Source: an uncultured Opitutaceae bacterium
Lineage (GTDB): Bacteria; Verrucomicrobiota; Verrucomicrobiia; Opitutales; Opitutaceae
Reading direction: 5' to 3'
Assembly: GCA_964541315.1 (NCBI GenBank)
Contig: CAZIQP010000003.1
Location: 1-64,000 of the forward strand
Length of the DNA stretch: 64,000 nt
A program made the translations under genes and the position numbers. This document shows, in pieces, positions 1 to 64,000 of this stretch (positions are counted from its first letter, which is position 1; each line of letters opens with the position of its first letter). The notes below the pieces were generated by a model. That model had not been told where the DNA came from. It worked only from the letters and a program-made list of their open reading frames with translations, and made no database searches.

Positions 1-55
1 CGTCCAGGGAAAATAATCCGCCATTGCTCAAGTTACCAACGGGGCGCCACCGACC

Positions 56-1744
56 TCAGGTTTGGCGGTTTTTTTCCGCCCGCTTCCGGCGCTCCCGCAC
101 CTGGGTAAAGATAAGCGAGACCACCAGCAACACTGTGCCGAGGACCAAGAAGGAAACGATCCGGTAGGTGGAGCCGAACTCGGTGGAAGCCACGACCACG
201 ACGTAGCCGACCGTGAGCAGCAAAGTCAGGTGGCCCATCCAGCGGTACTTCGGGTTTTGCACCATCAGGTTCATCAGGTAATAGGCGAGGGCCACGCCCA
301 CCCACGAGAGGCTGACGTAGGCTCGCGGCATCAGATGGTAGAGTGCGTAGGGGAAGATCACGAACGCACTGGCGAGATAGGCGTTGCGCATCAGCTCGGT
401 TCTCAGTTCGAGCCGCTCTTTTTTCCAATTGAGAATGCGCGCCGTCAGCAGGGCCACGATGCCGAAGCCGAGGCTGATGCCGGACTCCTGTTTGGCGGCC
501 ACCATGTAGGCGAGCACGATGGCGACGTAGATGAAAAAATTGGCGACCACGATCAGGCGGGAGCGGAACCAGAGCGCGGTTGCGACGACCACGAGACTTT
601 GCGCGGACAACCAGATGAACACCTCCGGCGACGGAAAATGCCTCGCGATGGCGACACTGAGCGCCAGATAGCCCGTCATCGCATAGAAAAAGGTCGGAAT
701 CCGGCTCGCTTCGCTTTTCCAGAAGGCCACTGCCAGGCCAAGAAAGACGATGGCGGCGGTGAGATGGGCCGGAGTGAATAGTCCGGTTTCCATTTTTAGG
801 GATTGCAGGAGAAAGATTCCGTAACCTGCACCGCAATTGAACAGCACCGCCGCGATCGTTGCCGGATCATCCAGACTCTTTTCCTTTCTCCGCAAGGCCC
901 CGGCCGTGAAAATCATCGCATACACCAGAAGGAAATAAATCCCGACCACCGGTTCGGCGAGAATTTGAAAAGGCCGTCCCGCCCAGGGGCGGTTGATCAA
1001 CCACAGCAAATAGGTCGAGTAGACGGCGGGAATGGAGAAGACCAACAGGCCCGGCCACTGGTGCCGCACGGCGGCCCAGGCTGCAAACGAAGCCAGGAGG
1101 GCGATACAACCAAAAACGACCCACGGTGTGCCGATCACCAACACAGCCAGCAGACCCATGGAAATGGCCAGACCGAGGAGCCAGGGAGATCGTTGCCGAA
1201 CTGCCACGCCGAGATTTATCGCGGCTGTCGCCAGCAGCAAGAGTGGCGCACCGAGCGACTCGATTTCCATGGCATGGGCGGAGCCGAAGAAAAACAACCG
1301 CAGGGTGGAAAAGAAGAGGAGCACCATGCCTGCGCCGCGAAAAAAACTGGCGAGAAGCTCGAAGGTGTCTTGCCAGCGCCGGGCGACAAACAACAGGCCT
1401 GCAGCGAGGAGGTAACCGAAGGCAGAGGGCGCGGCGGCGGGCTGTCCCGGCCAGGGGAGGGATAACGCAAAACCGACCCCGCAGGTCAGAACCAGTGCGC
1501 CGACGCTGGCGAACCAGTTTTGACCGACGACGAACTCGAGTTCCTCTGCTTCCGGCGGTTTGATGGACACCGGACGGAGCGGCGTGGGTTCCGTGGCCGT
1601 GATGCTTTGTCCGGCTTGGCTTGGCGCCGTGGACGCCAAAGGACCCAGAGCGAGGTGTTGTTCAATGCGCGCCAGCCGTTGCTCAAGGCGCATCAGCGTC
1701 TCGGATAGGGTGGGCTCAGACCGGTTGGTGGAGTCGACGCTCAA
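56..1744 (-). CDS. Polytopic membrane protein, DUF2339-like
   Basis: N-terminal coiled coil (RLEQRLARIEQHL), then 'ELEFVVGQNWFASVG' and many hydrophobic helices, ending 'RIVSFLVLGTVLLVVSLIF'. TTG start is uncertain. Confidence 0.7.
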   Translation of the reverse strand: MSVDSTNRSEPTLSETLMRLEQRLARIEQHLALGPLASTAPSQAGQSITATEPTPLRPVSIKPPEAEELEFVVGQNWFASVGALVLTCGVGFALSLPWPGQPAAAPSAFGYLLAAGLLFVARRWQDTFELLASFFRGAGMVLLFFSTLRLFFFGSAHAMEIESLGAPLLLLATAAINLGVAVRQRSPWLLGLAISMGLLAVLVIGTPWVVFGCIALLASFAAWAAVRHQWPGLLVFSIPAVYSTYLLWLINRPWAGRPFQILAEPVVGIYFLLVYAMIFTAGALRRKEKSLDDPATIAAVLFNCGAGYGIFLLQSLKMETGLFTPAHLTAAIVFLGLAVAFWKSEASRIPTFFYAMTGYLALSVAIARHFPSPEVFIWLSAQSLVVVATALWFRSRLIVVANFFIYVAIVLAYMVAAKQESGISLGFGIVALLTARILNWKKERLELRTELMRNAYLASAFVIFPYALYHLMPRAYVSLSWVGVALAYYLMNLMVQNPKYRWMGHLTLLLTVGYVVVVASTEFGSTYRIVSFLVLGTVLLVVSLIFTQVRERRKRAEKNRQT

Positions 1745-1776
1745 TTGACTTGCGTGGATTCACTGGGTCTTCCGGT

Positions 1777-2286
1777 TTATCCCGAACAGCCGCAGCCTTC
1801 ACCGCCGCAGCCACCATGGGTGTGAGCGTGGCCGGAGCCGGGATCGATGCCCGCTCCGAGCTGGTCGGCCAATCCGCAAAGGATTTGGTAATATTCTTTA
1901 CGCGGCACACCGAGCGCGCAGGAGGCAAAGGTTTCGGCGTCGTCGGACGAGGCAAATTCGCCGTAGTTCACGGTGACGAGCTGGTAGAGCGCCAAGTGGG
2001 GCACCAGGCTGAGCTGCGTCATGTAGATCGGATGCACATAGAGCGTGAATCCTTCCTCGGGCATGTCGCCGTTGGGCTCGGGAAAAGCAAACTCGCCGGG
2101 ATTGAGTCGTGCGCTGTCGAATACCAGCGTGCACGGATAACGCACACAGGTGCGGTCTTTCAAAATAGATTGCAGCTCGGACCAGCCGACGTGCGGGCCG
2201 TATTTCTCGAAAATTTCGAATCCCTTGGCGGCGACATGCGCGTTGAGGGATTGTTTGGCGTCGTTGGCGGTGAGGTGCGTGGCCAT
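1777..2286 (-). CDS. Hypothetical protein with His/Cys-rich C-terminal tail
   Basis: 169-aa ORF, ATG start, 18 bp downstream of the NrfD-like gene; tail HAHTHGGCGGEGCGCSG. Confidence 0.75.
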   Translation of the reverse strand: MATHLTANDAKQSLNAHVAAKGFEIFEKYGPHVGWSELQSILKDRTCVRYPCTLVFDSARLNPGEFAFPEPNGDMPEEGFTLYVHPIYMTQLSLVPHLALYQLVTVNYGEFASSDDAETFASCALGVPRKEYYQILCGLADQLGAGIDPGSGHAHTHGGCGGEGCGCSG

Positions 2287-2304
2287 AGGCGTGGGAAGGT
2301 GCGG

Positions 2305-4047
2305 TTACGGTTTGGTGGTGGCGGCTGCCGGGAACGGGACCGCGGTATCGCCGCGTCCTTCCGGCCGGCCCTCGTTGGCCTTGGTGAGCCGGCCCTGCAA
2401 AATCGGCACGGCCATGCGGAGAAAGATGGTGTAGCAGAGCAGTCCGAGCGCCCAGATCCCGAGACACACGAGCGTTTCGTTGAGCGAAGGCAGATAATCG
2501 ACGACCGCTCCGAGGGGCGTGGGAATGAAACCGGGGATGACCAGGCCCATGCCCTTTTCAATCCAGATGCCGACGATGCTGAGCACGCAGGCGACGTTGA
2601 GATATTTCAGACTCTTGCTGAGAGGCAGCACGAGGATGACCATCGCGATGAGATTAAAACCGATGGCGCTCCAGATCCAAGGCACCAGGGCATGATGGCC
2701 CTCGAGGCCAAGAAAAAGATATTTGGCCGAGGCACCGTGCGTCGTGCCGGAGTAGAATTCCTTGAACACTTCGCACACCAGCAGGAAGACATTGATGATC
2801 ATCGAAACCTGCACGATGCTGCGCAAAATAAACAGGCTGCGGTCGGTGATCATGAGCCGCTCGGTCATCCTGGCGTGGACGATCTGCTCCATCTCGCGGG
2901 TTTCCATCAGGACTTTCAACGACGTGTCCGGCAGGCGCAGGATGCGGGAAGGTTCCTCGGCGATGGCCGTGGCCTCGCGGGCGGTGCCGTGGAGAGCGGA
3001 GACTTCGCCGAATTGATCGCCCGGTCGCGCCGTGCGCGTGATGCGGAACAGACCTCCTTCTTCCTTCTTCACGACGACGCGTCCCTGCAATACGAAAAAG
3101 GCAAAGTGAGAGGTCGTGCCCTGGCGAAGCAAAATATCACCGGCAGCCACATCGATGACCGAGGCACCGGCGAGGGCGCGCTCGCGATCAGCGATAGAGA
3201 CCCAGGCCATTTCGGGCAGCTCGCGGGAGAGTTGATAGAAGTCGGCGAGAGAGGCCGATGTGCCGGAGCGGTTGCTGGCGTCGGTGCCGGTTGCCAGTTC
3301 CTTGGCGGAGCCGCCGGCGGTCACACGCCGGACCACCTGCAGCGCCAGAATGATCAGGGCCGGACCGGCGGTGAAGGCCGAGGCGAGAAAACGCGGGCCG
3401 ACGATCGACGCATTCCAAAAAGGCCGACCGCCCAGACCCACGTAGAGAAAGGCGGTGACGGTGTGGATCGAAATCGCCCACACAATGGCGATGAAAACAA
3501 ACGGGATATAAAACCACCTGGCCGGTTTCCTTTTTTGGTAGCGGCAATAGAGGAGATAGCCGCAGATATGCACGTTGAGCAGGAGGTAACCGTTCAGCAC
3601 CAGAACATCCCAACTGAGCATCGAACGGGGAAAGTTCATCTGTCCGATTCCCGGAATGAGATGCCAGAAGCGGTCGGGCCGGCCGAGATCAACGGTGACG
3701 AAGGCCAGACACATGATGATCGCGGCGACGGCCAGAAGCTCGCCGAAGATGACGAGGTCGTGCAGCTCCTCGTTGTCGTAGATATAGACCGGGATGACCA
3801 TCATCACCGCCGCGGCGGCGACACCGACGAGGAACGTGAAATTGGCGATGTAGACGCCCCAGGAGACTTCGTCGCTCATGCCGGTGACGACGAGACCGTG
3901 GACCAGTTGCTTGGCGTAGGCATTGAGGCCGAGCAGACAGACGACCGTGAGAGCCCCCATCCACAGATAGTAGCGCCAGTCGCCGACGAAGGCGATGTTG
4001 GCGCACCGCCGGAGAAACACGAGGTAGTTGCGGGTGGCGGTGATCAT
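2305..4047 (-). CDS. NrfD/DsrP-family quinone-interacting membrane subunit with inserted cNMP-binding domain
   Basis: 'GMSDEVSWGVYIANFTFLVGVAAAA', 'VDLGRPDRF', 'SMLSWD', 'GIWIEKG' motifs and about 10 TM helices; soluble insert aa ~243-399 containing 'GDQFGEVSALHGTAREAT'. Confidence 0.9.
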   Translation of the reverse strand: MITATRNYLVFLRRCANIAFVGDWRYYLWMGALTVVCLLGLNAYAKQLVHGLVVTGMSDEVSWGVYIANFTFLVGVAAAAVMMVIPVYIYDNEELHDLVIFGELLAVAAIIMCLAFVTVDLGRPDRFWHLIPGIGQMNFPRSMLSWDVLVLNGYLLLNVHICGYLLYCRYQKRKPARWFYIPFVFIAIVWAISIHTVTAFLYVGLGGRPFWNASIVGPRFLASAFTAGPALIILALQVVRRVTAGGSAKELATGTDASNRSGTSASLADFYQLSRELPEMAWVSIADRERALAGASVIDVAAGDILLRQGTTSHFAFFVLQGRVVVKKEEGGLFRITRTARPGDQFGEVSALHGTAREATAIAEEPSRILRLPDTSLKVLMETREMEQIVHARMTERLMITDRSLFILRSIVQVSMIINVFLLVCEVFKEFYSGTTHGASAKYLFLGLEGHHALVPWIWSAIGFNLIAMVILVLPLSKSLKYLNVACVLSIVGIWIEKGMGLVIPGFIPTPLGAVVDYLPSLNETLVCLGIWALGLLCYTIFLRMAVPILQGRLTKANEGRPEGRGDTAVPFPAAATTKP

Positions 4048-4114
4048 TTTGCGCAGAGGTTGAAACGATGGCAGGCGAACATGACGGCAAATTTCCCTTG
4101 GTCTTCAGTCGGTC

Positions 4115-5065
4115 TCATTTGTCGAAGTAGTAGAAGAACCGCGGATTGGTGCCCATTTCCTCCTTCAACTGGATGAAGATGCGCTTCGTCCGCAGGATGT
4201 AGGAAATCTCGCTCTCGGGATCGAGGATGTTGCCGAACTTGCGCGCGCCCACCGGGCAGACTTCGAGGCAGGCCGGATATTTGCCGACGCGGGTGCGCTG
4301 GATGCAGAAGTGGCATTTTTCCATCACGCCCTGTTTGCGCGGGCGGTTTCCGAGGTAGGCCATCTCGGGATTCAGGCGGTCGGCGGGAATCTCGGGCTTG
4401 GTAAAATTAAAACGTCGCGCCCAATACGGACACGCGGCCTCGCAATAGCGGCAGCCGATGCACCAGTCGTAGTCGATCACAGTGATGCCGTCTTTCTCCT
4501 GCCACGTGGCGTTGACGGGACACACCTTCACGCAGGGCGGGTTTTTGCACTGCTGGCACTGGACCGGCATGTAGAAAAAGCCTTTGTCGGGCACTTCCTT
4601 GTCGTCGTAGGTGTGATCGCCTTTCTCGACGTCCATGGAGCCATGCGGCATTTTGAGCACGCGGATGTACTGGATCTCGGGGCTGCGTGACTGGTTGTTT
4701 TCGGCGACACAGGCGTGCACGCATTTGCGGCAGCCAATGCAGCGGGTGAGATTCAACGCGTAGACGAACTCGACCCCGTCCATCGGCTTGAGATCGCGGA
4801 CGTGCGGACGAATTCCGTACTGGTGTTCGACTTCGTTGGTGATGCGTTCGAGCACCTGCTTCATTTCCTGCGGCGTCAGCTCCTTGTAATATTTCTGCAG
4901 GAACTGTTCGGTCGAGGTGTAGTCGCCGAGTTCGCGCAAGGGGGACAGGCTGGTGGCCAGGGCGGTGAGGCCGGCGAAGGCGGCAGTCGAGCGGAGAAAG
5001 CTCCGCCGGTCCAGATTTTTGGAACCGGTTTCGGGAACTGAGGCGGTGGGTTCGGGAAGAGGCAT
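4115..5065 (-). CDS. Tat-exported 4Fe-4S dicluster protein (NrfC/DsrO/PsrB family)
   Basis: Twin-arginine 'DRRSFL'; Cys motifs CIGCRKCVHAC, CQQCKNPPCVKVCP, CIGCRYCEAACP, KCHFC...CLEVCP. Start reset to ATG at 5065, 1 bp after the upstream stop. Confidence 0.92.
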   Translation of the reverse strand: MPLPEPTASVPETGSKNLDRRSFLRSTAAFAGLTALATSLSPLRELGDYTSTEQFLQKYYKELTPQEMKQVLERITNEVEHQYGIRPHVRDLKPMDGVEFVYALNLTRCIGCRKCVHACVAENNQSRSPEIQYIRVLKMPHGSMDVEKGDHTYDDKEVPDKGFFYMPVQCQQCKNPPCVKVCPVNATWQEKDGITVIDYDWCIGCRYCEAACPYWARRFNFTKPEIPADRLNPEMAYLGNRPRKQGVMEKCHFCIQRTRVGKYPACLEVCPVGARKFGNILDPESEISYILRTKRIFIQLKEEMGTNPRFFYYFDK

Positions 5066-5066
5066 A

Positions 5067-5738
5067 TCAGTGCGTGGTTTCTGAATGAGCCGAAGGGGCG
5101 AGGGCGGTGCGCAGGGCGTGCGGGCCGGGAGCCGGCACACGGGTGGGAATGCGCGGAGCGTGAGGATTATGGCAGTTGGCGCAGTCGAGCTTGCCGGCCT
5201 CGCCGAGGGACGTGTTCCAGTAACCATTGATCCGGCCGTGGGCGCCGGCCTCCCAGTCGCGATAGTTCGGACCGTGGCAACTGCCACAAAGCTGCGTGCT
5301 GTCGGCAAACTTGATCTCGCGACCGTCGCGCACTTGCAGGGTTTCGAGATTGGATTCGTTGTGGCAGTTGTAGCAGAGATTGTTCCGGTTGTGCGTGCCG
5401 TGGCCCATGACGATGTCCTTGTGCTCCACCGGCACGATCAGGATGTTGTTGGCATCGAAACGCAGTTGCGGCGGTTTTTTCTTGTCGTGGCACGCATAAC
5501 AGTCGAAGTCCGACAGATCCTCCTTGGCGCGCACCAGATCGGCGTAAGTCTGGCGCCAGGGGGTTTTTTCCAGAAAAGATTTTTCAACGAGCGCGATGTT
5601 CTGGCGCGCCGGCGGATGACCCCACAGATCGCCGAGAAACGCGGCGGCCAGTCCGAAGAACACCAGCACCATGGCCCCGAAAACGTATCCCGTTGGGGAG
5701 GGTTTGGCCGCTTCGGGAGTGGAAGGTTTTAGCTCCAT
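5067..5738 (-). CDS. Membrane-anchored tetraheme cytochrome c
   Basis: N-terminal TM helix; four CXXCH (CYACH, CYNCH, CGSCH, CANCH). Confidence 0.9.
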   Translation of the reverse strand: MELKPSTPEAAKPSPTGYVFGAMVLVFFGLAAAFLGDLWGHPPARQNIALVEKSFLEKTPWRQTYADLVRAKEDLSDFDCYACHDKKKPPQLRFDANNILIVPVEHKDIVMGHGTHNRNNLCYNCHNESNLETLQVRDGREIKFADSTQLCGSCHGPNYRDWEAGAHGRINGYWNTSLGEAGKLDCANCHNPHAPRIPTRVPAPGPHALRTALAPSAHSETTH

Positions 5739-5764
5739 GGCGGGCCGGTGTTGGTGGCGCCGGC

Positions 5765-6094
5765 TTATTTCTTGAAGGCGCGGACCAGAGGAATCAGTGC
5801 CTTCATGTCTTCGTCGCTCAGTCCTTCAATCGCCTTCATGGAAGTCTTGCCGTTCTTGTCGGTGATGCCCTTTTTCATGGCCTCGAAGGCTTGTTCGTCG
5901 GTGAACGCGGACTGGACCTTGGCGTCGGTGAAATCGCCGATGTTGAGTTTTTTTCCCATCTTGGTCTGACCCTTGCCGTCGGGACCGTGGCACTTGGCGC
6001 AATGCTCATCCCAGTTGGCCTGGGCATCGGCGGCGGAGACGACGGAAGTGATACCGAGAAACAAAAGAACGGCGAGCAGATGTTGCTTTTTCAT
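5765..6094 (-). CDS. Periplasmic monoheme class I cytochrome c
   Basis: Signal peptide MKKQHLLAVLLFLGITSVVSA, CAKCH, candidate axial Met in 'KTSMKA'; start reset to ATG at 6094 (109 aa). Confidence 0.9.
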   Translation of the reverse strand: MKKQHLLAVLLFLGITSVVSAADAQANWDEHCAKCHGPDGKGQTKMGKKLNIGDFTDAKVQSAFTDEQAFEAMKKGITDKNGKTSMKAIEGLSDEDMKALIPLVRAFKK

Positions 6095-6142
6095 TTTTGG
6101 GATGGGTTGTCGGGAACGATGGCAGGATGGCGAACTGACAGC

Positions 6143-6156
6143 CTGACTATCGTCAA
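6143..6156. promoter_or_regulatory. Possible FNR/CRP-family box
   Basis: CTGAC-TATC-GTCAA resembles TTGAT-N4-ATCAA; lies between divergent cytochrome genes. Confidence 0.35.
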
Positions 6157-6334
6157 AATTCGTCAGGAGGACTACCAGCACCTTGGTCAAGACTGCGCAT
6201 ATCTTGTTTTCCGATTGGCGGGGAGAAAATGCGCCCGCGCTGTCCGGGCCGCGGCGAAGCAAGATACGCTCATCGGTGCGCAAGTGTTGCGGAGCCGAGC
6301 CCTGCGGTTTCCTGTAACATTGAACCAAGGAAAC

Positions 6335-8548
6335 ATGAAGGCTCCCGAATTATTCCGGTCGGGCCTGGGCGTGCTGACACTCATTCTGTACGTCGGAGCT
6401 GTCCGCGCCGCCGAAGCCGGAAATCGCGGGGCGGCGACTCCTGCGGTGCCCAACAGCGAGTGCATGGATTGTCATGCAGCGGAGTTTAAGCCGCGCAAGA
6501 AGGGGCTGCCGCCCGAATGGATCGGGGTGAAGCCCGAGGTGTTTGCCGGATCAGCGCATGGCAAGCTGAACTGTGTGGAATGCCACACCACGATCACAGA
6601 GTCGCCGCATCCCTCCAAGCTGCCGCCGGTCCAGTGTGTGTCCTGCCACGAAAAATCAACCGGCCAACACGCCTTTCATCCAAGGCTTGCGCTCACGCCC
6701 GTGCCAGACGGCAAGGACACATCGTGCAAGGAATGCCATGGCTCCCATGACACGGTGGCGGTGAAAAAGAACGGGTTTTCCTTTGCCAGTTCCCGGCAGA
6801 CCGAGACCTGCGGGCGCTGCCACGAGGGGGCGCAGAAAGCCTATCTCGCCTCGGCCCACGCGGTGACACCGGCCGGAAAGGAACGCATCACGCCCGACTG
6901 TCTTGGTTGTCACAAGGAGCGGATCGCCAGCCAGGGGCCGCGCCGCTCGCTCGGGGAGTTGAAACTCGCCCAGGCGAAACTTTGCGAATCCTGCCATGTG
7001 GGGAAATCCGAGGTCGTCTCCAAATCCAGTTTTGGGGCGAAGTTCGTTTCGTCGTTTGACCACTCCGTGCACGGGGCCGCATTGCAAGCGGGCCGCGCGG
7101 AGTCCGCCGGTTGCATCGATTGCCATGGCGCGCATGCGATGAACAAAGCCGCCGTCGCCGGGGCCAAAATAAACCGGATCAACCTCACGGGGACCTGCGC
7201 CAAGTGCCATCAGCAGCAGGCGAAGGAATTTGCGACCAGCGTGCATGCGATCGCCCTGAACCAAGGGAATCTCGATTCGGCCGGCTGCACGAATTGTCAT
7301 GGCGAGCACGACATCCGGCAACACACCGATCCGGCTGCGCCGGTGCACAAGGCCAATCTGGCACGGCAGGTCTGCGCCGAGTGTCATGCCTCGGTCCGTC
7401 TCACCAAGCGTTACGGACTCTCGAGCGACACGTTCAAAACTTTTTCCGACAGCTATCATGGGCTCGCGGTCAGGGGCGGTTCAGTGGAGGTGGTGAATTG
7501 CGCGAGCTGTCACGGTGTCCACGCCATCAAGTCGCAGGACGATCCGACTTCCACCGTCAACAAGGCCCATCTCGCGCAGACTTGCGGCGCGTGTCATCCC
7601 GGTGCCAACACCCGGTTCGCCATCGGGGCGGTGCACGCCAGCGAGTCGAAGCGCGAATCGTCGCCGTGGCTCTATTGGATATCTTCGCTCTACCTCTGGC
7701 TGATCATCGTGGTGGTTGGAGCCATGGCCGGGCATAACCTGCTCGATTTTACCAGGAAGACTCGCCACAAGCTCGCGGTCCAGAAAGGCGAGGCCCTGGA
7801 GCTGCACGTCGCGCACCGGCTCTATCTGCGGATGACTGCCCATGAACGCCTGCAGCACGGTTTGCTCGTCATCAGCTTCGTTGCCCTCGTGATCACCGGC
7901 TTCATGCTCCGTTTTCCCGAGGCTTGGTGGGTGGTCGGCATTCGTCGGTTCAGTTCCGGTGCCTTTGAGCTGCGCAGCCTGGCGCATCGCATTGCCGGGG
8001 TCGTCATGCTGCTCGGGGGCGCGTGGCATATCGGGTATCTTGCGTTTACGCGGCCCGGCCGGTCGCTCTTTTGGGATCTCCTGCCGCGCTGGCGTGATGT
8101 CACGGATCCGTGGGGCGTACTGAAATACAATCTCGGCGTCGTGAAAGACAAACCCGCTTTCGGCCGTTTCAGTTACATCGAGAAAGTCGAATACTGGGCT
8201 CTCGTCTGGGGCACGCTGCTCATGGGTGCTACTGGCGCGATCCTCTGGTTCGAGAATGCGTCGATGGGATACTTCACCAAGCTCGGCTTCGATGTCGCCC
8301 GCACGGTTCACTTCTACGAGGCGATTCTCGCCACGCTGGCGATCATCGTCTGGCACTTCTATTTCGTCATCTTCAACCCCGACGTTTATCCGATGAACCT
8401 TGCCTGGCTCACCGGCCGGATGTCCGAAGCTGAGATGAGGGAGGAACATCCGCTTCAGCTTGAACAAATGAAAGCAGCAGAACGGGCCGCTGCGGATGCG
8501 GCGAAGCCACCGGTTGGGAAGGAACGGCCACCAGGAAGCGCGGCGTGA
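6335..8548 (+). CDS. CbcL-like multiheme cytochrome c fused to cytochrome b (13 CXXCH)
   Basis: AAGGA RBS before ATG 6335, signal peptide, 13 CXXCH, C-terminal FdnI/HydC-type cyt b domain (ERLQH, AHRIAG, EKVEYWA, VHFYEAILA, WHFY). Confidence 0.9.
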   Translation: MKAPELFRSGLGVLTLILYVGAVRAAEAGNRGAATPAVPNSECMDCHAAEFKPRKKGLPPEWIGVKPEVFAGSAHGKLNCVECHTTITESPHPSKLPPVQCVSCHEKSTGQHAFHPRLALTPVPDGKDTSCKECHGSHDTVAVKKNGFSFASSRQTETCGRCHEGAQKAYLASAHAVTPAGKERITPDCLGCHKERIASQGPRRSLGELKLAQAKLCESCHVGKSEVVSKSSFGAKFVSSFDHSVHGAALQAGRAESAGCIDCHGAHAMNKAAVAGAKINRINLTGTCAKCHQQQAKEFATSVHAIALNQGNLDSAGCTNCHGEHDIRQHTDPAAPVHKANLARQVCAECHASVRLTKRYGLSSDTFKTFSDSYHGLAVRGGSVEVVNCASCHGVHAIKSQDDPTSTVNKAHLAQTCGACHPGANTRFAIGAVHASESKRESSPWLYWISSLYLWLIIVVVGAMAGHNLLDFTRKTRHKLAVQKGEALELHVAHRLYLRMTAHERLQHGLLVISFVALVITGFMLRFPEAWWVVGIRRFSSGAFELRSLAHRIAGVVMLLGGAWHIGYLAFTRPGRSLFWDLLPRWRDVTDPWGVLKYNLGVVKDKPAFGRFSYIEKVEYWALVWGTLLMGATGAILWFENASMGYFTKLGFDVARTVHFYEAILATLAIIVWHFYFVIFNPDVYPMNLAWLTGRMSEAEMREEHPLQLEQMKAAERAAADAAKPPVGKERPPGSAA

Positions 8549-8555
8549 TTTCAGG

Positions 8556-8636
8556 GAGGTAGGGCGCGACCGCTGGGCGCGCCGAAGGATTCTGCTGGCC
8601 AGCAGAACGGACGGCCCAGCGGTCCGTCCCTACCTC
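8556..8636. repeat. REP/REPIN-like long palindrome
   Basis: GAGGTAGGG..GACCGCTGGGC pairs with GCCCAGCGGTC..CCCTACCTC around the perfect palindrome TTCTGCTGGCCAGCAGAA (8590-8607). Confidence 0.75.
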
Positions 8637-8738
8637 AAACAGGTTTCCCGTGGATTCGTCTGTTTTGCCAATAAACGCCGACGAGCTTGCAAGGGCTGCG
8701 TAGCCAACTGCGCACTTTTTGCCGTATAGTAAATTATC

Positions 8739-10913
8739 GTGAGACACGCAGCGTCATTGTCTTCCTGGCCGGCGCGTTGGTCGGTTGGCTTGTTTCTGCT
8801 CGCGGCCGGGTCTGTCGGAGCGGCTGAAAATGCCGTGGTTCCGATCGCAACGGCGGCGGTGAAGAGAGTCGACTGTGCGAACAGCGACTGCATGGAATGC
8901 CATGTCGCGAAATTCAAACCGCGCAAAAAGGGACTGGCCCCCGAATGGGTCGGGGTGAAGGCGGAAGTTTTCGCCAAGTCGGTGCATGCCAAACTCAATT
9001 GTGTCGATTGCCATGCCACCATCGTGGAGACCCCGCACGATGCGAAATTGCCGTCGGCCCAATGCGTCAGTTGTCACGAAAAACCGGCCAATCAATACGC
9101 CAACAGCATCCATGGCATCAGCCACCAGATGGGTGCTTCGGAAGCCGCGTCCTGCGCGAGCTGCCATGGCACGCATGACATGGTGCCGGTCAAACAGATT
9201 GATTCACCCGTCTTCAAGTTCAACCTGTCGAAGACATGCGGCACCTGTCACGACAACGCGAAATTGACGAAAGAGTACCGCATGGGGCAGACCGAAGCGG
9301 CAGGGCACTACAACGATAGCATTCACGGCAAGGCGCTCGTCAAGATGGGCCTGATAGTCGCGCCTTCGTGCAACGACTGCCATGGGGTCCATGATATCAA
9401 GCGCAGCGTCGACAAGGACTCGCACACCAATCACGCCAACATCGCCAAATCTTGCGGTACGTGTCACCTTGGCATCGAGGAAACGTACAACGCCAGCGTG
9501 CACGGCCAGCTCCTGCTGAAAGGCGACAAGAAAGGCCCGGTGTGCACGGATTGTCATAGCGCGCACGATATCGAGAAACCTGCTTCCGCCCACTTCAAGG
9601 CGGGCAGCGACCAGAGCTGCGGCAAATGCCACGAAGACCGGCTGGAGCACTACCGCGAAACCTATCACGGCAAGGCGATGGCGCTCGGCCAGCCCAACGT
9701 CGCTTCGGACGTCGCGGCCTGTTACGATTGCCACGGCCATCACGATGTTTTCCCGGTGAGCGATCCGCGCTCGCGCCTGCACAAGGACAAGATTGTCGGC
9801 ACCTGCTCGCAATGCCACCCGGGAGTGAACGCCAGCTTCACGAAATACGCGCCGCATGCCAACCCGTTGGACAAGGTCAACTATCCGCTCCTCAACAAGG
9901 TTTTCCTGTTCATGACCGCTTTGCTCGTGGGCGTGTTTTCATTCTTCGGGTTGCATACCGCCTTCTGGCTCTTCCGTTCCGTCTATCTCTACCTGCATGA
10001 TTCGAAGAAATTCCGCGAGGCGGTGGTCTCGGCGAACGCGGATGACGACACCTATACCCGCTTCACCCCGTTTGAGCGGATGCTGCATCTGATGATGGTG
10101 ACGAGTTTCCTCACACTCGTGATCACGGGCATGCCACTGAAATTCTATTACACGGACTGGGCGAAGGTGATGTTCCGTTTCATCGGCAGCGCCGAGGTGG
10201 CCCGCACACTGCACCACTACGCGGCGGTCGTGACGTTCGCCTACTTCACCCTGCACGTGGGCAGCCTTATCCCGGAATTTTGGCGCAAGCGCCACAGCCT
10301 CCGCGATCCCGCGACCGGCAAGCTCTCGCTGCAATGCGTGTGGGCGACGATTTTTGGCCCCGACTCGATGGTGCCGTCGTTCCAGGACTGGCGTGATTTC
10401 ATTGCCCACCAGAAATGGTTCTTCGGCAAGGGACCCAAGCCGCAGTTCGACCGCTGGACTTATTGGGAACGCTTCGACTATTTCGCGGTGTTCTGGGGCA
10501 TCGCCATCATCGGGTTCTCCGGCCTGATCCTCTGGTTCCCGAAGTTCTTCACGCTCTTCCTGCCCGGCTGGATCATCAACATCGCCATGGTGGTGCATTC
10601 CGACGAGGCGCTGCTGGCTGCCGGCTTCATCTTCTCATTCCACTTTTTCAACACGCATTTCCGCATCGAGAAATTTCCGATGGACACAGTCATCTTCTCG
10701 GGCCGAATTTCTAAGACCGAGATGCTGCACGAGCGGAAACGCTGGTACGACCGCTTGGTCGCCGCCGGTCGGTTGGAAATCTATCGCATCAAGGCCGACG
10801 ACTGGGAAGGCCGGAAGAACATCGCCAAGACGATGGGCTTTATCTTCTTCGGCACCGGCCTGATTCTGCTCGCACTCATCATCTACGCGATGGTTTCACG
10901 GCTGGGGCATTGA
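8739..10913 (+). CDS. Second CbcL-like multiheme cytochrome c/cytochrome b fusion (11 CXXCH)
   Basis: GTG start, signal peptide, 11 CXXCH, cyt b domain (ERMLH, LHHYA, ERFDYFAVFWG, VHSDEALLA, FHFFNTH). Confidence 0.9.
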   Translation: MRHAASLSSWPARWSVGLFLLAAGSVGAAENAVVPIATAAVKRVDCANSDCMECHVAKFKPRKKGLAPEWVGVKAEVFAKSVHAKLNCVDCHATIVETPHDAKLPSAQCVSCHEKPANQYANSIHGISHQMGASEAASCASCHGTHDMVPVKQIDSPVFKFNLSKTCGTCHDNAKLTKEYRMGQTEAAGHYNDSIHGKALVKMGLIVAPSCNDCHGVHDIKRSVDKDSHTNHANIAKSCGTCHLGIEETYNASVHGQLLLKGDKKGPVCTDCHSAHDIEKPASAHFKAGSDQSCGKCHEDRLEHYRETYHGKAMALGQPNVASDVAACYDCHGHHDVFPVSDPRSRLHKDKIVGTCSQCHPGVNASFTKYAPHANPLDKVNYPLLNKVFLFMTALLVGVFSFFGLHTAFWLFRSVYLYLHDSKKFREAVVSANADDDTYTRFTPFERMLHLMMVTSFLTLVITGMPLKFYYTDWAKVMFRFIGSAEVARTLHHYAAVVTFAYFTLHVGSLIPEFWRKRHSLRDPATGKLSLQCVWATIFGPDSMVPSFQDWRDFIAHQKWFFGKGPKPQFDRWTYWERFDYFAVFWGIAIIGFSGLILWFPKFFTLFLPGWIINIAMVVHSDEALLAAGFIFSFHFFNTHFRIEKFPMDTVIFSGRISKTEMLHERKRWYDRLVAAGRLEIYRIKADDWEGRKNIAKTMGFIFFGTGLILLALIIYAMVSRLGH

Positions 10914-10935
10914 TGACCTGTCACATCGAGACTCG

Positions 10936-11013
10936 CTGTAGGAGAGGCTTTATGCCCCGATTAGGATTTGTACTGCCTGGCGTCCATGTCGCAGCATAAA
11001 GACGCTCCTATAG
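10936..11013. repeat. REP/REPIN-like imperfect palindrome
   Basis: CTGTAGGAG..CTTTATGC..CGA pairs with TCG..GCATAAAG..CTCCTATAG; carries the GTAG tetranucleotide. Confidence 0.6.
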
Positions 11014-11024
11014 TCAGGCATAAT

Positions 11025-11052
11025 AAAAAAGCCCGGGCGGTGAAGCCCGGGC
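11025..11052 (-). terminator. Rho-independent terminator of the kdgK operon
   Basis: Minus strand GCCCGGGC-ttcacc-GCCCGGGC-TTTTTT, 25 bp after the kdgK stop. Confidence 0.8.
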
Positions 11053-11077
11053 GAGGGAAGTTGAGAGCGTTCTTGGA

Positions 11078-12172
11078 TTAGCGTACCACGCGGGCGCCGC
11101 CGCCGCTGATGGTCTTTTCGACTTCCCTGCGGGTGGCCATCGAGGTGTCGCCGGGGGTCGTCGAGGCGAGGGCGCCGTGGGCGGCACCGTACTCGACGGC
11201 TTTCTGCGCGTCGTTGAATTCCATGAAACCGAACTGCACGCCGGAAGCGAAGCTGTCGCCACCGCCGACGCGGTCGAGAATCTCGAGGCCGGGATACTGC
11301 TTGCTCTCGTGGAATTTACCGGCGTGCCAGAGAATGGCGCTCCAGTCGTTCTTCGTGGCGGTAATGACGTGGCGCAGCGTGGTGGCGGCGACCTTGAAGT
11401 TCGGGAATTCCTTCACGGCGGTCTCGATCATTGCCTTGAAGGCGTCGGTCTCGATGTGGCCGAGGGTTTCCTGACCCTTGACGGCGAAGCCGAGTGACGC
11501 GGTGAAGTCTTCCTCGTTGCCAATCATGACATCGACATACTTCGCGATCTCGCGGTTGACTTCCTGGGCTTTCTTGAGGCCGCCGATGGTTTTCCAGAGC
11601 GAGGGACGGTAGTTGAGATCATAGCTGACGATCGTGCCGTGTTTGTTGGCGGCCTTGACGGCCTCGACAGTGAGCTCGGCGGTGGTGGCGGAAAGGGCGG
11701 CGAAAATACCACCGGTGTGAAACCAGCGCACACCGAGTTTGCCAAAAATATGGTCCCAATCGATGTCACCGGGCTTGAGCTGGGAGGCGGCGGTGTTGCC
11801 GCGGTCAGGATTGCCGACGGCGCCGCGGATGCCGAAGCCGCGCTCGGTGAAGTTGAGGCCGTTGCGGACGGTGCGGCCGATGCCGTCGTCCTCGCGCCAC
11901 TTGATGAAGTCGGTGGCGACGCCGCCCTGCATGATGAAATCCTCGACGAGGTGGCCGACCTCGTTGTCGACGAAGGCGGTGACGACGGCGGTTTTATAGC
12001 CGAAGCATTTGCGGAGACCGCGGGAGGTGTTGTATTCGCCGCCGCCTTCCCAGACTTGGAAGTTGCGGGCGGTGCGAATGCGGCCCTCGCCCGGGTCGAG
12101 GCGCAGCATGACTTCGCCGAGCGAGATCTGGTCGAAGGCGACGGATTTGGCAGGTTTGATTTGGAGGCTCAT
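11078..12172 (-). CDS. kdgK: 2-dehydro-3-deoxygluconokinase (PfkB family)
   Basis: GEVMLRL, GGGEYN, SYDLNYR, DRVGGGDSFA motifs; clustered with eda and kduID. Confidence 0.88.
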   Translation of the reverse strand: MSLQIKPAKSVAFDQISLGEVMLRLDPGEGRIRTARNFQVWEGGGEYNTSRGLRKCFGYKTAVVTAFVDNEVGHLVEDFIMQGGVATDFIKWREDDGIGRTVRNGLNFTERGFGIRGAVGNPDRGNTAASQLKPGDIDWDHIFGKLGVRWFHTGGIFAALSATTAELTVEAVKAANKHGTIVSYDLNYRPSLWKTIGGLKKAQEVNREIAKYVDVMIGNEEDFTASLGFAVKGQETLGHIETDAFKAMIETAVKEFPNFKVAATTLRHVITATKNDWSAILWHAGKFHESKQYPGLEILDRVGGGDSFASGVQFGFMEFNDAQKAVEYGAAHGALASTTPGDTSMATRREVEKTISGGGARVVR

Positions 12173-12241
12173 GGGTGTAGAGGAGATTTTTAACCACTAA
12201 TGCACACTAAGGAGACACTAATGGTCGGAAGTTGGCGGCAG

Positions 12242-13339
12242 TTAGATTGTGACGGTCTTGAAGGACTCGGTTTTCCAGAGCGGTTGCCTGGCTTCGGTGG
12301 CGAGTTCGTTGAAGGCATCGACCTCGGCTTTGGAGAAGAGCAGACCGCCGGCCGCGGCGGTGTGTTTGGCCCAGTTGGCTTCGAGCTGGCCGGGAAGCAT
12401 GGCCTTTTCGTTGCCGTGGCCGAGGACATCGTCGATGACGGCCTTCACGTTTTGTTTCTGGTTGCGGCCCTTCGCAAAGGCGCCGCCGTTGATCGCATCG
12501 GGATGGATGACTTGGAAAAAAAAGACGCAGGTGCCCTTGTCGCCCCCGGCTTTGTCCCAGCGATTGCGGATGGTCGGAAGGGAACCGCCGATGAAGCCGC
12601 CCACGATTTCATTGATGAGCGAGAGACCGTAGCCTTTATGCGCTCCGAACGGGAGGAGTGAGACGGCGAGATTCGGATCGGTGGTCGGATTGCCATCCTT
12701 GTCCACGGCGGCCATCGGCGGGAGCGGCTTGCCTTCGCGCTTGAGCTGTTGCACACGGCCCATGGCCACGACGGACGTGGCCCAGTCGATCACGATCGGG
12801 TAGCCAACAGCATCGGTCGTGGGAAAGCCCCACGAGTGGGGATTGGTGCCGAGGGTGGGGAACTTGCCGCCGAAAGGAACAACTTCGGCGAGAGCGGCGG
12901 TGCAGTTCGTGTAGGCGATGTAGCCTTTTTTCGCAGCATCCATCACATAGCCGCCGCCCCAAAGATAGTGGAAGGCGTTGTCGACGGAGATGGTGCCGAC
13001 GCCGTATTTGTCGGCGAGGCGCATGGCCTCGTCCATCGCGCGGTAGGCGGTGGATTGACCGAGTTTTTTGTTGGCGTTCCAGATTTTGGCGGCCTCGAAT
13101 TTCGAGGGCTTCACTTCGATCTGCGCGCCGGGCACGCAGCCTTTGGAGCCGGAGCCGAAGAGGTGGTCTAGGTGGAGGGCCTTGATGCCGTTGTGGGTGC
13201 GAATGCCGTGGCGCGAGGCCTCGGCGCAAAAGCGCGCGCCTTCGGCCGATTCATCGGCAAGGAAACCGCGGTGCATGTAAGCCGCGGCCACAAGGGCATT
13301 ATGCTGGGATTCGGGGACAATGAAGAATTGTTCGGGCAT
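12242..13339 (-). CDS. Ldh_2-family oxidoreductase (AllD/YiaK/ComC-like)
   Basis: GIRTHNG, LGTNPHSWG, IDWATS, PTTDP, PFGAHKGYGL, LPG motifs. Confidence 0.85.
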   Translation of the reverse strand: MPEQFFIVPESQHNALVAAAYMHRGFLADESAEGARFCAEASRHGIRTHNGIKALHLDHLFGSGSKGCVPGAQIEVKPSKFEAAKIWNANKKLGQSTAYRAMDEAMRLADKYGVGTISVDNAFHYLWGGGYVMDAAKKGYIAYTNCTAALAEVVPFGGKFPTLGTNPHSWGFPTTDAVGYPIVIDWATSVVAMGRVQQLKREGKPLPPMAAVDKDGNPTTDPNLAVSLLPFGAHKGYGLSLINEIVGGFIGGSLPTIRNRWDKAGGDKGTCVFFFQVIHPDAINGGAFAKGRNQKQNVKAVIDDVLGHGNEKAMLPGQLEANWAKHTAAAGGLLFSKAEVDAFNELATEARQPLWKTESFKTVTI

Positions 13340-13389
13340 GGGAGGCGAAAGAGAGTTCTTGAAATAGGGCCTACAGGTTTAAGCTTTTC

Positions 13390-14370
13390 TCAGACGACCT
13401 TCTTGGTCGGGACCTCGGGGTTGATCTGGGCGAGGGGTTTCTCGCCGTTCATGGCGAGGATGAGGTTTTTCACGGAGGCGGTGGCCTGGCGGACGACGCT
13501 CTCGTAGGTGCGCGAACCGACGTGCGGCGTGCAGACGCAGTTCGGGAGCTTGAGCAGCGGGTGGTCGGGCGTCGGCGGTTCGGTGTCCAGCACGTCGGTG
13601 CCGTAGCCACCCACCTGCCCGGACTTGAGGGCTTCGACCATGTCGGCGGTATGGACGATCTCGCCGCGGGCGCAGTTGAGGATGAGCACCCCCTTTTTCA
13701 TTTTCGGGAATGATTTCGCGCTGATCATGTCGCGCGTCTCCGGCGTGAGATTGGTGTGGAGCGAGAGATAATCGGAAACAGCGTAGACTTCGTCGAGGGT
13801 GGCGGCGCGCTTCACGTTGTGGGCGGCGGCGAATTTTTCGTCCCAATAAAGATCGAAACCGATCACATTCATGCCGAAGGCACGGGCACGGATGGCGACT
13901 TCTTTGCCAATGCGGCCGAGCCCGATGATACCGATGGTTTTCTCGAGGAGCTCGTGCCCGGTCTTGCGTTTCCAGGTGTTGGCGCGCGTGGAGTCGGTAT
14001 GGTAGAAAAAGTTTTTCTCGAGGGCGAGGAGGAGCAGGAACGTGTGCTCGGCCACCGTGGTGTGGTTGACACCGGGCGTGAAGAGGAGAGGCAGGCCGAA
14101 TTCGGTGCAGGACTTGACGTCGATCTTGTCGACGCCGATGCCGTATTTGCTGATGACTTTCAGACGCGGGCGGGCTTTTTCCAGAACTTTGCGGGTGATC
14201 ATGTCGTCGCCGCAGATGTAACCGTCGATGTCGCCGACGAGCGCGAGGGTGTCGGCTTCGTTGAGCGGGCCGCGGGCGCGGATGATTTCCCATCCGGTGG
14301 CAGCGAGGAGCTGGTGATGCTCGCCCGGCGTATCTTGAAATGAAGTGGTGGTAAGGAGTATACGGGTCAT
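13390..14370 (-). CDS. D-isomer-specific 2-hydroxyacid dehydrogenase (SerA-like, no ACT domain)
   Basis: GIGVDKID, VAEH, GIIGLGRIG, NCARG, DVLDTEP, TPHVG. Confidence 0.88.
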   Translation of the reverse strand: MTRILLTTTSFQDTPGEHHQLLAATGWEIIRARGPLNEADTLALVGDIDGYICGDDMITRKVLEKARPRLKVISKYGIGVDKIDVKSCTEFGLPLLFTPGVNHTTVAEHTFLLLLALEKNFFYHTDSTRANTWKRKTGHELLEKTIGIIGLGRIGKEVAIRARAFGMNVIGFDLYWDEKFAAAHNVKRAATLDEVYAVSDYLSLHTNLTPETRDMISAKSFPKMKKGVLILNCARGEIVHTADMVEALKSGQVGGYGTDVLDTEPPTPDHPLLKLPNCVCTPHVGSRTYESVVRQATASVKNLILAMNGEKPLAQINPEVPTKKVV

Positions 14371-14382
14371 GGAGAAAGCAGG

Positions 14383-15024
14383 TTACAGTTTCACGGCGGC
14401 GGCAGCGGCGACAAACACCTTGGCACGGGCCGTGATGGCGGCCCAATCGCCGGCCTTCAACGCGGCGGCGGCCACGAGCGAACTGCCGGCGGCGGTGGCG
14501 AACGCGCCGGCTTTGAGGAAATCGCCGAGAGTTTCAGGCGTGACGCCGCCGGTGGGCAGGAATTGCAGGTTCGGGAAAGGAGCCTTGAGTGATTTGATGT
14601 AGGCGGGACCGAAAAATTCGGCGGGGAAAATCTTGATGACGTCGGCCCCGAGTTCGTGGGCGCTGTACGCTTCTGTCGGGGTGAGCGCACCGGAAAGAAT
14701 TGGAACGCCCGCTTCACGGCACACCGCGATAACGGTGGGGCGGAGCGCCGGGGTCACGATGAATTTCGCGCCGGCCGCGATGCCCTTACGGGCCGTGTCG
14801 GCATCAAGCACGGTGCCGAGCCCGAGGAGGACTTGCGGCAGCTCCTTGGCGACCAGGGCGCACATTTCCAAGGCTCCCGGCGTGGTCATCGTGAGCTCGA
14901 TGCAATTGAGCCCGCCGGCGGAAAGCGCGCGGGCGCAATCGAGGAGACTGGATGAGCTGTCGGCGCGGATGAGGGCGATGACTTTCTCGGTTTTGATGCG
15001 GTTCAGAACGTCGGATTTGGACAT
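14383..15024 (-). CDS. eda: KDPG/KHG aldolase
   Basis: IELTMTTP, GLGTV, FIVTP, GALTPTE, KIFPA, PTGGV. Confidence 0.9.
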   Translation of the reverse strand: MSKSDVLNRIKTEKVIALIRADSSSSLLDCARALSAGGLNCIELTMTTPGALEMCALVAKELPQVLLGLGTVLDADTARKGIAAGAKFIVTPALRPTVIAVCREAGVPILSGALTPTEAYSAHELGADVIKIFPAEFFGPAYIKSLKAPFPNLQFLPTGGVTPETLGDFLKAGAFATAAGSSLVAAAALKAGDWAAITARAKVFVAAAAAVKL

Positions 15025-15093
15025 GGCAGAGGGGGGAATGAGATGAATTGTCGGACGAGAATCGGGCGACGGGATGGGGTAGGACTTTATGGC

Positions 15094-15933
15094 TTAACGG
15101 ACCCCGGCGACAGCAAAGTGCGGATCGGTGTAACCGATCAGCCGTGAGAGTTCACTGGCGGCGGCCTTCACATCTGCGGCCATCTGCGGAATGCGCTCTT
15201 TGGGAAAACGGACGGTGGCGGCGGTGATCCCGATGGCGGCGACACAGGTGCCGTCGGAGGAATAAACCGGGGCGGCGAGGCAACGGACGCCGAGATGAAA
15301 TTCCTCGTCATCCAGGCTGAAGCCCCGTTTGCGGGTGATTTCGGTTTCACGGCGGATTTCCGCCGCCGTGGTCTGGGTGTGAGCCGTGCGCTTGACCGGT
15401 GGGAACCGTTTGATGATTTCCTCGATCCGGGCTTGATGCAAACAGGCCAGAAAGGTTTTGCCGGTGGAGGAGCAGTGCAGTTCCGCCAAGAAACCGGGAC
15501 GCGAGGCGGCACGGAGTGGGTGGGGGCTGTCCTGCACGGCCACAATGAGCGAACGGTCGTCGCAGGGAATCGCCAGGTGGCAGGTTTCGGAGATCTGCCC
15601 GGTCAGTTTTTCCAGGACGGGCAGGGCGGTGGTGCGGATTTCCGTGCCGGCGAGTGAGGCGGTGCCCAATTGGATCAAGACCGGGCCCAGTTCAAACTGG
15701 TTGCCGTGCTTCCGCACCAACCCTTCCAGATGAAGAGTCGTCATGATGCGCAGCGTGGTGGTGACGGGAATGCCCAGCCGGCGCCCGATATCGGCCGCCT
15801 TAAAACTCTCCGTCGAGCTGCTCAGTAATTTGAGAATGCGGCACGCGTTGCGCAGATTGGGAATGACGTAGCGTTCCTGACTGGAGACACTGGGCGGGGT
15901 CGGAGTGGGCGGGGCTATCTGCCGGGTGGGCAT
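15094..15933 (-). CDS. IclR-family transcriptional regulator (KdgR-like role)
   Basis: N-terminal HTH (DIGRRLGIPVTTTLRIMTTL), ETCHL, HCSSTGK, RGFSLDDEEFHLGVRCLAAP. Start placed at ATG 15933. Confidence 0.9.
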   Translation of the reverse strand: MPTRQIAPPTPTPPSVSSQERYVIPNLRNACRILKLLSSSTESFKAADIGRRLGIPVTTTLRIMTTLHLEGLVRKHGNQFELGPVLIQLGTASLAGTEIRTTALPVLEKLTGQISETCHLAIPCDDRSLIVAVQDSPHPLRAASRPGFLAELHCSSTGKTFLACLHQARIEEIIKRFPPVKRTAHTQTTAAEIRRETEITRKRGFSLDDEEFHLGVRCLAAPVYSSDGTCVAAIGITAATVRFPKERIPQMAADVKAAASELSRLIGYTDPHFAVAGVR

Positions 15934-16016
15934 GGAGGGGAGAGAAGTTATGTTGGGGATGATCGAAAAGGAAAGTGGAGCAGAGAAGAATATTTTCTTG
16001 CCAAATAGCACCATAG

Positions 16017-16047
16017 TTCAGATATGAATGTCAATTTCATTAGTGAA
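16017..16047. promoter_or_regulatory. Tandem palindromic operator candidates TTCA-N4-TGAA
   Basis: TTCAGATATGAA (16017-16028) and TTCATTAGTGAA (16036-16047), interleaved with minus-strand TTGACA hexamers at 16029-16034 and 16060-16065. Confidence 0.55.
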
Positions 16048-16521
16048 TATCAACAGGCATGTCAATTTAGCTTATCACCACCACACGCTCACCCCGATGG
16101 AAACCCTATCTGTTTTCGGACAGTACTTGCGGCGTTGCTCCCGGTGTGCCCGGTGCGGTTCAGTTTGCCGGTTTCCACCGTCAATAACCTTGGTCTTTTG
16201 TTGACCCAAGCCGCAGACCTTCCCTCCCGGCGCCACCACATGAACCATGCGAGCCACATCAGCCTCAAGTTTTGGCGGCATGTTCTGGAACTTGCCACCC
16301 TGTCTTTCAGGCCGGTGCATTTTGCACACCCGCTCATTTTCGCTCAACTTTCATCGCAGCGAATTCCCGCAACAGCATGCACTCTTGGAATAGCCAGGAA
16401 ACCCGCCCGGTGGCGCTTGAGCCACAAGGCAGGCCCAACTGTCCGGTCGTTCATCAAGCAAGTTGCTGTGGACATGATCCGGCCGTTTTATACATTCTAA
16501 ATTTCCCCCAGCCCCTTCTTT

Positions 16522-17352
16522 ATGGAAATCCTTCCCAGTATTGACCAGCGCGGCTACACGCGCATGAACACCAACGAGCTTCGTCAGGCCTTTCTGGTTG
16601 ACGGGCTGTTTCAAGCGGGCGCTGTGGTGCTCAAATATTGGGAGACGGACCGCACGGTGATGGGCGGTGTCGTGCCCGGAGCCGAAAAACTTCCAATCGG
16701 CTGCCCCAAGGAGCTCGCCTCCACTTTTTTCAACGAGCGCCGCGAACTCGGCATCATCAATCTCGGCGAAGCCGGTTCCGTCGAAGTCGACGGTACAGCC
16801 TACGTCATGCAGAATCTCGACTGCCTCTACGTCGGACGCGGCGTGCGCAGCGTCGTGTTTGCCTCCGCCAATCCCACGGCTCCCGCGCAGTTCTTTCTGC
16901 TGAGCTATCCGGCGCACACCGCCTATCCGACCACCCACGCCTCCATCGCGCAGACCACCCCTGTCGAACTGGGCAATCAACAGCAGGTCAATGCGCGCTC
17001 TCTCTACAAATTCATCCACACCGCCGGCATCAAGAGCTGCCAGCTCGTCATGGGCATCACGGCGATCAAGCCGGGCAGCGCCTTCAACACGATGCCGGCC
17101 CACACTCACCTGCGCCGTTCGGAAATTTATCTCTACTTCAATATCCCGGCCAGTGCCGCCGTATTTCATTTCGCCGGCCGGCCCGACGAGACGCGCAACA
17201 TCATGGTGCATGACCGGCAGGCGGTCTTGTCGCCGCCTTGGTCGGTTCACTGCGGTGCCGGCACCGCCGCCTACAGCTTTGTCTGGGGCATGGGTGGCGA
17301 AAATCAGGAATTCGCCGACATGGATTCTTTCCCCATTCCCACCTTCCGCTAA
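16522..17352 (+). CDS. kduI: 5-dehydro-4-deoxy-D-glucuronate isomerase
   Basis: ERRELGIINLG, SCQLVMG, NTMPAHTH, SPPWSVH, WGMGGENQ. Confidence 0.93.
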   Translation: MEILPSIDQRGYTRMNTNELRQAFLVDGLFQAGAVVLKYWETDRTVMGGVVPGAEKLPIGCPKELASTFFNERRELGIINLGEAGSVEVDGTAYVMQNLDCLYVGRGVRSVVFASANPTAPAQFFLLSYPAHTAYPTTHASIAQTTPVELGNQQQVNARSLYKFIHTAGIKSCQLVMGITAIKPGSAFNTMPAHTHLRRSEIYLYFNIPASAAVFHFAGRPDETRNIMVHDRQAVLSPPWSVHCGAGTAAYSFVWGMGGENQEFADMDSFPIPTFR

Positions 17353-17388
17353 TTCTCTTTTGCTCCCAACCCACCCTTTGCTTACCAC

Positions 17389-18156
17389 ATGAACTCGATC
17401 CTCAATAGTTTTAAACTCGACGGGAAAACCGCCATTGTCACCGGAGCGGCCCGCGGCCTAGGCCAGGGCATGGCCCTCGCGCTCGCCGAAGCCGGGGCCA
17501 ACATCGTGGCCGTCGACATTCTCGCGGCCGATGACACCCGCAAGCAGGTGGAAGCCCTCGGACGCAAGTGCGTCACGATCGCCGCCAACCTCGGCGACCG
17601 CGCGTCCATTCCCGCCCTGATCGAGACCGCCAAAAAGAGCTTCGCTTCCCTCGACATTCTGGTGAACTGTGCCGGCATCATCCGGCGCGAGGATTTTGAG
17701 AAGTTTTCCGAGAAAGACTGGGACGACGTCATGGGCATCAACATCGATGCCGTGTTTTTCCTCAGTCAGGCCTTCGTGCGCGATCGCCTGGCCAGCAAGG
17801 CCACCGGCAAGATCATCAACATCGCCTCCATGCTTTCTTTTCAAGGCGGTATTCGCGTTCCCTCCTACACGGCTTCAAAGAGCGCGGTGCAGGGCCTGAC
17901 GCGCCTGATCGCGAGCGAAATGGGCGGCAAGGGGATCAACTGCAACGCCATTGCCCCCGGCTACATGGCGACCGACAACACGGCGCCGCTCCGCGCCGAT
18001 GCGGACCGTAGCGCCTCCATTCTCGCCCGTATTCCCGCCGGCCGGTGGGGCACGCCGGACGATCTGCGCGGTGCCGTGGTGTTTCTCGCCTCTTCCGCTT
18101 CCGATTACGTGAACGGTTACACCCTCGCCGTTGATGGCGGCTGGTTGGCCCGCTAA
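17389..18156 (+). CDS. kduD: 2-dehydro-3-deoxy-D-gluconate 5-dehydrogenase (SDR)
   Basis: TGAARGLG, AGIIRR, IASMLSFQGGIRVPSYTASK, VDGGWLAR. Confidence 0.95.
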   Translation: MNSILNSFKLDGKTAIVTGAARGLGQGMALALAEAGANIVAVDILAADDTRKQVEALGRKCVTIAANLGDRASIPALIETAKKSFASLDILVNCAGIIRREDFEKFSEKDWDDVMGINIDAVFFLSQAFVRDRLASKATGKIINIASMLSFQGGIRVPSYTASKSAVQGLTRLIASEMGGKGINCNAIAPGYMATDNTAPLRADADRSASILARIPAGRWGTPDDLRGAVVFLASSASDYVNGYTLAVDGGWLAR

Positions 18157-18166
18157 AAATTTTCCC

Positions 18167-19390
18167 ATGAAAACCCTGCCCCTTTGGATCCTTGGATTCT
18201 TCGCATCGACGCTGGCTGTTTCCGCAGCCGAGAAAGTCACGGTGACCGTGACCCATGAACTCGCGATTGCCCGGCCCGCAGAAACGATCACGGTGCCGTG
18301 GCCGGAAATTGCCCGGCTCCTCCCCGGAGCGCTCCTCCAGCACATTGCCGTGAAGGACGGCTCCGGACGGAGTCTCCCGTATCAGGTCACGAATATCGCG
18401 CCGCAGGCCAAGGACCCGAAAGGCGTGGGCATCGCTTACGGTGATTTGATTTTTCAGCACGATTTCGCCGCCGGGGAAAAATCGGCGGTCTTCACGGTTG
18501 AAAAAATTGCCGAGGTGGCCCCGGTTTTCCCCGTGCAGGCTTACGCCCGTTATGTGCCGGAGCGGCTGGATGATTTTGCCTGGGAAAACGACAAGATTGG
18601 CCATCGCACCTACGGGCAGGCGCTCGCCGCCGCCGCCGAGCCCGGCTCGGGCAAGGAAGTCCTGGTCACGAGCGGACTCGACGTCTGGTGCAAGCGCGTG
18701 AGCTATTCCATCGTCGACCGTTGGTACAACAAGGGCCACGATCACTACCACAAGGACGAGGGCGAGGGGATGGATATGTACAGCGTCGGTTCTACGCTCG
18801 GCTGCGGCGGAACCGGTGTCTGGGATGGAACGAAGCTCTATGCCGGGCGCAATTACAAGGGTTGGAAGATACTCGCCAACGGGCCGATCCGGGCGATTTT
18901 TGAACTCACCTACGAAACCTGGTCGTTCAATGGCGTGGGTGTTTCCGAAGTAAAACGGTTCACGGTCGATGCCGGGCATAATCTCGACCAGATTGAGAGC
19001 ATCTTCACCGTCGGCAGCAATGCCAAGGAGATTACGGTCGCGCTTGGCCTGAACAAGAACCCGGCGGACAGGGGGCAGGAACCGCAGATAGCGCTCACGC
19101 CCAACCAGGCCGATGGTTCGTTCACCCAATGGATCGCACAGAAGACCAACGGCGGTCTCGGCACGGCGGTTCTCGTGCCGACCGCCGCTTTTTCGGGTTT
19201 TGCCGAGGACGAAAGGCATCATCTCGTTTTGACCAAGGTCGTTCCAGGTCAGGCCATCCGTTATTATGTCGGGGCGGGCTGGTCCAAAGCGGGTGAGTTT
19301 ACGAGCCAGCAACAGTGGAACGATTATGTGGCCGCCTGCGCCGCCCGGATTCGTTCGCCCATCAAAGTCACATTGGCGCCGGCTTCCTGA
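18167..19390 (+). CDS. Secreted DUF4861-like protein
   Basis: Signal peptide; 'PERLDDFAWENDKIGHRTYG', 'SGLDVWCK', 'YHKDEGEGMDMYSVG' resemble DUF4861 proteins of pectin loci. Confidence 0.75.
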   Translation: MKTLPLWILGFFASTLAVSAAEKVTVTVTHELAIARPAETITVPWPEIARLLPGALLQHIAVKDGSGRSLPYQVTNIAPQAKDPKGVGIAYGDLIFQHDFAAGEKSAVFTVEKIAEVAPVFPVQAYARYVPERLDDFAWENDKIGHRTYGQALAAAAEPGSGKEVLVTSGLDVWCKRVSYSIVDRWYNKGHDHYHKDEGEGMDMYSVGSTLGCGGTGVWDGTKLYAGRNYKGWKILANGPIRAIFELTYETWSFNGVGVSEVKRFTVDAGHNLDQIESIFTVGSNAKEITVALGLNKNPADRGQEPQIALTPNQADGSFTQWIAQKTNGGLGTAVLVPTAAFSGFAEDERHHLVLTKVVPGQAIRYYVGAGWSKAGEFTSQQQWNDYVAACAARIRSPIKVTLAPAS

Positions 19391-19498
19391 TGCCGCGCCA
19401 TCCGGCAAACCGCCTGGCCGACGGATCACGACGGACTGACATCATTTTCCGTCGGCGCATTTTTCCTTAGACACGAGCCACCGATCCGCCACCACGGC

Positions 19499-22057
19499 AT
19501 GAAAGCATTCCTTGCCCTCTGTGCACTGTCCGCCGCCACCGTTGCGGTTGCCGGGGTTGAGCCACCACAAAAATTCAACGGCGCCACTCCGCTGGAGTGG
19601 TCGGTGAAAATGGCAAAGTCTGAAATGGATCGCCGGGGCGGAACCCTGTTTTATCCTGATCCCGCGGCGCGGTGGGATTACACGCGGGGATTTTTGTCCC
19701 AATCGCTCATCCGGCTTGGCCAGCGGCTGCACGATCCGGCGGTGACGGATTTTGGCGCGCGCATCGTCGAATCCTTTGTCACGCCCGAGGGCGGCATTGC
19801 CACCTACAAGCTGGAAGATTACAATGTCGACAATCTGCCACCGGGCCGGGGCCTTCTGCTGCGCTACGAACAAACCAAAGATCCGAGAATCGCCCAGGCC
19901 ATCCGGCTGCTGCGCCACCAACTGGACGGACAGCCCCGCACCAGCGAAGGCGGTTTCTGGCACAAGCAGCGCTACCCTTATCAGATGTGGCTCGACGGTC
20001 TGTTCATGGGCGCGACTTTCTACGCGCATTACGGCCAGGTGTTTCAGGAGCCGGCGGCCATCGATGATGTGGTGAAACAAATTCTGCTCATGGATCAGCA
20101 CGCCTATGATCCTAAAACGGGCCTGCATTATCACGCCTGGGACGAGAAGAAAATCCAGGGCTGGGCCAACAAGGAGACCGGCACTTCGCCGAATTTCTGG
20201 GGCCGTGCCGAGGGCTGGTACGCCATGGCGCTGGCGGACTGTTTGGATTACATTCCGCCCACGCAGCCGCACGTCACGGAAGTGAATGAAGTTTTCCGCC
20301 GGGTGGCCGATGGGATTGTTCGCTGGCAGGATGCGAAGACCGGCCTGTGGTGGCAGGTGCTCGATCAAGGGGATCGGAAGGGCAACTATCTCGAAGCCAC
20401 CGCCTCGTGCATGTTTGTCTATTCACTCGCGAAGGGGATCAACCGCGGCTACCTGTCCCGCGAAAAATATCTTCCCGCCGTGCTGAAAGGCTACGAAGGC
20501 ATTGTGCGCGATCTCATCCGGCAAAATCCCAGCGGCCGCATCGACCTGACCCGGTGCTGCGAAGTCGCCGGACTGGGCTCCACCAGTCACGGCCGGCCCC
20601 GCGACGGTTCCTTTGAATATTATATCAGCGAAAACATCGTTGATAACGACCTGAAGGGCATTCCGTCCTTTGTTCTCGCCGGCATCGAACTCGACCAGTT
20701 GCTTGATACCTCGGAAGCGGCGCTCGTCGTGCGCGACTGGGAGGCGCTCCCGGCTTTGCTGGCGAAGATCAACGCCCCGCAGTTTGCCGCGCGTGATTTT
20801 CCGATCACTGGTTTCGGGGCCAAACCGGGCGCGGATGCTTCCGCCGCGATCAAGGACGCTATCGCCGCCTGCCATCAGGCCGGCGGTGGCAGGGTGGTTG
20901 TGCCCGCCGGCGAGTGGCTTACCGGCCCGATTTCCCTCCTGAGCAACGTCAATCTGCACGTCAGCGAAGGCGCGACGCTCAAGTTTCTCTTCGATCCGGC
21001 CAAATACCCCGTCGTCCTCACCCGCTGGGAAGGCGTGGAGTGCATGAATTATTCGCCGCTGATCTACGCCTACGGCGAAGAGAACATTGCCATCACCGGT
21101 GCGGGCACGCTCGATGGTGGCGCCGATGACACGACATGGTGGGCCTGGAACAAAAAAGGCGATACTGTCAAAAAGCAGCACGAGGCGCGGCTCAAAATGC
21201 GCCGGCAGGGCGAGGCGGGCGTGCCCGTGGCCGAACGCGTTTTCGGTGACGGCAGTTTCCTGCGGCCAAACTTCATCCAACCCTACCGATGCAAGAACAT
21301 CCTTATCGAGGGCGTCAGCATTGTCCGTTCGCCCATGTGGGAAATCCACCCCGTGCTTTCGGAGAACATCACCGTGCGCGGGGTGCGGATCCATTCGCGC
21401 GGGCCGAACAATGACGGCTGCGATCCCGAGTCGTCGCGCAACATTCTGATCGAGGACTGTGTTTTTGACACGGGCGACGATTGCATCGCGATCAAATCCG
21501 GACGCAACAACGACGGCCGGCGGATCAACGTGCCGAGTGAAAACATCATCATCCGCCACTGCACGATGCAGGAGGGCCACGGCGGGGTGGTCATCGGCAG
21601 CGAAATCAGCGGCGGCTGCCGCAATGTGTTTGTGGAAGACTGCCGGATGGACAGCCCGCGTCTCGACCGCGCCCTGCGTCTCAAGTCCAACGCGCAGCGC
21701 GGCGGGGTGATCGAAAATATTTTCATGCGCAATGTCGAGATCGGTCAGGTGACCGAGGCCGTGCTCACCGTCGACTTCCTGTACGAGGAGGGGGCCAACG
21801 GGTCTTTCCCGCCGACGGTGCGGAACGTGCAGCTTGATCATGTCACCAGCCGGGCCAGTCCGCGCGTGATGTGGATTCGCGGCTTCGAAGGCGCCACCAT
21901 CACGGGGATCAGGTTCACCGATTGCGCCTTTTACGGCGTGACCTCCACCGATCTTGTGCAGCATGTTGGCACGATCAATCTCACCCATGTCACGATTGAG
22001 CCCGCCGTTAAGGTCCGCAGCCTCAATTCAATCCCAGCATCCACCGCCACCCCATGA
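19499..22057 (+). CDS. Secreted bimodular GH105 (unsaturated rhamnogalacturonyl hydrolase) - GH28 (polygalacturonase)
   Basis: GH105: WDY, GGFWHK, QMWLDGLFM, WGRAEGW, NYLEATAS. GH28 from about 20735: NNDG, GDD, GHG, RLKS. Confidence 0.9.
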   Translation: MKAFLALCALSAATVAVAGVEPPQKFNGATPLEWSVKMAKSEMDRRGGTLFYPDPAARWDYTRGFLSQSLIRLGQRLHDPAVTDFGARIVESFVTPEGGIATYKLEDYNVDNLPPGRGLLLRYEQTKDPRIAQAIRLLRHQLDGQPRTSEGGFWHKQRYPYQMWLDGLFMGATFYAHYGQVFQEPAAIDDVVKQILLMDQHAYDPKTGLHYHAWDEKKIQGWANKETGTSPNFWGRAEGWYAMALADCLDYIPPTQPHVTEVNEVFRRVADGIVRWQDAKTGLWWQVLDQGDRKGNYLEATASCMFVYSLAKGINRGYLSREKYLPAVLKGYEGIVRDLIRQNPSGRIDLTRCCEVAGLGSTSHGRPRDGSFEYYISENIVDNDLKGIPSFVLAGIELDQLLDTSEAALVVRDWEALPALLAKINAPQFAARDFPITGFGAKPGADASAAIKDAIAACHQAGGGRVVVPAGEWLTGPISLLSNVNLHVSEGATLKFLFDPAKYPVVLTRWEGVECMNYSPLIYAYGEENIAITGAGTLDGGADDTTWWAWNKKGDTVKKQHEARLKMRRQGEAGVPVAERVFGDGSFLRPNFIQPYRCKNILIEGVSIVRSPMWEIHPVLSENITVRGVRIHSRGPNNDGCDPESSRNILIEDCVFDTGDDCIAIKSGRNNDGRRINVPSENIIIRHCTMQEGHGGVVIGSEISGGCRNVFVEDCRMDSPRLDRALRLKSNAQRGGVIENIFMRNVEIGQVTEAVLTVDFLYEEGANGSFPPTVRNVQLDHVTSRASPRVMWIRGFEGATITGIRFTDCAFYGVTSTDLVQHVGTINLTHVTIEPAVKVRSLNSIPASTATP

Positions 22058-23364
22058 GCCAGTCCTCCGCTCCGGTTTCGTCCCCAGCGCCCAGCAATTA
22101 CCGTTGGGTGGTTTGTGCCCTGCTGTTTGCCGCCACCACCGTCAATTACATCGACCGGCAGATTCTGGCGCTGATCAAGCCCATCCTCGACGAGCAGTTG
22201 CACTGGACCAACGAGCAGTTCGGCTACATCAACGGCGCTTTTCAGGGGGCCTACGCCGTCGGGCTGTTGGTCTTCGGGTGGTTCATCGACCGCTACGGCA
22301 CCAAGATCGGCTATGCGGTTTCCATCGCGGCCTGGAGTGCCGCGGCCATCGGCCACGCGCTGGTTTTCAGCATCGGCGGCTTTCTCTTTGCGCGCATCGC
22401 GCTTGGCCTGGGCGAGGGCGGCAATTTCCCCTCGGCCATCAAGGCTGTCGCGCTGTGGTTTCCCAAGCGCGAACGCGCCACCGCCACCGCCGTGTTTAAT
22501 TCCGGCACCAACGCCGGCGCCATCATCGCACCCCTGCTCGTGCCGGTCATTGTGCTGAACCTGGGCTGGCACTGGGCCTTTGTTTTTGCGGGTGCCGCCG
22601 GCATCCTCTGGCTCATCTTCTGGCTGCCGTTCTATAACGTGCCGGAAAAAATCAAGGCGGCGAATGCGGCCGAGCTCGCGCACATTGCCAGCGACGGCGA
22701 CGATACCAGCCGTGACGGCGAGAAAACATCCTGGCTCAGCCTGCTGGGTTACCGGCAGACCTGGTCGTTCATCGTGGCCAAGGCGCTGACCGATCCGGTG
22801 TGGTGGTTTTTCCTGACGTGGTTGCCCGACTTCTTCAAGAAAACCCGGCATCTCGACATCAAGGAAAGCGGTCCGATGCTCGCGACGATTTACGGCCTTG
22901 CCACGGTGCTGAGCATTTCCAGCGGCTGGGTGATCGGCGCGCTGGTCAAATCCGGCTGGTCGGTCACACGGGCCCGAAAGACCGGCATGTTGTTTTTCGG
23001 CTGTTGTGTGATTCCGATTGTTTTTGTGAAGGACGTCGGCGACTGGCAGGCGGTGCTGCTCATCGGTTTTGCCTGCTCCGCACACCAGGCCTGGTCGGCC
23101 AATCTGTTCACCACCGCGTCCGACATGTTTCCCAAGCGGGCGGTCGCCTCGGTCGTGGGGCTCGGCGGCATGGCGGGCTCGGCGTTGGGCATATTTTTTC
23201 CAATCCTGGCCGGCCGTTTGCTCGATGCGTTCACGGCCCGGGGCAATGTCTCCGGCGGTTACGCGGTGCTTTTTTCCATCTGCGCCTGCGCCTATGTTCT
23301 GGCCTTCATCATCCAGCATCTCCTCGCGCCCAGGTTTGAAATGGTTGAACTGAAACCGGTCTGA
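22054..23364 (+). CDS. MFS hexuronate transporter (ExuT-like)
   Basis: NYIDRQ, GEGGNFP, WFPKRERA, DPVWWFFLTWLP, AHQAWSAN; ATGA overlap with the upstream gene. Confidence 0.88.
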   Translation: MSQSSAPVSSPAPSNYRWVVCALLFAATTVNYIDRQILALIKPILDEQLHWTNEQFGYINGAFQGAYAVGLLVFGWFIDRYGTKIGYAVSIAAWSAAAIGHALVFSIGGFLFARIALGLGEGGNFPSAIKAVALWFPKRERATATAVFNSGTNAGAIIAPLLVPVIVLNLGWHWAFVFAGAAGILWLIFWLPFYNVPEKIKAANAAELAHIASDGDDTSRDGEKTSWLSLLGYRQTWSFIVAKALTDPVWWFFLTWLPDFFKKTRHLDIKESGPMLATIYGLATVLSISSGWVIGALVKSGWSVTRARKTGMLFFGCCVIPIVFVKDVGDWQAVLLIGFACSAHQAWSANLFTTASDMFPKRAVASVVGLGGMAGSALGIFFPILAGRLLDAFTARGNVSGGYAVLFSICACAYVLAFIIQHLLAPRFEMVELKPV

Positions 23365-23365
23365 T

Positions 23366-24394
23366 ATGCGCCCCCGGGCCGCCAACAGATTTTTTTCAAG
23401 GTTCATGGCCGGTTTTTTGTTGCTGGCGGGCTTTTATTTGGCCGGGCCGGATGTGGTTGCATCCGATGCCGTGGGTTTGCCGGCGTTGGCGAAGGCGGAT
23501 GCGGTTGTCGCGCCGGATGGTTCCGGCCAATATAAATCGGTGCAGGAGGCGATCAGCGCCGCGCCCATGCGCACCGCGGCCACCGATCCGTGCTGGGTGA
23601 TTTTTGTGCGGACGGGCATTTACCGGGAGCGCATCTACGTTCAGCGCGAACGCGGCAATATCGCGGTCATCGGCGAAGACGCGGGGAAAACGATCATCAC
23701 TTACGATCTGAACGCGAACCTGCCCGGCCCCGATGGCAAACCGATCGGCACGTTCCGCACTCCGACGGTGCAGATCGACGGCGACGGCATGCGCTGGGAG
23801 AACCTGACCATCGCCAATTCTGCCGGGCCGGTCGGGCAGGCCCTGGCCTTGCGCGTGGATGCGGACCGGGTCGTATTCAGGCGCTGTCGTTTTCTCGGCT
23901 GGCAGGACACCGTTCTCGTCGACCGCGGGCGCCAGTACTTCGCCGACTGCTACATTGAGGGGCATGTGGATTTTATTTTTGGCGCCGCCACCGCATATTT
24001 TGACCACTGCCATATTCATTGCCTGAAAGACGGCTTTATCACCGCCGCTTCCACGCCCGAGGATACCGCGTACGGGTTCGTCTTTGCCGATTGCAAAATT
24101 ACCGGAGCCGAAGGCGTCAAGTCCTGCCTTGGCCGACCGTGGAGGAATTTTGCACGGACGATTTTTCTGCGGACGGAAATGTCGGGCGTTGTCCGCGCCG
24201 AAGGCTGGCACAACTGGGACAAGCCTCAGGCGGAGCCAACCGTTTTCTACGCGGAATTTGGCAGCACGGGACCGGGAGCGCGTCCATCGGCTCGCGTTCC
24301 CTGGGCGAAATCGCTCACGGAGGCGGAAGCGGCGGCCATGACGCCGGCCAAGGTTCTGGCTGGCTCCGACCATTGGAACCCTGTGCCGCCATGA
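23366..24394 (+). CDS. Pectin methylesterase (CE8)
   Basis: DGSGQY, QALAL, QDT, DFIFG, LGRPW motifs; start may be ATG 23405. Confidence 0.9.
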   Translation: MRPRAANRFFSRFMAGFLLLAGFYLAGPDVVASDAVGLPALAKADAVVAPDGSGQYKSVQEAISAAPMRTAATDPCWVIFVRTGIYRERIYVQRERGNIAVIGEDAGKTIITYDLNANLPGPDGKPIGTFRTPTVQIDGDGMRWENLTIANSAGPVGQALALRVDADRVVFRRCRFLGWQDTVLVDRGRQYFADCYIEGHVDFIFGAATAYFDHCHIHCLKDGFITAASTPEDTAYGFVFADCKITGAEGVKSCLGRPWRNFARTIFLRTEMSGVVRAEGWHNWDKPQAEPTVFYAEFGSTGPGARPSARVPWAKSLTEAEAAAMTPAKVLAGSDHWNPVPP

Positions 24395-25302
24395 TGCCTG
24401 TTGTCCGTCTGCTTTGGCTGTTAATTTTGCCTGTGCCGGGACTCGCTCTGGAAACGGCGCCTGCGCCGGCACTTTTTCCGGGGCAATCGGCCACCAAGAT
24501 CACCGACATCGAATATGGTCGGGCGGGTGGGGAGAAGCTGTTGCTCGATGTGAGCGTGCCTGCCGGCCAAGGTCCGTTTCCTGTGGCCATTCTGGTCCAT
24601 GGTGGCGGGTGGAGCAGCGGGGACAAGGCGGGCAGCGACCAGCCCGGCAATGGCAGGGATATTTCCGCCTGGTTCGCGCCGCTGACCGAGGCAAAGTTCG
24701 CCTGGTTTTCCATCAACTACCGGCAGGCGCCGAAAAACCGCTGGCCGGCCTGCTTCGAGGATGTGCAGACTGCGATCCGCTGGGTGAAAGCCCACGCCGC
24801 CACCTACAAGGGAGATCCGTCGCACATTGTGCTTTTCGGTCATTCCGCCGGCGGGCATCTGGTCTGTCTCGCGGCCACCGTGGAGGACGAAAGCATCCGC
24901 GTGCAGGCCGTGGTCGGTTTTGCGGCGGTGACCGATCACGAGCAGGACCTGCCGGTGCGCCAGGGACTGAGCCCGTCGCTGCAAAAGTTGCTGAATCGTC
25001 CGATGGAACTTAATCCCGAAACGCTCGCCCAGCTTCGCGCGATTTCCCCGCTCAACCATGTGCGAGCAGGACTGCCGCCCTTCCTGTTGATTCACGGCGA
25101 CGCCGACCAGACCGTGCCCATCCGGCAATCGCGCGATTTCCAAGCCCGATTGCTGGCGGCGGGCGTGCCCTGCGAATTGATGATCATACCCGGGGCGGGA
25201 CATGGCTTCCTGAACTGGGAGCAGTTTTCACCCGATTACACGAGCCGCATGGTGGATTGGCTGAAAAAGACCCTGGCACCTGCGCCAGTCGCGACGCACT
25301 GA
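24391..25302 (+). CDS. Secreted alpha/beta-hydrolase esterase (HSL/BD-FAE-like)
   Basis: HGGGW, GHSAGG, HGDAD, GAGH; signal peptide; ATGA overlap with the PME stop. Confidence 0.85.
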   Translation: MMPVVRLLWLLILPVPGLALETAPAPALFPGQSATKITDIEYGRAGGEKLLLDVSVPAGQGPFPVAILVHGGGWSSGDKAGSDQPGNGRDISAWFAPLTEAKFAWFSINYRQAPKNRWPACFEDVQTAIRWVKAHAATYKGDPSHIVLFGHSAGGHLVCLAATVEDESIRVQAVVGFAAVTDHEQDLPVRQGLSPSLQKLLNRPMELNPETLAQLRAISPLNHVRAGLPPFLLIHGDADQTVPIRQSRDFQARLLAAGVPCELMIIPGAGHGFLNWEQFSPDYTSRMVDWLKKTLAPAPVATH

Positions 25303-26210
25303 GCCGTGAGAAGAAAAACGGCGGGGAAACGATAAGGCTGTCCGTGCGGACGCCACCGACCCCGTTTTTAGTTTTCTCGGATGAATAATATTTCCGATCC
25401 GTTTTTTTGTTCTCTCGCCCGTGGCGATATGCGGTGCCCGTGGCGCCACGAAGCGCGCAAGGCGGGCAGCCCAGCCCCGATAAGTCGATTCATTCCGCCA
25501 CGCTCACGCATCGTTTTGATCCGTGCCCTTTCCCAATCGCTGGAGCCGATGTCGGCGGCGGTTCCATGGGCCGCAAGGCCCGGCGCGGGTCCTGGCCCGC
25601 CTTCGCTTCCCTTTCTGCTTTCGCGGTGGAGCGGCTTGCTCCCAAGACGTTTTTCCTGTCAGCCGGATTTCCCCCCCAAGGCAGCAACTGCCGGAGCAGG
25701 TTTCTTGTCGCGCCGGAGCCAGGCGGAGTCGGAATCCCGCGATGTCTTGATCGGCCAGCGAGCCAGGACCGTACTGCGGGTCCGCCGCCTTCTGAGCATT
25801 CCTGCAGAACCGGCGCAAGGCTTCGCGCGCCGGCCCCGCCGCAGACCCTTCCTTCGCGGCTCCCGTGTTTTTTCACCAACTCGACCGTGCCGGGGCGTGT
25901 TTGGTTTCGCACAGACGCAGCAAGGTCAGGATTTCGCGGGTGTGGGAGGCCTTTACTATCGGAGTCAGGTTCGAAGAGGCCAAGGCGGCCTTACAACCGG
26001 GGGAATGAAACGGGCTGTTGAGGATTCATCCACATGTGGCCCGTGCGGCGTTGAGTTGATGTTTTGCCGGGTAAAAATCAACCGGTAAAAGTTTAATCCA
26101 TCGGAATCGTGCATTGCGTTCCAAAAGTTTAGCCACTGACCTTGAGTAAATTTACAATGCCAGCAAAAGCTCAACCCAGTTGGTCCTAATATACTGATGG
26201 GCGAACAAAG

Positions 26211-26744
26211 ATGTCCCTCGCGCTTCCCTTCACTCTCTATACGAAGAAGACGAAGATGATCTGGCTTCTGTTTCTGTGCAGCGCGTTCACCGCTGGCGGC
26301 ATCTGGATGATTCTCGATGGCCAGAAGATGGGATGGTTCTGTGGCGGCTTCTTCGCTTTGGGCATTCCGATCTTTCTCATTCAGATGCATCCGCGTGCTT
26401 CGTATCTCACGGTGAGCCACGAGGGCTTCGAGTTCAGCTCGCTCTTCAGGAAGACCCGCTATCGGTGGTCAGACCTCTCTGCTTTTGGCACATATACGCT
26501 TCGTCAGAAAGGTATGCCAGTGGGCACCTTCGTTGGATTTGATTTTTCGCCCGAGTGCCAGATTGCCCCGAAGATGAGAGCCGTGTCCAAGGCTATGGCC
26601 GGATTTGAAGGCGGCTTGCCGGATACCTACGGCATGAAGGCCGATGAGCTCGCTCTCCTACTCGCGAGTTATCACGCAGAAAGCATGAAGAAGGCCCATC
26701 CAGTCGGCACAGACAACGACCGGGCTTCGCCCGGTCGTGTCTGA
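26211..26744 (+). CDS. Hypothetical protein with two N-terminal TM helices (gene-cassette-like)
   Basis: 177-aa ORF whose 3' end reads into an attC-like hairpin. Confidence 0.7.
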   Translation: MSLALPFTLYTKKTKMIWLLFLCSAFTAGGIWMILDGQKMGWFCGGFFALGIPIFLIQMHPRASYLTVSHEGFEFSSLFRKTRYRWSDLSAFGTYTLRQKGMPVGTFVGFDFSPECQIAPKMRAVSKAMAGFEGGLPDTYGMKADELALLLASYHAESMKKAHPVGTDNDRASPGRV

Positions 26745-26764
26745 CCTCAAACGTTGATCTGGGC
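26694..26764 (+). mobile_element. Degenerate integron attC site
   Basis: GCCCATC...CAGACAACGACCGGGC-TTC-GCCCGGTCGTGTCTG (hairpin with one bulged base)...AAACGTTGATCTGGGC, directly before the next ATG. Confidence 0.7.
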
Positions 26765-26772
26765 AAAAAGAG

Positions 26773-27582
26773 ATGACTGAATACCGCGCGCAGCTTTATA
26801 ACCTCACCGAAGCGGAGTGCGACACAGTGGTTTGGCGTTACCTGACGTTTCCGAAGTTTATCTCGCTTGTGGCGTATGGTGCATTGTGGTTCTCAAAGCT
26901 CACAATTTTATCCGACGAATTTGAGGGTAGGTTGCCTGCAAAAACAGAGGCGCGAATGAAACTGCAGAACCAAGAGTGGAAGCAGGTCTTCCAAGGAAGC
27001 GACTTCCATGCTCAGATTGACGAATGGCCCGCTAGAAATGTTGCGGACGGACGGGCTCTCTCGTTGGTTAATTGTTGGTTTATTGGTGAGCATGAGTCCG
27101 AAAGAATGTGGGGTGAGTATGTGCCTGGCGGAGATGGAGTCGCAGTCAGATCTACGATACGCAAGGTGCGTGATAGCGTGTACCTTAATCCTGAATGGAG
27201 TTTTATTGGTAAGGTTCAGTATGTGAATTTTAGCACTTTCGATATGTCCTCCTATCACGGAAGTCAGGCGCACCACAGGGCATTCTTGAAGGATGAAGCT
27301 CGTTTCGCTCATGAATCCGAACTTCGGATCGAGACAATGAATACTCGCACTCCTTTTTGCCTAGATTCGCTAGGTCGACCGTTGTCACCGCAAGATTTGA
27401 CAGGTGTTGGAATGAATAATCCAGACGATGCCGGACTTTTTATTCGTGCGAATTTGAAGAGTCTTTTTGACCATATCATTCTGCATCCAAAGATTCCGCG
27501 CTGGATAGAAATTCTTGTGATGCATATACGAGATAAGTCAGGACTTGGCTGGACCGTGACTAAATCCGAATTATGCAAGTAG
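26773..27582 (+). CDS. DUF2971-like protein (gene-cassette-like, AT-richer)
   Basis: WRY..F.KF, DEFEG, NCW...ESERMWGEY, GVAVRST, K...FAHESELR; stop followed by GCCCAAC (attC R'' consensus RYYYAAC). Confidence 0.7.
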   Translation: MTEYRAQLYNLTEAECDTVVWRYLTFPKFISLVAYGALWFSKLTILSDEFEGRLPAKTEARMKLQNQEWKQVFQGSDFHAQIDEWPARNVADGRALSLVNCWFIGEHESERMWGEYVPGGDGVAVRSTIRKVRDSVYLNPEWSFIGKVQYVNFSTFDMSSYHGSQAHHRAFLKDEARFAHESELRIETMNTRTPFCLDSLGRPLSPQDLTGVGMNNPDDAGLFIRANLKSLFDHIILHPKIPRWIEILVMHIRDKSGLGWTVTKSELCK

Positions 27583-27620
27583 CCCAACTCCGAGGGTTCT
27601 GCTGCGCCGCAGCGCGCAGC

Positions 27621-27655
27621 GGGACAGAAAATAGGGTCAGGTTGATAATGTTATA
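27621..27655 (+). repeat. Terminal sequence of a Y1/RAYT-like element
   Basis: GGGACAGAAAATAGGGTCAGGTTGATAATGTTATA; its last 20 nt are identical to 50901-50920. Confidence 0.7.
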
Positions 27656-27742
27656 TTTTCTATTTTGTGAAGAATGCCGGTGCTGGCACAGATTATAACA
27701 TTTGCAGCCCACCTCTTTTTTTCTCTGTCTGAACGTTGCAAA

Positions 27743-28186
27743 ATGAAAAAAGCATTTGCCGCCTTCTTGATAGCTATAGTTTGCCTTGCCGTCATTGTCT
27801 CTCACGCGTGGCTGACCTGGGGCGAGACCGATATGCTTGGCTCTGGCATCACGCAGAAAGAGAGGGAGCTTTTCGAGTATTCGCTATTTTTGGAGTCGTT
27901 CGCGTTTATGCTGTCGACCGCATATTGGACGGGTCCTCGAATCTATCGAGTCTTCCGAGAGGAGGCTGCCGCCCTAAGTTTCGAAGGGGAGAAGGAGAAG
28001 GTATCGCGAACCGTGCATGTCTATGCGGCAATCTGCGTCGTCTTTCGCCGGCTTACACTCGACCGGAAAATGGGTGTTGGTGCGTTTGAGACCGCTGTTG
28101 CGATTGCACTAATTTCTGCACCTGCTGTTTGGGCTCTTGTAAGGAAAAAAGTGCACGCGAAGAAAAGGATCGCCTACCTCGCCTAA
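27743..28186 (+). CDS. Hypothetical membrane protein (gene-cassette-like)
   Basis: ATG preceded by AACGTTGCAAA; several hydrophobic segments; stop lies inside GCCTAAC (R'' consensus). Confidence 0.6.
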   Translation: MKKAFAAFLIAIVCLAVIVSHAWLTWGETDMLGSGITQKERELFEYSLFLESFAFMLSTAYWTGPRIYRVFREEAAALSFEGEKEKVSRTVHVYAAICVVFRRLTLDRKMGVGAFETAVAIALISAPAVWALVRKKVHAKKRIAYLA

Positions 28187-28209
28187 CCCAACTCCGCCGA
28201 CATTGGTCA

Positions 28210-28345
28210 GGGAGCAAAAAAAGGGGGCAAGACCGCAAATATTATAATTGGCGTTGAAACGGAGCGCGGCATGGCCGGGGCATGCGAGAAATTGAGGTTG
28301 GAATTTCCCGGGGCGTGTCACCGCGTGCCCTGCCGGGGCAACGGG
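28210..28345 (+). pseudogene. 5' remnant of a Y1 (IS200/RAYT-like) transposase with upstream end
   Basis: Translates KLRLEFPGACHRVPCRGN, resembling the 'R.LR.E.PG..YHV..RGN' N-terminus of REP-associated tyrosine transposases; truncated at the convergent gene; similar to 50916-50981. Confidence 0.7.
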
Positions 28346-29005
28346 CTAGCGCACGTTGGCGTAGGCGCTGATGAGGATGTCGTGGCCGGTGGTGTCGCGA
28401 CCGGTGATGCGGATCGCGGCGTTGGCGACGGTGGCGGTGGTGCGGGGGATGACGATGAGTTTGTACACCTGATCGGGTATGACGGACTCGAGCCGGACCG
28501 TGAACGCGTCGTTGGTGGGGACGGCCTGGGTGAAACTGATGCGCAGCGCGCCGTTTGCGCGGAGTTCGGCGGATTTTCCGTCCGCCGTCCCGTTGAGTTT
28601 CCATTCGAGCGAGCGGGGGACGAGCAAGGCGGGCTCGGGGATCTCGATGCGCACGGTCAGGCGTTGCGGGGCGGTGAGGCGGTCGTCCGTCACGACCTGA
28701 ATCCAGCGCTCATAAACTCCCGGGGGTTCCTCGGCGGAGAATTCGGCGGTGATTTGTCCGGCCTCGCCCGGGGCGTAGAGTTTTTTGTCGGTGCGGGCGG
28801 AGAGGCAACTGCAACTGGTCTGGAGATCGAGCAGGTGGGTGTTTTTTTTCCCGTCGTTCCTGAAGTTGAAAACCAGCGTGACGGTTTTCTGAAACGGCGC
28901 GGCGCGGGCGTCGAGCGTGGTGGCCGTCCATTCCAGCGCGGCGGCGGGGCGGGTGGCGACCAGGACCAGGAGAAAAAGAATGAGCGGACGCGCGGTGGGC
29001 ATCAC
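28346..29005 (-). CDS. Secreted DUF1573-like Ig-fold protein
   Basis: Signal peptide; F.FRN.G, 'TSCSCL', 'YAPGEAGQI' motifs. Confidence 0.8.
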   Translation of the reverse strand: MMPTARPLILFLLVLVATRPAAALEWTATTLDARAAPFQKTVTLVFNFRNDGKKNTHLLDLQTSCSCLSARTDKKLYAPGEAGQITAEFSAEEPPGVYERWIQVVTDDRLTAPQRLTVRIEIPEPALLVPRSLEWKLNGTADGKSAELRANGALRISFTQAVPTNDAFTVRLESVIPDQVYKLIVIPRTTATVANAAIRITGRDTTGHDILISAYANVR

Positions 29006-29027
29006 GGGGGGATGCCGCAGTTTCGGC

Positions 29028-29387
29028 TCAGCCGCCAGTCTTGAGTTCGAGCAGGGCGGGACGGACCCGGTTGAAGGCTTCCTTCAGGGTGGGCAGGCGG
29101 GCCTGGGCCTCGGCAAAGGCGGAGGCCTTGCCCTTGTGCTCGATTTCGCAGGCGATGGCGGCGAGTTCCGTGGCGCCAAAGTTGCTCGAACTGCCCTTGA
29201 TGCTGTGGGCGGCGCGGGTGAGTTCGGCGGCGTTTTCGGTGGCGAGCGACTGTTCGATCTCGGTGATGCGCTGGGGCGTGTCGGTGAGATAGATGTCGAT
29301 CAGCTCGTGGAGGAACTCCCCGCTGTCATCCGGACTGATGGCCCGGAGGCTTTCGATGGCTTGGGGATCTAACAGGGTATTTGACAT
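29028..29387 (-). CDS. Stand-alone Hpt phosphotransfer protein
   Basis: 'AAHSIKGSSSNFGA' Hpt motif; start ATG 29387. Confidence 0.9.
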   Translation of the reverse strand: MSNTLLDPQAIESLRAISPDDSGEFLHELIDIYLTDTPQRITEIEQSLATENAAELTRAAHSIKGSSSNFGATELAAIACEIEHKGKASAFAEAQARLPTLKEAFNRVRPALLELKTGG

Positions 29388-29416
29388 GGTGGTGGTGGGA
29401 TAAAGGTTAAAGGCGG

Positions 29417-31123
29417 TCAACTGGCCCATTCGAAGGAGCTGTTGGCCTCGATTTCTTCGATCGTGGTCAGGCCGAGGAGAACTTTCTTGAGCCCGTCATA
29501 GCGGAGGGGACGGAAGCCCACTTTGGCGGCGGCGCGGGTGATTTCCTGGGCGCTGCGGCCGTCGGAGATGATCTGGCGGATTTCCTCGGTGATGAGGACG
29601 AGTTCGTGGAACGCGACGCGACCACGATAACCCGTGCCCCGGCAATGCGTGCAACCGCGGCCGCGATAGAAGGGGACATCGGTCAGGCCTTCTTCGAGGA
29701 AATGCTTTTGCAGCACGGCGCGCGAAGGCTGGTAGGCCTCCTTGCATTTTTCGCAGATCCGGGCGGCGAGACGCTGCGCGAGCACGCCGATGACGGCGGG
29801 GGCGACCATGAAAGGCTCGACCCCGATTTCCATCAGACGGGTGATGGCCTGGGCGGCGGTGTTGGTGTGCAGCGTGGCGAGCACGAGGTGTCCGGTCAGG
29901 GCGGCCTCGGTGGCGATCTTGGCGGTTTCCAAATCCCGGATCTCGCCGACGAGAATGACGTCGGGATCCTGGCGGAGGAGGGAGCGCAGGAGCGTGGAAA
30001 ATTTGAGATCGATGTGCGAATTGACCTGGCTCTGGGTCACACCCGGCAACTGGATTTCGACGGGGTCCTCGATGGTGCAGATGTTCACGTCGGGCTTGTT
30101 GATTTCGCTGAGCGCGGCGTAGAGCGTGGTGGTCTTGCCGGAGCCGGTGGGGCCGGTCACGAAGATGATGCCGTTCGGGTTTTGGACGAGGCGCTGGAAA
30201 GGCTGCAGGATGGTCTGGGAAATGAGCATCTGCTCCAGCGAGAGCATGGTCTTTTTCCCGGTGGCGGCCAGGACGCGGATCACGGCTTTCTCACCGTAGG
30301 CGGAGGGAATGCTGGAGAAACGGAAGTTGGCCTTGCTGGCGCCGATCGGCACGGTGAAACGGCCGTCCTGCGGAAACCTGCTTTCCGCGATGTTGAGATT
30401 GCTCATGATCTTCAGCCGGGAAATGATCGCGCGGTGCAGCTTGCGGGAAAAATGCAGGACCTCGCGCATGTTGCCATCGACGCGGAAACGGATGCGCGAA
30501 TTCATCTCGTGCGGCTCGATATGGATGTCGGTGGCGCGTTCGCGCAGGGAGAAATAGATGATCTCATCCAGAACCTTCAGGAGGGATTCCGAATCGGCGA
30601 TGACCTCCGTGTCGCCGCCGCCGGGCTGGCCGAAGCCTTCCTTGGTCTCCAGGGCGTTCAGGCTGTCGTGCAGGGATTTTTCCGTGCTGTAATGGATGGC
30701 GATGCAGTCCTCGATTTCGCAGGGGAGGCTGAAGACGGGGCTGATCGGGATCTGGGCGATGTTTTGCAGGCGCTGGACCTGTTCGCGATCCTGGGGCGAC
30801 CCCATGGCGACGGTCAAAACGCCGTCGATGATATAAAGCCCGATGCACATCGCCTTTTTGGCGATTTCGTGGGGAAAGGTCTGCACGGCTTCCTCGGTGA
30901 TGGCGGAGGAAAGCACATCGACGTAGGCGATGCCGATCGAGTTGGACCACTGGCGGCACGCGTCGTCCTTGCTCACGATGCGCTGCTCGATGACCGCCTG
31001 AAGGTGAGCGAGCGTGCCGGGTCCGTGCTTTTTTCCAAGATCGTCCACCTCGCCGGCGGAGGTGAAATTGGGCAGGGCCTTGAGGAGCCGGACGAACTCG
31101 TTATTGTTGTTTTTTGATAGCAC
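29417..31123 (-). CDS. GspE/PulE/PilB-family secretion/pilus assembly ATPase
   Basis: ATDIHIEP, PQDGR, Walker A GPTGSGKT, TIEDPVE, LRQDPD..VGEIRD, TGHLV.ATLH, Zn cysteines CEKC/CTHC; likely GTG start 31123. Confidence 0.92.
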   Translation of the reverse strand: MLSKNNNNEFVRLLKALPNFTSAGEVDDLGKKHGPGTLAHLQAVIEQRIVSKDDACRQWSNSIGIAYVDVLSSAITEEAVQTFPHEIAKKAMCIGLYIIDGVLTVAMGSPQDREQVQRLQNIAQIPISPVFSLPCEIEDCIAIHYSTEKSLHDSLNALETKEGFGQPGGGDTEVIADSESLLKVLDEIIYFSLRERATDIHIEPHEMNSRIRFRVDGNMREVLHFSRKLHRAIISRLKIMSNLNIAESRFPQDGRFTVPIGASKANFRFSSIPSAYGEKAVIRVLAATGKKTMLSLEQMLISQTILQPFQRLVQNPNGIIFVTGPTGSGKTTTLYAALSEINKPDVNICTIEDPVEIQLPGVTQSQVNSHIDLKFSTLLRSLLRQDPDVILVGEIRDLETAKIATEAALTGHLVLATLHTNTAAQAITRLMEIGVEPFMVAPAVIGVLAQRLAARICEKCKEAYQPSRAVLQKHFLEEGLTDVPFYRGRGCTHCRGTGYRGRVAFHELVLITEEIRQIISDGRSAQEITRAAAKVGFRPLRYDGLKKVLLGLTTIEEIEANSSFEWAS

Positions 31124-31307
31124 GGCGGGTGCGGTTTTTTTGGAACAGTTTCGAGATTTCGGTCCGGTCCAGTTTCTCCATGGCAAACACGGCGGCGTTG
31201 CGCTCGAGCTGCACCTCGCGGAGCAGATCAGGCAGGGAGTAGCGCACCTCGGAGATCAAGGGAGCAGCGGGTGCGGGCTCAGGCGCGCCATTGGCGAGGG
31301 ATTTCAT
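31101..31307 (-). CDS. Small hypothetical protein (68 aa)
   Basis: ATG overlaps the upstream stop (ATGA); fills the gap in the operon; MKSLANGAPEP...RYSLPDLLREVQLER...KKQQ. Confidence 0.65.
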   Translation of the reverse strand: MKSLANGAPEPAPAAPLISEVRYSLPDLLREVQLERNAAVFAMEKLDRTEISKLFQKNRTRRAIKKQQ

Positions 31308-31723
31308 GGCGCGGCGGCCTCCTCCTTGGCGGAGCTGTCCTCGGGGCCAAAGCAGTCGGCGATGATCTTGGTGAGCAGGGCGATCATCTCGTCGCGTGGC
31401 AGGTCCTTGCGCAGATAATCCAGCGCGCCGAGGGTGGCGCATTGTTCGACAATCTGGCGGTTGGTCAGGGAGGTCAGCATGATGACCAGCGCCTGGGGAT
31501 CTTTCTGCATGATCTGGGTCAGCGCCTGCACGCCGTCCATGATGGGCATGTTCACGTCGAGGAGGACGAGATCGGGCTTGTGCTTCTCGTAGAGGCTGAC
31601 CGCTTCCTGGCCGTTGGCGGCTTCGATGATGACGGGACTGCCGAGGCGCTTGAGAACCAGTCCGATAAATTTGCGGATGTGCGCTTCGTCGTCGGTGAGG
31701 AGGACTTTGCCGGTGAAGTTCAT
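31304..31723 (-). CDS. Single-domain response regulator (CheY-like)
   Basis: TDDE, LLDVNMPIMDG, MLTS, YLRK. Confidence 0.9.
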   Translation of the reverse strand: MNFTGKVLLTDDEAHIRKFIGLVLKRLGSPVIIEAANGQEAVSLYEKHKPDLVLLDVNMPIMDGVQALTQIMQKDPQALVIMLTSLTNRQIVEQCATLGALDYLRKDLPRDEMIALLTKIIADCFGPEDSSAKEEAAAP

Positions 31724-32865
31724 GCGGGTTGGGGGATGGAAAACATAAAGGTGCAGCCGCCGCCGGGGCGGTTGTTGGCGCGAATGGTGCCGCCGTGCGC
31801 CTCGATGATTTTTCGGCAGATCGCCAGGCCCAGGCCGGTGCTTTTTTCTCCCGCCGTGGGGGCGACGGAGGTCTGGCTGAAATCCTTGAAGAGCTTGTGC
31901 ATCTCGTCCTCAGGGATGCCCGGACCATTGTCGAGCACGGCCACGGTGCAGTCCGCCGCCGTCTGGCTGGCTTCCACGGAAACGGACGAATTCGGCGGGG
32001 AAAACTTGATCGCGTTCGTGATCAGGTTGTCGATCACCTGCTTGATCTTGGGGCCGTCGACGTTGAGCTGCGCGGGCAGGTCGACCGACTTCAAATTGAT
32101 GTGGCTGCCTTTCTTGGCGGCGTTGATGTTGTTCAGCGTGACGGACCGTTCCAGCACCTCGGTCAGACTGACCGGCTTGGGATGAATTTTCAATTCCCCC
32201 GACTCGATCACCGAGAGGTCCAGCAGCTCATTCACCATTTCAAGCATCGACTGGCTGACGGAATAAATATTTTCGACCAGATCGATCTGGTCCGTGGTCA
32301 GCTTGCCGTCCTTTCCGTCGTCGCGCAAGAATTCCGCCAGGCCGCGCACGGTCGCGAGCGGATTCCGCAGATCGTGCGCCACCATGCCGAGGAGCTTGTT
32401 TTTTGACGAATTGGCGGCGCTCAACTGGGCCACCAGTTTCTTCTGCTCTTCGTTCAATATCCGGTTTTGGAGATGAACCTTGAGGCGGGCCATGGCCTCA
32501 CGGCCACGAAAGGGTTTGGGCAGGTAGTCGACGCCACCGGCGGCCAGGCCCTCGACCACATCATCGGATTCGGCCTTGGCGGTGATGAAGATCACCGGGG
32601 CCATGTTGTCCCCATAGCGGGCCTTGAGTGTCCGGCAGGTTTCAAATCCGTTGATGCCGGGCATAATGACGTCCAGCAGGACCAGATCGGGCATGAAGGT
32701 GGCGTACTGTGCCAGCGCATCTTCGCCGGAATAGACCTGCTCCACGATCAATCCCTCAGGTTTTAGAATCCGGGAGAGAATGCGGAGATTCAGCCGATCG
32801 TCATCGACGATCAGTACCTTTCGTCCCTGAAGGTCCGGCTTGGGCGGCTCGACTGGTGGATTCAT
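31720..32865 (-). CDS. Cytoplasmic hybrid histidine kinase (REC-HisKA-HATPase)
   Basis: N-terminal receiver (VDDD, DVIMPG, KPF), H-box AHDLRNPL, NLITNAIKF, DNGPGI, TGLGL; no TM helix. Confidence 0.92.
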   Translation of the reverse strand: MNPPVEPPKPDLQGRKVLIVDDDRLNLRILSRILKPEGLIVEQVYSGEDALAQYATFMPDLVLLDVIMPGINGFETCRTLKARYGDNMAPVIFITAKAESDDVVEGLAAGGVDYLPKPFRGREAMARLKVHLQNRILNEEQKKLVAQLSAANSSKNKLLGMVAHDLRNPLATVRGLAEFLRDDGKDGKLTTDQIDLVENIYSVSQSMLEMVNELLDLSVIESGELKIHPKPVSLTEVLERSVTLNNINAAKKGSHINLKSVDLPAQLNVDGPKIKQVIDNLITNAIKFSPPNSSVSVEASQTAADCTVAVLDNGPGIPEDEMHKLFKDFSQTSVAPTAGEKSTGLGLAICRKIIEAHGGTIRANNRPGGGCTFMFSIPQPA

Positions 32866-33009
32866 ATGCTTGCGTGCACCTCATTTATCGACGCCGGCTT
32901 GCGAAAGATTAGCGGAATTTACCGGGCGCGCACATCGTCACATCATGGCATGCAGATGCGTTGATATTATACTTGCCTGACGCGAAAATGTGCCGATTGT
33001 GCACGTTCT

Positions 33010-34185
<1,176 letters not shown>

Positions 34186-34208
34186 TCCACCCCCGACGCA
34201 TTACTCTC

Positions 34209-35642
34209 ATGGCCAAAGCCTCCAAATCCTCGCGCAAAGCTGCGCCCGACTTCCACGTTAAAGACATTTCGCTCGCCTCCTGGGGCCGCAAAGAAATCTC
34301 CGTTGCCGAGCACGAAATGCCCGGCCTCGTTTCTGTCCGCAAGAAGTTTGGTCCGAAGCAGCCGCTTGCCGGCGTGCGTATCACCGGCTCGTTGCACATG
34401 ACGATCCAGACGGCAGTCCTCATCGAGACCCTCAAGGCGCTCGGTGCCGATGTCCGCTGGGCCTCGTGCAATATTTTCTCCACGCAGGATCACGCCGCCT
34501 CGGCCATCGCCGCGACCGGCACCCCGGTCTTCGCCTGGAAGGGCGAGACGCTCGAAGAATATTGGGATCTTACACTGCGTGCCATTTCGTTCCCCGGCGG
34601 CAAGGGCCCGCAGCTCGTCGTCGATGACGGCGGCGACGTCACTCTTCTCATTCACAAAGGCTGCGAGCTCGAAGAGGGCAGCGACTGGGTCAACACGGCT
34701 TCCGGTTCGCACGAGGAACAGGTCATCAAGAACCTCCTCAAGCGCGTCTATAAAGAAGACCCGAAGCGATGGACGAACATCGCCAAGGAATGGCGCGGCG
34801 TTTCCGAGGAGACCACCACCGGCGTACACCGCCTCTACCAGATGCTGGAGAAGGGCAGACTCCGCGTGCCGGCCATCAACGTCAACGACTCCGTCACCAA
34901 GTCGAAGTTCGACAATCTCTACGGCTGCCGCGAGTCACTCGCCGACGGCTTGAAGCGCGCCACCGACGTCATGATCGCCGGCAAGGTTGCCTGCGTGTGC
35001 GGCTATGGCGACGTGGGCAAGGGCTCGGCGTTTTCGCTCAAGGGCTTTGGCGCGCGTGTCATCGTCACGGAGATCGATCCGATCAACGCCCTCCAGGCGG
35101 CGATGGAAGGTTTCGAGGTCAACACGATCGAGTCCACGCTCGGCACCGCCGACATCTACGTTACCACGACCGGCAACAAGGACATCATCACGCTTGAGCA
35201 CATGCGCAAGATGAAGGACCAAGCCATCGTCTGTAATATCGGCCATTTCGACAACGAGATCCAGATTGACCGCCTCAACCAATCCGACGCAAAGCGCATC
35301 AACATCAAGCCACAGTACGACCTGTATACTTTCCCGAAAGGCAACAGCATCTACATGCTCGCGGAAGGCCGTCTCGTGAATCTCGGTTGCGCCACCGGCC
35401 ATCCGTCGTTCGTCATGTCGAACAGCTTCACCAACCAGACGCTCGCCCAGCTCGACCTCTGGAAGAACAAAGACACCTACAAGATCGGGGTCTATCGTCT
35501 GCCGAAGCACCTCGACGAGGAAGTCGCCCGTCTGCACCTCGAGAAGATCGGCGCCAAGCTCACGAAGCTCACGAAGTCCCAGGCCGAATACCTCGGCGTG
35601 CCTGTCGACGGCCCGTACAAGCCGGAGCATTATCGGTATTGA
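34209..35642 (+). CDS. ahcY: Adenosylhomocysteinase
   Basis: [46 protein letters not shown]; start ATG 34209. Confidence 0.98.
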
Positions 35643-35660
35643 CCCGGAGCCGGTTCAATA

Positions 35661-35692
35661 CCGCCAGCCGTAGCCTTGGCGAAGGCTGGCGG
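35661..35692. repeat. Short REP-like palindrome
   Basis: CCGCCAGCC-GTAGCCTTGGCGAA-GGCTGGCGG downstream of ahcY. Confidence 0.5.
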
Positions 35693-35712
35693 AAATTGTG
35701 CTCAACACCTTC

Positions 35713-35745
35713 AAGCCCGCGTCACCCGACGCGGGCTTTTATTTT
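35713..35745 (+). terminator. Rho-independent terminator of metK-ahcY
   Basis: GCCCGCGTC-accc-GACGCGGGC-TTTTATTTT. Confidence 0.85.
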
Positions 35746-35787
35746 CTCCGATTGCGCCTGATGTTTTCCAAGTCGTACGATGATCGC

Positions 35788-36246
35788 ATGACTCCTGCCG
35801 AACTTACCGCAACAGCCACGCAATTGATCGTTGAAATCGAGAAACTCATCCCGGGATGCATGCAGAATCCGGCGGACCGCGATAACAATCTCGGCAACGT
35901 CACGCTGATGATCGTCGCGGAAGGCGGGCAGATTTTTGGCCGGATGTTTGGCGACACCCAGCAACGCCAGAGGAACACGAGTCGGATTGCTTGGCAGAAA
36001 TCCATGCAGGTCTGGATGACGGGGCAGGCGACCGGTGAGTTCGAAAAACAAGTTTATGGACGGAACGTCGATCCCGGCCAATTCGGCCTGCAACATCCCG
36101 ATCTCATCGGTTGGCAGGGAGGTTTACCGGTGGTGGCGAAAGACGGGACCAAGCTCGCGGTCGCGATGAGCGGATTCACGGGAGAGACCGATTGCGCGAT
36201 TATCCGCCAAGCCGTGGCCAAAGTGCCGGGATTGGCGATGGGGTGA
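35788..36246 (+). CDS. GlcG/HbpS-like (putative heme-binding) protein
   Basis: 'IAWQKS', 'GGLPV...G...AVAMSG...ETD' pattern typical of this fold. Confidence 0.6.
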   Translation: MTPAELTATATQLIVEIEKLIPGCMQNPADRDNNLGNVTLMIVAEGGQIFGRMFGDTQQRQRNTSRIAWQKSMQVWMTGQATGEFEKQVYGRNVDPGQFGLQHPDLIGWQGGLPVVAKDGTKLAVAMSGFTGETDCAIIRQAVAKVPGLAMG

Positions 36247-36316
36247 AGGCAACGCGCTTCACCTGCAATCATCGACACTACGAGGGATTTTTGTCGCGCG
36301 ATGTCCGCGTTGCTAT

Positions 36317-37141
36317 TCAACCCGACACCAGATCGTAACTTCCGTTGCGTCGTACCACGCGAAGTTTTTTGCCGAAGAGCCGGGAGAGTCTTGGCGCGGT
36401 GAGCATCTCGGACTTGGGTCCGTCGGCCTGAATTTTTCCGTGACGCATAAAAATGACCCGGTCGATTTCAGGGATGAGATCGGAGATGTTGTGCGTAATG
36501 AGGATTAGTGTTTTTCCCAGACTGGTCAGTGCTCGAAGCACGGCGCGAAACTCCCGCACGGCGCCAGGATCGAGGCTGTTGGTGGGCTCGTCGAGGATGA
36601 GCGCTTCAGGGTTGTGGACCAAAGCCCGGCCAATGATGGCGCGGCGTTGTTCGCCGGAAGAAACTTTCGCGAGGGAACGGTTGGCCAGGTGAGAGATTTT
36701 TAACTGCCGCATGATCCGTCGGGCCTGCTTTTCCTGGCTGGGCGTCACGCGCTGATGCGGCCAGAGGCCAATGCTGTTGTGGAAGCCGGAAAGAATCAGT
36801 TCGCGGGCGGTCACCTGGCGCAGCGTGATTTCGTGCGAGAGGTTCTGGAGCAGATCGAGGGCGACAATTCCGAGGTGTCCGCGCATGTCGTTCAAATCCC
36901 AATCATCTTGGCCCAGCACTTGGAAGCGCATCTTCTTCCCCTGATCGAGCGGATAGAGTTCGCGCGTGATGGCTTTGATCAGGGTGGACTTGCCCGAGCC
37001 ATTGGGGCCGAGGATTGCGACATGTTCGCCGCGTCGAATCTGGAGCGACAGATTTCTCAGGACAACCTTCTCGCCGCGGACAATGGAGACGTGGGCGAAA
37101 TCGATGAGGAGGGGAGAGGCCGCGAGTTTGGCGTTGGGCAT
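36317..37141 (-). CDS. ABC transporter ATP-binding protein (ModF-like, orphan)
   Basis: GPNGSGKS, VSSGE, ILDEP, ITH; start placed at ATG 37141. Confidence 0.88.
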   Translation of the reverse strand: MPNAKLAASPLLIDFAHVSIVRGEKVVLRNLSLQIRRGEHVAILGPNGSGKSTLIKAITRELYPLDQGKKMRFQVLGQDDWDLNDMRGHLGIVALDLLQNLSHEITLRQVTARELILSGFHNSIGLWPHQRVTPSQEKQARRIMRQLKISHLANRSLAKVSSGEQRRAIIGRALVHNPEALILDEPTNSLDPGAVREFRAVLRALTSLGKTLILITHNISDLIPEIDRVIFMRHGKIQADGPKSEMLTAPRLSRLFGKKLRVVRRNGSYDLVSG

Positions 37142-37234
37142 GGGTGCAGCAAAGGACGAAAAGGTGACGTCCATGTCAGCCATCCTTTGCCAAGGCTGCG
37201 GATGGCAAATTTCTTTCCCGGTTGGAAAGAAATT

Positions 37235-37257
37235 TGGCGGAGAGGGGGATTCGAACC
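37235..37257 (-). mobile_element. tRNA 3'-end fragment (Ser-like), probable att-site duplication
   Basis: Minus strand GGTTCGAATCCCCCTCTCCGCCA (T-loop, acceptor 3' strand, CCA) with no 5' half; neighbouring inverted repeat CTAAGTC..GACTTAG. Confidence 0.7.
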
Positions 37258-37386
37258 AATTTCCGTCAGAAAAGCTAAGTCGCTTAAAGGACGCGGACTT
37301 AGTTGAAGGTTGATTTCTTAGAACAGGAAAACAGATGCAGAAAAAATGCGGTGAAGTGAAGGCAAAAACAGAATATTTGGCAACCT

Positions 37387-37557
37387 TCAGATAACCTTGC
37401 ACGCATCAGCGGCGAGCAATACCTCGGGATGCTTGCGGGCAATATCGGGCAAGCGCAGCGCGGCTCCGGTCGGTTTCATCCGCCAGCGCTCCCAACTCAC
37501 AGCAGTCACGGTTGGAATATTCATCATAGCGGCAAAAACTGGCTGGCGGTTTTGACC
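37387..37557 (-). pseudogene. XRE/HTH_3 (HigA/MqsA-type antitoxin) C-terminal fragment
   Basis: Translates QPVFAAMMNIPTVTAVSWERWRMKPTGAALRLPDIARKHPEVL; in-frame stop just upstream, no N-terminus. Confidence 0.7.
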
Positions 37558-37672
37558 TTATGCAACGAAGCCTCGTTGTTTTTGAGATGCACCCCTGCTC
37601 CTTAGCCGTTCCGCGACGGCACGACTTTCATAAGTGTAATTCGCCTGACGTAGTGAAACTTAACGCGATTCA

Positions 37673-38737
37673 CTATGGACCGCGTACAACAGCCGTTCCG
37701 ATTGATGGTTGAGACGGAGTGGCGTTGCGGGGTTCTTGTGTGACGAGGACTTCGGTCGGCGGTTGAGTCGCGCCGGGCAGAGTATAACTGACACGGCCCG
37801 AACCGTTGGAAGCGGGCGGCGGAACTTCGCCAAGGTTTTGATAAACGGTCGAGCCGGCTGGTTTTACCCACAATTGCAAGGTTCGATCAGGTTCAACCGG
37901 TGGCAGATTGTAGAAATTCAAATATCCCTGAGCTGACGCTTCATCGAACACGGACCAAGCATAGGGCTGGCCCAGGGACGGTGTCTGCGCCGGAAGAGTA
38001 GTTTCGGATGGAGGCAGCAATTGATTCTGCGGCTGCTGGGTTGCCGGAGACATTCCTGGTTCCAGGTTCACGATACCAGGCTCGGTCAAAAGGCCGCGGG
38101 CGATTTTCACCAAACCTTTGCGCTCCCCCCGGGCGTAACTTCCGGAATCCACGAGTTCCATCGCCGCAAACCGGCCGATGCGTTGATCGATTAGAGCACG
38201 TTGATGAAGCAGTTTGTCATATTCCGCCTGGAGCCTAGTGTGAGCATACTCAAGATTCGCATATTCGGCGCGCAGTTGTTCCAAGTGTTGCATTTCTTCG
38301 GCAACGCTGACACTCAGCGGATCATCTGTCGTCGGATTGTCGGGGATGCGCCGGCTTGTTTCCGGCCGATGACGCATCGGCTCTTGCCCTGAAATCGGGG
38401 GCGTGGAACGGAAGAGTTGCAGCAAATTTAACCCAAGTAATATGGCTGCCGCCATTGGCCAAAAGTACCGCGGCCACTTCAGGCGCTGCGGTACTTTCTC
38501 GGGGTTCGTGCTTTTGTGGGAAAGAATCGCGGCAAGGGTCGCGCGTTGGTCCGCAGGGAGCATTGCCTCGGCAGGCGCCGATTCCAGGGCGAATTGCGCC
38601 ACAATCGCGGCACACTCTGCCAGTGCCGCCCGGGCGACTGGATCACGGGCGAGCCGTGCCTCGAACGCCGCGTGATCGGCTGGGTCGAGTTTCTTGAGCA
38701 GGTAGAGGAAAGCCTCCGTATGGAAATCGTCATTCAT
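37673..38737 (-). CDS. Anti-sigma factor (RskA-like)
   Basis: N-terminal 'YLL..L...D.AAFEARL', one TM helix, coiled coil, C-terminal 'NLPP...DRTLQLW', 'VTQEP'; overlaps the sigma stop. Confidence 0.8.
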   Translation of the reverse strand: MNDDFHTEAFLYLLKKLDPADHAAFEARLARDPVARAALAECAAIVAQFALESAPAEAMLPADQRATLAAILSHKSTNPEKVPQRLKWPRYFWPMAAAILLGLNLLQLFRSTPPISGQEPMRHRPETSRRIPDNPTTDDPLSVSVAEEMQHLEQLRAEYANLEYAHTRLQAEYDKLLHQRALIDQRIGRFAAMELVDSGSYARGERKGLVKIARGLLTEPGIVNLEPGMSPATQQPQNQLLPPSETTLPAQTPSLGQPYAWSVFDEASAQGYLNFYNLPPVEPDRTLQLWVKPAGSTVYQNLGEVPPPASNGSGRVSYTLPGATQPPTEVLVTQEPRNATPSQPSIGTAVVRGP

Positions 38738-39317
38738 GGCGGGCGACGATCTGCTTCAATTTTGCCAGTCCGCGGCGCAGGTGATTTTTCACGTTTCCCA
38801 CCGGCATCCGCAGGGCCTTGGCGATTTCCGACTGGGTAAAGTCGGAGAAGAAAGCGAGCTCCAGAGCCTGTCGCTGTGGGATGGAAAGTTGGATGAGATG
38901 ATGGGCGATGCTTTCGGGCTGCTCGGGGGCCGGATACTCGGTCTCCGTCGGAAAACTCCGCAGCGTCTCATGCAGCCGTCGCCGGCGGGCGCCCTTGCGC
39001 ACCTGGTCGATGGCGGAATTTCGTGCAATGAAAACCAGCCAAGCCACCACCTCACCTCGGTCAGAACGGTAGGAGGAGGCCTGACTCCATACTTTAATGA
39101 ATGTATCCTGTACGGCTTCGCGTGCGTCTTCCGCATCCTCGAGCATTCGGCGGACGATGCCGTGCACCATGGGGGAGAATTCGGCATAGAATAGCTGCAT
39201 GGCTTCGGCATCCCCCTCGGCCAGACGGGAAACCAGCCGGCGGTGCGTTGCGTGGGCGGCAGCATCGAATTGGAACACGACGCGCGAGTGGTTACCGGGC
39301 AACTTCGTAAACTTCAA
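38730..39317 (-). CDS. ECF sigma-70 factor (SigK-like)
   Basis: GDAEAM..FY, EAVQDTFIKVW, WL..IARN.AID, LAFF...TQSEIA...PVGNVK; start uncertain. Confidence 0.9.
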   Translation of the reverse strand: MKFTKLPGNHSRVVFQFDAAAHATHRRLVSRLAEGDAEAMQLFYAEFSPMVHGIVRRMLEDAEDAREAVQDTFIKVWSQASSYRSDRGEVVAWLVFIARNSAIDQVRKGARRRRLHETLRSFPTETEYPAPEQPESIAHHLIQLSIPQRQALELAFFSDFTQSEIAKALRMPVGNVKNHLRRGLAKLKQIVARHE

Positions 39318-39338
39318 TGCTTAGTTGCACCGTACGTC

Positions 39339-40013
39339 TCAGAAATGCCAACGCAAGGCCGCCGATAGGATGTGGGCTTGTCGGTTCCAGCTTGGTTGCA
39401 ATTCAGTGTAACGATAACTAAACGCCAAGCTGCACCGTTCGCTTAACGACCACAAAACGCCGGCTGATGCCCCTAAGGAGAAATTTTCAGCGGTATGACT
39501 TGCCTGTTTGGGCGCGACGGCCGTAAAGGGTGAAATAGGTTGATCGTGGATCTCGGTGCTTAGGATCGTGCCGCGATCAGCCGCCCAGTTTAGTTCCGGT
39601 GAAAAAGTCAGTCCTAACTTGGGGCTCAGTCGCCACTTGAATTCCGGCGCCAAGCCAAGCACATGAACAGAATCATGATATTGGTTGGTGAAATTCGGTA
39701 TTAGCGGGTTGGGCACATTTGCACCTGGTGGGAGCGCAATTTGGAAAACAGATTGAGTGGTGGCGTTCAGATTCCCGATATATTGGTATGACAGCCGCAA
39801 GCTGACTGATTCTGAAAATGAATGTCCGATCGCCACAAAGGGCGCGACCTGGGATTTGTCCTCGCTCAGCACTCCCGTGGTGATAGAGCCTGTTTCATAT
39901 CGGGCTTTACGAATAAAAACATAACTGACTCCAGCCTCAGTATTGAGGCTCGATTCAGCGAATGCCGGAAGGCAGAAGATTGCAAAGAGGACGTAAGAAC
40001 GGAGCATTTTCAT
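39339..40013 (-). CDS. Outer-membrane beta-barrel protein (OmpA-like TM domain)
   Basis: Signal peptide, amphipathic beta strands, C-terminal 'ALRWHF'; AT-richer codons. Confidence 0.75.
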   Translation of the reverse strand: MKMLRSYVLFAIFCLPAFAESSLNTEAGVSYVFIRKARYETGSITTGVLSEDKSQVAPFVAIGHSFSESVSLRLSYQYIGNLNATTQSVFQIALPPGANVPNPLIPNFTNQYHDSVHVLGLAPEFKWRLSPKLGLTFSPELNWAADRGTILSTEIHDQPISPFTAVAPKQASHTAENFSLGASAGVLWSLSERCSLAFSYRYTELQPSWNRQAHILSAALRWHF

Positions 40014-40439
40014 ATGGCTGTATATTGATGGAATGGTGAATAATCAGTGGCATGCGGGAACCCGGTCTCTATTCTATACGTTTGGTCGCACCGAATTGAG
40101 TCACCGGATTGCATTATTTTTCCGGCCATTTATTCATGGGCGAATACGAGTTGGTCCAGCGCGCCTTGCATCGCTTCGGAAGCTCGCCCGGGCCGCTGAC
40201 GCCGATTCAGAATTACCACTCCTATACACACTGTTCTCGCTTGTTGCGGTCATGTATTCGTTTTTTCTTCTCATACGATTCGTGAAGGCGCACCAGCGGA
40301 TCGCCGAGTCGCTAGAAGCTATAGCCAGAAGCAAGCGATAAAATCCAGTGCTTTTCGACTCCTTCACGCGCCCGACGCGCCACGCTGTGCCAGCGAAGGT
40401 TTCGCTGCGTCGACGTTTTCGCTGTTCACCTTCGAGCGT

Positions 40440-40610
40440 ATGCGCGTCCGCAACGAAACACTTTCGTCGCCTCGGGGTCTCGCCGTCGCTGGGTCGTCCG
40501 TTTGGCGTGGACGATGATGCTGCCGATGCAGCCCCGGTGGCGACGATTTCACATGATTACTGGCAGCGGCGGTTTGCCTCCGACCCCGCGGTCGTGGGGA
40601 AACAATCACC
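40440..40610 (+). pseudogene. Fragment of a MacB/ADOP-type ABC permease
   Basis: 'LGVSPSLGRPF..DDD....PVATISHDYWQRRFASDPAVVGK'; cut off by the IS remnant. Confidence 0.7.
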
Positions 40611-40954
40611 ATAAACCGGCCAGCCAGAGCAGCGAGAGATGCTCCCGGCACGCCAGCTCCAGTTTCCGCGTGACGCGGATCCGCTGCAAGTAACCACACA
40701 GCCAGATCTTCAACAGCAGACTCGGGGCGTACGGTGCCGGCCTACGGGCGCAGGCCGGCAGGACAAACCCGAGTGCGGGCAGATCCATCTGCTCGACCAC
40801 ATCACGGATAAACCGGGCGGGACGATCTTCCGGCACCCACTCTGCCAACGATAGCGGCAACAGGAACCGCCGACTGTGATCGGGCGTGCTCGGTTGGCTC
40901 ATGCTGGAATTAGACGCACGCCCTCTTCTGAAGTTAAAGTTTTGAGACAGTCTC
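40606..40954 (-). mobile_element. IS1182-family remnant (left end plus truncated transposase 40606-40902)
   Basis: 'FLLP.SL.EWVPED.PARFI..VV..MDL', 'PYAP.LLLKIWL.GY...I...RKLE.AC'; candidate terminal IR GAGACTGTCTCAAAA at 40954-40940. Confidence 0.8.
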
Positions 40955-40991
40955 CGCGGTTGCGCCCTATCTCAAAACCATCGCGCCCTCC

Positions 40992-42059
40992 TCACCAATT
41001 GAACGATTCGTCCTTGCTGATGGATTTCGCGAACTCGACAAAGAGCTTCACGCAATTTTCCACGTCCTGCAGATCGACGACCTCGCTCGGCGTGTGCATG
41101 TACCGGAGCGGAATGGAAACCAGGCCGCACGCCACGCCGCCGCGCGCCATCTGGATGGCTCGGGCATCGGTGCCGGTGGGACGCGGATCAGCATCGAGTT
41201 GGACGGGAATTTTCGCTTTCTTGGCGCAAGCGATCAGGCGTTCAAAAACCTTGGGGTTTATGTTCGGGCCGCGGCAGATGATGGGACCGCCACCCAGCCT
41301 GGTCTCGCCAAACTTACGGTTGTCGCAATCCGGATGATCCGTAGCATGGCCGACATCGACCGCCAGTGCCACATGCGGATTCACCGCAAAAGCGGAAGTG
41401 GTCGCGCCGCGCACGCCGATTTCTTCCTGCGTGGTGGCGACGGAAACGATCTTAACGTTTAGTTTTGCCTTGGCCTTGGCGAGGCGAACCAAAGTTTCGC
41501 CGACGACATAGGCGCCGACTTTGTTGTCGAAGGCACGGGCGGTGCCGATGCTGCCGTGGATCAGTTCAAATTCATGGTCATAGGTCGCGACATCGCCGAT
41601 GCTCACGCGCTTCAGTGCCTCCGCCTTGGTCTTCGCGCCAATATCGATCCAGATTTCGTGGATCTCCGGCACCTTCTTGCGATCCGCCTCGTCCATCAGG
41701 TGAACGGCGCGCTTGCCCGTTACACCTTTGACCGGACCGGCGGATGTCTGGATGATGACGCGACGTCCGGGAATCATGATGCGGTCGTGGCCGCCAATGG
41801 TGTCGAAATAAATGAAACCATCCTTGTTGACATAGGTGATGATCAGGCCGAGTTCGTCCATGTGACCGGAGAACATCACGGTGGGGCCACCCTTGGTGTT
41901 GAGGGTGGCCAGCCGGCAGCCCAGCGCATCGTTGGCGTAGTCGTCGGCGTGCGGTTTCACGAAGCGATCGTACACCGCCTGGGCCTGCGCCTCCGCGCCC
42001 GAAGGCGACTTGGCTTTGAGCAACTCAACGAGAAATTCCGGGGCGTGATAGTCGGTCAT
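40992..42059 (-). CDS. M42-family metallopeptidase
   Basis: SPSGAE, GHMDELG, AFDNK, QEEIG.RGA, VDV, GTDA, RYMHTPSE. Confidence 0.92.
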   Translation of the reverse strand: MTDYHAPEFLVELLKAKSPSGAEAQAQAVYDRFVKPHADDYANDALGCRLATLNTKGGPTVMFSGHMDELGLIITYVNKDGFIYFDTIGGHDRIMIPGRRVIIQTSAGPVKGVTGKRAVHLMDEADRKKVPEIHEIWIDIGAKTKAEALKRVSIGDVATYDHEFELIHGSIGTARAFDNKVGAYVVGETLVRLAKAKAKLNVKIVSVATTQEEIGVRGATTSAFAVNPHVALAVDVGHATDHPDCDNRKFGETRLGGGPIICRGPNINPKVFERLIACAKKAKIPVQLDADPRPTGTDARAIQMARGGVACGLVSIPLRYMHTPSEVVDLQDVENCVKLFVEFAKSISKDESFNW

Positions 42060-42278
42060 GCCGTTATTTTCAGTTTAGAATGTGGCGCGGTGCAAGGGGA
42101 GAATCGTGCTTCAGGCCGTTGGGAGAGCGCTGATCACCTGTGCGGCGATCATGAGCGAGATGGCAAATGATCTTAAGCGGCCAATCTGGCGACGATCGTT
42201 TGGTGCCCGGTTCAAGCTCCGGGCTGCCCGGGGCTTCGACGTTGAATTTATGTGCTGTCACTGTGAGCATGCTTCGCG

Positions 42279-43001
42279 ATGGAACACCCAGATCCCAAAC
42301 CGCTCCCGGAGTTTTCGCCCGATCGGCTCTTGGGCCGCGTTGCCGAAGCCATGCAAGTCGCCCTTGATCCGGGTAAAATCAAAAAATTCCCCCTTTGGAC
42401 CCAGCGGGTGATGCGCATCTTGAGGGATCAATTTATTCCGCGCGAGTATGCCCCGGTTCTTGCGGGGGAAGGATCGCATTTCACCGAAGGAATAGCCGTG
42501 GCGTGGGCGGCCAAGGCGCGCGATCTCGCTTTGGCCCGGGGCGGCACGGACAGGCGATTCGCGCAAGAGCTGGGCAAACGGCTCGGCCTCGATGAGGAAT
42601 CGCAATCAGTCGCGATTCAGGTCGAGGCCGGTATCTTCATCACTTCGCCTGAATTTCAAAAACAGGTCCTGGACCGGCTGTTTGCGCCCGACTTTACGGC
42701 GAGACGCGCGTTTGTCGAAGGACTTGCCATGGGAAACCGGCTGCCGGAGTTGCTGGACCGGCAGGCCAAGAGCAACACCACCGATGCCACCACCATTTAT
42801 CTTTTGCTTTGGCTGTACTGGCCTGAGATTTCCAAAATGAAAAGTTTGCCCCAGGTTGCCCGGGCGCTTGAGAGCTACTACAGCGAGAACAAGAACCTGG
42901 CGGGTACCCATTGGGACGAGCGGATCCGCAAACTGGCCAATCGCATCGGATTGAGTTTCCGCGCCAAGCAAAAGCGCCGGCGACGGGTCGCACGCCCTTA
43001 G
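42279..43001 (+). CDS. Hypothetical protein (240 aa, basic C-terminus)
   Basis: Plausible globular ORF in an otherwise unoccupied region; no family recognised. Confidence 0.65.
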   Translation: MEHPDPKPLPEFSPDRLLGRVAEAMQVALDPGKIKKFPLWTQRVMRILRDQFIPREYAPVLAGEGSHFTEGIAVAWAAKARDLALARGGTDRRFAQELGKRLGLDEESQSVAIQVEAGIFITSPEFQKQVLDRLFAPDFTARRAFVEGLAMGNRLPELLDRQAKSNTTDATTIYLLLWLYWPEISKMKSLPQVARALESYYSENKNLAGTHWDERIRKLANRIGLSFRAKQKRRRRVARP

Positions 43002-43186
43002 CTGTATCCATGCAGTAGTTTTGGGTGGAACGCGGCCTCTGGATGCGCCCCAACCGCGACCGAAAAGCCAACCCGTCCAGAGGCCGGGTTCCACCTTTCA
43101 ATCCACCCGGACAACCCCGCAGCCCGCTTGTCCGGGGCAATGACGTGTCCGTTAGCAAAACAATCTCATTCTGCGAAGATGGACGC

Positions 43187-43531
43187 ATGAAGCACATCAT
43201 TCCCGTCCGGTCCTATCACGGTGTCCATGGGCTGCTCCCAGCGCGATGCCTCGCCAGAAAATTGTCCGAAGAAGAAAAAACATGTCAGGGTTTGTCTGAC
43301 CTGCCGGCAGCGGGTCATCCTTGGCCGAACCGCTATCTCAACTGGCTGGCGTGGTTTCGTGAACGCCGCGCCCGACAGGGACGTTCCCGCCGCGGCCGGC
43401 GCCGCTACCGGGGTTTTTTCTTCAAAGGCAAATCACTCTATGTGCGCGGCGATTCCGGCCATATCTACGACCAGCGTTTTCTCCGCACCAAACATCGCTC
43501 CAAGATTCAGCGGCTTTCCTACACATTATGA
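43187..43531 (+). CDS. Possible small Arg-rich hypothetical protein
   Basis: ATG 43187, 114 aa, no recognisable family. Confidence 0.3.
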   Translation: MKHIIPVRSYHGVHGLLPARCLARKLSEEEKTCQGLSDLPAAGHPWPNRYLNWLAWFRERRARQGRSRRGRRRYRGFFFKGKSLYVRGDSGHIYDQRFLRTKHRSKIQRLSYTL

Positions 43532-43735
43532 AGAGTCCTGCCTCAATCCGATGGATGGTGGTTGCGCTGCTCCTCGCGCTGATGGTCGGGACGATTATCG
43601 GTCATGCCGCCGTCGTTCCACGAAATGATATTGGGCCATGTGTTCTTCCTTTCGGCTTTTTCCCGATTGGCCAGGTGTTTCAAATCGCGGTATAAAACCG
43701 ATTCTACAGCCCAACTACAACCCGTTGCTGCAAGC

Positions 43736-45574
43736 TCAATCAAAGGCCTGCCGGGAATTGTTTTCCAGGTAGGCGGCGATTTCGTTGGTGAATAGTTCGC
43801 CGAACTCGGCGCGTTTCTTTTCGCCGACGCCGGGGATGCCTTCCAACTCGTCCACGGTCGCGGGATACTGGCGGGCCATCATGCGGAGCGTGGTGTCGCC
43901 GAAAACAATGTAGGCGGGCACGCCGCGTTCGTCGGCGAGGGTGCGGCGCAGGGTGCGGAGGCGCTCGAAGAGAATCTCGTCGCACGCGATATCGCCTTCG
44001 CGACGGGTGACGCGCTTCGCTTTGGGCAGATCCATTGGCTTTGTGAGCGTGATCGGCGTGCGGGTGCGGAGGACGTTCATGCCGGCTTCGGTTACTTCGA
44101 GCGTGGCGAATTCTCCCTCGGCAACGGCGAGGTAACCGAGCCGTGTCAACTCCCGGCCGACCGCCGCCCACGCAGGACGGGAGAGTTCCTTGCCGATACC
44201 GTAGGTGGTGAGACGGTCGTGGCCCCAGCGGCGGATTTTGTCGGTGTCGGCGCCGGTGAGGACTTCCACGATGTGATTCAGGCCAACGGTGAAACGGCTG
44301 TTTTGCTGGATGCGGTAGACGCAGGAGAGAAGTTTTTGCGCGACGATCGTACCATCGTAGGTGTCGCGTGGTTCGAGGCAATTGTCGCAGGCGCCACAAT
44401 TATCGAGCGGAAAGGTTTCGCCAAAATAGCCGAGGAGTTCGGAGCGACGGCAGCCGCCACTCTCGGCGTAATGTGTGATCTGCCGGAGCTGGGCGCGGGC
44501 GACGGCCTGCTCGTGCTCGCTGGTGATTTCGTCCAGAAAGTGGGTTTGCTTCGCGATGTCGCCGGCGCTGAAGAGCAGCAGACAGTCGCCCGGCAAACCG
44601 TCGCGTCCGGCCCGGCCGGTTTCCTGATAATAGCCCTCGATATTTTTGGGCAGATCGTGATGGATGATCCAGCGGACGTTGGGCTTGTTGATGCCCATGC
44701 CGAAGGCGATTGTGGCGCAGATGATGCGGGTGTCGTCGCGGAGAAACTGTTCCTGGTTGCGCGAGCGTTCCTCCGCCTCAAGCCCGGCGTGGTAGGCGCG
44801 GGCGGGCCAGCCGCGACTGGCAAGGGCCTCGGCAACGCGTTCGGCGGCGGCTCGACTGGCGCAATAGACTATGCCGCTCTCATGTTCACGTTTGCGGATA
44901 AAATCGATGATCTGCCTTGTCGGCTGGTCTTTCGGGATGACGCGATAGGTGAGGTTCGGACGGTTGAAACTCGCGACAAAGATCTGCGGGTTGCGGAGCT
45001 TGAGGTGCGCAATGATGTCGGCGCGCACTCGCTCGGTCGCCGTGGCCGTGAGCGCCATGACCGGTACGTCGGGCAACGCGGCGCGGAGCCGGGCGAGCTG
45101 ACGATATTCGGGACGGAAGTCGTGGCCCCACTCGGAAACGCAGTGGGCCTCGTCAATGGCAAGGCAGGTGACGTTCCATGCCTTCAGGTTCTCGACCCAG
45201 CCATCAAGCATGAGACGTTCGGGCGCGACGTAGAGCAGTTTGTATTGCCCGCGATGGAGGCCGGCGAGGCGCGAGCGCGATTCCTCGGCGTTGAGCGAGG
45301 AATTGAGAAAGGTGGCGGCTACACCGCTCGCCTGGAGTTGATCGACCTGATCCTTCATCAGGGCGATCAGCGGCGAGACGACCACGGTGAGACCGGGGCG
45401 GGCGAGGGCGGGAAGTTGAAAGCAGAGTGATTTGCCGCCTCCGGTCGGGAGCAGCGCAAAAACATCCTGATCTGCGAGAGTAGCCTCGATGATTTCGCGC
45501 TGGAGCGGGCGAAACTTCGAGTAGCCAAAGGTGCGCTTCAGGAGCGCGGCAAGGTCGGTCGATTTGGCGGGCAT
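43736..45574 (-). CDS. recQ: ATP-dependent DNA helicase RecQ
   Basis: PTGGGKS, DEAHCVSEWGHDFRP, TIAFGMGI, QETGRAGRDG, Zn cysteines, RQC and HRDC; start ATG 45574. Confidence 0.96.
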   Translation of the reverse strand: MPAKSTDLAALLKRTFGYSKFRPLQREIIEATLADQDVFALLPTGGGKSLCFQLPALARPGLTVVVSPLIALMKDQVDQLQASGVAATFLNSSLNAEESRSRLAGLHRGQYKLLYVAPERLMLDGWVENLKAWNVTCLAIDEAHCVSEWGHDFRPEYRQLARLRAALPDVPVMALTATATERVRADIIAHLKLRNPQIFVASFNRPNLTYRVIPKDQPTRQIIDFIRKREHESGIVYCASRAAAERVAEALASRGWPARAYHAGLEAEERSRNQEQFLRDDTRIICATIAFGMGINKPNVRWIIHHDLPKNIEGYYQETGRAGRDGLPGDCLLLFSAGDIAKQTHFLDEITSEHEQAVARAQLRQITHYAESGGCRRSELLGYFGETFPLDNCGACDNCLEPRDTYDGTIVAQKLLSCVYRIQQNSRFTVGLNHIVEVLTGADTDKIRRWGHDRLTTYGIGKELSRPAWAAVGRELTRLGYLAVAEGEFATLEVTEAGMNVLRTRTPITLTKPMDLPKAKRVTRREGDIACDEILFERLRTLRRTLADERGVPAYIVFGDTTLRMMARQYPATVDELEGIPGVGEKKRAEFGELFTNEIAAYLENNSRQAFD

Positions 45575-45755
45575 GGACGGGCGAAAGAAGCGGTCAGACG
45601 GGTGGAACGTGCAAGCTCTTAAAACGGGTTTTCGCGGACCATAACGGAGGCTGAGATGGAGAAAGTTGAATATTGCGTCAGGCGGATGCGTTTTCGGAGT
45701 GGTTATCTTCAGACTTTCATTTTGTTGCCGGCTCGGGCATCCCTGCGGGCTTCGT

Positions 45756-46322
45756 ATGGACATCGTATTGGAATTTGTCTCCCGGCTTTTCACCCGAGCT
45801 CCGTATTGCTATCTCTCCTGGCCGACGGGGGCGATGATCGTGGGCACATTGATCGGGATCGTGGCGAAGAAAGACGCCGAACAGCTCTCAGTGGTGCCGC
45901 GGACTGCCGGCGGATTGGTCGGGCTGGTGACGGCCCCATTTATCCACGCCAACTTCGCTCACCTCGTCGCCAATCTGCCTCCGTTCCTCGTGTTGGGGGC
46001 GTTGATGCTCCGGCGCGGTGAGAGACAGTTCTTAAACGTGGCACTGACCATCGCGCTGGGTCAGGGCATGCTGCTCTGGCTGATGGGGCGCAGGGCGGCG
46101 CATATGGGCATGAGCGGAGTGATCTTCGGGTTCTTCGGCTGGCTGATCGCGCTCGGGTGGTTCACCCGCGCCACATCGGACCTGCTCGTGGCGGGTGGCG
46201 TCCTCGTATTTTATGGCGGAATGCTTGCCGGCATCGCCCCGGCGCGCAATGGCAGTTCGTGGGAAGGGCATCTCTTCGGACTCATCGCTGGAATCGGCAC
46301 GGCCTGGGTGCAAAACCTATGA
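45756..46322 (+). CDS. Rhomboid-family intramembrane serine protease
   Basis: PFIHANFAHL..N, GMSG, SWEGHLFG. Confidence 0.88.
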   Translation: MDIVLEFVSRLFTRAPYCYLSWPTGAMIVGTLIGIVAKKDAEQLSVVPRTAGGLVGLVTAPFIHANFAHLVANLPPFLVLGALMLRRGERQFLNVALTIALGQGMLLWLMGRRAAHMGMSGVIFGFFGWLIALGWFTRATSDLLVAGGVLVFYGGMLAGIAPARNGSSWEGHLFGLIAGIGTAWVQNL

Positions 46323-46411
46323 ACGAAGCCGACCGCTGATCAATTTTGCCAATGGGCGAAATTTTAGGTCACCCCTTCGGCTAATCGTCTCCAGTTTAGG
46401 TTCCCGGGAGT

Positions 46412-46522
46412 CTGCTGATCGCAGACTGGGAATATCTGCCTGCGATCAGCAGGTGCGAAGGATTCATTTGCAGCGATGATTAGTCGCGGCTCACTTCCAA
46501 GGATTCATCTGCTGATGAATCC
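46412..46522. repeat. Cluster of inverted repeats between convergent genes
   Basis: CTGCTGATCGCAG (46412-46424) / CTGCGATCAGCAG (46440-46452); GGATTCATC-tgct-GATGAATCC (46501-46522). Confidence 0.6.
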
Positions 46523-46563
46523 CATTGGCGGTTGAAAATTCATCTATCACCTGATCCCAGGCA

Positions 46564-46965
46564 TCAGGTCTTTTTTGCCTTCGCAGGCCTGGCGGGCTTC
46601 AGTTTGATGACGGTCTGGATTTTCTCAATGAGCGTGGTGTCGTTGAACGGTTTCACCAGCATGCCGCTGATCCCCAGGGCGGCGAGCTGGGGCAAAATCA
46701 GGTGGTCCGCCCGCGAGGTGAGCATGATCACCGGGACCGCTTTGAGCGTGGGGTGAGACCGCATCAGCGTGAGCATTTCCAGACCGGTCATGATGGGCAT
46801 GCTGACGTCGAGGAGGATGAGGTCGGGCATGGTCTGCTCCATGGCGAAGAGGGCGTTGTAGCCGTTGGTCGCCTCGCGTACTTCGCAATCGAACGCGCCG
46901 AGGGCCTTCTCCACGAGAAAGCGCAGCGCCTTGGCATCATCCACCATGAGAATTTTGGGTCGCAT
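46564..46965 (-). CDS. Single-domain response regulator
   Basis: MVDD, LLDVSMP, MLTS, KPF; start ATG 46965. Confidence 0.9.
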   Translation of the reverse strand: MRPKILMVDDAKALRFLVEKALGAFDCEVREATNGYNALFAMEQTMPDLILLDVSMPIMTGLEMLTLMRSHPTLKAVPVIMLTSRADHLILPQLAALGISGMLVKPFNDTTLIEKIQTVIKLKPARPAKAKKT

Positions 46966-47050
46966 CGGTGGTGAGGAGAACCGGGTTTTCGCCGTGGTTG
47001 AACACAATTCTGTCGCGAAATCAGAATTTCCCAGTCGGTGCGAGTATGGT

Positions 47051-47650
47051 TCAAATACGATCAGCCGGAGGCGAACGGCGTGCGATCCGGACGACGCGCC
47101 ACAAATAATCGCCCACCGCCAACAGTCCGCCAAGGCAGGAGGCAAGGGCGAGCGGGTAGGTGGAGCGGGCGCTGAACAAAAGTGAAACGATCGCGGCGAA
47201 TTGGAGCACCGTGGTGAGTTTTCCCAGGAAGGTGGCGGTAAAGTCGTAGTGGAGCCAGCCGCGGAAAACCGGCAGCAGCTTGTAACCCAGCACGGTGGGG
47301 ATTTGCACCAGTTCCCGGGTGCAGACCAGGAGCAGGAGGTTTAAGGTGAGGCCACGCTCGATAAAGAGGGCGATCAGGACAACACCGACAAAAATCTTGT
47401 CGCACACGGGATCAAGCCAGGCCCCGCGGCCAGTGGGAGGCGACGACGTCTGATCCTTGCGACCGAGACGAGCGAATTTCCCGTCGAGGATATCAGTGGC
47501 ACCGGCGACAATCATCACGGTCAAAGGTGCCCAAGTCGTCTCGGGCCGGCCATGCAGCGTCAGCCAGAACACGCCGGCCAACGGCACGCGCGAGAGCGAC
47601 ATAACGTTCGCGAGCGTGAAGAACCGGTCAGCATCGGGAGCGGCTTTCAT
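47051..47650 (-). CDS. CDP-alcohol phosphatidyltransferase (PgsA-like)
   Basis: TLAN..SLSR, TDILDG.FAR...GAWLDPVCDK, GKLTTVLQ; start ATG 47650. Confidence 0.88.
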   Translation of the reverse strand: MKAAPDADRFFTLANVMSLSRVPLAGVFWLTLHGRPETTWAPLTVMIVAGATDILDGKFARLGRKDQTSSPPTGRGAWLDPVCDKIFVGVVLIALFIERGLTLNLLLLVCTRELVQIPTVLGYKLLPVFRGWLHYDFTATFLGKLTTVLQFAAIVSLLFSARSTYPLALASCLGGLLAVGDYLWRVVRIARRSPPADRI

Positions 47651-47937
47651 AAAGAAGGATGAGATTTGCCAAAACAGTGCACTGTGGTGAAATATTGCCG
47701 TTCGCCGAGAGGGAAATCCCACGGACCGGGGCAAACGCGGGGTCCAACGCAGCGTGGTGACGGAGGCGGCCTGGGTGCCGGTCGGAGTCGTGGTCGCGGG
47801 GGCCAGCGGTATGTAACCGGAAGCTAAAAGAGGGGCACCCGGCCGGGACTTTATTAATCCGGCAAAGTGACAGCTCATGTCATCGCTTGGGCAAAACGCT
47901 CTTTTCGAGGCGCTGTCACATTGCCGGATTGATAGAT

Positions 47938-49548
47938 TCAATCCTCCGGCGAGGGCGGAGCGTCGCGGAGCAATGATTCTTCATGATCGAGCAGTTGTTG
48001 GAGCGGGCGGTGGACTTCGTCGATGATCTTGGCGCTGCGCCAGAGCTCGTCGATGGCAGCGCGTTCGGCCTTCAAAGCCGTGCTACGGTAATGGTGGCTG
48101 GCCCGGCGCCGCATACGCGCGTTGCGGCGGGTTTCGCCTTCAGCTTCCAAAGCGGCGAGTCGGTGCTCATATTCGGCGATCACCTGGCCCAGCGCGGCTG
48201 CATGTTCGGGGGTATCCGCCTCGGTCTCGAGCGCACGCAGTGCAGTCAGTCCGGCTTGCACCGCCGTGGTGCGGGCGAGGCGTTCCTCCTGGGCCCGGGT
48301 GTCATCCTCGCGCAAACCCAGGTGTTGGATCAGCCGCTCAAGCGTCGTGCCTTGGAGCAATAATGTGACGGCAATGACGCCGAACGCCAAAAAGATCACA
48401 ATGTCGCGGCTAGGAAAGGGCGTGCCATCGGGGAGCAGCAACGGAATGGAAAGCGCCCCGGCGAGTGTCACCGTGCCGCGCATGCCGGCCCAGCCGACGA
48501 CGAGGGCCGATGCGCCGCGAGAGGATTTCGAGCAGACGCCGGTCGCCAGTGACGGCAGGTATATTCCGGCGAAGACCCAGACGAGCCGTGCGACAATGGC
48601 GGTGCCGGAAATGACCGCGGTGAAGCCCAGAAGCCGGGCGAGCGAATAGTGACCGTGCACCGCGGCGAGCAGCGTGGGGAATTGCAGTCCGAGTAGAACG
48701 AAGGCCACGCCGTTGAGCCAGAAGAGCAGCAGCCGCCAGACGGCGTAGGTGCTCTGGCGGGTTTCCACATCCATTCTGACCGGGTCCCGCCAGCCGGAGT
48801 AGAGTCCGGCGGCGACGACCGCCAGAATGTCGGATGCGCCGAGCAGCTCGGCGGCGAGATAGGCGGCGAACGGGGTCAGGAGGGAGAGGGTAATTTCGAT
48901 GAACGGATCGCTGGCTTCCAATCGCAGGAGCAGGTCGCGCAGTTTGCCAATCACGTAGCCGGCAGCAAAACCGATGGCCAGGCCGCCAGCCGCCAGCAGG
49001 GAGAAATCCACCGCCATGCGGCCGGGCGAAAAGCTTCCCGCAACCACGGCGGCGAGGGCGAACTTGAAGCCCACGAGACCGGTGGCGTCGTTCATGAGAC
49101 TTTCGCCGCTCAGCACGGTGGTGAGACGGGCCGGAACGCGCAGCCGTTCGGTGATGGCGTTGACCGCCACGGCATCGGTGGGCGACACGATTGCGCCGAG
49201 GGCGAACGCCATTGCGAGCGAAAGTCCCGGCACGAGCCACCAGGCCACGAGCCCGACCGCCACGGTCGTGAAGAAAACAAGCCCCGTGGCAAGGGTGAGA
49301 ATGGCGCGGCGGGCGCGGACAAATTCCCGCAGCGGCATCAGCCAGCCGTCCGCAAAGAGCAGCGGGGGCAGAAAGCAGAGAAAGAAAAATCCGGGATCGA
49401 GCGTCATCCGGGGAAACGCCGGCACGAGGGCCGCGCCCACGCCCCCGAGCAGGTAGGTGATCAATTGCGGCCAGGGCAGCCAGCGTCCAATCACGCTCAA
49501 GCCGGCGATCAGCAGGAGCAAAACAAGCGCGTGTTCAAAGGAGGCCAT
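47938..49548 (-). CDS. CPA1-family Na+/H+ antiporter
   Basis: FLPPLLF, SPTDAVAV, GESLMNDATG, WAGMRG.VTLA, LLQGTTL; start ATG 49548. Confidence 0.92.
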   Translation of the reverse strand: MASFEHALVLLLLIAGLSVIGRWLPWPQLITYLLGGVGAALVPAFPRMTLDPGFFFLCFLPPLLFADGWLMPLREFVRARRAILTLATGLVFFTTVAVGLVAWWLVPGLSLAMAFALGAIVSPTDAVAVNAITERLRVPARLTTVLSGESLMNDATGLVGFKFALAAVVAGSFSPGRMAVDFSLLAAGGLAIGFAAGYVIGKLRDLLLRLEASDPFIEITLSLLTPFAAYLAAELLGASDILAVVAAGLYSGWRDPVRMDVETRQSTYAVWRLLLFWLNGVAFVLLGLQFPTLLAAVHGHYSLARLLGFTAVISGTAIVARLVWVFAGIYLPSLATGVCSKSSRGASALVVGWAGMRGTVTLAGALSIPLLLPDGTPFPSRDIVIFLAFGVIAVTLLLQGTTLERLIQHLGLREDDTRAQEERLARTTAVQAGLTALRALETEADTPEHAAALGQVIAEYEHRLAALEAEGETRRNARMRRRASHHYRSTALKAERAAIDELWRSAKIIDEVHRPLQQLLDHEESLLRDAPPSPED

Positions 49549-49706
49549 ATCGCCGCTAACGCTACGAATAAGGCCGGATTCGTCCAGCGGCATTGCCGTG
49601 CGCCAGATGATGCGCAGGCTGTCGCTGCCTTTTTCCACCGGCGCCGTGTCCTATGGCAAAACGGACGATTTGCATTCTGGCGGGTTACGCACTCATTGAA
49701 CAAATC

Positions 49707-50708
49707 ATGGTTGCCACGCTCACACACGATCCTGTTTCACCGGCCGATGAATCGCTGCTCGACGCCTATTCGCAATCGGTTTCTGACGCCGTCTCGACGG
49801 CGCATCCTGCCGTGGTCCACATCGAGGTCCGCGGCAACGATGCGCCGGGCGGTTCTGGCTCGGGTTTCTTCATCTCACCCGACGGCTATCTGCTGACCAA
49901 CAGCCACGTCGTTCATGGCGCCAAGGAAATGCGCGTCTTCCTCGCCGATGGACGAAAACTTCCGGCCACCCTTATCGGTGATGATCCCGACACCGATCTC
50001 GCCGTGCTGCGCGTAAGCGCCGACGAGATCGCGCACCTGGAACTGGCGGACAGCGATGCCGTGCGCCCGGGTCAGATTGCGATCGCCATCGGTTCCCCCA
50101 TGGGTTTTCAGCAGACCGTCACCGCAGGCATCGTGAGCGGTTTGGGCCGTTCTCTGCGCGGCGCTTCCGGCCGGCTCATCGATAATGTCATCCAGACGGA
50201 CGCCGCGCTCAATCCCGGCAACTCCGGCGGCCCGCTCGTCAACACCCGTTCCGAAGTCATCGGCGTCAACACCGCCATCATCCGTCCCGCGCAGGGCATC
50301 TGCTTTGCCATCGCGAGCAACACGGCCCGCTGGGTCGCAGCGTGGCTGATCAAGGACGGCCGCATCCGGCGCAGCTTTATCGGTGTGGCCGGTCAAAAGG
50401 TTCCGCTCATCCGCAAGGTCGCCCGGTTTCACCGCCTGACACAGGAGACCGGAGTGCTCGTCGCTGGCGTCGAGCCCAGGAGTCCCGCCGACCGCGCCGG
50501 GCTCGTGGAGGGCGATGTCGTGCTGGCCCTGGATGATTCGCCCACTCCCGCGGTCGACAGTCTGCACAAGCTTCTGACCAGCGACCGGATTGGCGAACGG
50601 GCAATCATCACATTCCTGCGTGGCGTCGAGCTGCGCCGCCACGCCATCATCCCGCTCGAAATGCCCGGGCGGGATGTACCTGACGTTGGTCAGCGCCAAT
50701 TGCGTTGA
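49707..50708 (+). CDS. HtrA/DegS-like S1C serine protease with one PDZ domain
   Basis: GSGSGF, LTNSHVV, DLAVL, QTDAALNPGNSGGPL, PDZ 'SPADRAGL..GDV'; no obvious signal peptide. Confidence 0.92.
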   Translation: MVATLTHDPVSPADESLLDAYSQSVSDAVSTAHPAVVHIEVRGNDAPGGSGSGFFISPDGYLLTNSHVVHGAKEMRVFLADGRKLPATLIGDDPDTDLAVLRVSADEIAHLELADSDAVRPGQIAIAIGSPMGFQQTVTAGIVSGLGRSLRGASGRLIDNVIQTDAALNPGNSGGPLVNTRSEVIGVNTAIIRPAQGICFAIASNTARWVAAWLIKDGRIRRSFIGVAGQKVPLIRKVARFHRLTQETGVLVAGVEPRSPADRAGLVEGDVVLALDDSPTPAVDSLHKLLTSDRIGERAIITFLRGVELRRHAIIPLEMPGRDVPDVGQRQLR

Positions 50709-50884
50709 AGGTGAGAATGCCCCGGCCGATTGGCCGAGCGGGTTGAACGCAAACCTCGGGCCGGTGCTCCGGACGCAGACCCAGGTATTGGTGGCAATCA
50801 CGCGGCTCAAAACGGCGCTCATAATATCCGGAGGGATAGAGGCGCTGTTCGCGCCGAGCCATACCCGCCAAATTGCCTTTTCCA

Positions 50885-51033
50885 GGGACAGAAAAAAGGA
50901 GTCAGGTTGATAATGTTATAATTGGGGTGGAAGCGGAGTTCGGGATGATCGGGGGTATGCGAGAAATTGCGGTTGGAACTTCCTTGGATGAGCCGTCGCT
51001 AAGAAAAAAATGCAATATTTACGGCCCTTTTTT
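50885..51033 (+). mobile_element. Non-autonomous remnant of the Y1/RAYT-like element
   Basis: Begins with the end shared with 27621-27655, continues with a segment matching 28242-28305 (encoding KLRLE), closes with a possible inverted end TGCAATATTTACGGCCCTTTTTT. Confidence 0.65.
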
Positions 51034-51039
51034 AGCCGT

Positions 51040-53292
51040 TCAATGATTTGGCGGCGGCGAGGCGGCGATGGTGCATGCGAGGGCGGCGTGGCGGGGGAGG
51101 AGGATATTGGCGTCGAATTCGTTGACGACCCGGGCGCGGGCGCGGGTGGCGAGGGTGAGGCCGAGGTCGGGTGATTGCAGCAGGCGGGCCATGGCTTCGC
51201 AGAGCGCGACGGTGTCGCCGGGCGGGATCAAGGTGGCTTCGAGGTCCGCGCGAACTTGCTCCACGACACCGTGCACGCCCGAACTGAGGATGGGCGTGCC
51301 GCAGACCATTGTTTCGAGGATGACGCGGGGCGAGGATTCTTCGTAGGTCGAGCAGACGAAGAGATCGGCGGCGGCGTAATAAGGGAAGTAGTCCGACGTG
51401 CCGGGATGGACGACGAGATTGGGGCGATTGAGATGGACGAGCAGGTCAACCAGCACGGCGTCGAAGGGCGTGTCCCCGCCGCCGAGCATCACGAACCGGG
51501 TGCGGACCGCCAGTTCCGGATAGCGGCGCCAGAGCAGGTCGACGGCGCGGGCGAAGATGTGCTGGCCCTTGCGTTCGCAGACGGTGCCGACGTTGGTGAC
51601 GAGCAGTTCGCCGGGCTGCATTTGAAAACGGGCACGCAAGGTTTCGCGGGGATTTTTCGCGCGCCAGGCATCGATGCGCGCGACGTCGATCCAGCCGGGC
51701 GTGAGGCGGTGATTGGCAGGCCGGCCATAGTCGAGGTGGTAGCTGCGCGTCGACGCCGTGGTGAATGACACGCAGTCGGCCAGGGCGAACGCTTCATCGA
51801 CGAGTGCGATCACCTCGGGATGCATCCGACCCAGATAGAAACTGGCGGGCGTCGTGCTCTCGTGGACATAGAGCAGGGCGCGGCGACCGGTGGCTTGCGC
51901 GGCGTGCACGGCCCAGAAGGTCGTGAAGGTGTTGCAGACGACGAGATCGAACGCGGCGAAATCGACGGTCTCGCCCAAAGCGGCGATGGCTTGGCGGGAG
52001 TCAGTGGCGGATTGGGCGGAGAAAACGGCCGCGACATCCGCGATCAGGATTTGTGGGCAACAGGCGGCAAATCGTTCGCGCAGCGGGCCGTCGCTGGGAC
52101 TGAGCAACGTGAGCTGGATGCCGAGCGAGGCGAGATGCCGGGCGTAATCGACGAAGAAGAGCGGGGCGCCTTCGAAGTTGAGATTATGGGTGACGAGCAG
52201 GACGCGGCGGGGCCGCAGGGCGGCGGAAGACTGCGGCGCGGGTTGCAGCGGGGTCGCAGATGGCAGCGTGCGCGGTGCGCGGAGTTGAAAGTCGGTTTCG
52301 ATGCGGGTGAGTTCGCGGCTGAGTTCGTCGTCGGCGACCACTTCGATCCCGCGTTCCCTCATGGCGGCGGTCAGCGCCGCGTTGTTGCCGGCAAAGCTGG
52401 CGCGGTCCTGGGGTGGGTAGGGCGCCTTTTCCTCTTCGTTGGTATAAAGCCGGCTGCGTTGCACGGAGCACAGGTGCAGACTGCCGTCGGCGAGTTCGGC
52501 GTAGAGGCGCAGGCAGACGGGCTGGGGAAGCTGGGCCGGCACATCGATGATGCCGAATAGTCCGCAGTTTTGCGCAGTGGCGAATTGAGGGAAATAGCTG
52601 GCGGGGCCGGGCGAGGCCAGACCATGGCCGATCGTTTGCCAGGCCTGCAGATCAAAGGTCGCGAGGACGCGCCGAATGGGCTGGGTCTCGTGAAACAGGT
52701 AACCGAGCACGGCGGTGCGGCCGAAACCGCAGCGCGTGAGGGCGGCGGGTTCGTCGAGGTGGCCATGGAAAGGCAGATGCGGATGACGCAGATCGCGTGG
52801 GTAAGGAATCTGGGCGACCAATTCGCGGGCGAGCTCACCCAAGGCGTGGTCGGGCGAGCGGCGCTGCTCACGCAGGAGAATCTGGAGGGCGCGGCCGTAT
52901 TCGTGCCAGCGCAGCGGGCCGGTTGGAACGGCGACATCGACCGGTGGATTGGCGGCGACAATCTGGTAGGAGATATTCTGGCATGACGACCAGCGGCCCT
53001 CGATGGTCAGCGCTTCGAGCACGATCTCGACAGGGCCCGGGGAGACTTCGATGACGATGTAGAATTCGGCGAGCGCGACCGGCCGGCCGGTTTTGAAATG
53101 AGCGGCGAGATCGGCGCGCGGAATGCCGTGAACGCCCGGGAAGATGCGACCACCGAGGCGGGCGCGAACATCGACGAAGATGCCACCGGCCTTGGGCCAG
53201 GCCCAGCCACGGAGGGTGTGCCGGCCCCGGGGCAGGGTGGAGCCGGGTGCGGGCGTTTCAATGTGGCTGAAGCCGGTGGAGGTTTCGTGCAT
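51040..53292 (-). CDS. GT4 glycosyltransferase with N-terminal accessory domains
   Basis: THNLNFEGAP, VGTVCERKGQH, STYEESSPRVILE, SGVHGVVE. Confidence 0.88.
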   Translation of the reverse strand: MHETSTGFSHIETPAPGSTLPRGRHTLRGWAWPKAGGIFVDVRARLGGRIFPGVHGIPRADLAAHFKTGRPVALAEFYIVIEVSPGPVEIVLEALTIEGRWSSCQNISYQIVAANPPVDVAVPTGPLRWHEYGRALQILLREQRRSPDHALGELARELVAQIPYPRDLRHPHLPFHGHLDEPAALTRCGFGRTAVLGYLFHETQPIRRVLATFDLQAWQTIGHGLASPGPASYFPQFATAQNCGLFGIIDVPAQLPQPVCLRLYAELADGSLHLCSVQRSRLYTNEEEKAPYPPQDRASFAGNNAALTAAMRERGIEVVADDELSRELTRIETDFQLRAPRTLPSATPLQPAPQSSAALRPRRVLLVTHNLNFEGAPLFFVDYARHLASLGIQLTLLSPSDGPLRERFAACCPQILIADVAAVFSAQSATDSRQAIAALGETVDFAAFDLVVCNTFTTFWAVHAAQATGRRALLYVHESTTPASFYLGRMHPEVIALVDEAFALADCVSFTTASTRSYHLDYGRPANHRLTPGWIDVARIDAWRAKNPRETLRARFQMQPGELLVTNVGTVCERKGQHIFARAVDLLWRRYPELAVRTRFVMLGGGDTPFDAVLVDLLVHLNRPNLVVHPGTSDYFPYYAAADLFVCSTYEESSPRVILETMVCGTPILSSGVHGVVEQVRADLEATLIPPGDTVALCEAMARLLQSPDLGLTLATRARARVVNEFDANILLPRHAALACTIAASPPPNH

Positions 53293-53302
53293 CAGGAGTC
53301 GT

Positions 53303-56300
53303 TCATCCCAGCCACGCTTCGCGGATCATCTGCAGGTGCTGGGGCAGGGCGCGGGCGTGGTGGTAATTGCGGGCGGCGCGGGCATAGGCCATCGAGATCA
53401 TCTTTTGGTTGCCGGCGAAATGGTCCGCGAGCGCGAGCTTGAGCGCGGCGGCGAGCTTGAAAGGATCGCCCGCAGGCACGAGGTACGCCTCGTCATTGCT
53501 GGTCAACATCTCGGCGATGCCGTTGACATCGGTGCTGACGATGCGTGTGCCGAAGACCATCGCCTCGAGCAGCACGCGCGGAAATGATTCCTCGAAACTG
53601 GTGCAGACGAGCAGATCGGCCAACCGGTAGAAATCGTAGATCTCGCTGGTCTCCTTGAAAATCTTCACATCCTGCAGGCCCATGAGTTGGACATCCTCCA
53701 ACAATGTTTCCATGTAGAGGCCGTCGCGGGCGCCGACGATGACCCACTGGATTTTCTTGCCGGGAAAAAGATCGCGGAGTTCCTTTTTAAGCAGATCGAT
53801 GCCGCGGATGTATATGTGCTGGCCCTTGCGTTCGCACACGGAACCGATGTTGACCACGAGCACGGCATCGGGATCGAGGCCGTGTTTGCGGCGGAGCTCG
53901 GTGCGGTCGTGGGTTGCCTTGAACCGCTCGATGCGGGCGAAGTCGACCCAACTGCGCAAGGTGCGGAAATTGTCGTTGCCGCTCAGTTCCTGATGGATGT
54001 CGTGCGTGGAACGCGCGGTGAAAACAACGCGGGTGGCGCGGCGAAAAGCATCCTCGACCGTGGCGTGCATGGCCGCAGGCAGCAGCGGGGCGAAGAAACG
54101 TTTCACGACGTTGCTCTCGTGCAGATAGAGGGCGGAAGGTTTGCCCAGATGCTCCGCGAGGTGGACGGCCCAGAAGGTCAGCATCGTATTGCAGACGAAG
54201 AGATCGGTGTCGTTCCACTGGCGCGTGCCGGCGAATTTCTCCATGGCGGCGGTGAATTCGGCGGGCGACTTGGCGGCCATCATGCCGGAGGTATCCCACA
54301 GTTCGACCTTGAGTCCGAGCTCCTCAAAGCGCGCGCGCAACGGACCGTCGTGCGGTGAGGCGATGGTGATTGTGACGCCGGGCTGCTCGGCCAGGTAGCG
54401 GGCGAGCTCGAAGATGAAGATGGGGGCGCCTTCGAAATTCAGGTTGTGCGTCAGCACGATGGCGCGGAACGGCCGGGCGGTTTGGGCGTAGCGCTGGTGG
54501 TAGGGATTGAGCGGGAGATTGCGAGGGGGGAAGTCGAGCGTCTCGCTGTGGTAGGGATCGCGGTGGTTGCCGTGACGCGCGAGATATTCGACGTGTTCGC
54601 GTTCGGCGTAGGTATTGCCCCGCGAGGCGCTGCCGACGTGGCGGAGGACGGCCTGTGGAGAATAGACGGTGCGGAAACCGGCGGCCTGCGTGCGCAGGCA
54701 GAAGTCAACGTCGTTGTAGGCGACGGCGAGTTTGGTTTCATCGAAACCTTTGAGCTGCCGGTAGAGATCGGTGCGGGTGAGCAGGCAGGCACCGGTAACG
54801 GCTGCGACGTCGCGCGCGGCGTGAGGGAGGAAAAGATAACCGAGATCCTCGGCGGGTTCCTTTTCAAAGAGCACGTGCGGCAGACCGTCTTCGCGGCTGA
54901 TGCTGATGCCGGCGTGGTTGAGCGTGCCGTCGGGGTGGAGCAATTTTGCCCCCACGATGCCCACACCGGGAACGCTGAGCCAGCCGACCATGTCTTCGAG
55001 CCAACCGGGCGTGAGTGCTTCCACGTCGTTGTTCAGATGGAGCACAAACGGCGTGTCGGCGCGGGCGGTGCCGAGATTGACAAGGCGGGAATAGTTGAAG
55101 CCGTCGGGAGAAACCGGAGCGGTTATGACTTCGCAGCGCAGATCGGTGTGGGTGGCGATTGTGTTCAGATACGTGAGGGTGTCGGCGTCGTCGGAATTAT
55201 CGTCGACCACAATGATCTTTACTGCATCGCGCGGCGTGGTGCGGGCGAGGGAATCGAGGCAGGTGCGGAGGAGATCGACGCGATTCTTTGTTGGGATGAC
55301 GATGGTGACGGGATTTTCGCGCAGGATGGCCGCGTCCCATTGCAACTGGTGCAGGCAGAGCGCGTAGTTTTTTGCGAATTCGGGGAGCACCGGTTCGGCG
55401 CGAAGGGCGCGGCGTTTGACCGCTTCGGCGATGGCCTTGCGTGCGGCTTCGAAGAGATAGCCTTTCTGGTCGCCGCGGGTGGCGGTGCTTTCGGCGTGGG
55501 CGCGCCAGTGGTAACCGATGAAGGGCACATGCACGACGTCCGCCGGCTTGATCAGCTCCCAGCAGCGGAGAAAGAGATCAATGTCCTGTGCGCCGTTAAA
55601 TTCCGGGCGGAGCCGGCCGGCTTGCTCCACGACAGTACGCCGGATTACAGTAAGGTGATGCGTGTAATTATGGGTGAGCGCCATTTCGGGGCTCCATCCG
55701 CCCTTGAATTGTGGATCGAAGCGTCGCCCGGTGTCGTCGATTTTGTCCTCATCGGTGTAGAGATAACCGGCGGTCGGGTGGCGCGCGATGGCCTGGGCAA
55801 TGTGCAGCAGCGCGTCGTGCGGCAGCAGGTCGTCGTGGTCGAGCAGGGCGACAAATTCTCCGGTCGCAACCTCAAGGCCGGAATTGGTGGCACGGGCGAT
55901 GTGGCCGTTTTCAGCGCGGAAAACGGGTTTGATGCGCGGGTCGCTCTTGGCGGCTTCTTCGAGAATACGGCGGATGTGCGGTTGGGGCGAGGCATCGTCG
56001 GCGATGCAAAGTTCCCAGCGCGGGTAGAGCTGTTGCCCGAGGCAATCGAGCAGTTCGCGAAGATATTTTTCCGGCGTGTTATAGGCAGGCACGACGACGC
56101 TGATGAGCGGGCCGCCCGTTTGCGCCAAAGCCGTGGCGTCCTGTTGCAGCGTGGCGCGGAGGCGCGGGGTGAGCCGGTTGTGCCAGCACCAGCGGGTGTA
56201 GGGATCCTGGTCGCGAATACGGAGAATGGCCGCGGGGACCTTCGCCGTTTCTCCGCGGCTGAAGGTGGCGGCGAGGTGCTGTTGCAGCCGGACGATCTCG

Positions 56301-57262
56301 GCGCGGGATTCAGTCCAACTGTCGAACTGGAAACGACCGAGCAGGCGGCCACGCAGAAAAGCGGCGACGACTTTGTAGAAAAGAAAAGGCCGGTAGATGG
56401 GGACGGGGCCGGAATGTTCGTCGCGCCGGTCGAGATACATGCGGCGGGCGAAAGCAAGGGGTCGGGTGCCGTCACCGGTCTCGGCGAATATTTTCAGACT
56501 GACCGGGCTGGGGGTGTCGCTGCGGATATCCACAAGTCCGTAATAACCGGATTTGAGGGCGTTGGCATGATCGGCACGGTGGCTGGCGACGTCGGGGCGG
56601 TCCTTGGGATAGACGAGGCGGTTTTCCGTCAGGACGCCGGTGGTGGCGCTGAGTTGGGAGATGTTGCAACCGACGCCAAAAATCCAGCCGGTGATGCGGA
56701 ATTTCCCATAGCCGGCGTTGATCCAAAAACCCGGGTTCTCGATGTAGCCGAGAAAACGGTCGCCGATGAAGACATCGCTGGTCGGGGTAAGGACATCGCG
56801 CAGCACGGCGTCCGTTTCGCGGCACAACACGGACCATGATTCGCGGTGGAAGTGGCGATAGAGATGGTGAAGGGTCTGATGGACGACGGCGGCGCGGAGA
56901 ATGCGCGGCGGTTTCGTGGCCTCGGCCGGGAGCGCCGTCGTGTCGAGCGGAGTCTGGAAAAATTCACGCCAATCGGCGCCGTCGTGGTAATCGAGCGCGA
57001 GCGTCTTGGCACCGCGCCAGACGACGACGCGCTGGGCGAAGCCGGTGCGCAACGCGGCGAGCGAACCGCCGAAAGCCTGTTTCGTATCGGGCCGTTCCAA
57101 GCCGTAGATCCCGAGATAGGCGCGTTTGTCCACGCGGGCCCGGATATCGAGGCAGAGCGTGGTTTCTCCCGGATACAACCAGCCGGTGACTTCGATTCCG
57201 GCGACCTCCGGCCGCCAATGGGCGGGGCTGTCGATGTGGAATTTAGGCGGAGAAAAGCTCAT
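53303..57262 (-). CDS. Multidomain glycosyltransferase (GT2-GT2-GT4, about 1319 aa)
   Basis: ISVVVPAYN/DDAS/LDHDD; VIPTKN/LNNDV/AVTGAC/NDVDFC; THNLNFEGAP/SFEESFPRVLLEAM; start ATG 57262. Confidence 0.92.
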   Translation of the reverse strand: MSFSPPKFHIDSPAHWRPEVAGIEVTGWLYPGETTLCLDIRARVDKRAYLGIYGLERPDTKQAFGGSLAALRTGFAQRVVVWRGAKTLALDYHDGADWREFFQTPLDTTALPAEATKPPRILRAAVVHQTLHHLYRHFHRESWSVLCRETDAVLRDVLTPTSDVFIGDRFLGYIENPGFWINAGYGKFRITGWIFGVGCNISQLSATTGVLTENRLVYPKDRPDVASHRADHANALKSGYYGLVDIRSDTPSPVSLKIFAETGDGTRPLAFARRMYLDRRDEHSGPVPIYRPFLFYKVVAAFLRGRLLGRFQFDSWTESRAEIVRLQQHLAATFSRGETAKVPAAILRIRDQDPYTRWCWHNRLTPRLRATLQQDATALAQTGGPLISVVVPAYNTPEKYLRELLDCLGQQLYPRWELCIADDASPQPHIRRILEEAAKSDPRIKPVFRAENGHIARATNSGLEVATGEFVALLDHDDLLPHDALLHIAQAIARHPTAGYLYTDEDKIDDTGRRFDPQFKGGWSPEMALTHNYTHHLTVIRRTVVEQAGRLRPEFNGAQDIDLFLRCWELIKPADVVHVPFIGYHWRAHAESTATRGDQKGYLFEAARKAIAEAVKRRALRAEPVLPEFAKNYALCLHQLQWDAAILRENPVTIVIPTKNRVDLLRTCLDSLARTTPRDAVKIIVVDDNSDDADTLTYLNTIATHTDLRCEVITAPVSPDGFNYSRLVNLGTARADTPFVLHLNNDVEALTPGWLEDMVGWLSVPGVGIVGAKLLHPDGTLNHAGISISREDGLPHVLFEKEPAEDLGYLFLPHAARDVAAVTGACLLTRTDLYRQLKGFDETKLAVAYNDVDFCLRTQAAGFRTVYSPQAVLRHVGSASRGNTYAEREHVEYLARHGNHRDPYHSETLDFPPRNLPLNPYHQRYAQTARPFRAIVLTHNLNFEGAPIFIFELARYLAEQPGVTITIASPHDGPLRARFEELGLKVELWDTSGMMAAKSPAEFTAAMEKFAGTRQWNDTDLFVCNTMLTFWAVHLAEHLGKPSALYLHESNVVKRFFAPLLPAAMHATVEDAFRRATRVVFTARSTHDIHQELSGNDNFRTLRSWVDFARIERFKATHDRTELRRKHGLDPDAVLVVNIGSVCERKGQHIYIRGIDLLKKELRDLFPGKKIQWVIVGARDGLYMETLLEDVQLMGLQDVKIFKETSEIYDFYRLADLLVCTSFEESFPRVLLEAMVFGTRIVSTDVNGIAEMLTSNDEAYLVPAGDPFKLAAALKLALADHFAGNQKMISMAYARAARNYHHARALPQHLQMIREAWLG

Positions 57263-57376
57263 GCAGGGCGCGGAATTAAGCGGAGCCGGCGCGCGCCAGT
57301 AAAGCTTGTTCGAAGGGGGACCGGGCTCGGGCAAAATGTTATTGGCGTGTGCCGGAGCATAACTTTGGTACAGGTG

Positions 57377-59479
57377 ATGTCTGTGCCGTCCAGCAACCAA
57401 GATTCCAGCCGCCGCGAGTCCGTGTTTTTCCTGGCCTTTTTTTGCGGCTGCCTGCTGTTTCACGGTTGGGTGATGGGCGAGGGCTGGTCGAACAGGAATC
57501 TGCCGGGGGTGGAATATCGTCAGGCCCAGACGGCGATAGCGGCGTATTACATCCAGCAGAATCATGATTTCTCCCTGGCCTATCCTACGCCGGTACTGGG
57601 CAAGCCGTGGTCGATCCCGATGGAATTTCCGCTTTACCAGTGGACCGTCGTGGGTGTGAGCGATCTGACGGGTTTGAATCTGACCAAATCCGGCCGGCTG
57701 GTAAGCATCGCTTGTTTCTACCTCTGCCTGCCGGCGGTGTTTTTGTTGCTGGGACGGATGGGAGTAGCCAGGGGTCGGCGGTGGCTGGTATTGGCGGTGA
57801 TCGTCACCAGTCCATTCTATCTTTTTTATGCACGGGCTTTTTTGATCGAGACGATGGCGCTGATGTTTTCGCTGTGGTTCTGGGTGGCGTTCGAGGAGAC
57901 CGTTGAAACGAAAAACTTCCGTTGGCTGCTGGTGGCGATGCTGGCGGGGAGTGGAGCGGGTCTGGTCAAAGTAACCACGTTCCTGCTCTACCTGTTGCCG
58001 GCGGGCTGGTGGGCCTTGCGGAAATTATGGCAGGGACGGAATGACCGGCGTTGGCGCAGTGATCTGGTCTGGATGATCCTGGCCGTGGCGTTGCCATTTG
58101 CTCTGACCCTGTGGTGGCTGCATTTTGCGGACGGGATCAGAGCGCTCAATCCCAGCGCCCGGTTTTTGCTCGAAGCCAATCTGCGGGACATCACCCTTGG
58201 GACGTGGACAACACGGTTTTCGCCCGAGCTGTGGCGGCTGAAATGGAAAATCATCACGGAGAAACTATCCTGGTGGCCGTTGCTGAGCAGTGGAATGGTT
58301 GTGCTGCTGCTTTTGGCACGGCAACGAAGGGCTGACATTTTTCGCTTGCTGCTCTGGTTCAGCGCCGTGCTGGTGATTTTCCCGGTGCTGTATGGCTGGC
58401 ACGAATATTATTTCAACGCCAACGGCCTGTTGCTGCTGATGGCGCTGGGACTGGTTCTGGTCGGCCTGGCGGAAAGCGGCCGCCCGTTCTGGCTGGTGGG
58501 GCTCGCACTGGTGACGGTTACGGGCGGACAAGTGTGCCGGTATTTCGACGTTTATTATGAGGAGCAAAGCCGGCCGAGTATCGGCGGGGACCAACTGACC
58601 AATTCATTGGGCAAGTTGACCAAACCGGACGAGATTTTGCTGATCACGGGTCAGGACTGGAATTCGATGACGCCGTATTATGCGCGACGCCGAGCGTTGA
58701 TGATCCGCGAGGACGTTGAGCAAAACACCGCGCAGCTTGATGCAGCTTTTGCCGCGTTGGCCGGCGAAAAAATCGGCGCACTCGTGCTGGGGCCGGCGAC
58801 GCGGGGTCGCGAGGATATAATCCGGCGCGCTGCAGCTCTGGGCATCGATCCGCGACCGATCTATCGCTGGAGAGATGTGTCGGTCCACCTGCCGCTGGCG
58901 CGGCGCAAGGAGATCATTCAAACGATCATCGATACGGGGATCGATGGCCTGGTCTGGGAGTCCGGGGTGGAATTGCCGGGAAACCCTCTGGCGGGCGAGT
59001 GGTTCGACACGGCCGATCTTAGTCCGCGGCAAAGGGAGATTTTCCGCCAGATGCGGCCGCAGCCGGTCAGTTTTTTTTCCACGTTCGGGCCGATTTTGGA
59101 TGGCAGCACCGGCCGGCTGTTGTTCGGTGCCCATCCTGTCACCCGGCTGGTTTTTCAACTGCAGGCCGGGAAGCACACTTTGCGGACCCAGGCATGGTTT
59201 GCACCCGCGGCGTATGACGAGTCTCTTGCCGAATCGCAATGCACGGATGGTGCGGAGATATCCGTCACCTTACTCGGCGCGGGCGAGGAACGGAAAACTG
59301 TTTTCACCCGTGTGCTGGATCCCCGCCATCAGACCGGGGATCGCGGCTGGCAGCAGATCGAGGTCGCGTTTGCCCTGGAAAAATCGGGAAAAATCGAGCT
59401 ATTCGTCGGCCCCGGACCGCAAGGCCAGGATCGGCGGGATTGGGTTTCACTCGGACCGGTCGTGATTACCAACCATTGA
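57377..59479 (+). CDS. Integral-membrane GT-C (ArnT/PMT-like) glycosyltransferase candidate
   Basis: 'YRQAQTA', 'YPTPVLGKPWSIPMEFPLYQW', 'RAFLIET', about 11 TM helices and a soluble C-terminal domain; start ATG 57377. Confidence 0.75.
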   Translation: MSVPSSNQDSSRRESVFFLAFFCGCLLFHGWVMGEGWSNRNLPGVEYRQAQTAIAAYYIQQNHDFSLAYPTPVLGKPWSIPMEFPLYQWTVVGVSDLTGLNLTKSGRLVSIACFYLCLPAVFLLLGRMGVARGRRWLVLAVIVTSPFYLFYARAFLIETMALMFSLWFWVAFEETVETKNFRWLLVAMLAGSGAGLVKVTTFLLYLLPAGWWALRKLWQGRNDRRWRSDLVWMILAVALPFALTLWWLHFADGIRALNPSARFLLEANLRDITLGTWTTRFSPELWRLKWKIITEKLSWWPLLSSGMVVLLLLARQRRADIFRLLLWFSAVLVIFPVLYGWHEYYFNANGLLLLMALGLVLVGLAESGRPFWLVGLALVTVTGGQVCRYFDVYYEEQSRPSIGGDQLTNSLGKLTKPDEILLITGQDWNSMTPYYARRRALMIREDVEQNTAQLDAAFAALAGEKIGALVLGPATRGREDIIRRAAALGIDPRPIYRWRDVSVHLPLARRKEIIQTIIDTGIDGLVWESGVELPGNPLAGEWFDTADLSPRQREIFRQMRPQPVSFFSTFGPILDGSTGRLLFGAHPVTRLVFQLQAGKHTLRTQAWFAPAAYDESLAESQCTDGAEISVTLLGAGEERKTVFTRVLDPRHQTGDRGWQQIEVAFALEKSGKIELFVGPGPQGQDRRDWVSLGPVVITNH

Positions 59480-59480
59480 A

Positions 59481-61571
59481 TCAACGAATCTCAATCCGGC
59501 CCCAGTAGGCCCAGTCGGTGTTGATATTGTTTTTCGGACCGGGAGTGATTTTGAACACGAGGGTGCCGGTGAACGGCCCCGCATCGTCAAGGCGGACGGT
59601 CTGCGGACCGCGATCTTCCGGCACCTGGGCGGGATCGAGGTCGCGCCGAAAAAGTGTGCGCCGAAGACCGTTGGGAAGGAGTTCGAAGATCTCCACACCG
59701 ATGCCATCGGAGGGTGAGGCATTGTTCGGCGCAAAGGCACCGTCGGCCAGACCGACTTCAGCCACGATGGTGGTCGCGCCATGGGGCGGGATGAAATGAA
59801 GTTCCGAAACCGCATGGGCCAATACGACCGGTCGTCCGCGCTCGGTGCCGAGACTGATGCCGAGCAGGCTGCGGGCGCTGACCGGACGGGGTGAGAACAA
59901 TGAGAGATCGGTGCCGCTCAGGTCGGTGTCGTGCAGTTGGTCGGCAAAGAGATCGATTGCCGGCTGCGTGTTGAGGGTGACGGAGGGAAACGTCAGGCCC
60001 TTGAGCTTGGCTGCAGCCGAGGAAATTTGTTCATCAGCCAGGTAAAGATCGCCGTCTGCACTGGTGGCGAAGGGGGCCGGTGCCAGCCGGAAATGGTTGA
60101 GTCGTTCCCGGATGAAGGCGGGCGTCGCACGCTGGGCGGTATTGTTGCGGATCAGCAGGGCGCCGATTTTTTTAGAAGGCAGCCGGCGGACAATTGCGTC
60201 CAGCGCTTCCGAATCCGGCTCCCGGCCCTGCGGCACCATGATCGCGCGGCGCTCGGCATAATAGGCGATCTGGGTGCTCCAATCCCAGCCGTAAACGACC
60301 AGGACATTTTCCGGCGGCATGACGGCACGGATGACCGCAGTGATGGCCGGAGGGGCGGGCTGTTCCAACCGCAGATACGCACCATAGTTTTGATAGTACG
60401 CAAAGAGCTGGCCTCCGAGAAACAGGACAAGGGTCAGCCACTTGGCTGCCATCGTCAGCCGGACAGAGTCCCAAATGCCGGCGAGAACAAACCCTGCGCC
60501 ACCGAGGAGAAACACAGCGGTGGCACAGTAGTAATAGTCGTGCATGTAGTAGAGATTGGAAAACAGCAGCGGACCGGTGAGAAAAAATATCGCACCCCAG
60601 GTCGCGGCGCGGCGATAGGACGGAGCCACCAGCGTGGCGCCGATCAAGGCGACGGTGAGCGGTATGGTGCCCAGGACCAGGGTGGAAATATTGCTCCAGT
60701 TTTCGAGCCAGAATGCGGAGGAAACACGCTGTTGCCATGAGCCCCAATTCCAACTGGCCAGCCGGGTCGAGACCAGGGAAGCGGAGAAGGGATTGGTCAG
60801 TTTGAGGTGGTCGGTGTGTTTCACCCACCAGTAGGAAATGCCAATGCCGCAGACCACGGGCACGACAGCGCACAATGTAGCCCGCCAGAATTCCGCGGGC
60901 CGCGCAGTGCGGACGGACCAGCGGGGACGCCAATGTATCCAGGTCAGCAGCGCCGCCGGTGAAAGAAATACGATGAAGGTGGTGATCTTGGTCAGACCGG
61001 CCAGAATCGCGAAGAGTGCGGCCAGAATCGCGAAAACCCGGCTGTTGTCACGCACGGCGCGGGTCACGGTATAGAGGAACCAGACCGCCCAGCAGAGCGC
61101 GGCGGTTTCAATCATGAAGGTGCGCGCATAATAAAGGTAAGTCGGTGACGCCAGCACGGCGCTGACCACGAGCAGCCGGCGCGAAGGCGCGAGATTGAGC
61201 AGTCCGGCCAGGCCATAAACGGCCGGCAGAGTCGCGAGAAAAAAGAAAAGGCTCACGCCCCGGCCCGCCGATTCCAGGCCGATATCAAGCATCCGGCTCA
61301 CTGTGGCGACGCACCATTGATAAATCGGAAACTCGAACGGCACCGACCAAGGCGGTCCGAAAATGGGAGTTTCGTAATCGAGGTGAAAACCGCTTGCCTT
61401 GATCCAGTAGGCGGAAATGGCGGTCTGCGTTTGGCGGAAATTGTGGCGATCCAGGATCGAAGCATGCCAGGCGCGCGTGGTGAACCACAGGGTCAGCGCC
61501 AGCATCACAAAAAAGACGATCACCAACGGTCGGGCGGGCGCAGATAGGGCCGGAGTGTGAGAATCAGACAT
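59481..61571 (-). CDS. Paralogous GT-C (ArnT/PMT-like) glycosyltransferase candidate
   Basis: 'FRQTQTA', 'YETPIFGPPWSVPFEFPIYQW', 'RTFMIET'; same architecture as the convergent neighbour. Confidence 0.75.
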   Translation of the reverse strand: MSDSHTPALSAPARPLVIVFFVMLALTLWFTTRAWHASILDRHNFRQTQTAISAYWIKASGFHLDYETPIFGPPWSVPFEFPIYQWCVATVSRMLDIGLESAGRGVSLFFFLATLPAVYGLAGLLNLAPSRRLLVVSAVLASPTYLYYARTFMIETAALCWAVWFLYTVTRAVRDNSRVFAILAALFAILAGLTKITTFIVFLSPAALLTWIHWRPRWSVRTARPAEFWRATLCAVVPVVCGIGISYWWVKHTDHLKLTNPFSASLVSTRLASWNWGSWQQRVSSAFWLENWSNISTLVLGTIPLTVALIGATLVAPSYRRAATWGAIFFLTGPLLFSNLYYMHDYYYCATAVFLLGGAGFVLAGIWDSVRLTMAAKWLTLVLFLGGQLFAYYQNYGAYLRLEQPAPPAITAVIRAVMPPENVLVVYGWDWSTQIAYYAERRAIMVPQGREPDSEALDAIVRRLPSKKIGALLIRNNTAQRATPAFIRERLNHFRLAPAPFATSADGDLYLADEQISSAAAKLKGLTFPSVTLNTQPAIDLFADQLHDTDLSGTDLSLFSPRPVSARSLLGISLGTERGRPVVLAHAVSELHFIPPHGATTIVAEVGLADGAFAPNNASPSDGIGVEIFELLPNGLRRTLFRRDLDPAQVPEDRGPQTVRLDDAGPFTGTLVFKITPGPKNNINTDWAYWGRIEIR

Positions 61572-61573
61572 GC

Positions 61574-62479
61574 TCAGAGGCTGGCGTAGCTGGCGGTCGC
61601 GCGCCGGATGCCCTCGGCGAGAGGGACCTGCGGCTTCCAGCCGGTGGCGGCGGCGAAGCGGCCGTGGTCGAGCCGGCTATCCCGCACGTCCCAGAAAGGG
61701 GCCGGTTGTTGGCGGAGCATGACGGGATGGCCGGTTTCGTTTTCCACCAGGCCGATGACTTCGCGCACGGTGTGGGATTCGCCCGCGCTCAGATTGAAGG
61801 TGCCGGTCAGCCGGCGTTCGAGCACGATTGCAACGGCGGAGAGAAAATCAGTGTAATGCAGAAAATCTTTTTTCGCCGAACCATCGCCCCACAGACTCAA
61901 CGGCTGCTGCTCCACCGCACAACGGATGGCGTGCGGAACGATCCCTTGGGCGCGGTTTTGGGGCACGGGATAGCCATAAGGATTGGAGATGCGCAGGATG
62001 GCGCAGGAGAGCCCGTGGCGCGTCACCTGGACCTCGATCAGTTTTTCCGCCGCCAGCTTGGCCCGTCCATACCAGCCGATGGGCAGGCAGGGATCAGATT
62101 CAATGTTGGCCCGGCCCGGGGCGTTGCCATAAACGGTGCCTCCGGAGGAAAAGAAAACAAAATGAGGGCGGTGCGGGGCGGGCAATGCGGCGATGGATTG
62201 TAGCAGTTTTTCCAAGGGCGGCAGATCATTTTTCCACTCGATGCCACCGCCGAGTTCCGAGGTGGCGGGCAAAGTGCTCCATGCCAGGTGCAGCACCGCG
62301 CCGGCATTCGGCAGGGCGGCAGTCAGATGATCCAGGGGCTGGAATCCGTCTCCGCCGGAACGGGAAAACAGGGAAAGGTTGTGGGTGGGGGCGCGGAACT
62401 GGTCGGCGATCAGAGAGGCGAGCCGGCCGCGTCCACCTGTCACTAAAATACGTTTCGGTGCGTTAACAGAAGAGGGCAT
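61574..62479 (-). CDS. NAD-dependent epimerase/dehydratase
   Basis: TGGRGRLA, SSGGTVYG, YGRAK, LRISNPYG, WGDGS..KDF. Confidence 0.9.
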   Translation of the reverse strand: MPSSVNAPKRILVTGGRGRLASLIADQFRAPTHNLSLFSRSGGDGFQPLDHLTAALPNAGAVLHLAWSTLPATSELGGGIEWKNDLPPLEKLLQSIAALPAPHRPHFVFFSSGGTVYGNAPGRANIESDPCLPIGWYGRAKLAAEKLIEVQVTRHGLSCAILRISNPYGYPVPQNRAQGIVPHAIRCAVEQQPLSLWGDGSAKKDFLHYTDFLSAVAIVLERRLTGTFNLSAGESHTVREVIGLVENETGHPVMLRQQPAPFWDVRDSRLDHGRFAAATGWKPQVPLAEGIRRATASYASL

Positions 62480-62485
62480 GAAGCC

Positions 62486-64000
62486 TTAAGCTGTCAGGGT
62501 GGAATAAAACTTGGCAAGCGTCTCCGCACTGCGTTGCCAGCTAAAATATTTCTCGGCGGAGGCCACCGCGCCTTGGCTAAGGCGGTCGTAAAGCGCACGG
62601 TCCTGTCTCAGTTCAATGACGGCCTGGGCAATGCCGGCGGCGTCGGCACGGTCGAGCACGTAGGCGTCGATCCCGTGGCGCAACTGGGTGCCGAGATTCG
62701 TGCGCGGCAGCACGACCGGCCGGCCGATGGAAAAAAACTCCGGCAGTTTGGACGGAAAGCGATAATCGTTGAACGGGTCCGGTACGCCGGGCTGCACGAA
62801 GATATCAGCCAAGGCCATCAGCGGTGGAAGGTGGCGGTGATGCAGGATCTGCCCTAGTTCGACCAAAAACGGAGCGACTTTGTTGGCGAGTTTCCCGAGG
62901 AAATCAACCCGATCCAGTCCGGTGCGCAGCAGCGTGGTGGGATGACCTTCCTGATTGAGCCGGAGCAGAGCGGCGTACAGCTCCTTTACTTCAGCGGCAT
63001 TCGAGGCGTGCGTGTTGCCGTGATAGAAAAGCAAGGTCGTGGCGGGCGCGAGATCGCAGAGGCGGCGGAATTCTCCGGGAATCGGGCGGGGGAAAAAATA
63101 GCGGGCATCCGCTGCGGGGAGGATCGTCTGACAGGGTCGGCCGGGCGGGGCGAATTCACGCAATTTATCCGCTACCACTGTGATGCCGTCAGCAGTCGCC
63201 AGAAACTCCCGGCTCCGGCGCGGATGGGAAAGATTATCCGGTACCGACCGGTCAAGCTCGGTGGAGGACAACTGTTCCAGTTCGGCAAGACTGCGTCCTA
63301 GCGATTGGGATAAAATCTGCTGTTCGTTGTCTTCCAGATGCACGACCAGCCTGGCTCGGTGGGAAGCGCGCAGTTTTTCCGCAAGCTGGCGGACGTTTTC
63401 CCGGGTGGTCCACGCATGAATGATATCGGGACCGCGGCCGTTGGCAAAAGACAGGCTTTGCCCTGCTTCGGCAAACGTCAGGCCTCGAAACGCAGGATGC
63501 GCATGGTGCGCGAGGGTTTCCGGATCGTGCGGCACGGCGACAGCACAATCGTGGGCTTGCCGGGCGAGTTCGTTGGCGAGCGCGGCCACATGCAGCGCGC
63601 TGTTCGACGCGAAACTTCCGTGGAGAATAAAAAGAATGTTGAGCGGACGGGCGGCTTTTCCGGCGGGCGTCTCTTCCGCCCGGCAGCAATAACCGGGCAA
63701 AGGAATACGTTCGCCCGCAAGGTCAATTTCCGGACCGATATTTTCGTCGGATCGCACTTTTATCGTCAGCGCGGTGCGGGCGAGAATGGTGGTTCCATCC
63801 GAAAAATTTGCCTTCAGACGCAACGGTCCGTGGCCGGCGGAAAGAATAGTTTTGCTGGTGAATCCGGAAGTCGCGGCGTGAGGAATGCCCGGGTGGAGGA
63901 GCGGCACATCGGCACGTTTGCCACCGAGGGTGCAGGAAATTTCCTGGTGACCATAACGCAGCGAGAGCTCCTTGATGGGCTGAACTGGGTGGAGTGCCCA
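62486..64000 (-). CDS. GT4 glycosyltransferase (5' end outside window)
   Basis: Frame is open to the window edge; 'ADIFVQPG', 'FPSKLPEF', 'GRPVV'. Confidence 0.85.
   Translation of the reverse strand, partial: WALHPVQPIKELSLRYGHQEISCTLGGKRADVPLLHPGIPHAATSGFTSKTILSAGHGPLRLKANFSDGTTILARTALTIKVRSDENIGPEIDLAGERIPLPGYCCRAEETPAGKAARPLNILFILHGSFASNSALHVAALANELARQAHDCAVAVPHDPETLAHHAHPAFRGLTFAEAGQSLSFANGRGPDIIHAWTTRENVRQLAEKLRASHRARLVVHLEDNEQQILSQSLGRSLAELEQLSSTELDRSVPDNLSHPRRSREFLATADGITVVADKLREFAPPGRPCQTILPAADARYFFPRPIPGEFRRLCDLAPATTLLFYHGNTHASNAAEVKELYAALLRLNQEGHPTTLLRTGLDRVDFLGKLANKVAPFLVELGQILHHRHLPPLMALADIFVQPGVPDPFNDYRFPSKLPEFFSIGRPVVLPRTNLGTQLRHGIDAYVLDRADAAGIAQAVIELRQDRALYDRLSQGAVASAEKYFSWQRSAETLAKFYSTLTA

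Follow-up and report, generated by a model that had tools for sequence, protein, structure and literature searches.

Where do electrons go from a respiratory gene cluster that carries 29 heme-binding motifs and several quinol-oxidoreductase genes and no catalytic subunit of its own? Such a cluster opens the 64,000-nucleotide stretch of uncultured Opitutaceae DNA analysed here (the window), which also encodes pectin and uronate catabolism. A first-pass annotation described it as an inner-membrane hub linking the quinone pool to the periplasm, with two kinds of quinol module and no outer-membrane porin. The genes, the 29 CxxCH motifs (1 + 4 + 13 + 11) and the 240-bp divergent gap are all present as described, and the hub reading holds up. 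The leftward arm encodes a monoheme c, a tetraheme c, a Tat-type FeS protein and an NrfD-family protein, and the rightward arm two cytochrome c / b561-type fusions with 13 and 11 CxxCH motifs. The features in the window and on the adjoining contig C2 are as follows.

1..55, + strand: overlap with contig C2; bases 2-16 hold the end of the ImcH-like heptaheme gene (last four codons plus stop)
56..1744, - strand: DUF2339 multi-pass membrane protein without heme motif
1777..2286, - strand: 169-aa conserved ORF outside known families; tail rich in His and Cys
2305..4047, - strand: DsrP-like (NrfD-family) membrane subunit, 580 aa
2848..3318, - strand: cyclic-nucleotide (cNMP)-binding insert within the DsrP-like gene, aa 244-400
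4115..5065, - strand: Tat-type FeS protein (DsrO/NrfC/QrcC family)
5067..5738, - strand: tetraheme cytochrome c, N-terminal membrane anchor, CbcS-like layout
5765..6094, - strand: monoheme cytochrome c, 1 CxxCH
6095..6334, no strand: divergent intergenic region, 240 bp between chosen start codons
6335..8548, + strand: CbcL-like fusion of a 13-heme cytochrome c and an FdnI/HydC-type cytochrome b domain
8739..10913, + strand: fusion of an 11-heme cytochrome c and a cytochrome b domain
C2 40-1572 (G000:C2:40-1572), past the window edge: ImcH-like heptaheme gene
C2 1601-1936, past the window edge: monoheme c, porin-side
C2 2036-4273, past the window edge: 745-aa MtrB-fold porin
C2 4295-5095, past the window edge: MtrA-like octaheme lipoprotein

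Base 1 of the window is base 1 of contig C3, and bases 1-55, when reverse-complemented, match the start of C2 exactly and uniquely over 55 bases. Contigs from two public runs read across this join, one of 4,993 bp in X1, which may be the source sample, and one of 3,530 bp in X3, and loci L129 and L076, each on one contig, have a gene order matching the joined locus. The complete locus is approximately 16 kb with 43 canonical heme motifs, and past the window edge it continues with the ImcH-like heptaheme, monoheme c, porin (gene start at about 2 kb) and octaheme (about 4 kb) genes. The reported lack of a porin was therefore an artefact of a window that begins at a contig edge, and an orphan hub without a conduit is rejected, since the conduit lies directly past that edge. 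The kinds of quinol module are three rather than two, the third being the ImcH-like gene.

The porin has no relevant Pfam, NCBIfam or PDB match by sequence and none to MtrB models, so its identity rests on predicted structure and gene order. Its AlphaFold2 model (mean pLDDT 76.8) has 26 long strands by our count and a top Foldseek match to MtrB (6r2q_B; E 2e-12, TM 0.54/0.61), and the octaheme gene is 21 bp away. The octaheme protein, with seven CxxCH motifs and one CX4CH (kept in 18 of the 19 homologs listed, the remaining one being truncated), matches 6r2q_A of the Mtr complex in a profile search (E 9e-40) and scores 149.5 against TIGR03508 (decaheme MtrA/DmsE), under the cut-off of 192.2. 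Modelled together, the octaheme is predicted to sit inside the predicted barrel with a complex score of 0.87, against 0.00 for the best of 3 controls (67% or more of contacts in agreement between runs; partner pLDDT 72), passing a mark reached by 116 of 157 solved pairs and 2 of 215 mismatched pairs, a pass that may stem from likeness to solved MtrAB. MtrA homology, an MtrB-like fold and a predicted cytochrome-in-barrel assembly are shared with MtrAB, MtoAB and PioAB; the differences are a cytochrome of eight hemes rather than ten that falls under the DmsE cut-off, and a porin not recognisable by sequence, though its fold matches. Unlike in MtrCAB, the surface decaheme MtrC is absent from this 92%-complete assembly, where no MtrC/OmcA-like surface multiheme was found among the 13 ORFs with at least two CxxCH motifs. 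The porin-side monoheme on C2 is 52% identical to the monoheme in the window, a predicted periplasmic shuttle.

A porin-octaheme conduit was already proposed for Verrucomicrobia in 2017, for electron transfer to humics (He et al., PMC5615132). That paper gives "eight conserved heme-binding sites" for the cytochrome and reports porin/multiheme homologs from Opitutus terrae and other Opitutae; neither inner-membrane modules nor a cNMP domain was found described in the parts of it searched. Compared by description, a large porin adjoins an eight-heme-site cytochrome in the same phylum in both cases, the modelled 26 strands exceed the 20 or more membrane strands expected of such porins, and here there is no extracellular multiheme. 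In kind, the locus fits the porin-cytochrome clusters for electron transfer already put forward for Verrucomicrobia.

The ImcH-like protein is a NapC/NirT-type membrane cytochrome (PF03264) with seven heme motifs, and its E/K/Q/Y residues are spaced as E127/K173/Q179/Y188 of ImcH around the heme-1 His137, which together are the marks of ImcH; 22 of 23 homologs keep E, K and Q at this spacing, and the offset from Oter_2584 is constant across all 7 heme motifs. The two rightward fusions, at 6335-8548 and 8739-10913, resemble CbcL as had been claimed. They have the multiheme c domain, HydC/FdnI-type b domain and conserved His of the CbcL/MtrH/MtoC family, with 7 His columns past the last heme motif invariant in 27 of 27 aligned rows, and the 11-heme fusion has its hemes spaced exactly as in two catalogued CbcL homologs, Oter_2603 of O. 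terrae and Verru16b_03342 of L. limnophila. For the ImcH-like and 11-heme proteins, the PMC6295460 supplements already list O. terrae orthologs. Searches of the fusions and the ImcH-like protein against PDB sequences gave nothing decisive.

The third module is a trio encoded in one operon, an anchored tetraheme, an FeS protein and an NrfD-type subunit, which confirms the proposed resemblance to the Cbc4 layout and equally matches DsrOhPh-tetrahaem. The DsrP-like subunit scores 407.6 against the DsrP HMM (cut-off 350), with ten predicted membrane helices and a D120 in the alignment position of ActC His139, a quinol-site residue that corresponds to DsrP Asp107. The FeS protein scores 170.8 against the DsrO HMM, under the cut-off of 200; it has an RRSFL motif, and its 16 Cys would suffice for four [4Fe-4S] clusters. 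Among 44 genome loci of at least 15 kb (long loci), tetraheme and FeS genes adjoin the NrfD-like gene in all 44. DsrOhPh-tetrahaem loci, known from cable bacteria and others, with and without sulfur metabolism, and of unknown function (PMC13047784), share the DsrP-like, DsrO-like and tetraheme genes without dsrMK; here the DsrP HMM is passed and the quinol-site Asp retained, and the differences are linkage to a porin-cytochrome conduit and the cNMP insert. Geobacter ImcH, CbcL and Cbc4 (CbcSTU) provide the same three module architectures, and the ImcH quinol-site residues are retained, whereas here all three types and a conduit form one cluster, two CbcL paralogs (13 and 11 hemes) replace one with 9, and the NrfD-type subunit bears the insert. 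For G. sulfurreducens, PMC13591261 lists both Fe(III) and Mn(IV) reduction as unimpaired by the loss of CbcS. Three other identities for the trio are rejected: DsrMKJOP (dsrM and dsrK not found in the 92%-complete genome), NrfCD with NrfA (no NrfA found in the same assembly), and ACIII (ActC is a distant match only, E 1.5e-8, and a separate ACIII-type locus is on C45). One FeS-NrfD fusion (P0202) looks partial and possibly frameshifted and carries little weight.

We conclude that the window probably holds the inner-membrane half of a ~16-kb porin-cytochrome cluster that would pass quinol electrons to extracellular acceptors, with a DsrP-like subunit whose cNMP insert would have a gating role. 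Quinol would be oxidised at any of the three module kinds (the ImcH-like heptaheme, the two CbcL-like fusions and the trio), the two monoheme cytochromes would ferry electrons through the periplasm, and the octaheme would hand them outward through the porin to humic quinones, Fe(III) or other acceptors outside the cell. A catalytic subunit is unnecessary if the acceptor is extracellular, and the parallel modules may cover different redox windows, by analogy with Geobacter.

The most unusual part of the locus, absent from the first-pass annotation, is the cNMP domain inserted in the DsrP-like subunit. PF00027 matches aa 300-383 (E 4e-16), within a loop that is predicted to be cytoplasmic and to join helices 6 and 7, and the phosphate-binding cassette (FGE-x-S...R-x-A) is intact. 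The fold matches cNMP domains of PKA/PKG/MloK1, with DNR and trypanosome PKA-R also among the matches, so that both the beta-barrel fold and the G-E...R cassette of cNMP domains are present. PKA/PKG, CRP and the MloK1/SthK channels share this fold and cassette; the difference is the host, here a quinone-binding membrane subunit of respiration with the domain in one of its loops. No such insert in an NrfD/DsrP subunit was found described in the largely non-subscription literature searched, and an NrfD survey (PMC8076601) has no mention of the terms cyclic, cNMP, cAMP or CBS.

Of 84 close homologs, 34 lack the insert yet have equally conserved cores, so it is dispensable, and insert-bearing and insert-free natural variants are approximately 87% identical over the N-terminal half. 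Insert-bearing NrfD cores as one clade were rejected in a quick tree (AU test p = 0.00016), and a related 24-member NrfD cluster carries CBS domains at the C-terminus in place of the insert.

By binding a signal molecule, cAMP (or cGMP), the insert would act as a switch on electron flow through the trio, this one entry route; we give that step a little short of an even chance. The genome encodes class III cyclase domains. More speculatively, cAMP at the cytoplasmic domain could gate one of three export routes, tying carbon status to extracellular respiration at the enzyme and not at transcription, with the domain an exchangeable cassette across the phylum. That the locus works as proposed above while the insert binds another ligand, or serves dimerisation or docking only, we consider rather unlikely: CRP/FNR-type folds also bind heme, gases or nucleosides, and the DNR and PKA-R matches and the dispensability of the insert agree with such a role, but G347, E348, R357, A359 and R397 are invariant in 50 of 50 insert-bearing rows (mean insert identity 58%) where neighbouring surface positions vary, and the Gly-Glu and Arg of the cassette are invariant in all 120 top homologs. 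In PKA, PKG and CRP, Gly-Glu and Arg bind ribose and cyclic phosphate.

Two observations speak against taking the outward direction for granted: no surface multiheme of the MtrC/OmcA type was found in the assembly, and a putative Cyc2-like gene is present, an ORF on C102 assigned by its motif that has no NCBIfam match. In the inward direction, porin and octaheme would take electrons from Fe(II) or reduced humics and pass them through the monohemes and c/b fusions to quinone or oxidases, as proposed for MtoABCD and PioAB. The layout is common to the Fe(II)-oxidiser systems MtoAB/PioAB, monoheme partners are present, ACIII and cbb3-like oxidase genes are on C45, and Fe(III) reducers as well as Fe(II) oxidisers carry CbcL/MtrH/MtoC homologs (PMC6295460). 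ImcH homologs, however, were found in Fe(III) reducers only (PMC6295460), menaquinol is oxidised by DsrP in the one structure report (bioRxiv 2026.08.25.746951), pectin and uronate catabolism supplies organic electrons, and Fe(III) reduction is reported for Limisphaera of the same phylum (PMC13608581), which together make inward flow improbable.

Outward flow through the cluster also has to accommodate an uneven distribution of the trio. Among 27 congeners, 22 have the porin, 22 the ImcH-like and 21 the CbcL-like gene, and 20 have all three. The trio occurs in 8 of the 27, all of which carry porin, ImcH-like and CbcL-like genes, and is absent from 12 of the 20 with the full core. The two arms are thus not obligately conserved together, and the divergent layout is often rearranged among related loci. 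Porin/octaheme, ImcH-like or CbcL-like genes lie within 10 kb of the NrfD-like gene in 36 of the 44 long loci, and the other 8 have no detected conduit gene. Since conduit-free loci and trio-free core congeners both occur, the trio is accessory and may have other partners.

As annotated, the locus has no molybdoenzyme, NrfA or DsrMK, and NrfA, DsrK and DsrM/NarI were not found in the 92%-complete assembly. Four molybdopterin-family matches occur elsewhere in the genome: an FdhF/YdeP protein, two NasA-type pieces, which look like one nitrate reductase beside assimilation-type genes, and an ORF that we ourselves label NuoG-like. The only multiheme outside the locus with at least four motifs is the ACIII pentaheme. 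That the trio is a general-purpose quinol dehydrogenase for an unlinked periplasmic reductase, merely sited in the cluster, is very improbable given so few candidate reductases in this assembly, even with the trio in just 8 congeners and DsrOhPh-tetrahaem loci on both sides of sulfur metabolism.

The two suggested genome searches were productive, for the conduit on C2 and for System II heme-maturation homologs. Shared regulation of both arms from the 240-bp gap is rejected: by consensus motifs, neither a sigma-70-like nor an FNR-like site was found in the gap, and its one CRP-like match has 3 mismatches. A link to the neighbouring uronate/pectin (sugar-acid) genes on the right is likewise rejected, since they accompany the locus in 1 of 80 genome loci and in none of 90 others.

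Opitutaceae and relatives are common sugar-polymer degraders of bogs, lakes and root zones, and the locus is a full parts list for a quinol-to-surface route. Such a complete route would permit humic or iron respiration instead of fermentation and would divert carbon from methane, as proposed in PMC5615132. The insert, if it acts as proposed, would be allosteric second-messenger control of an NrfD-family respiratory subunit, which was not found described in the literature searched, and the insert-bearing and insert-free natural variants provide a ready comparison.

The 169-aa ORF adjoins the NrfD-like gene in 41 of the 44 long loci and is possibly an accessory or assembly factor. It has no Pfam or NCBIfam family; its atlas matches are unnamed Verrucomicrobiota clusters, and zincin-like matches (scores at most 0.80) are leads only. 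The DUF2339 protein is a frequent neighbour of such loci, in variable orientation.

The first-pass annotation described an orphan 29-heme hub, a framing that reflects an assembly edge in a locus of known kind: the conduit genes lie on a second contig of the genome, C2, and the join is bridged in two public sequencing runs. The assembly has 409 contigs and is 92% complete, and the locus is broken at the contig end, where the first 55 bases of C3 (whose positions 1-64000 form the window) and of C2 are exact reverse complements of each other; no second such 55-base overlap was found. In run X1, which may be the source sample, a single 4,993-bp contig covers window 1-1621 plus C2 1-3427, and in run X3 a single 3,530-bp contig covers window 1-2590 plus C2 1-995; in both cases the contig is as long as its two parts added together less the 55-base overlap (bridging records were paired by length and depth). 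Another MAG has the identical gene order on one contig (L129). Once joined, the locus is approximately 15.95 kb long and contains 43 heme motifs of canonical form plus 2 that are atypical; C2 contributes the following genes.

C2, MtrA-like cytochrome (octaheme): seven CxxCH and one CX4CH motif, invariant Cys27 in a lipobox-like signal
C2, 745-aa protein: barrel-like C-terminus
C2, monoheme cytochrome
C2, NapC/NirT-family protein (heptaheme): six CxxCH and one CX3CH motif

On the window side, ORFs were found where first called, the CxxCH motifs do total 29 (1 + 4 + 13 + 11), and the divergent gap is indeed 240 bp, measured between the start codons at 6094 and 6335. Pfam and NCBIfam assign NrfD, 4Fe-4S dicluster, multiheme, and b561/FdnI-type domains to the locus proteins; the NrfD-like protein scores above the DsrP cut-off (407.6 vs 350) and the FeS protein below that of DsrO (170.8 vs 200). 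Also within the span are a DUF2339 gene and an ORF of 169 aa that belongs to no known family. Close named homologs come from Opitutales and other Verrucomicrobiota, and the tree rows nearest to the window's protein are Opitutae/Verrucomicrobiota MAGs. The runs containing window DNA are, by their labels, metagenomes of rhizosphere and peat. The source sample may be among them, and runs from the same year may stem from one campaign. A uronate and pectin utilisation cluster (PfkB kinase, KDPG aldolase, IclR, KduI, GH88 + GH28, MFS, pectinesterase) lies beside the locus at window 11078-24394 and is not conserved there in relatives.

The 745-aa protein had no informative match in Pfam, NCBIfam or PDB sequence searches. 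AlphaFold2 (18-row alignment, mean pLDDT 76.8) predicted an all-beta barrel with 26 long strands, counted from the DSSP list, whose top Foldseek match was MtrB (6r2q_B, E 2e-12, TM 0.54/0.61), followed by TonB-dependent receptors, and the octaheme profile matched chain A of the Mtr structure (6r2q, E 9e-40). The predicted porin-octaheme complex scored 0.87 vs 0.00 for the best control (contact agreement at least 67%, partner pLDDT 72), where the score mark is reached by 116 of 157 solved pairs and 2 of 215 mismatched pairs, and may reflect likeness rather than binding because an MtrAB structure is already solved. In the available excerpts, He et al. 2017 (PMC5615132) describe Verrucomicrobia porins of at least 20 strands adjoining eight-heme cytochromes, O. 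terrae included, and propose electron transfer to humic substances by such pairs, and He et al. 2019 (PMC6344600) again list putative PCC genes for Verrucomicrobia; here too, a large predicted barrel lies beside a cytochrome with seven CxxCH and one CX4CH. Three relatives' loci (L045, L134, L149) carry two tandem porin-octaheme pairs each. Some relatives encode additional nine-heme cytochromes close by (L070:2345-3955, L072:2649-4391, L051:18929-21235), candidates for the extracellular cytochrome absent here.

Three kinds of quinol module accompany this conduit. Relative to the heme-1 His, the heptaheme carries Glu at -10, Lys at +36, Gln at +42 and Tyr at +51, matching the spacing of ImcH E127/H137/K173/Q179/Y188 (bioRxiv 2023.05.03.539133, in excerpt), and its E, K and Q are kept in 22 of 23 homologs. 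In the 13-heme (6335-8548) and 11-heme (8739-10913) cytochrome c/b fusions, seven His columns beyond the last heme motif are invariant (27/27 rows). Excerpts of Zhong and Shi 2018 (PMC6295460) list CbcL homologs including O. terrae Oter_2603 and L. limnophila Verru16b_03342, with Oter_2584 as ImcH homolog; all 11 motif positions of the 11-heme fusion lie at constant offset to the catalogued CbcL homologs, as do all 7 of the heptaheme to Oter_2584, and both parts are therefore already catalogued. The tetraheme, FeS and DsrP-like trio shares, as far as the source excerpts go, the layout of Cbc4, in which the FeS protein feeds an anchored tetraheme (PMC13591261), and of DsrOhPh-tetrahaem (PMC13047784). 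By alignment, DsrP-like D120 corresponds to ActC His139, a position equated with DsrP quinol-site Asp107 in the available part of a DsrMKJOP structure preprint (bioRxiv 2026.08.25.746951), and all 84 aligned rows keep D120, F139, H195 and E497. One natural record, P0127, joins a NrfD homolog to a tetraheme homolog (34% identity, E 1e-37). In a lone 859-aa record, P0132, a NrfD homolog continues into a long beta-barrel-like region, either a real fusion or a read-through error.

Among 27 congeners, the porin and the ImcH-like gene were each found in 22 and the CbcL-like gene in 21; 20 have all three and 4 have none of them. The NrfD-like gene occurs in 8, all with the full core. Among 33 more distant relatives it occurs only in G035, which has the full core, and in G049, which has no porin match. 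These genomes are kin rather than independent samples, and several are incomplete. Neighbourhoods were counted over 44 loci of at least 15 kb from the best 80 of 568 relatives in the genome collection: the NrfD-like gene has tetraheme and FeS genes beside it in all 44 and the 169-aa ORF in 41. Of these loci, 26 carry the porin or octaheme, 26 a CbcL-like gene and 25 an ImcH-like gene, with at least one of them in 36; 11 contain both c/b fusions and 7 contain ccs genes. Gene order is frequently shuffled between loci. The distribution points to a core of porin-octaheme, ImcH and CbcL, with the trio a frequent add-on. In relatives, HemN-like radical SAM genes and heme-maturation genes of the ResB/CcsA type are often found inside the locus (L035:4668-5999 and similar; L034:12251-15444). 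In G007, a methyl-accepting chemotaxis protein with a CxxCH motif adjoins the 11-heme fusion (L037:14631-16196), possibly for redox taxis.

The most likely route is outward: quinol electrons would pass through parallel modules and monoheme shuttles to the octaheme-porin and an outside acceptor. Each of the Geobacter modules ImcH, CbcL and CbcBA serves one redox window (bioRxiv 2021.04.15.440034, in excerpt), and a recent report describes Fe(III) reduction by Limisphaera (PMC13608581, in excerpt). Thirteen ORFs in the assembly carry at least two CxxCH motifs, and those with at least four are the ACIII pentaheme and the five that belong to this locus; the assembly also has ccsA- and resB-like genes. 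Inward electron flow through the same hardware is less probable, though the lack of MtrC and the presence of a Cyc2-like gene speak for it. That ORF (C102:12661-14199; L209:3662-5200) ends at a contig end and has an N-terminal heme motif, which we take to be Cyc2-type, then a barrel-like region; it had no NCBIfam match. Alternatively, the trio could serve an unlinked enzyme absent from the assembly. NrfA, DsrK and DsrM/NarI were not found in the 92%-complete assembly, and its four molybdopterin-family matches are all unlinked to the locus. Contig C45 (L042:7510-18518) carries Alternative complex III-type genes, then cbb3-like oxidase subunits.

Apparently new here are the complete parts list in one cluster and, above all, a cNMP-binding domain within an NrfD-family respiratory subunit, on which no paper was found in the literature searched. 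It occupies residues 244-400 of the DsrP-like protein in place of a short loop, following the sixth long helix of the model (pLDDT 75.8, pTM 0.75), and Foldseek matches the membrane part to ActC and the insert to PKA, PKG, MloK1 and DNR domains. PF03916 and PF00027 occur together in all 120 best homologs listed (four being the window's own protein or near-copies), among which F346, G347, E348, S350, R357, A359 and R397 are invariant. An alignment of 83 ORFs out of 90 loci plus the window's protein (84 rows, two identical) has an insert of 154-164 residues in 50 rows and none in 34; all 50 keep G347, E348, R357, A359 and R397, despite a mean pairwise insert identity of only 58%. Such residue conservation suggests that cAMP may gate the subunit. 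Class III cyclase domains occur twice in the genome, once on a response-regulator protein. A cytoplasmic N-terminus and basic loops (169-177 and 240-241), with the ActC alignment, would place the insert on the cytoplasmic side.

On a core-only tree, insert status has to change 9-11 times, well-supported branches forcing 3-4 of these changes; a single clade of insert-bearing cores was rejected. The forms that lack the insert have a conserved loop in common, about RVT-x-Y-x-ITD, so exchange by recombination appears to fit better than many independent deletions. Among 50%-identity representatives, 3 of 15 scanned have the cNMP domain (best 150 matches listed). The 24-member P0124 cluster consists of NrfD homologs with tandem C-terminal CBS domains, a second type of nucleotide-sensing domain on the same NrfD subfamily. 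One insert-bearing locus (L162) comes from a MAG labelled Bifidobacteriaceae and is probably on a misbinned contig.

Follow-up and report, generated by a model that had tools for sequence, protein, structure and literature searches.

Domain architecture of the fused protein

Does a membrane subunit of the NrfD/DsrP family at this locus carry a genuine cyclic-nucleotide-binding (CNB) domain, and what would such a sensor do in a quinone-reactive enzyme? The window, a 64,000-nucleotide stretch of a contig from an uncultured Opitutaceae bacterium, contains a minus-strand open reading frame at 2305..4047 that translates to 580 residues, and all of the motifs quoted in the initial annotation of this DNA were present in the translation. 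The cNMP domain proposed there inside an NrfD subunit was borne out by profile searches. Pfam NrfD covered residues 54-244 (E 3e-37, 129.3 bits against a gathering score of 25.8) and Pfam cNMP_binding covered residues 300-383 (E 4e-16, 59.1 bits against a cut-off of 27.5), while NCBIfam DsrP (NF045798) scored 407.6 bits against a cut-off of 350, with its match split into two stretches.

Alignments with close unfused relatives cover residues 1-243 and 399/400-577, between which these relatives have a three-residue loop; the insert is therefore residues 244-399 (156 aa, 2851-3318). The range first proposed, 2851..3321, located a real insert and included one host codon too many; ITD (400-402), in the motif MITDRSLF, is host sequence. 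Likewise, NrfD-type subunits had been described as having a short loop here and about 300-400 aa; the former holds, with a loop of three residues, but unfused members of this subfamily have about 410-430 aa. It is confirmed that the protein is a DsrP-type NrfD subunit in which a complete CNB domain replaces a three-residue loop. Its features are as follows.

2305..4047, minus strand: 580-aa NrfD membrane subunit, DsrP type, into which the CNB domain is inserted; 10 transmembrane (TM) helices predicted
2851..3318, minus strand: insert, residues 244-399, in place of the three-residue TMH5-TMH6 loop
3262..3318, minus strand: variable N-terminal linker, residues 244-262 (17-24 aa in the 79 of 80 GTDB loci that were parsed)
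2851..3261, minus strand: CNB domain proper, residues 263-399, comprising N-terminal helices, the beta-barrel and helices B and C
2968..3009, minus strand: phosphate-binding cassette, residues 347-360; G347, E348 and R357 invariant, residue 358 variable
3034..3036, minus strand: beta5 Arg338, invariant and aligned with an Arg in Plasmodium PKG domains 2 and 4
2842..2868, minus strand: last part of the C-helix with its fixed-length junction to TMH6, M394-D402; M394, E396, R397 and L398 invariant

Distribution of the fusion

With residues 225-425 as the query, 841 matches were obtained among 5606 candidates, and 119 of the best 120 carry both Pfam domains. Among GTDB genomes, 176 stretches encode a relative, and all of the 80 that were kept match the whole insert and its flanks, so the architecture is present in other genomes as well. 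The 80 carriers are all metagenome-assembled genomes (MAGs); 77 are titled Verrucomicrobiota or one of its sub-taxa, two Bifidobacterium/Bifidobacteriaceae and one simply 'bacterium', and fused carriers include Opitutaceae, Akkermansiaceae and subdivision 3 records. Six of 24 genomes from the same genus held the fused gene, two held a close unfused gene and 16 had no close homologue by this query. When 400 genomes sampled from the phylum were searched at E 1e-20, 14 matched, three of them fused and 11 unfused only. These counts show that the fusion is real and recurrent, and that it is a minority state.

Runs with at least half of the query words comprised ten rhizosphere metagenomes, which may be one campaign, and one peat metagenome; no RNA dataset was among the runs listed as holding the sequence. 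Carriers were recorded from peat, lake, groundwater and rhizosphere samples. Verrucomicrobiota have been proposed to respire humic substances in such habitats.

Fold, topology and quinone site

An AlphaFold2 model made from a 125-row alignment (pLDDT 89.5, pTM 0.88) has ten membrane helices, with the CNB domain between the sixth (216-243) and the seventh (402-432); a pTM of 0.88 for a two-domain model is compatible with a defined placement of the domain. The best structural matches were ActC chains (Z 36-38, rmsd 2.8-3.5 over 374-383 residues), PsrC matched with a Z of 21.7, and the ten-helix model displays the two four-helix bundles with optional A and B helices of the ActC/PsrC fold. The insert matched the CNB domains of MloK1, Rv0998, PKG and HCN (Z 15-17, rmsd 1.9-2.5). 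In the available text of PMC8076601, both termini of ActC are on the N side and its helices run A, 1-8, B, which places the TMH5-TMH6 loop on the N side. The loop that holds the insert is thus predicted to face the cytoplasm, in agreement with the topology proposed in the initial annotation. Charge counts support this only partly: the strongest basic loops are inside, while loop 122-142 (outside) has three K/R and loop 90-96 (inside) has none.

The available text of PMC8076601 also tabulates, in its Table 2, twenty quinone-site and proton-path residues of DsrP1. By piecewise spacing rather than direct alignment, 15 of the 20 map onto identical residues here (Y66, T71, Y88, E103, D120, S142, D147, Y154, H195, T198, R208, R219, S223, E426 and K498); four did not, and His266 was off by one. 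The conserved Ser and acidic residue of the P-side quinone site would be S142 and D120, from spacing against the DsrP1 numbering, and by the same mapping Y66, D120, S142 and D147 belong to the quinone site.

Genomic context and relation to known complexes

The operon runs in the order cytochrome c, tetrahaem cytochrome, four-cluster iron-sulfur protein, NrfD-CNB, 169-aa protein and DUF2339, and two CbcL-like genes diverge from it.

56..1744, minus strand: DUF2339 membrane protein (in 36 of 80 loci)
1777..2286, minus strand: conserved protein of 169 aa, encoded next downstream (in 74 of 80 loci)
4115..5065, minus strand: DsrO/NrfC-type iron-sulfur protein with TAT-like signal, 16 Cys and four [4Fe-4S] motifs
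5067..5738, minus strand: tetrahaem cytochrome c with N-terminal hydrophobic segment and 4 CXXCH
5765..6094, minus strand: monohaem cytochrome c (in 66 of 80 loci); start codon set by eye
6203..8548, plus strand: CbcL-like multihaem c + cytochrome b561, 13 CXXCH in frame, start approximate
8739..10913, plus strand: second CbcL-like multihaem c + cytochrome b561, 11 CXXCH

The NrfD-CNB gene is adjoined by an NrfC/PsrB-type four-cluster partner, as is characteristic of the NrfD/PsrC family; this iron-sulfur protein scored 171.9 bits for DsrO, below the cut-off of 200. The 169-aa protein has a weak minigluzincin/IrrE-like fold (best fold match Z 8.6), and the HExxH motif is absent. A further contig (C2) overlaps the start of the window by 55 exact bases and begins with genes for an ImcH-like NapC/NirT hexahaem cytochrome, a 745-aa porin-like protein and a DmsE-like heptahaem cytochrome; the 745-aa protein has no Pfam or NCBIfam match and is named from position and analogy. 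The CbcL and ImcH architectures are as given in the available part of PMC6295460. Among the 80 loci, many of which are short, the iron-sulfur gene was found in 76, the tetrahaem gene in 75, the 169-aa gene in 74, and the porin-like and heptahaem genes in 33 each.

Neither dsrA nor DsrK was found in the host genome (92% complete), DsrK exceeded its cut-off in none of the five fused genomes searched, and no dsrM-like gene was among the annotated neighbours. The operon holds neither ActB nor ActF and thus does not encode an alternative complex III; a separate ActC-like gene and a pentahaem cytochrome gene are on contig C45. A CRP-box scan of the window gave 14 matches against 17.8 expected, and no sigma-70-like promoter was found in 1-6600.

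Judged by its gene content, the complex is built like Geobacter Cbc4 and not like DsrMKJOP. Cbc4 of Geobacter sulfurreducens consists of CbcS, CbcT and CbcU (GSU0068-0070; bioRxiv 10.1101/2025.04.14.648717), and by its description in the portion of that preprint available, it likewise combines an anchored tetrahaem cytochrome, a 4x[4Fe-4S] protein and an integral membrane subunit in one operon. Here, ImcH-like and CbcL-like genes lie alongside the operon; unlike the protein described here, no sensor domain is mentioned for Cbc4 in that portion. A second likeness by description is the DsrOhPh-tetrahaem locus of cable bacteria and others, found also in genomes without sulfur metabolism, for which quinone-to-periplasm transfer is proposed (PMC13047784, in part). 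It too groups homologues of DsrO and DsrP with a tetrahaem cytochrome at a site other than dsrMKJOP; the text available describes no CNB domain for it, and the cable-bacterial TMH1 gene was not seen at the present locus.

The resemblance to DsrP of DsrMKJOP itself lies in the HMM cut-off passed and in the retention of DsrP1 residues of the quinone site and pathway, among them the TMH8 Lys, whereas the genome has no dsrA or dsrK, the cytochrome is tetrahaem and the subunit has a 156-aa insert. DsrJ is trihaem. ActC is the best structural match and shares the ten-helix topology, but its identity to the present protein is 13-20%. The adjoining porin-like and DmsE-like genes fit the porin-multihaem cytochrome conduit proposed for Verrucomicrobia (PMC5615132), the main text of which, as available, does not contain the terms 'NrfD' or 'quinol'.

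Conservation of the predicted nucleotide pocket

The insert has what defines the CNB family: a Pfam score over the cut-off, a full beta-barrel and flanking helices. Across 115 full-length proteins, a set that includes four copies or near-copies of the query, G347, E348, R357, A359, R335, R338 and R397 are invariant. The 80 GTDB loci (53-77% identity over the insert region) all keep G347, E348, R357, R335, R338, M394, E396, R397 and L398, and 78 of them keep A359, matching the cassette pattern Gly-Glu...Arg-x-Ala; the cassette Glu and Arg noted at the outset as intact are therefore so throughout. Both sets were picked for likeness to the insert, and this conservation is inflated as a result. 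In control regex matches, taken from further CNB loci in related genomes, the cassette Arg was found in 21 of 31 and the beta5 Arg in 4 of 31, or in 20 of 26 and 4 of 26 after five spurious-looking matches were removed by eye.

Structural alignments with MloK1 end at 397/348 and 399/350, and those with HCN2 end at 397/632 in three entries, with which 5khj and 3u11 disagree. The arginines at these alignment ends we take to be the ligand-contacting C-helix arginines. As the ligand-contact residues are invariant in more than 100 homologues, it is likely, from sequence conservation, that the CNB domain binds a ligand. The fold and the intact cassette are shared with MloK1, SthK, the HCN/CNG channels and the M. 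tuberculosis Rv0998 acetyltransferase. In CNB-gated channels the domain follows the last membrane helix; here, in contrast, it sits in a loop of a redox protein, held at both ends and tightly linked on the C-helix side.

Other identities were considered for the domain and rejected. It is not a CRP/FNR regulator, as its C-helix continues into TMH6 and there is no C-terminal helix-turn-helix. An FNR/CooA-type sensor was discarded because the insert has no Cys and no column has Cys in more than a minority of the 80 loci. T401 was ruled out as the adenine-binding Thr of CRP, as ITD is host sequence.

Proposed mechanism

On balance, we favour a reading in which the complex oxidises quinol and the CNB domain binds a 3',5'-cyclic nucleotide, most likely cAMP, that tunes turnover. 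Quinol would react at the periplasm-side site (Y66, D120, S142 and D147), and electrons would pass to the iron-sulfur protein, the tetrahaem cytochrome and on to soluble cytochromes and the adjacent porin-cytochrome conduit, as family and gene context suggest. The ligand is predicted to bind the cassette (G347/E348/R357), on which the C-helix with the invariant R397 would close. The movement of this helix would be passed through the fixed-length junction to TMH6, the N-terminal linker being loose, and would shift the second helix bundle, with a change in turnover. Activation is slightly favoured, by loose analogy with the activation of Shewanella mtr genes by cAMP-CRP. The sensor is optional, and it likely moves between alleles by homologous recombination.

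The junction M394-D402 has nine residues in all 79 loci parsed, whereas the N-terminal linker varies between 17 and 24 aa; such an arrangement would suit mechanical coupling of the C-helix to TMH6. The insert is attached to the second helix bundle (TMH5-6). In the part of PMC13059093 available, the essential residues of QrcD are in the quinone site and in the first-bundle proton path (TMH1-4), the R358A variant of QrcD keeps about half of its activity, and the TMH8 Arg, the position of K498 in the present protein, is dispensable for growth. Any gating would therefore be indirect, with the pull on TMH6 remote from the proven pathway.

The same geometry is what commends the strongest competing explanation, that the CNB domain binds a cyclic nucleotide but controls assembly, stability or the recruitment of a cytoplasmic partner rather than catalysis. 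An attachment to the bundle that lacks the residues shown to be essential in QrcD (PMC13059093, in part) would be expected if this were so, the invariant non-pocket residues E330, R335 and Q345 could form an interface, and the soluble 169-aa protein encoded after the gene in 74 of 80 loci, or an NADH dehydrogenase, could be the partner. However, unfused alleles (L141, L142) have the 169-aa gene beside them as well, and the fixed junction between the C-helix and TMH6 suits mechanical coupling. We consider this explanation unlikely, although it has a real chance of being correct.

Identity of the ligand

The pocket shows mixed cAMP and cGMP signatures. In alignments R338 falls on an Arg of domains 2 and 4 of Plasmodium PKG and thus has the character of a PKG-type beta5 Arg, which we take to be the cGMP-contact position of PKG (R297), introduced into PKA as G316R. 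This invariant cGMP-type feature blurs the ligand call. The PKG-type Thr/Ser after the cassette Arg is absent from the present protein, which has Glu (E358); in the 80 loci this residue is most often V (24), M (22), T (12) or E (10).

The cyclases point in the other direction. The host genome encodes two class III cyclases, and each of the 16 relatives searched has one or more. From 32 loci, a part of the matches, 29 cyclase domains were parsed; Lys was present in 28 and Asp/Thr in all 29, presumably the adenylyl-type signature of class III cyclases, and none had a guanylyl-type signature. These signatures, and the PKG Thr being mostly missing, make cAMP the likely physiological ligand, although the pocket may accept both cAMP and cGMP. 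Class III cyclases are present in unfused genomes too and do not separate fused from unfused; no cyclase or phosphodiesterase was found among the 25 neighbour clusters scanned.

It is improbable, but conceivable, that the mechanism holds with cGMP or another cyclic or 6-oxo-purine nucleotide as the ligand instead of cAMP. R338 is present in 80/80 loci against 4/31 control matches at the same position, and the PKG Arg and Thr together move the selectivity of PKA toward cGMP or equalise it (PMC3765617, PMC4565163). Single mutants of PKA, on the other hand, lose selectivity rather than switch it (PMC3765617), and here the Thr is found in only 12/80 loci, alongside the uniformly non-guanylyl cyclase domains described above.

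Selection and probable exchange of the insert

The median dN/dS was 0.33 for the CNB domain against 0.09 and 0.18 for the host halves, and the CNB value was below 0.5 in 91% of pairs; these figures are from 417 of 3240 pairs with a host dS of 0.05-0.8, and the pairs are non-independent. The CNB domain is, by this measure, under purifying selection, yet faster-evolving than its host.

When the best 120 proteins were ranked by their N-terminal half, 44 had the CNB domain and 76 did not (our count). Unfused alleles 88-94% identical over this half are common, so the complex works without the domain. A host-only FastTree of 199 rows required at least 12 state changes, six of them forced by starred branches, and a 41-row tree from which junction-flanking columns had been removed required 11, three of them forced. 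An AU test on these 41 rows, which were hand-picked after the 199-row tree was seen, rejected a single clade of fused alleles (p 1.1e-4).

A three-residue loop with a central Tyr is found in every one of the 74 in-group unfused alleles, and among more distant unfused proteins the loop length is three in 10/10, with an aromatic residue centrally in eight. The unfused loop has therefore kept its ancestral form, one that precise deletions, occurring again and again, could hardly recreate. In some fused pairs the N-terminal host halves are 3-4% different, while the inserts differ by 35-39% and belong to different insert clades. Since fused alleles are scattered among unfused ones on the host tree and the unfused loop is ancestral, exchange of the cassette by recombination is likely, and the history was probably one insertion followed by allele exchange through homologous recombination.

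Residues beside the insertion site follow the fusion state: K403 is present in 72 of 74 unfused proteins and was not seen in any fused protein whose residue was listed (114 of 115). Ranked by association with the state, residue 172, in the cytoplasmic TMH3-4 loop of the first bundle, comes second; it is possibly a docking contact for the CNB domain, or it may reflect mere shared ancestry. The donor of the insert was not found: a search of 78-249 aa proteins gave three matches among 56 candidates, apparently fusion fragments, and an Atlas search returned generic CNB clusters only.

A patchy distribution, with 12 or more changes of state along the host tree, and a constraint weaker than that on the host are what would be expected of a tolerated passenger, folded but no longer signalling. 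However, the ligand-contact residues are invariant where adjoining surface positions vary freely, dN/dS is below 0.5 in the great majority of pairs, and the domain persists in records from Opitutaceae, Akkermansiaceae and subdivision 3; we regard a passenger as very unlikely.

Integrity of the assembly

Both junctions of the insert are crossed, with 0 differences, by Logan contigs from run X1 (2200-3784) and run X3 (2783-3406), and in run X2 each junction is crossed on a separate contig; one of these three runs may be the source sample, and no single listed piece covers the whole 2.1 kb. The misassembly contemplated in the initial annotation is thus contradicted both by contigs of separate runs and by the recurrence of the architecture in relatives. 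An artefact of assembly or gene calling is refuted, despite a genome in 409 contigs, a gene 2.3 kb from a contig end and carriers that are MAGs throughout the 80 listed, by the junction-spanning contigs, the identical insertion site in more than 100 divergent proteins and a GC3 alike in insert (0.78) and host halves (0.80 and 0.78).

Sensor fusions on quinone enzymes

cAMP controls bacterial respiration through transcription, by way of CRP. A ligand sensor in a quinone-reactive subunit would amount to direct and fast respiratory control, and none was found described for the NrfD family. The literature searched, from which subscription journals are largely absent and supplements excluded, likewise gave no description of the NrfD-CNB fusion, in line with the initial annotation, to which no characterised example was known. 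In Shewanella, cAMP-CRP governs the mtr genes and extracellular electron transfer (PMC4417206, in part); that control is transcriptional, whereas control through NrfD-CNB would be direct and post-translational. Fused and unfused alleles that are about 90% identical constitute a natural control pair; the cultured Opitutus sp. GAS368 has an unfused allele. The part that the second bundle plays in proton coupling is disputed, and a ligand handle on TMH6 could be used to probe it as well.

The host genome also encodes an NDH-2-CNB-CBS fusion (type II NADH dehydrogenase) with an intact CNB cassette. It was full-length in 8 of 17 genomes (5/10 fused, 3/3 close unfused and 0/4 distant unfused), and so does not separate fused from unfused NrfD genomes. 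A tentative extension of the favoured mechanism is that a cyclic nucleotide might throttle both ends of the quinone pool, entry through NDH-2-CNB-CBS and exit to extracellular acceptors through NrfD-CNB, with the exit sensor a recombining plug-in cassette. Populations gaining and losing it would then have two allelic forms of a single respiratory enzyme, one regulated and one not.

C-terminal CBS domains also occur on a DsrP-type protein, in a cluster of 24 members. Together with NDH-2-CNB-CBS, this protein suggests that sensor fusions on quinone enzymes may be a recurring design.

Genes adjoining the fused gene

Neighbours of the gene for the DsrP-type NrfD subunit with its inserted CNB domain include:

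Source genome, contig C2, 43-5095 (locus L139), minus strand: ImcH-like hexahaem cytochrome, 745-aa porin-like protein and DmsE-like heptahaem cytochrome
Window 1777-2286, minus strand: conserved 169-aa protein, present in 74 of the 80 loci with the fused gene

Contig C2 and the start of the window share an overlap of 55 bases, and the hexahaem, porin-like and heptahaem genes are therefore placed next to the NrfD-CNB operon. The 169-aa protein weakly matches a minigluzincin/IrrE-like fold and lacks HExxH; its tail is rich in His, Cys and Gly. Further into the window (11078-25300) lies what we take, from inspection of the sequence by eye, to be a pectin/hexuronate utilization cluster, presumably comprised of a sugar kinase, an aldolase, an IclR-type regulator, an isomerase, a transporter and a pectin-esterase-like protein.

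Other domain fusions and related genes

Three further loci were found in the source genome (G000):

Contig C118, 10235-12271 (locus L131, 988-3024), minus strand: type II NADH dehydrogenase (NDH-2), CNB and CBS domains in one protein
Contig C148, 5316-9322: two class III cyclases, side by side
Contig C45, 12491-17945: ActC-like gene and pentahaem cytochrome

The CNB domain of the NDH-2 fusion has an intact cassette (Arg-Thr), and full-length copies of the fusion occur in 8 of 17 related genomes. One of the cyclases also carries kinase-dimerisation-like and receiver domains. The ActC-like/pentahaem pair is probably a separate alternative complex III.

Among other DsrP-type subunits, P0124 (from a cluster of 24 members) bears two CBS domains at its C-terminal end, likely a further cytoplasmic nucleotide sensor in this family. 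In P0127 (616 aa) a multihaem cytochrome is joined to a DsrP-type subunit, and P0132 (859 aa), likewise DsrP-type, has a long C-terminal region with no Pfam match that appears beta-rich by eye.

Irregular records

Two loci titled Bifidobacterium/Bifidobacteriaceae (L080 and L113) contain the fused gene among neighbours of Verrucomicrobiota type, and their titles likely reflect mislabelling or mis-binning. In one of the 80 loci (L106, 9123-10822) the fused gene is broken across two frames in its N-terminal host half, by either a frameshift or a sequencing error.
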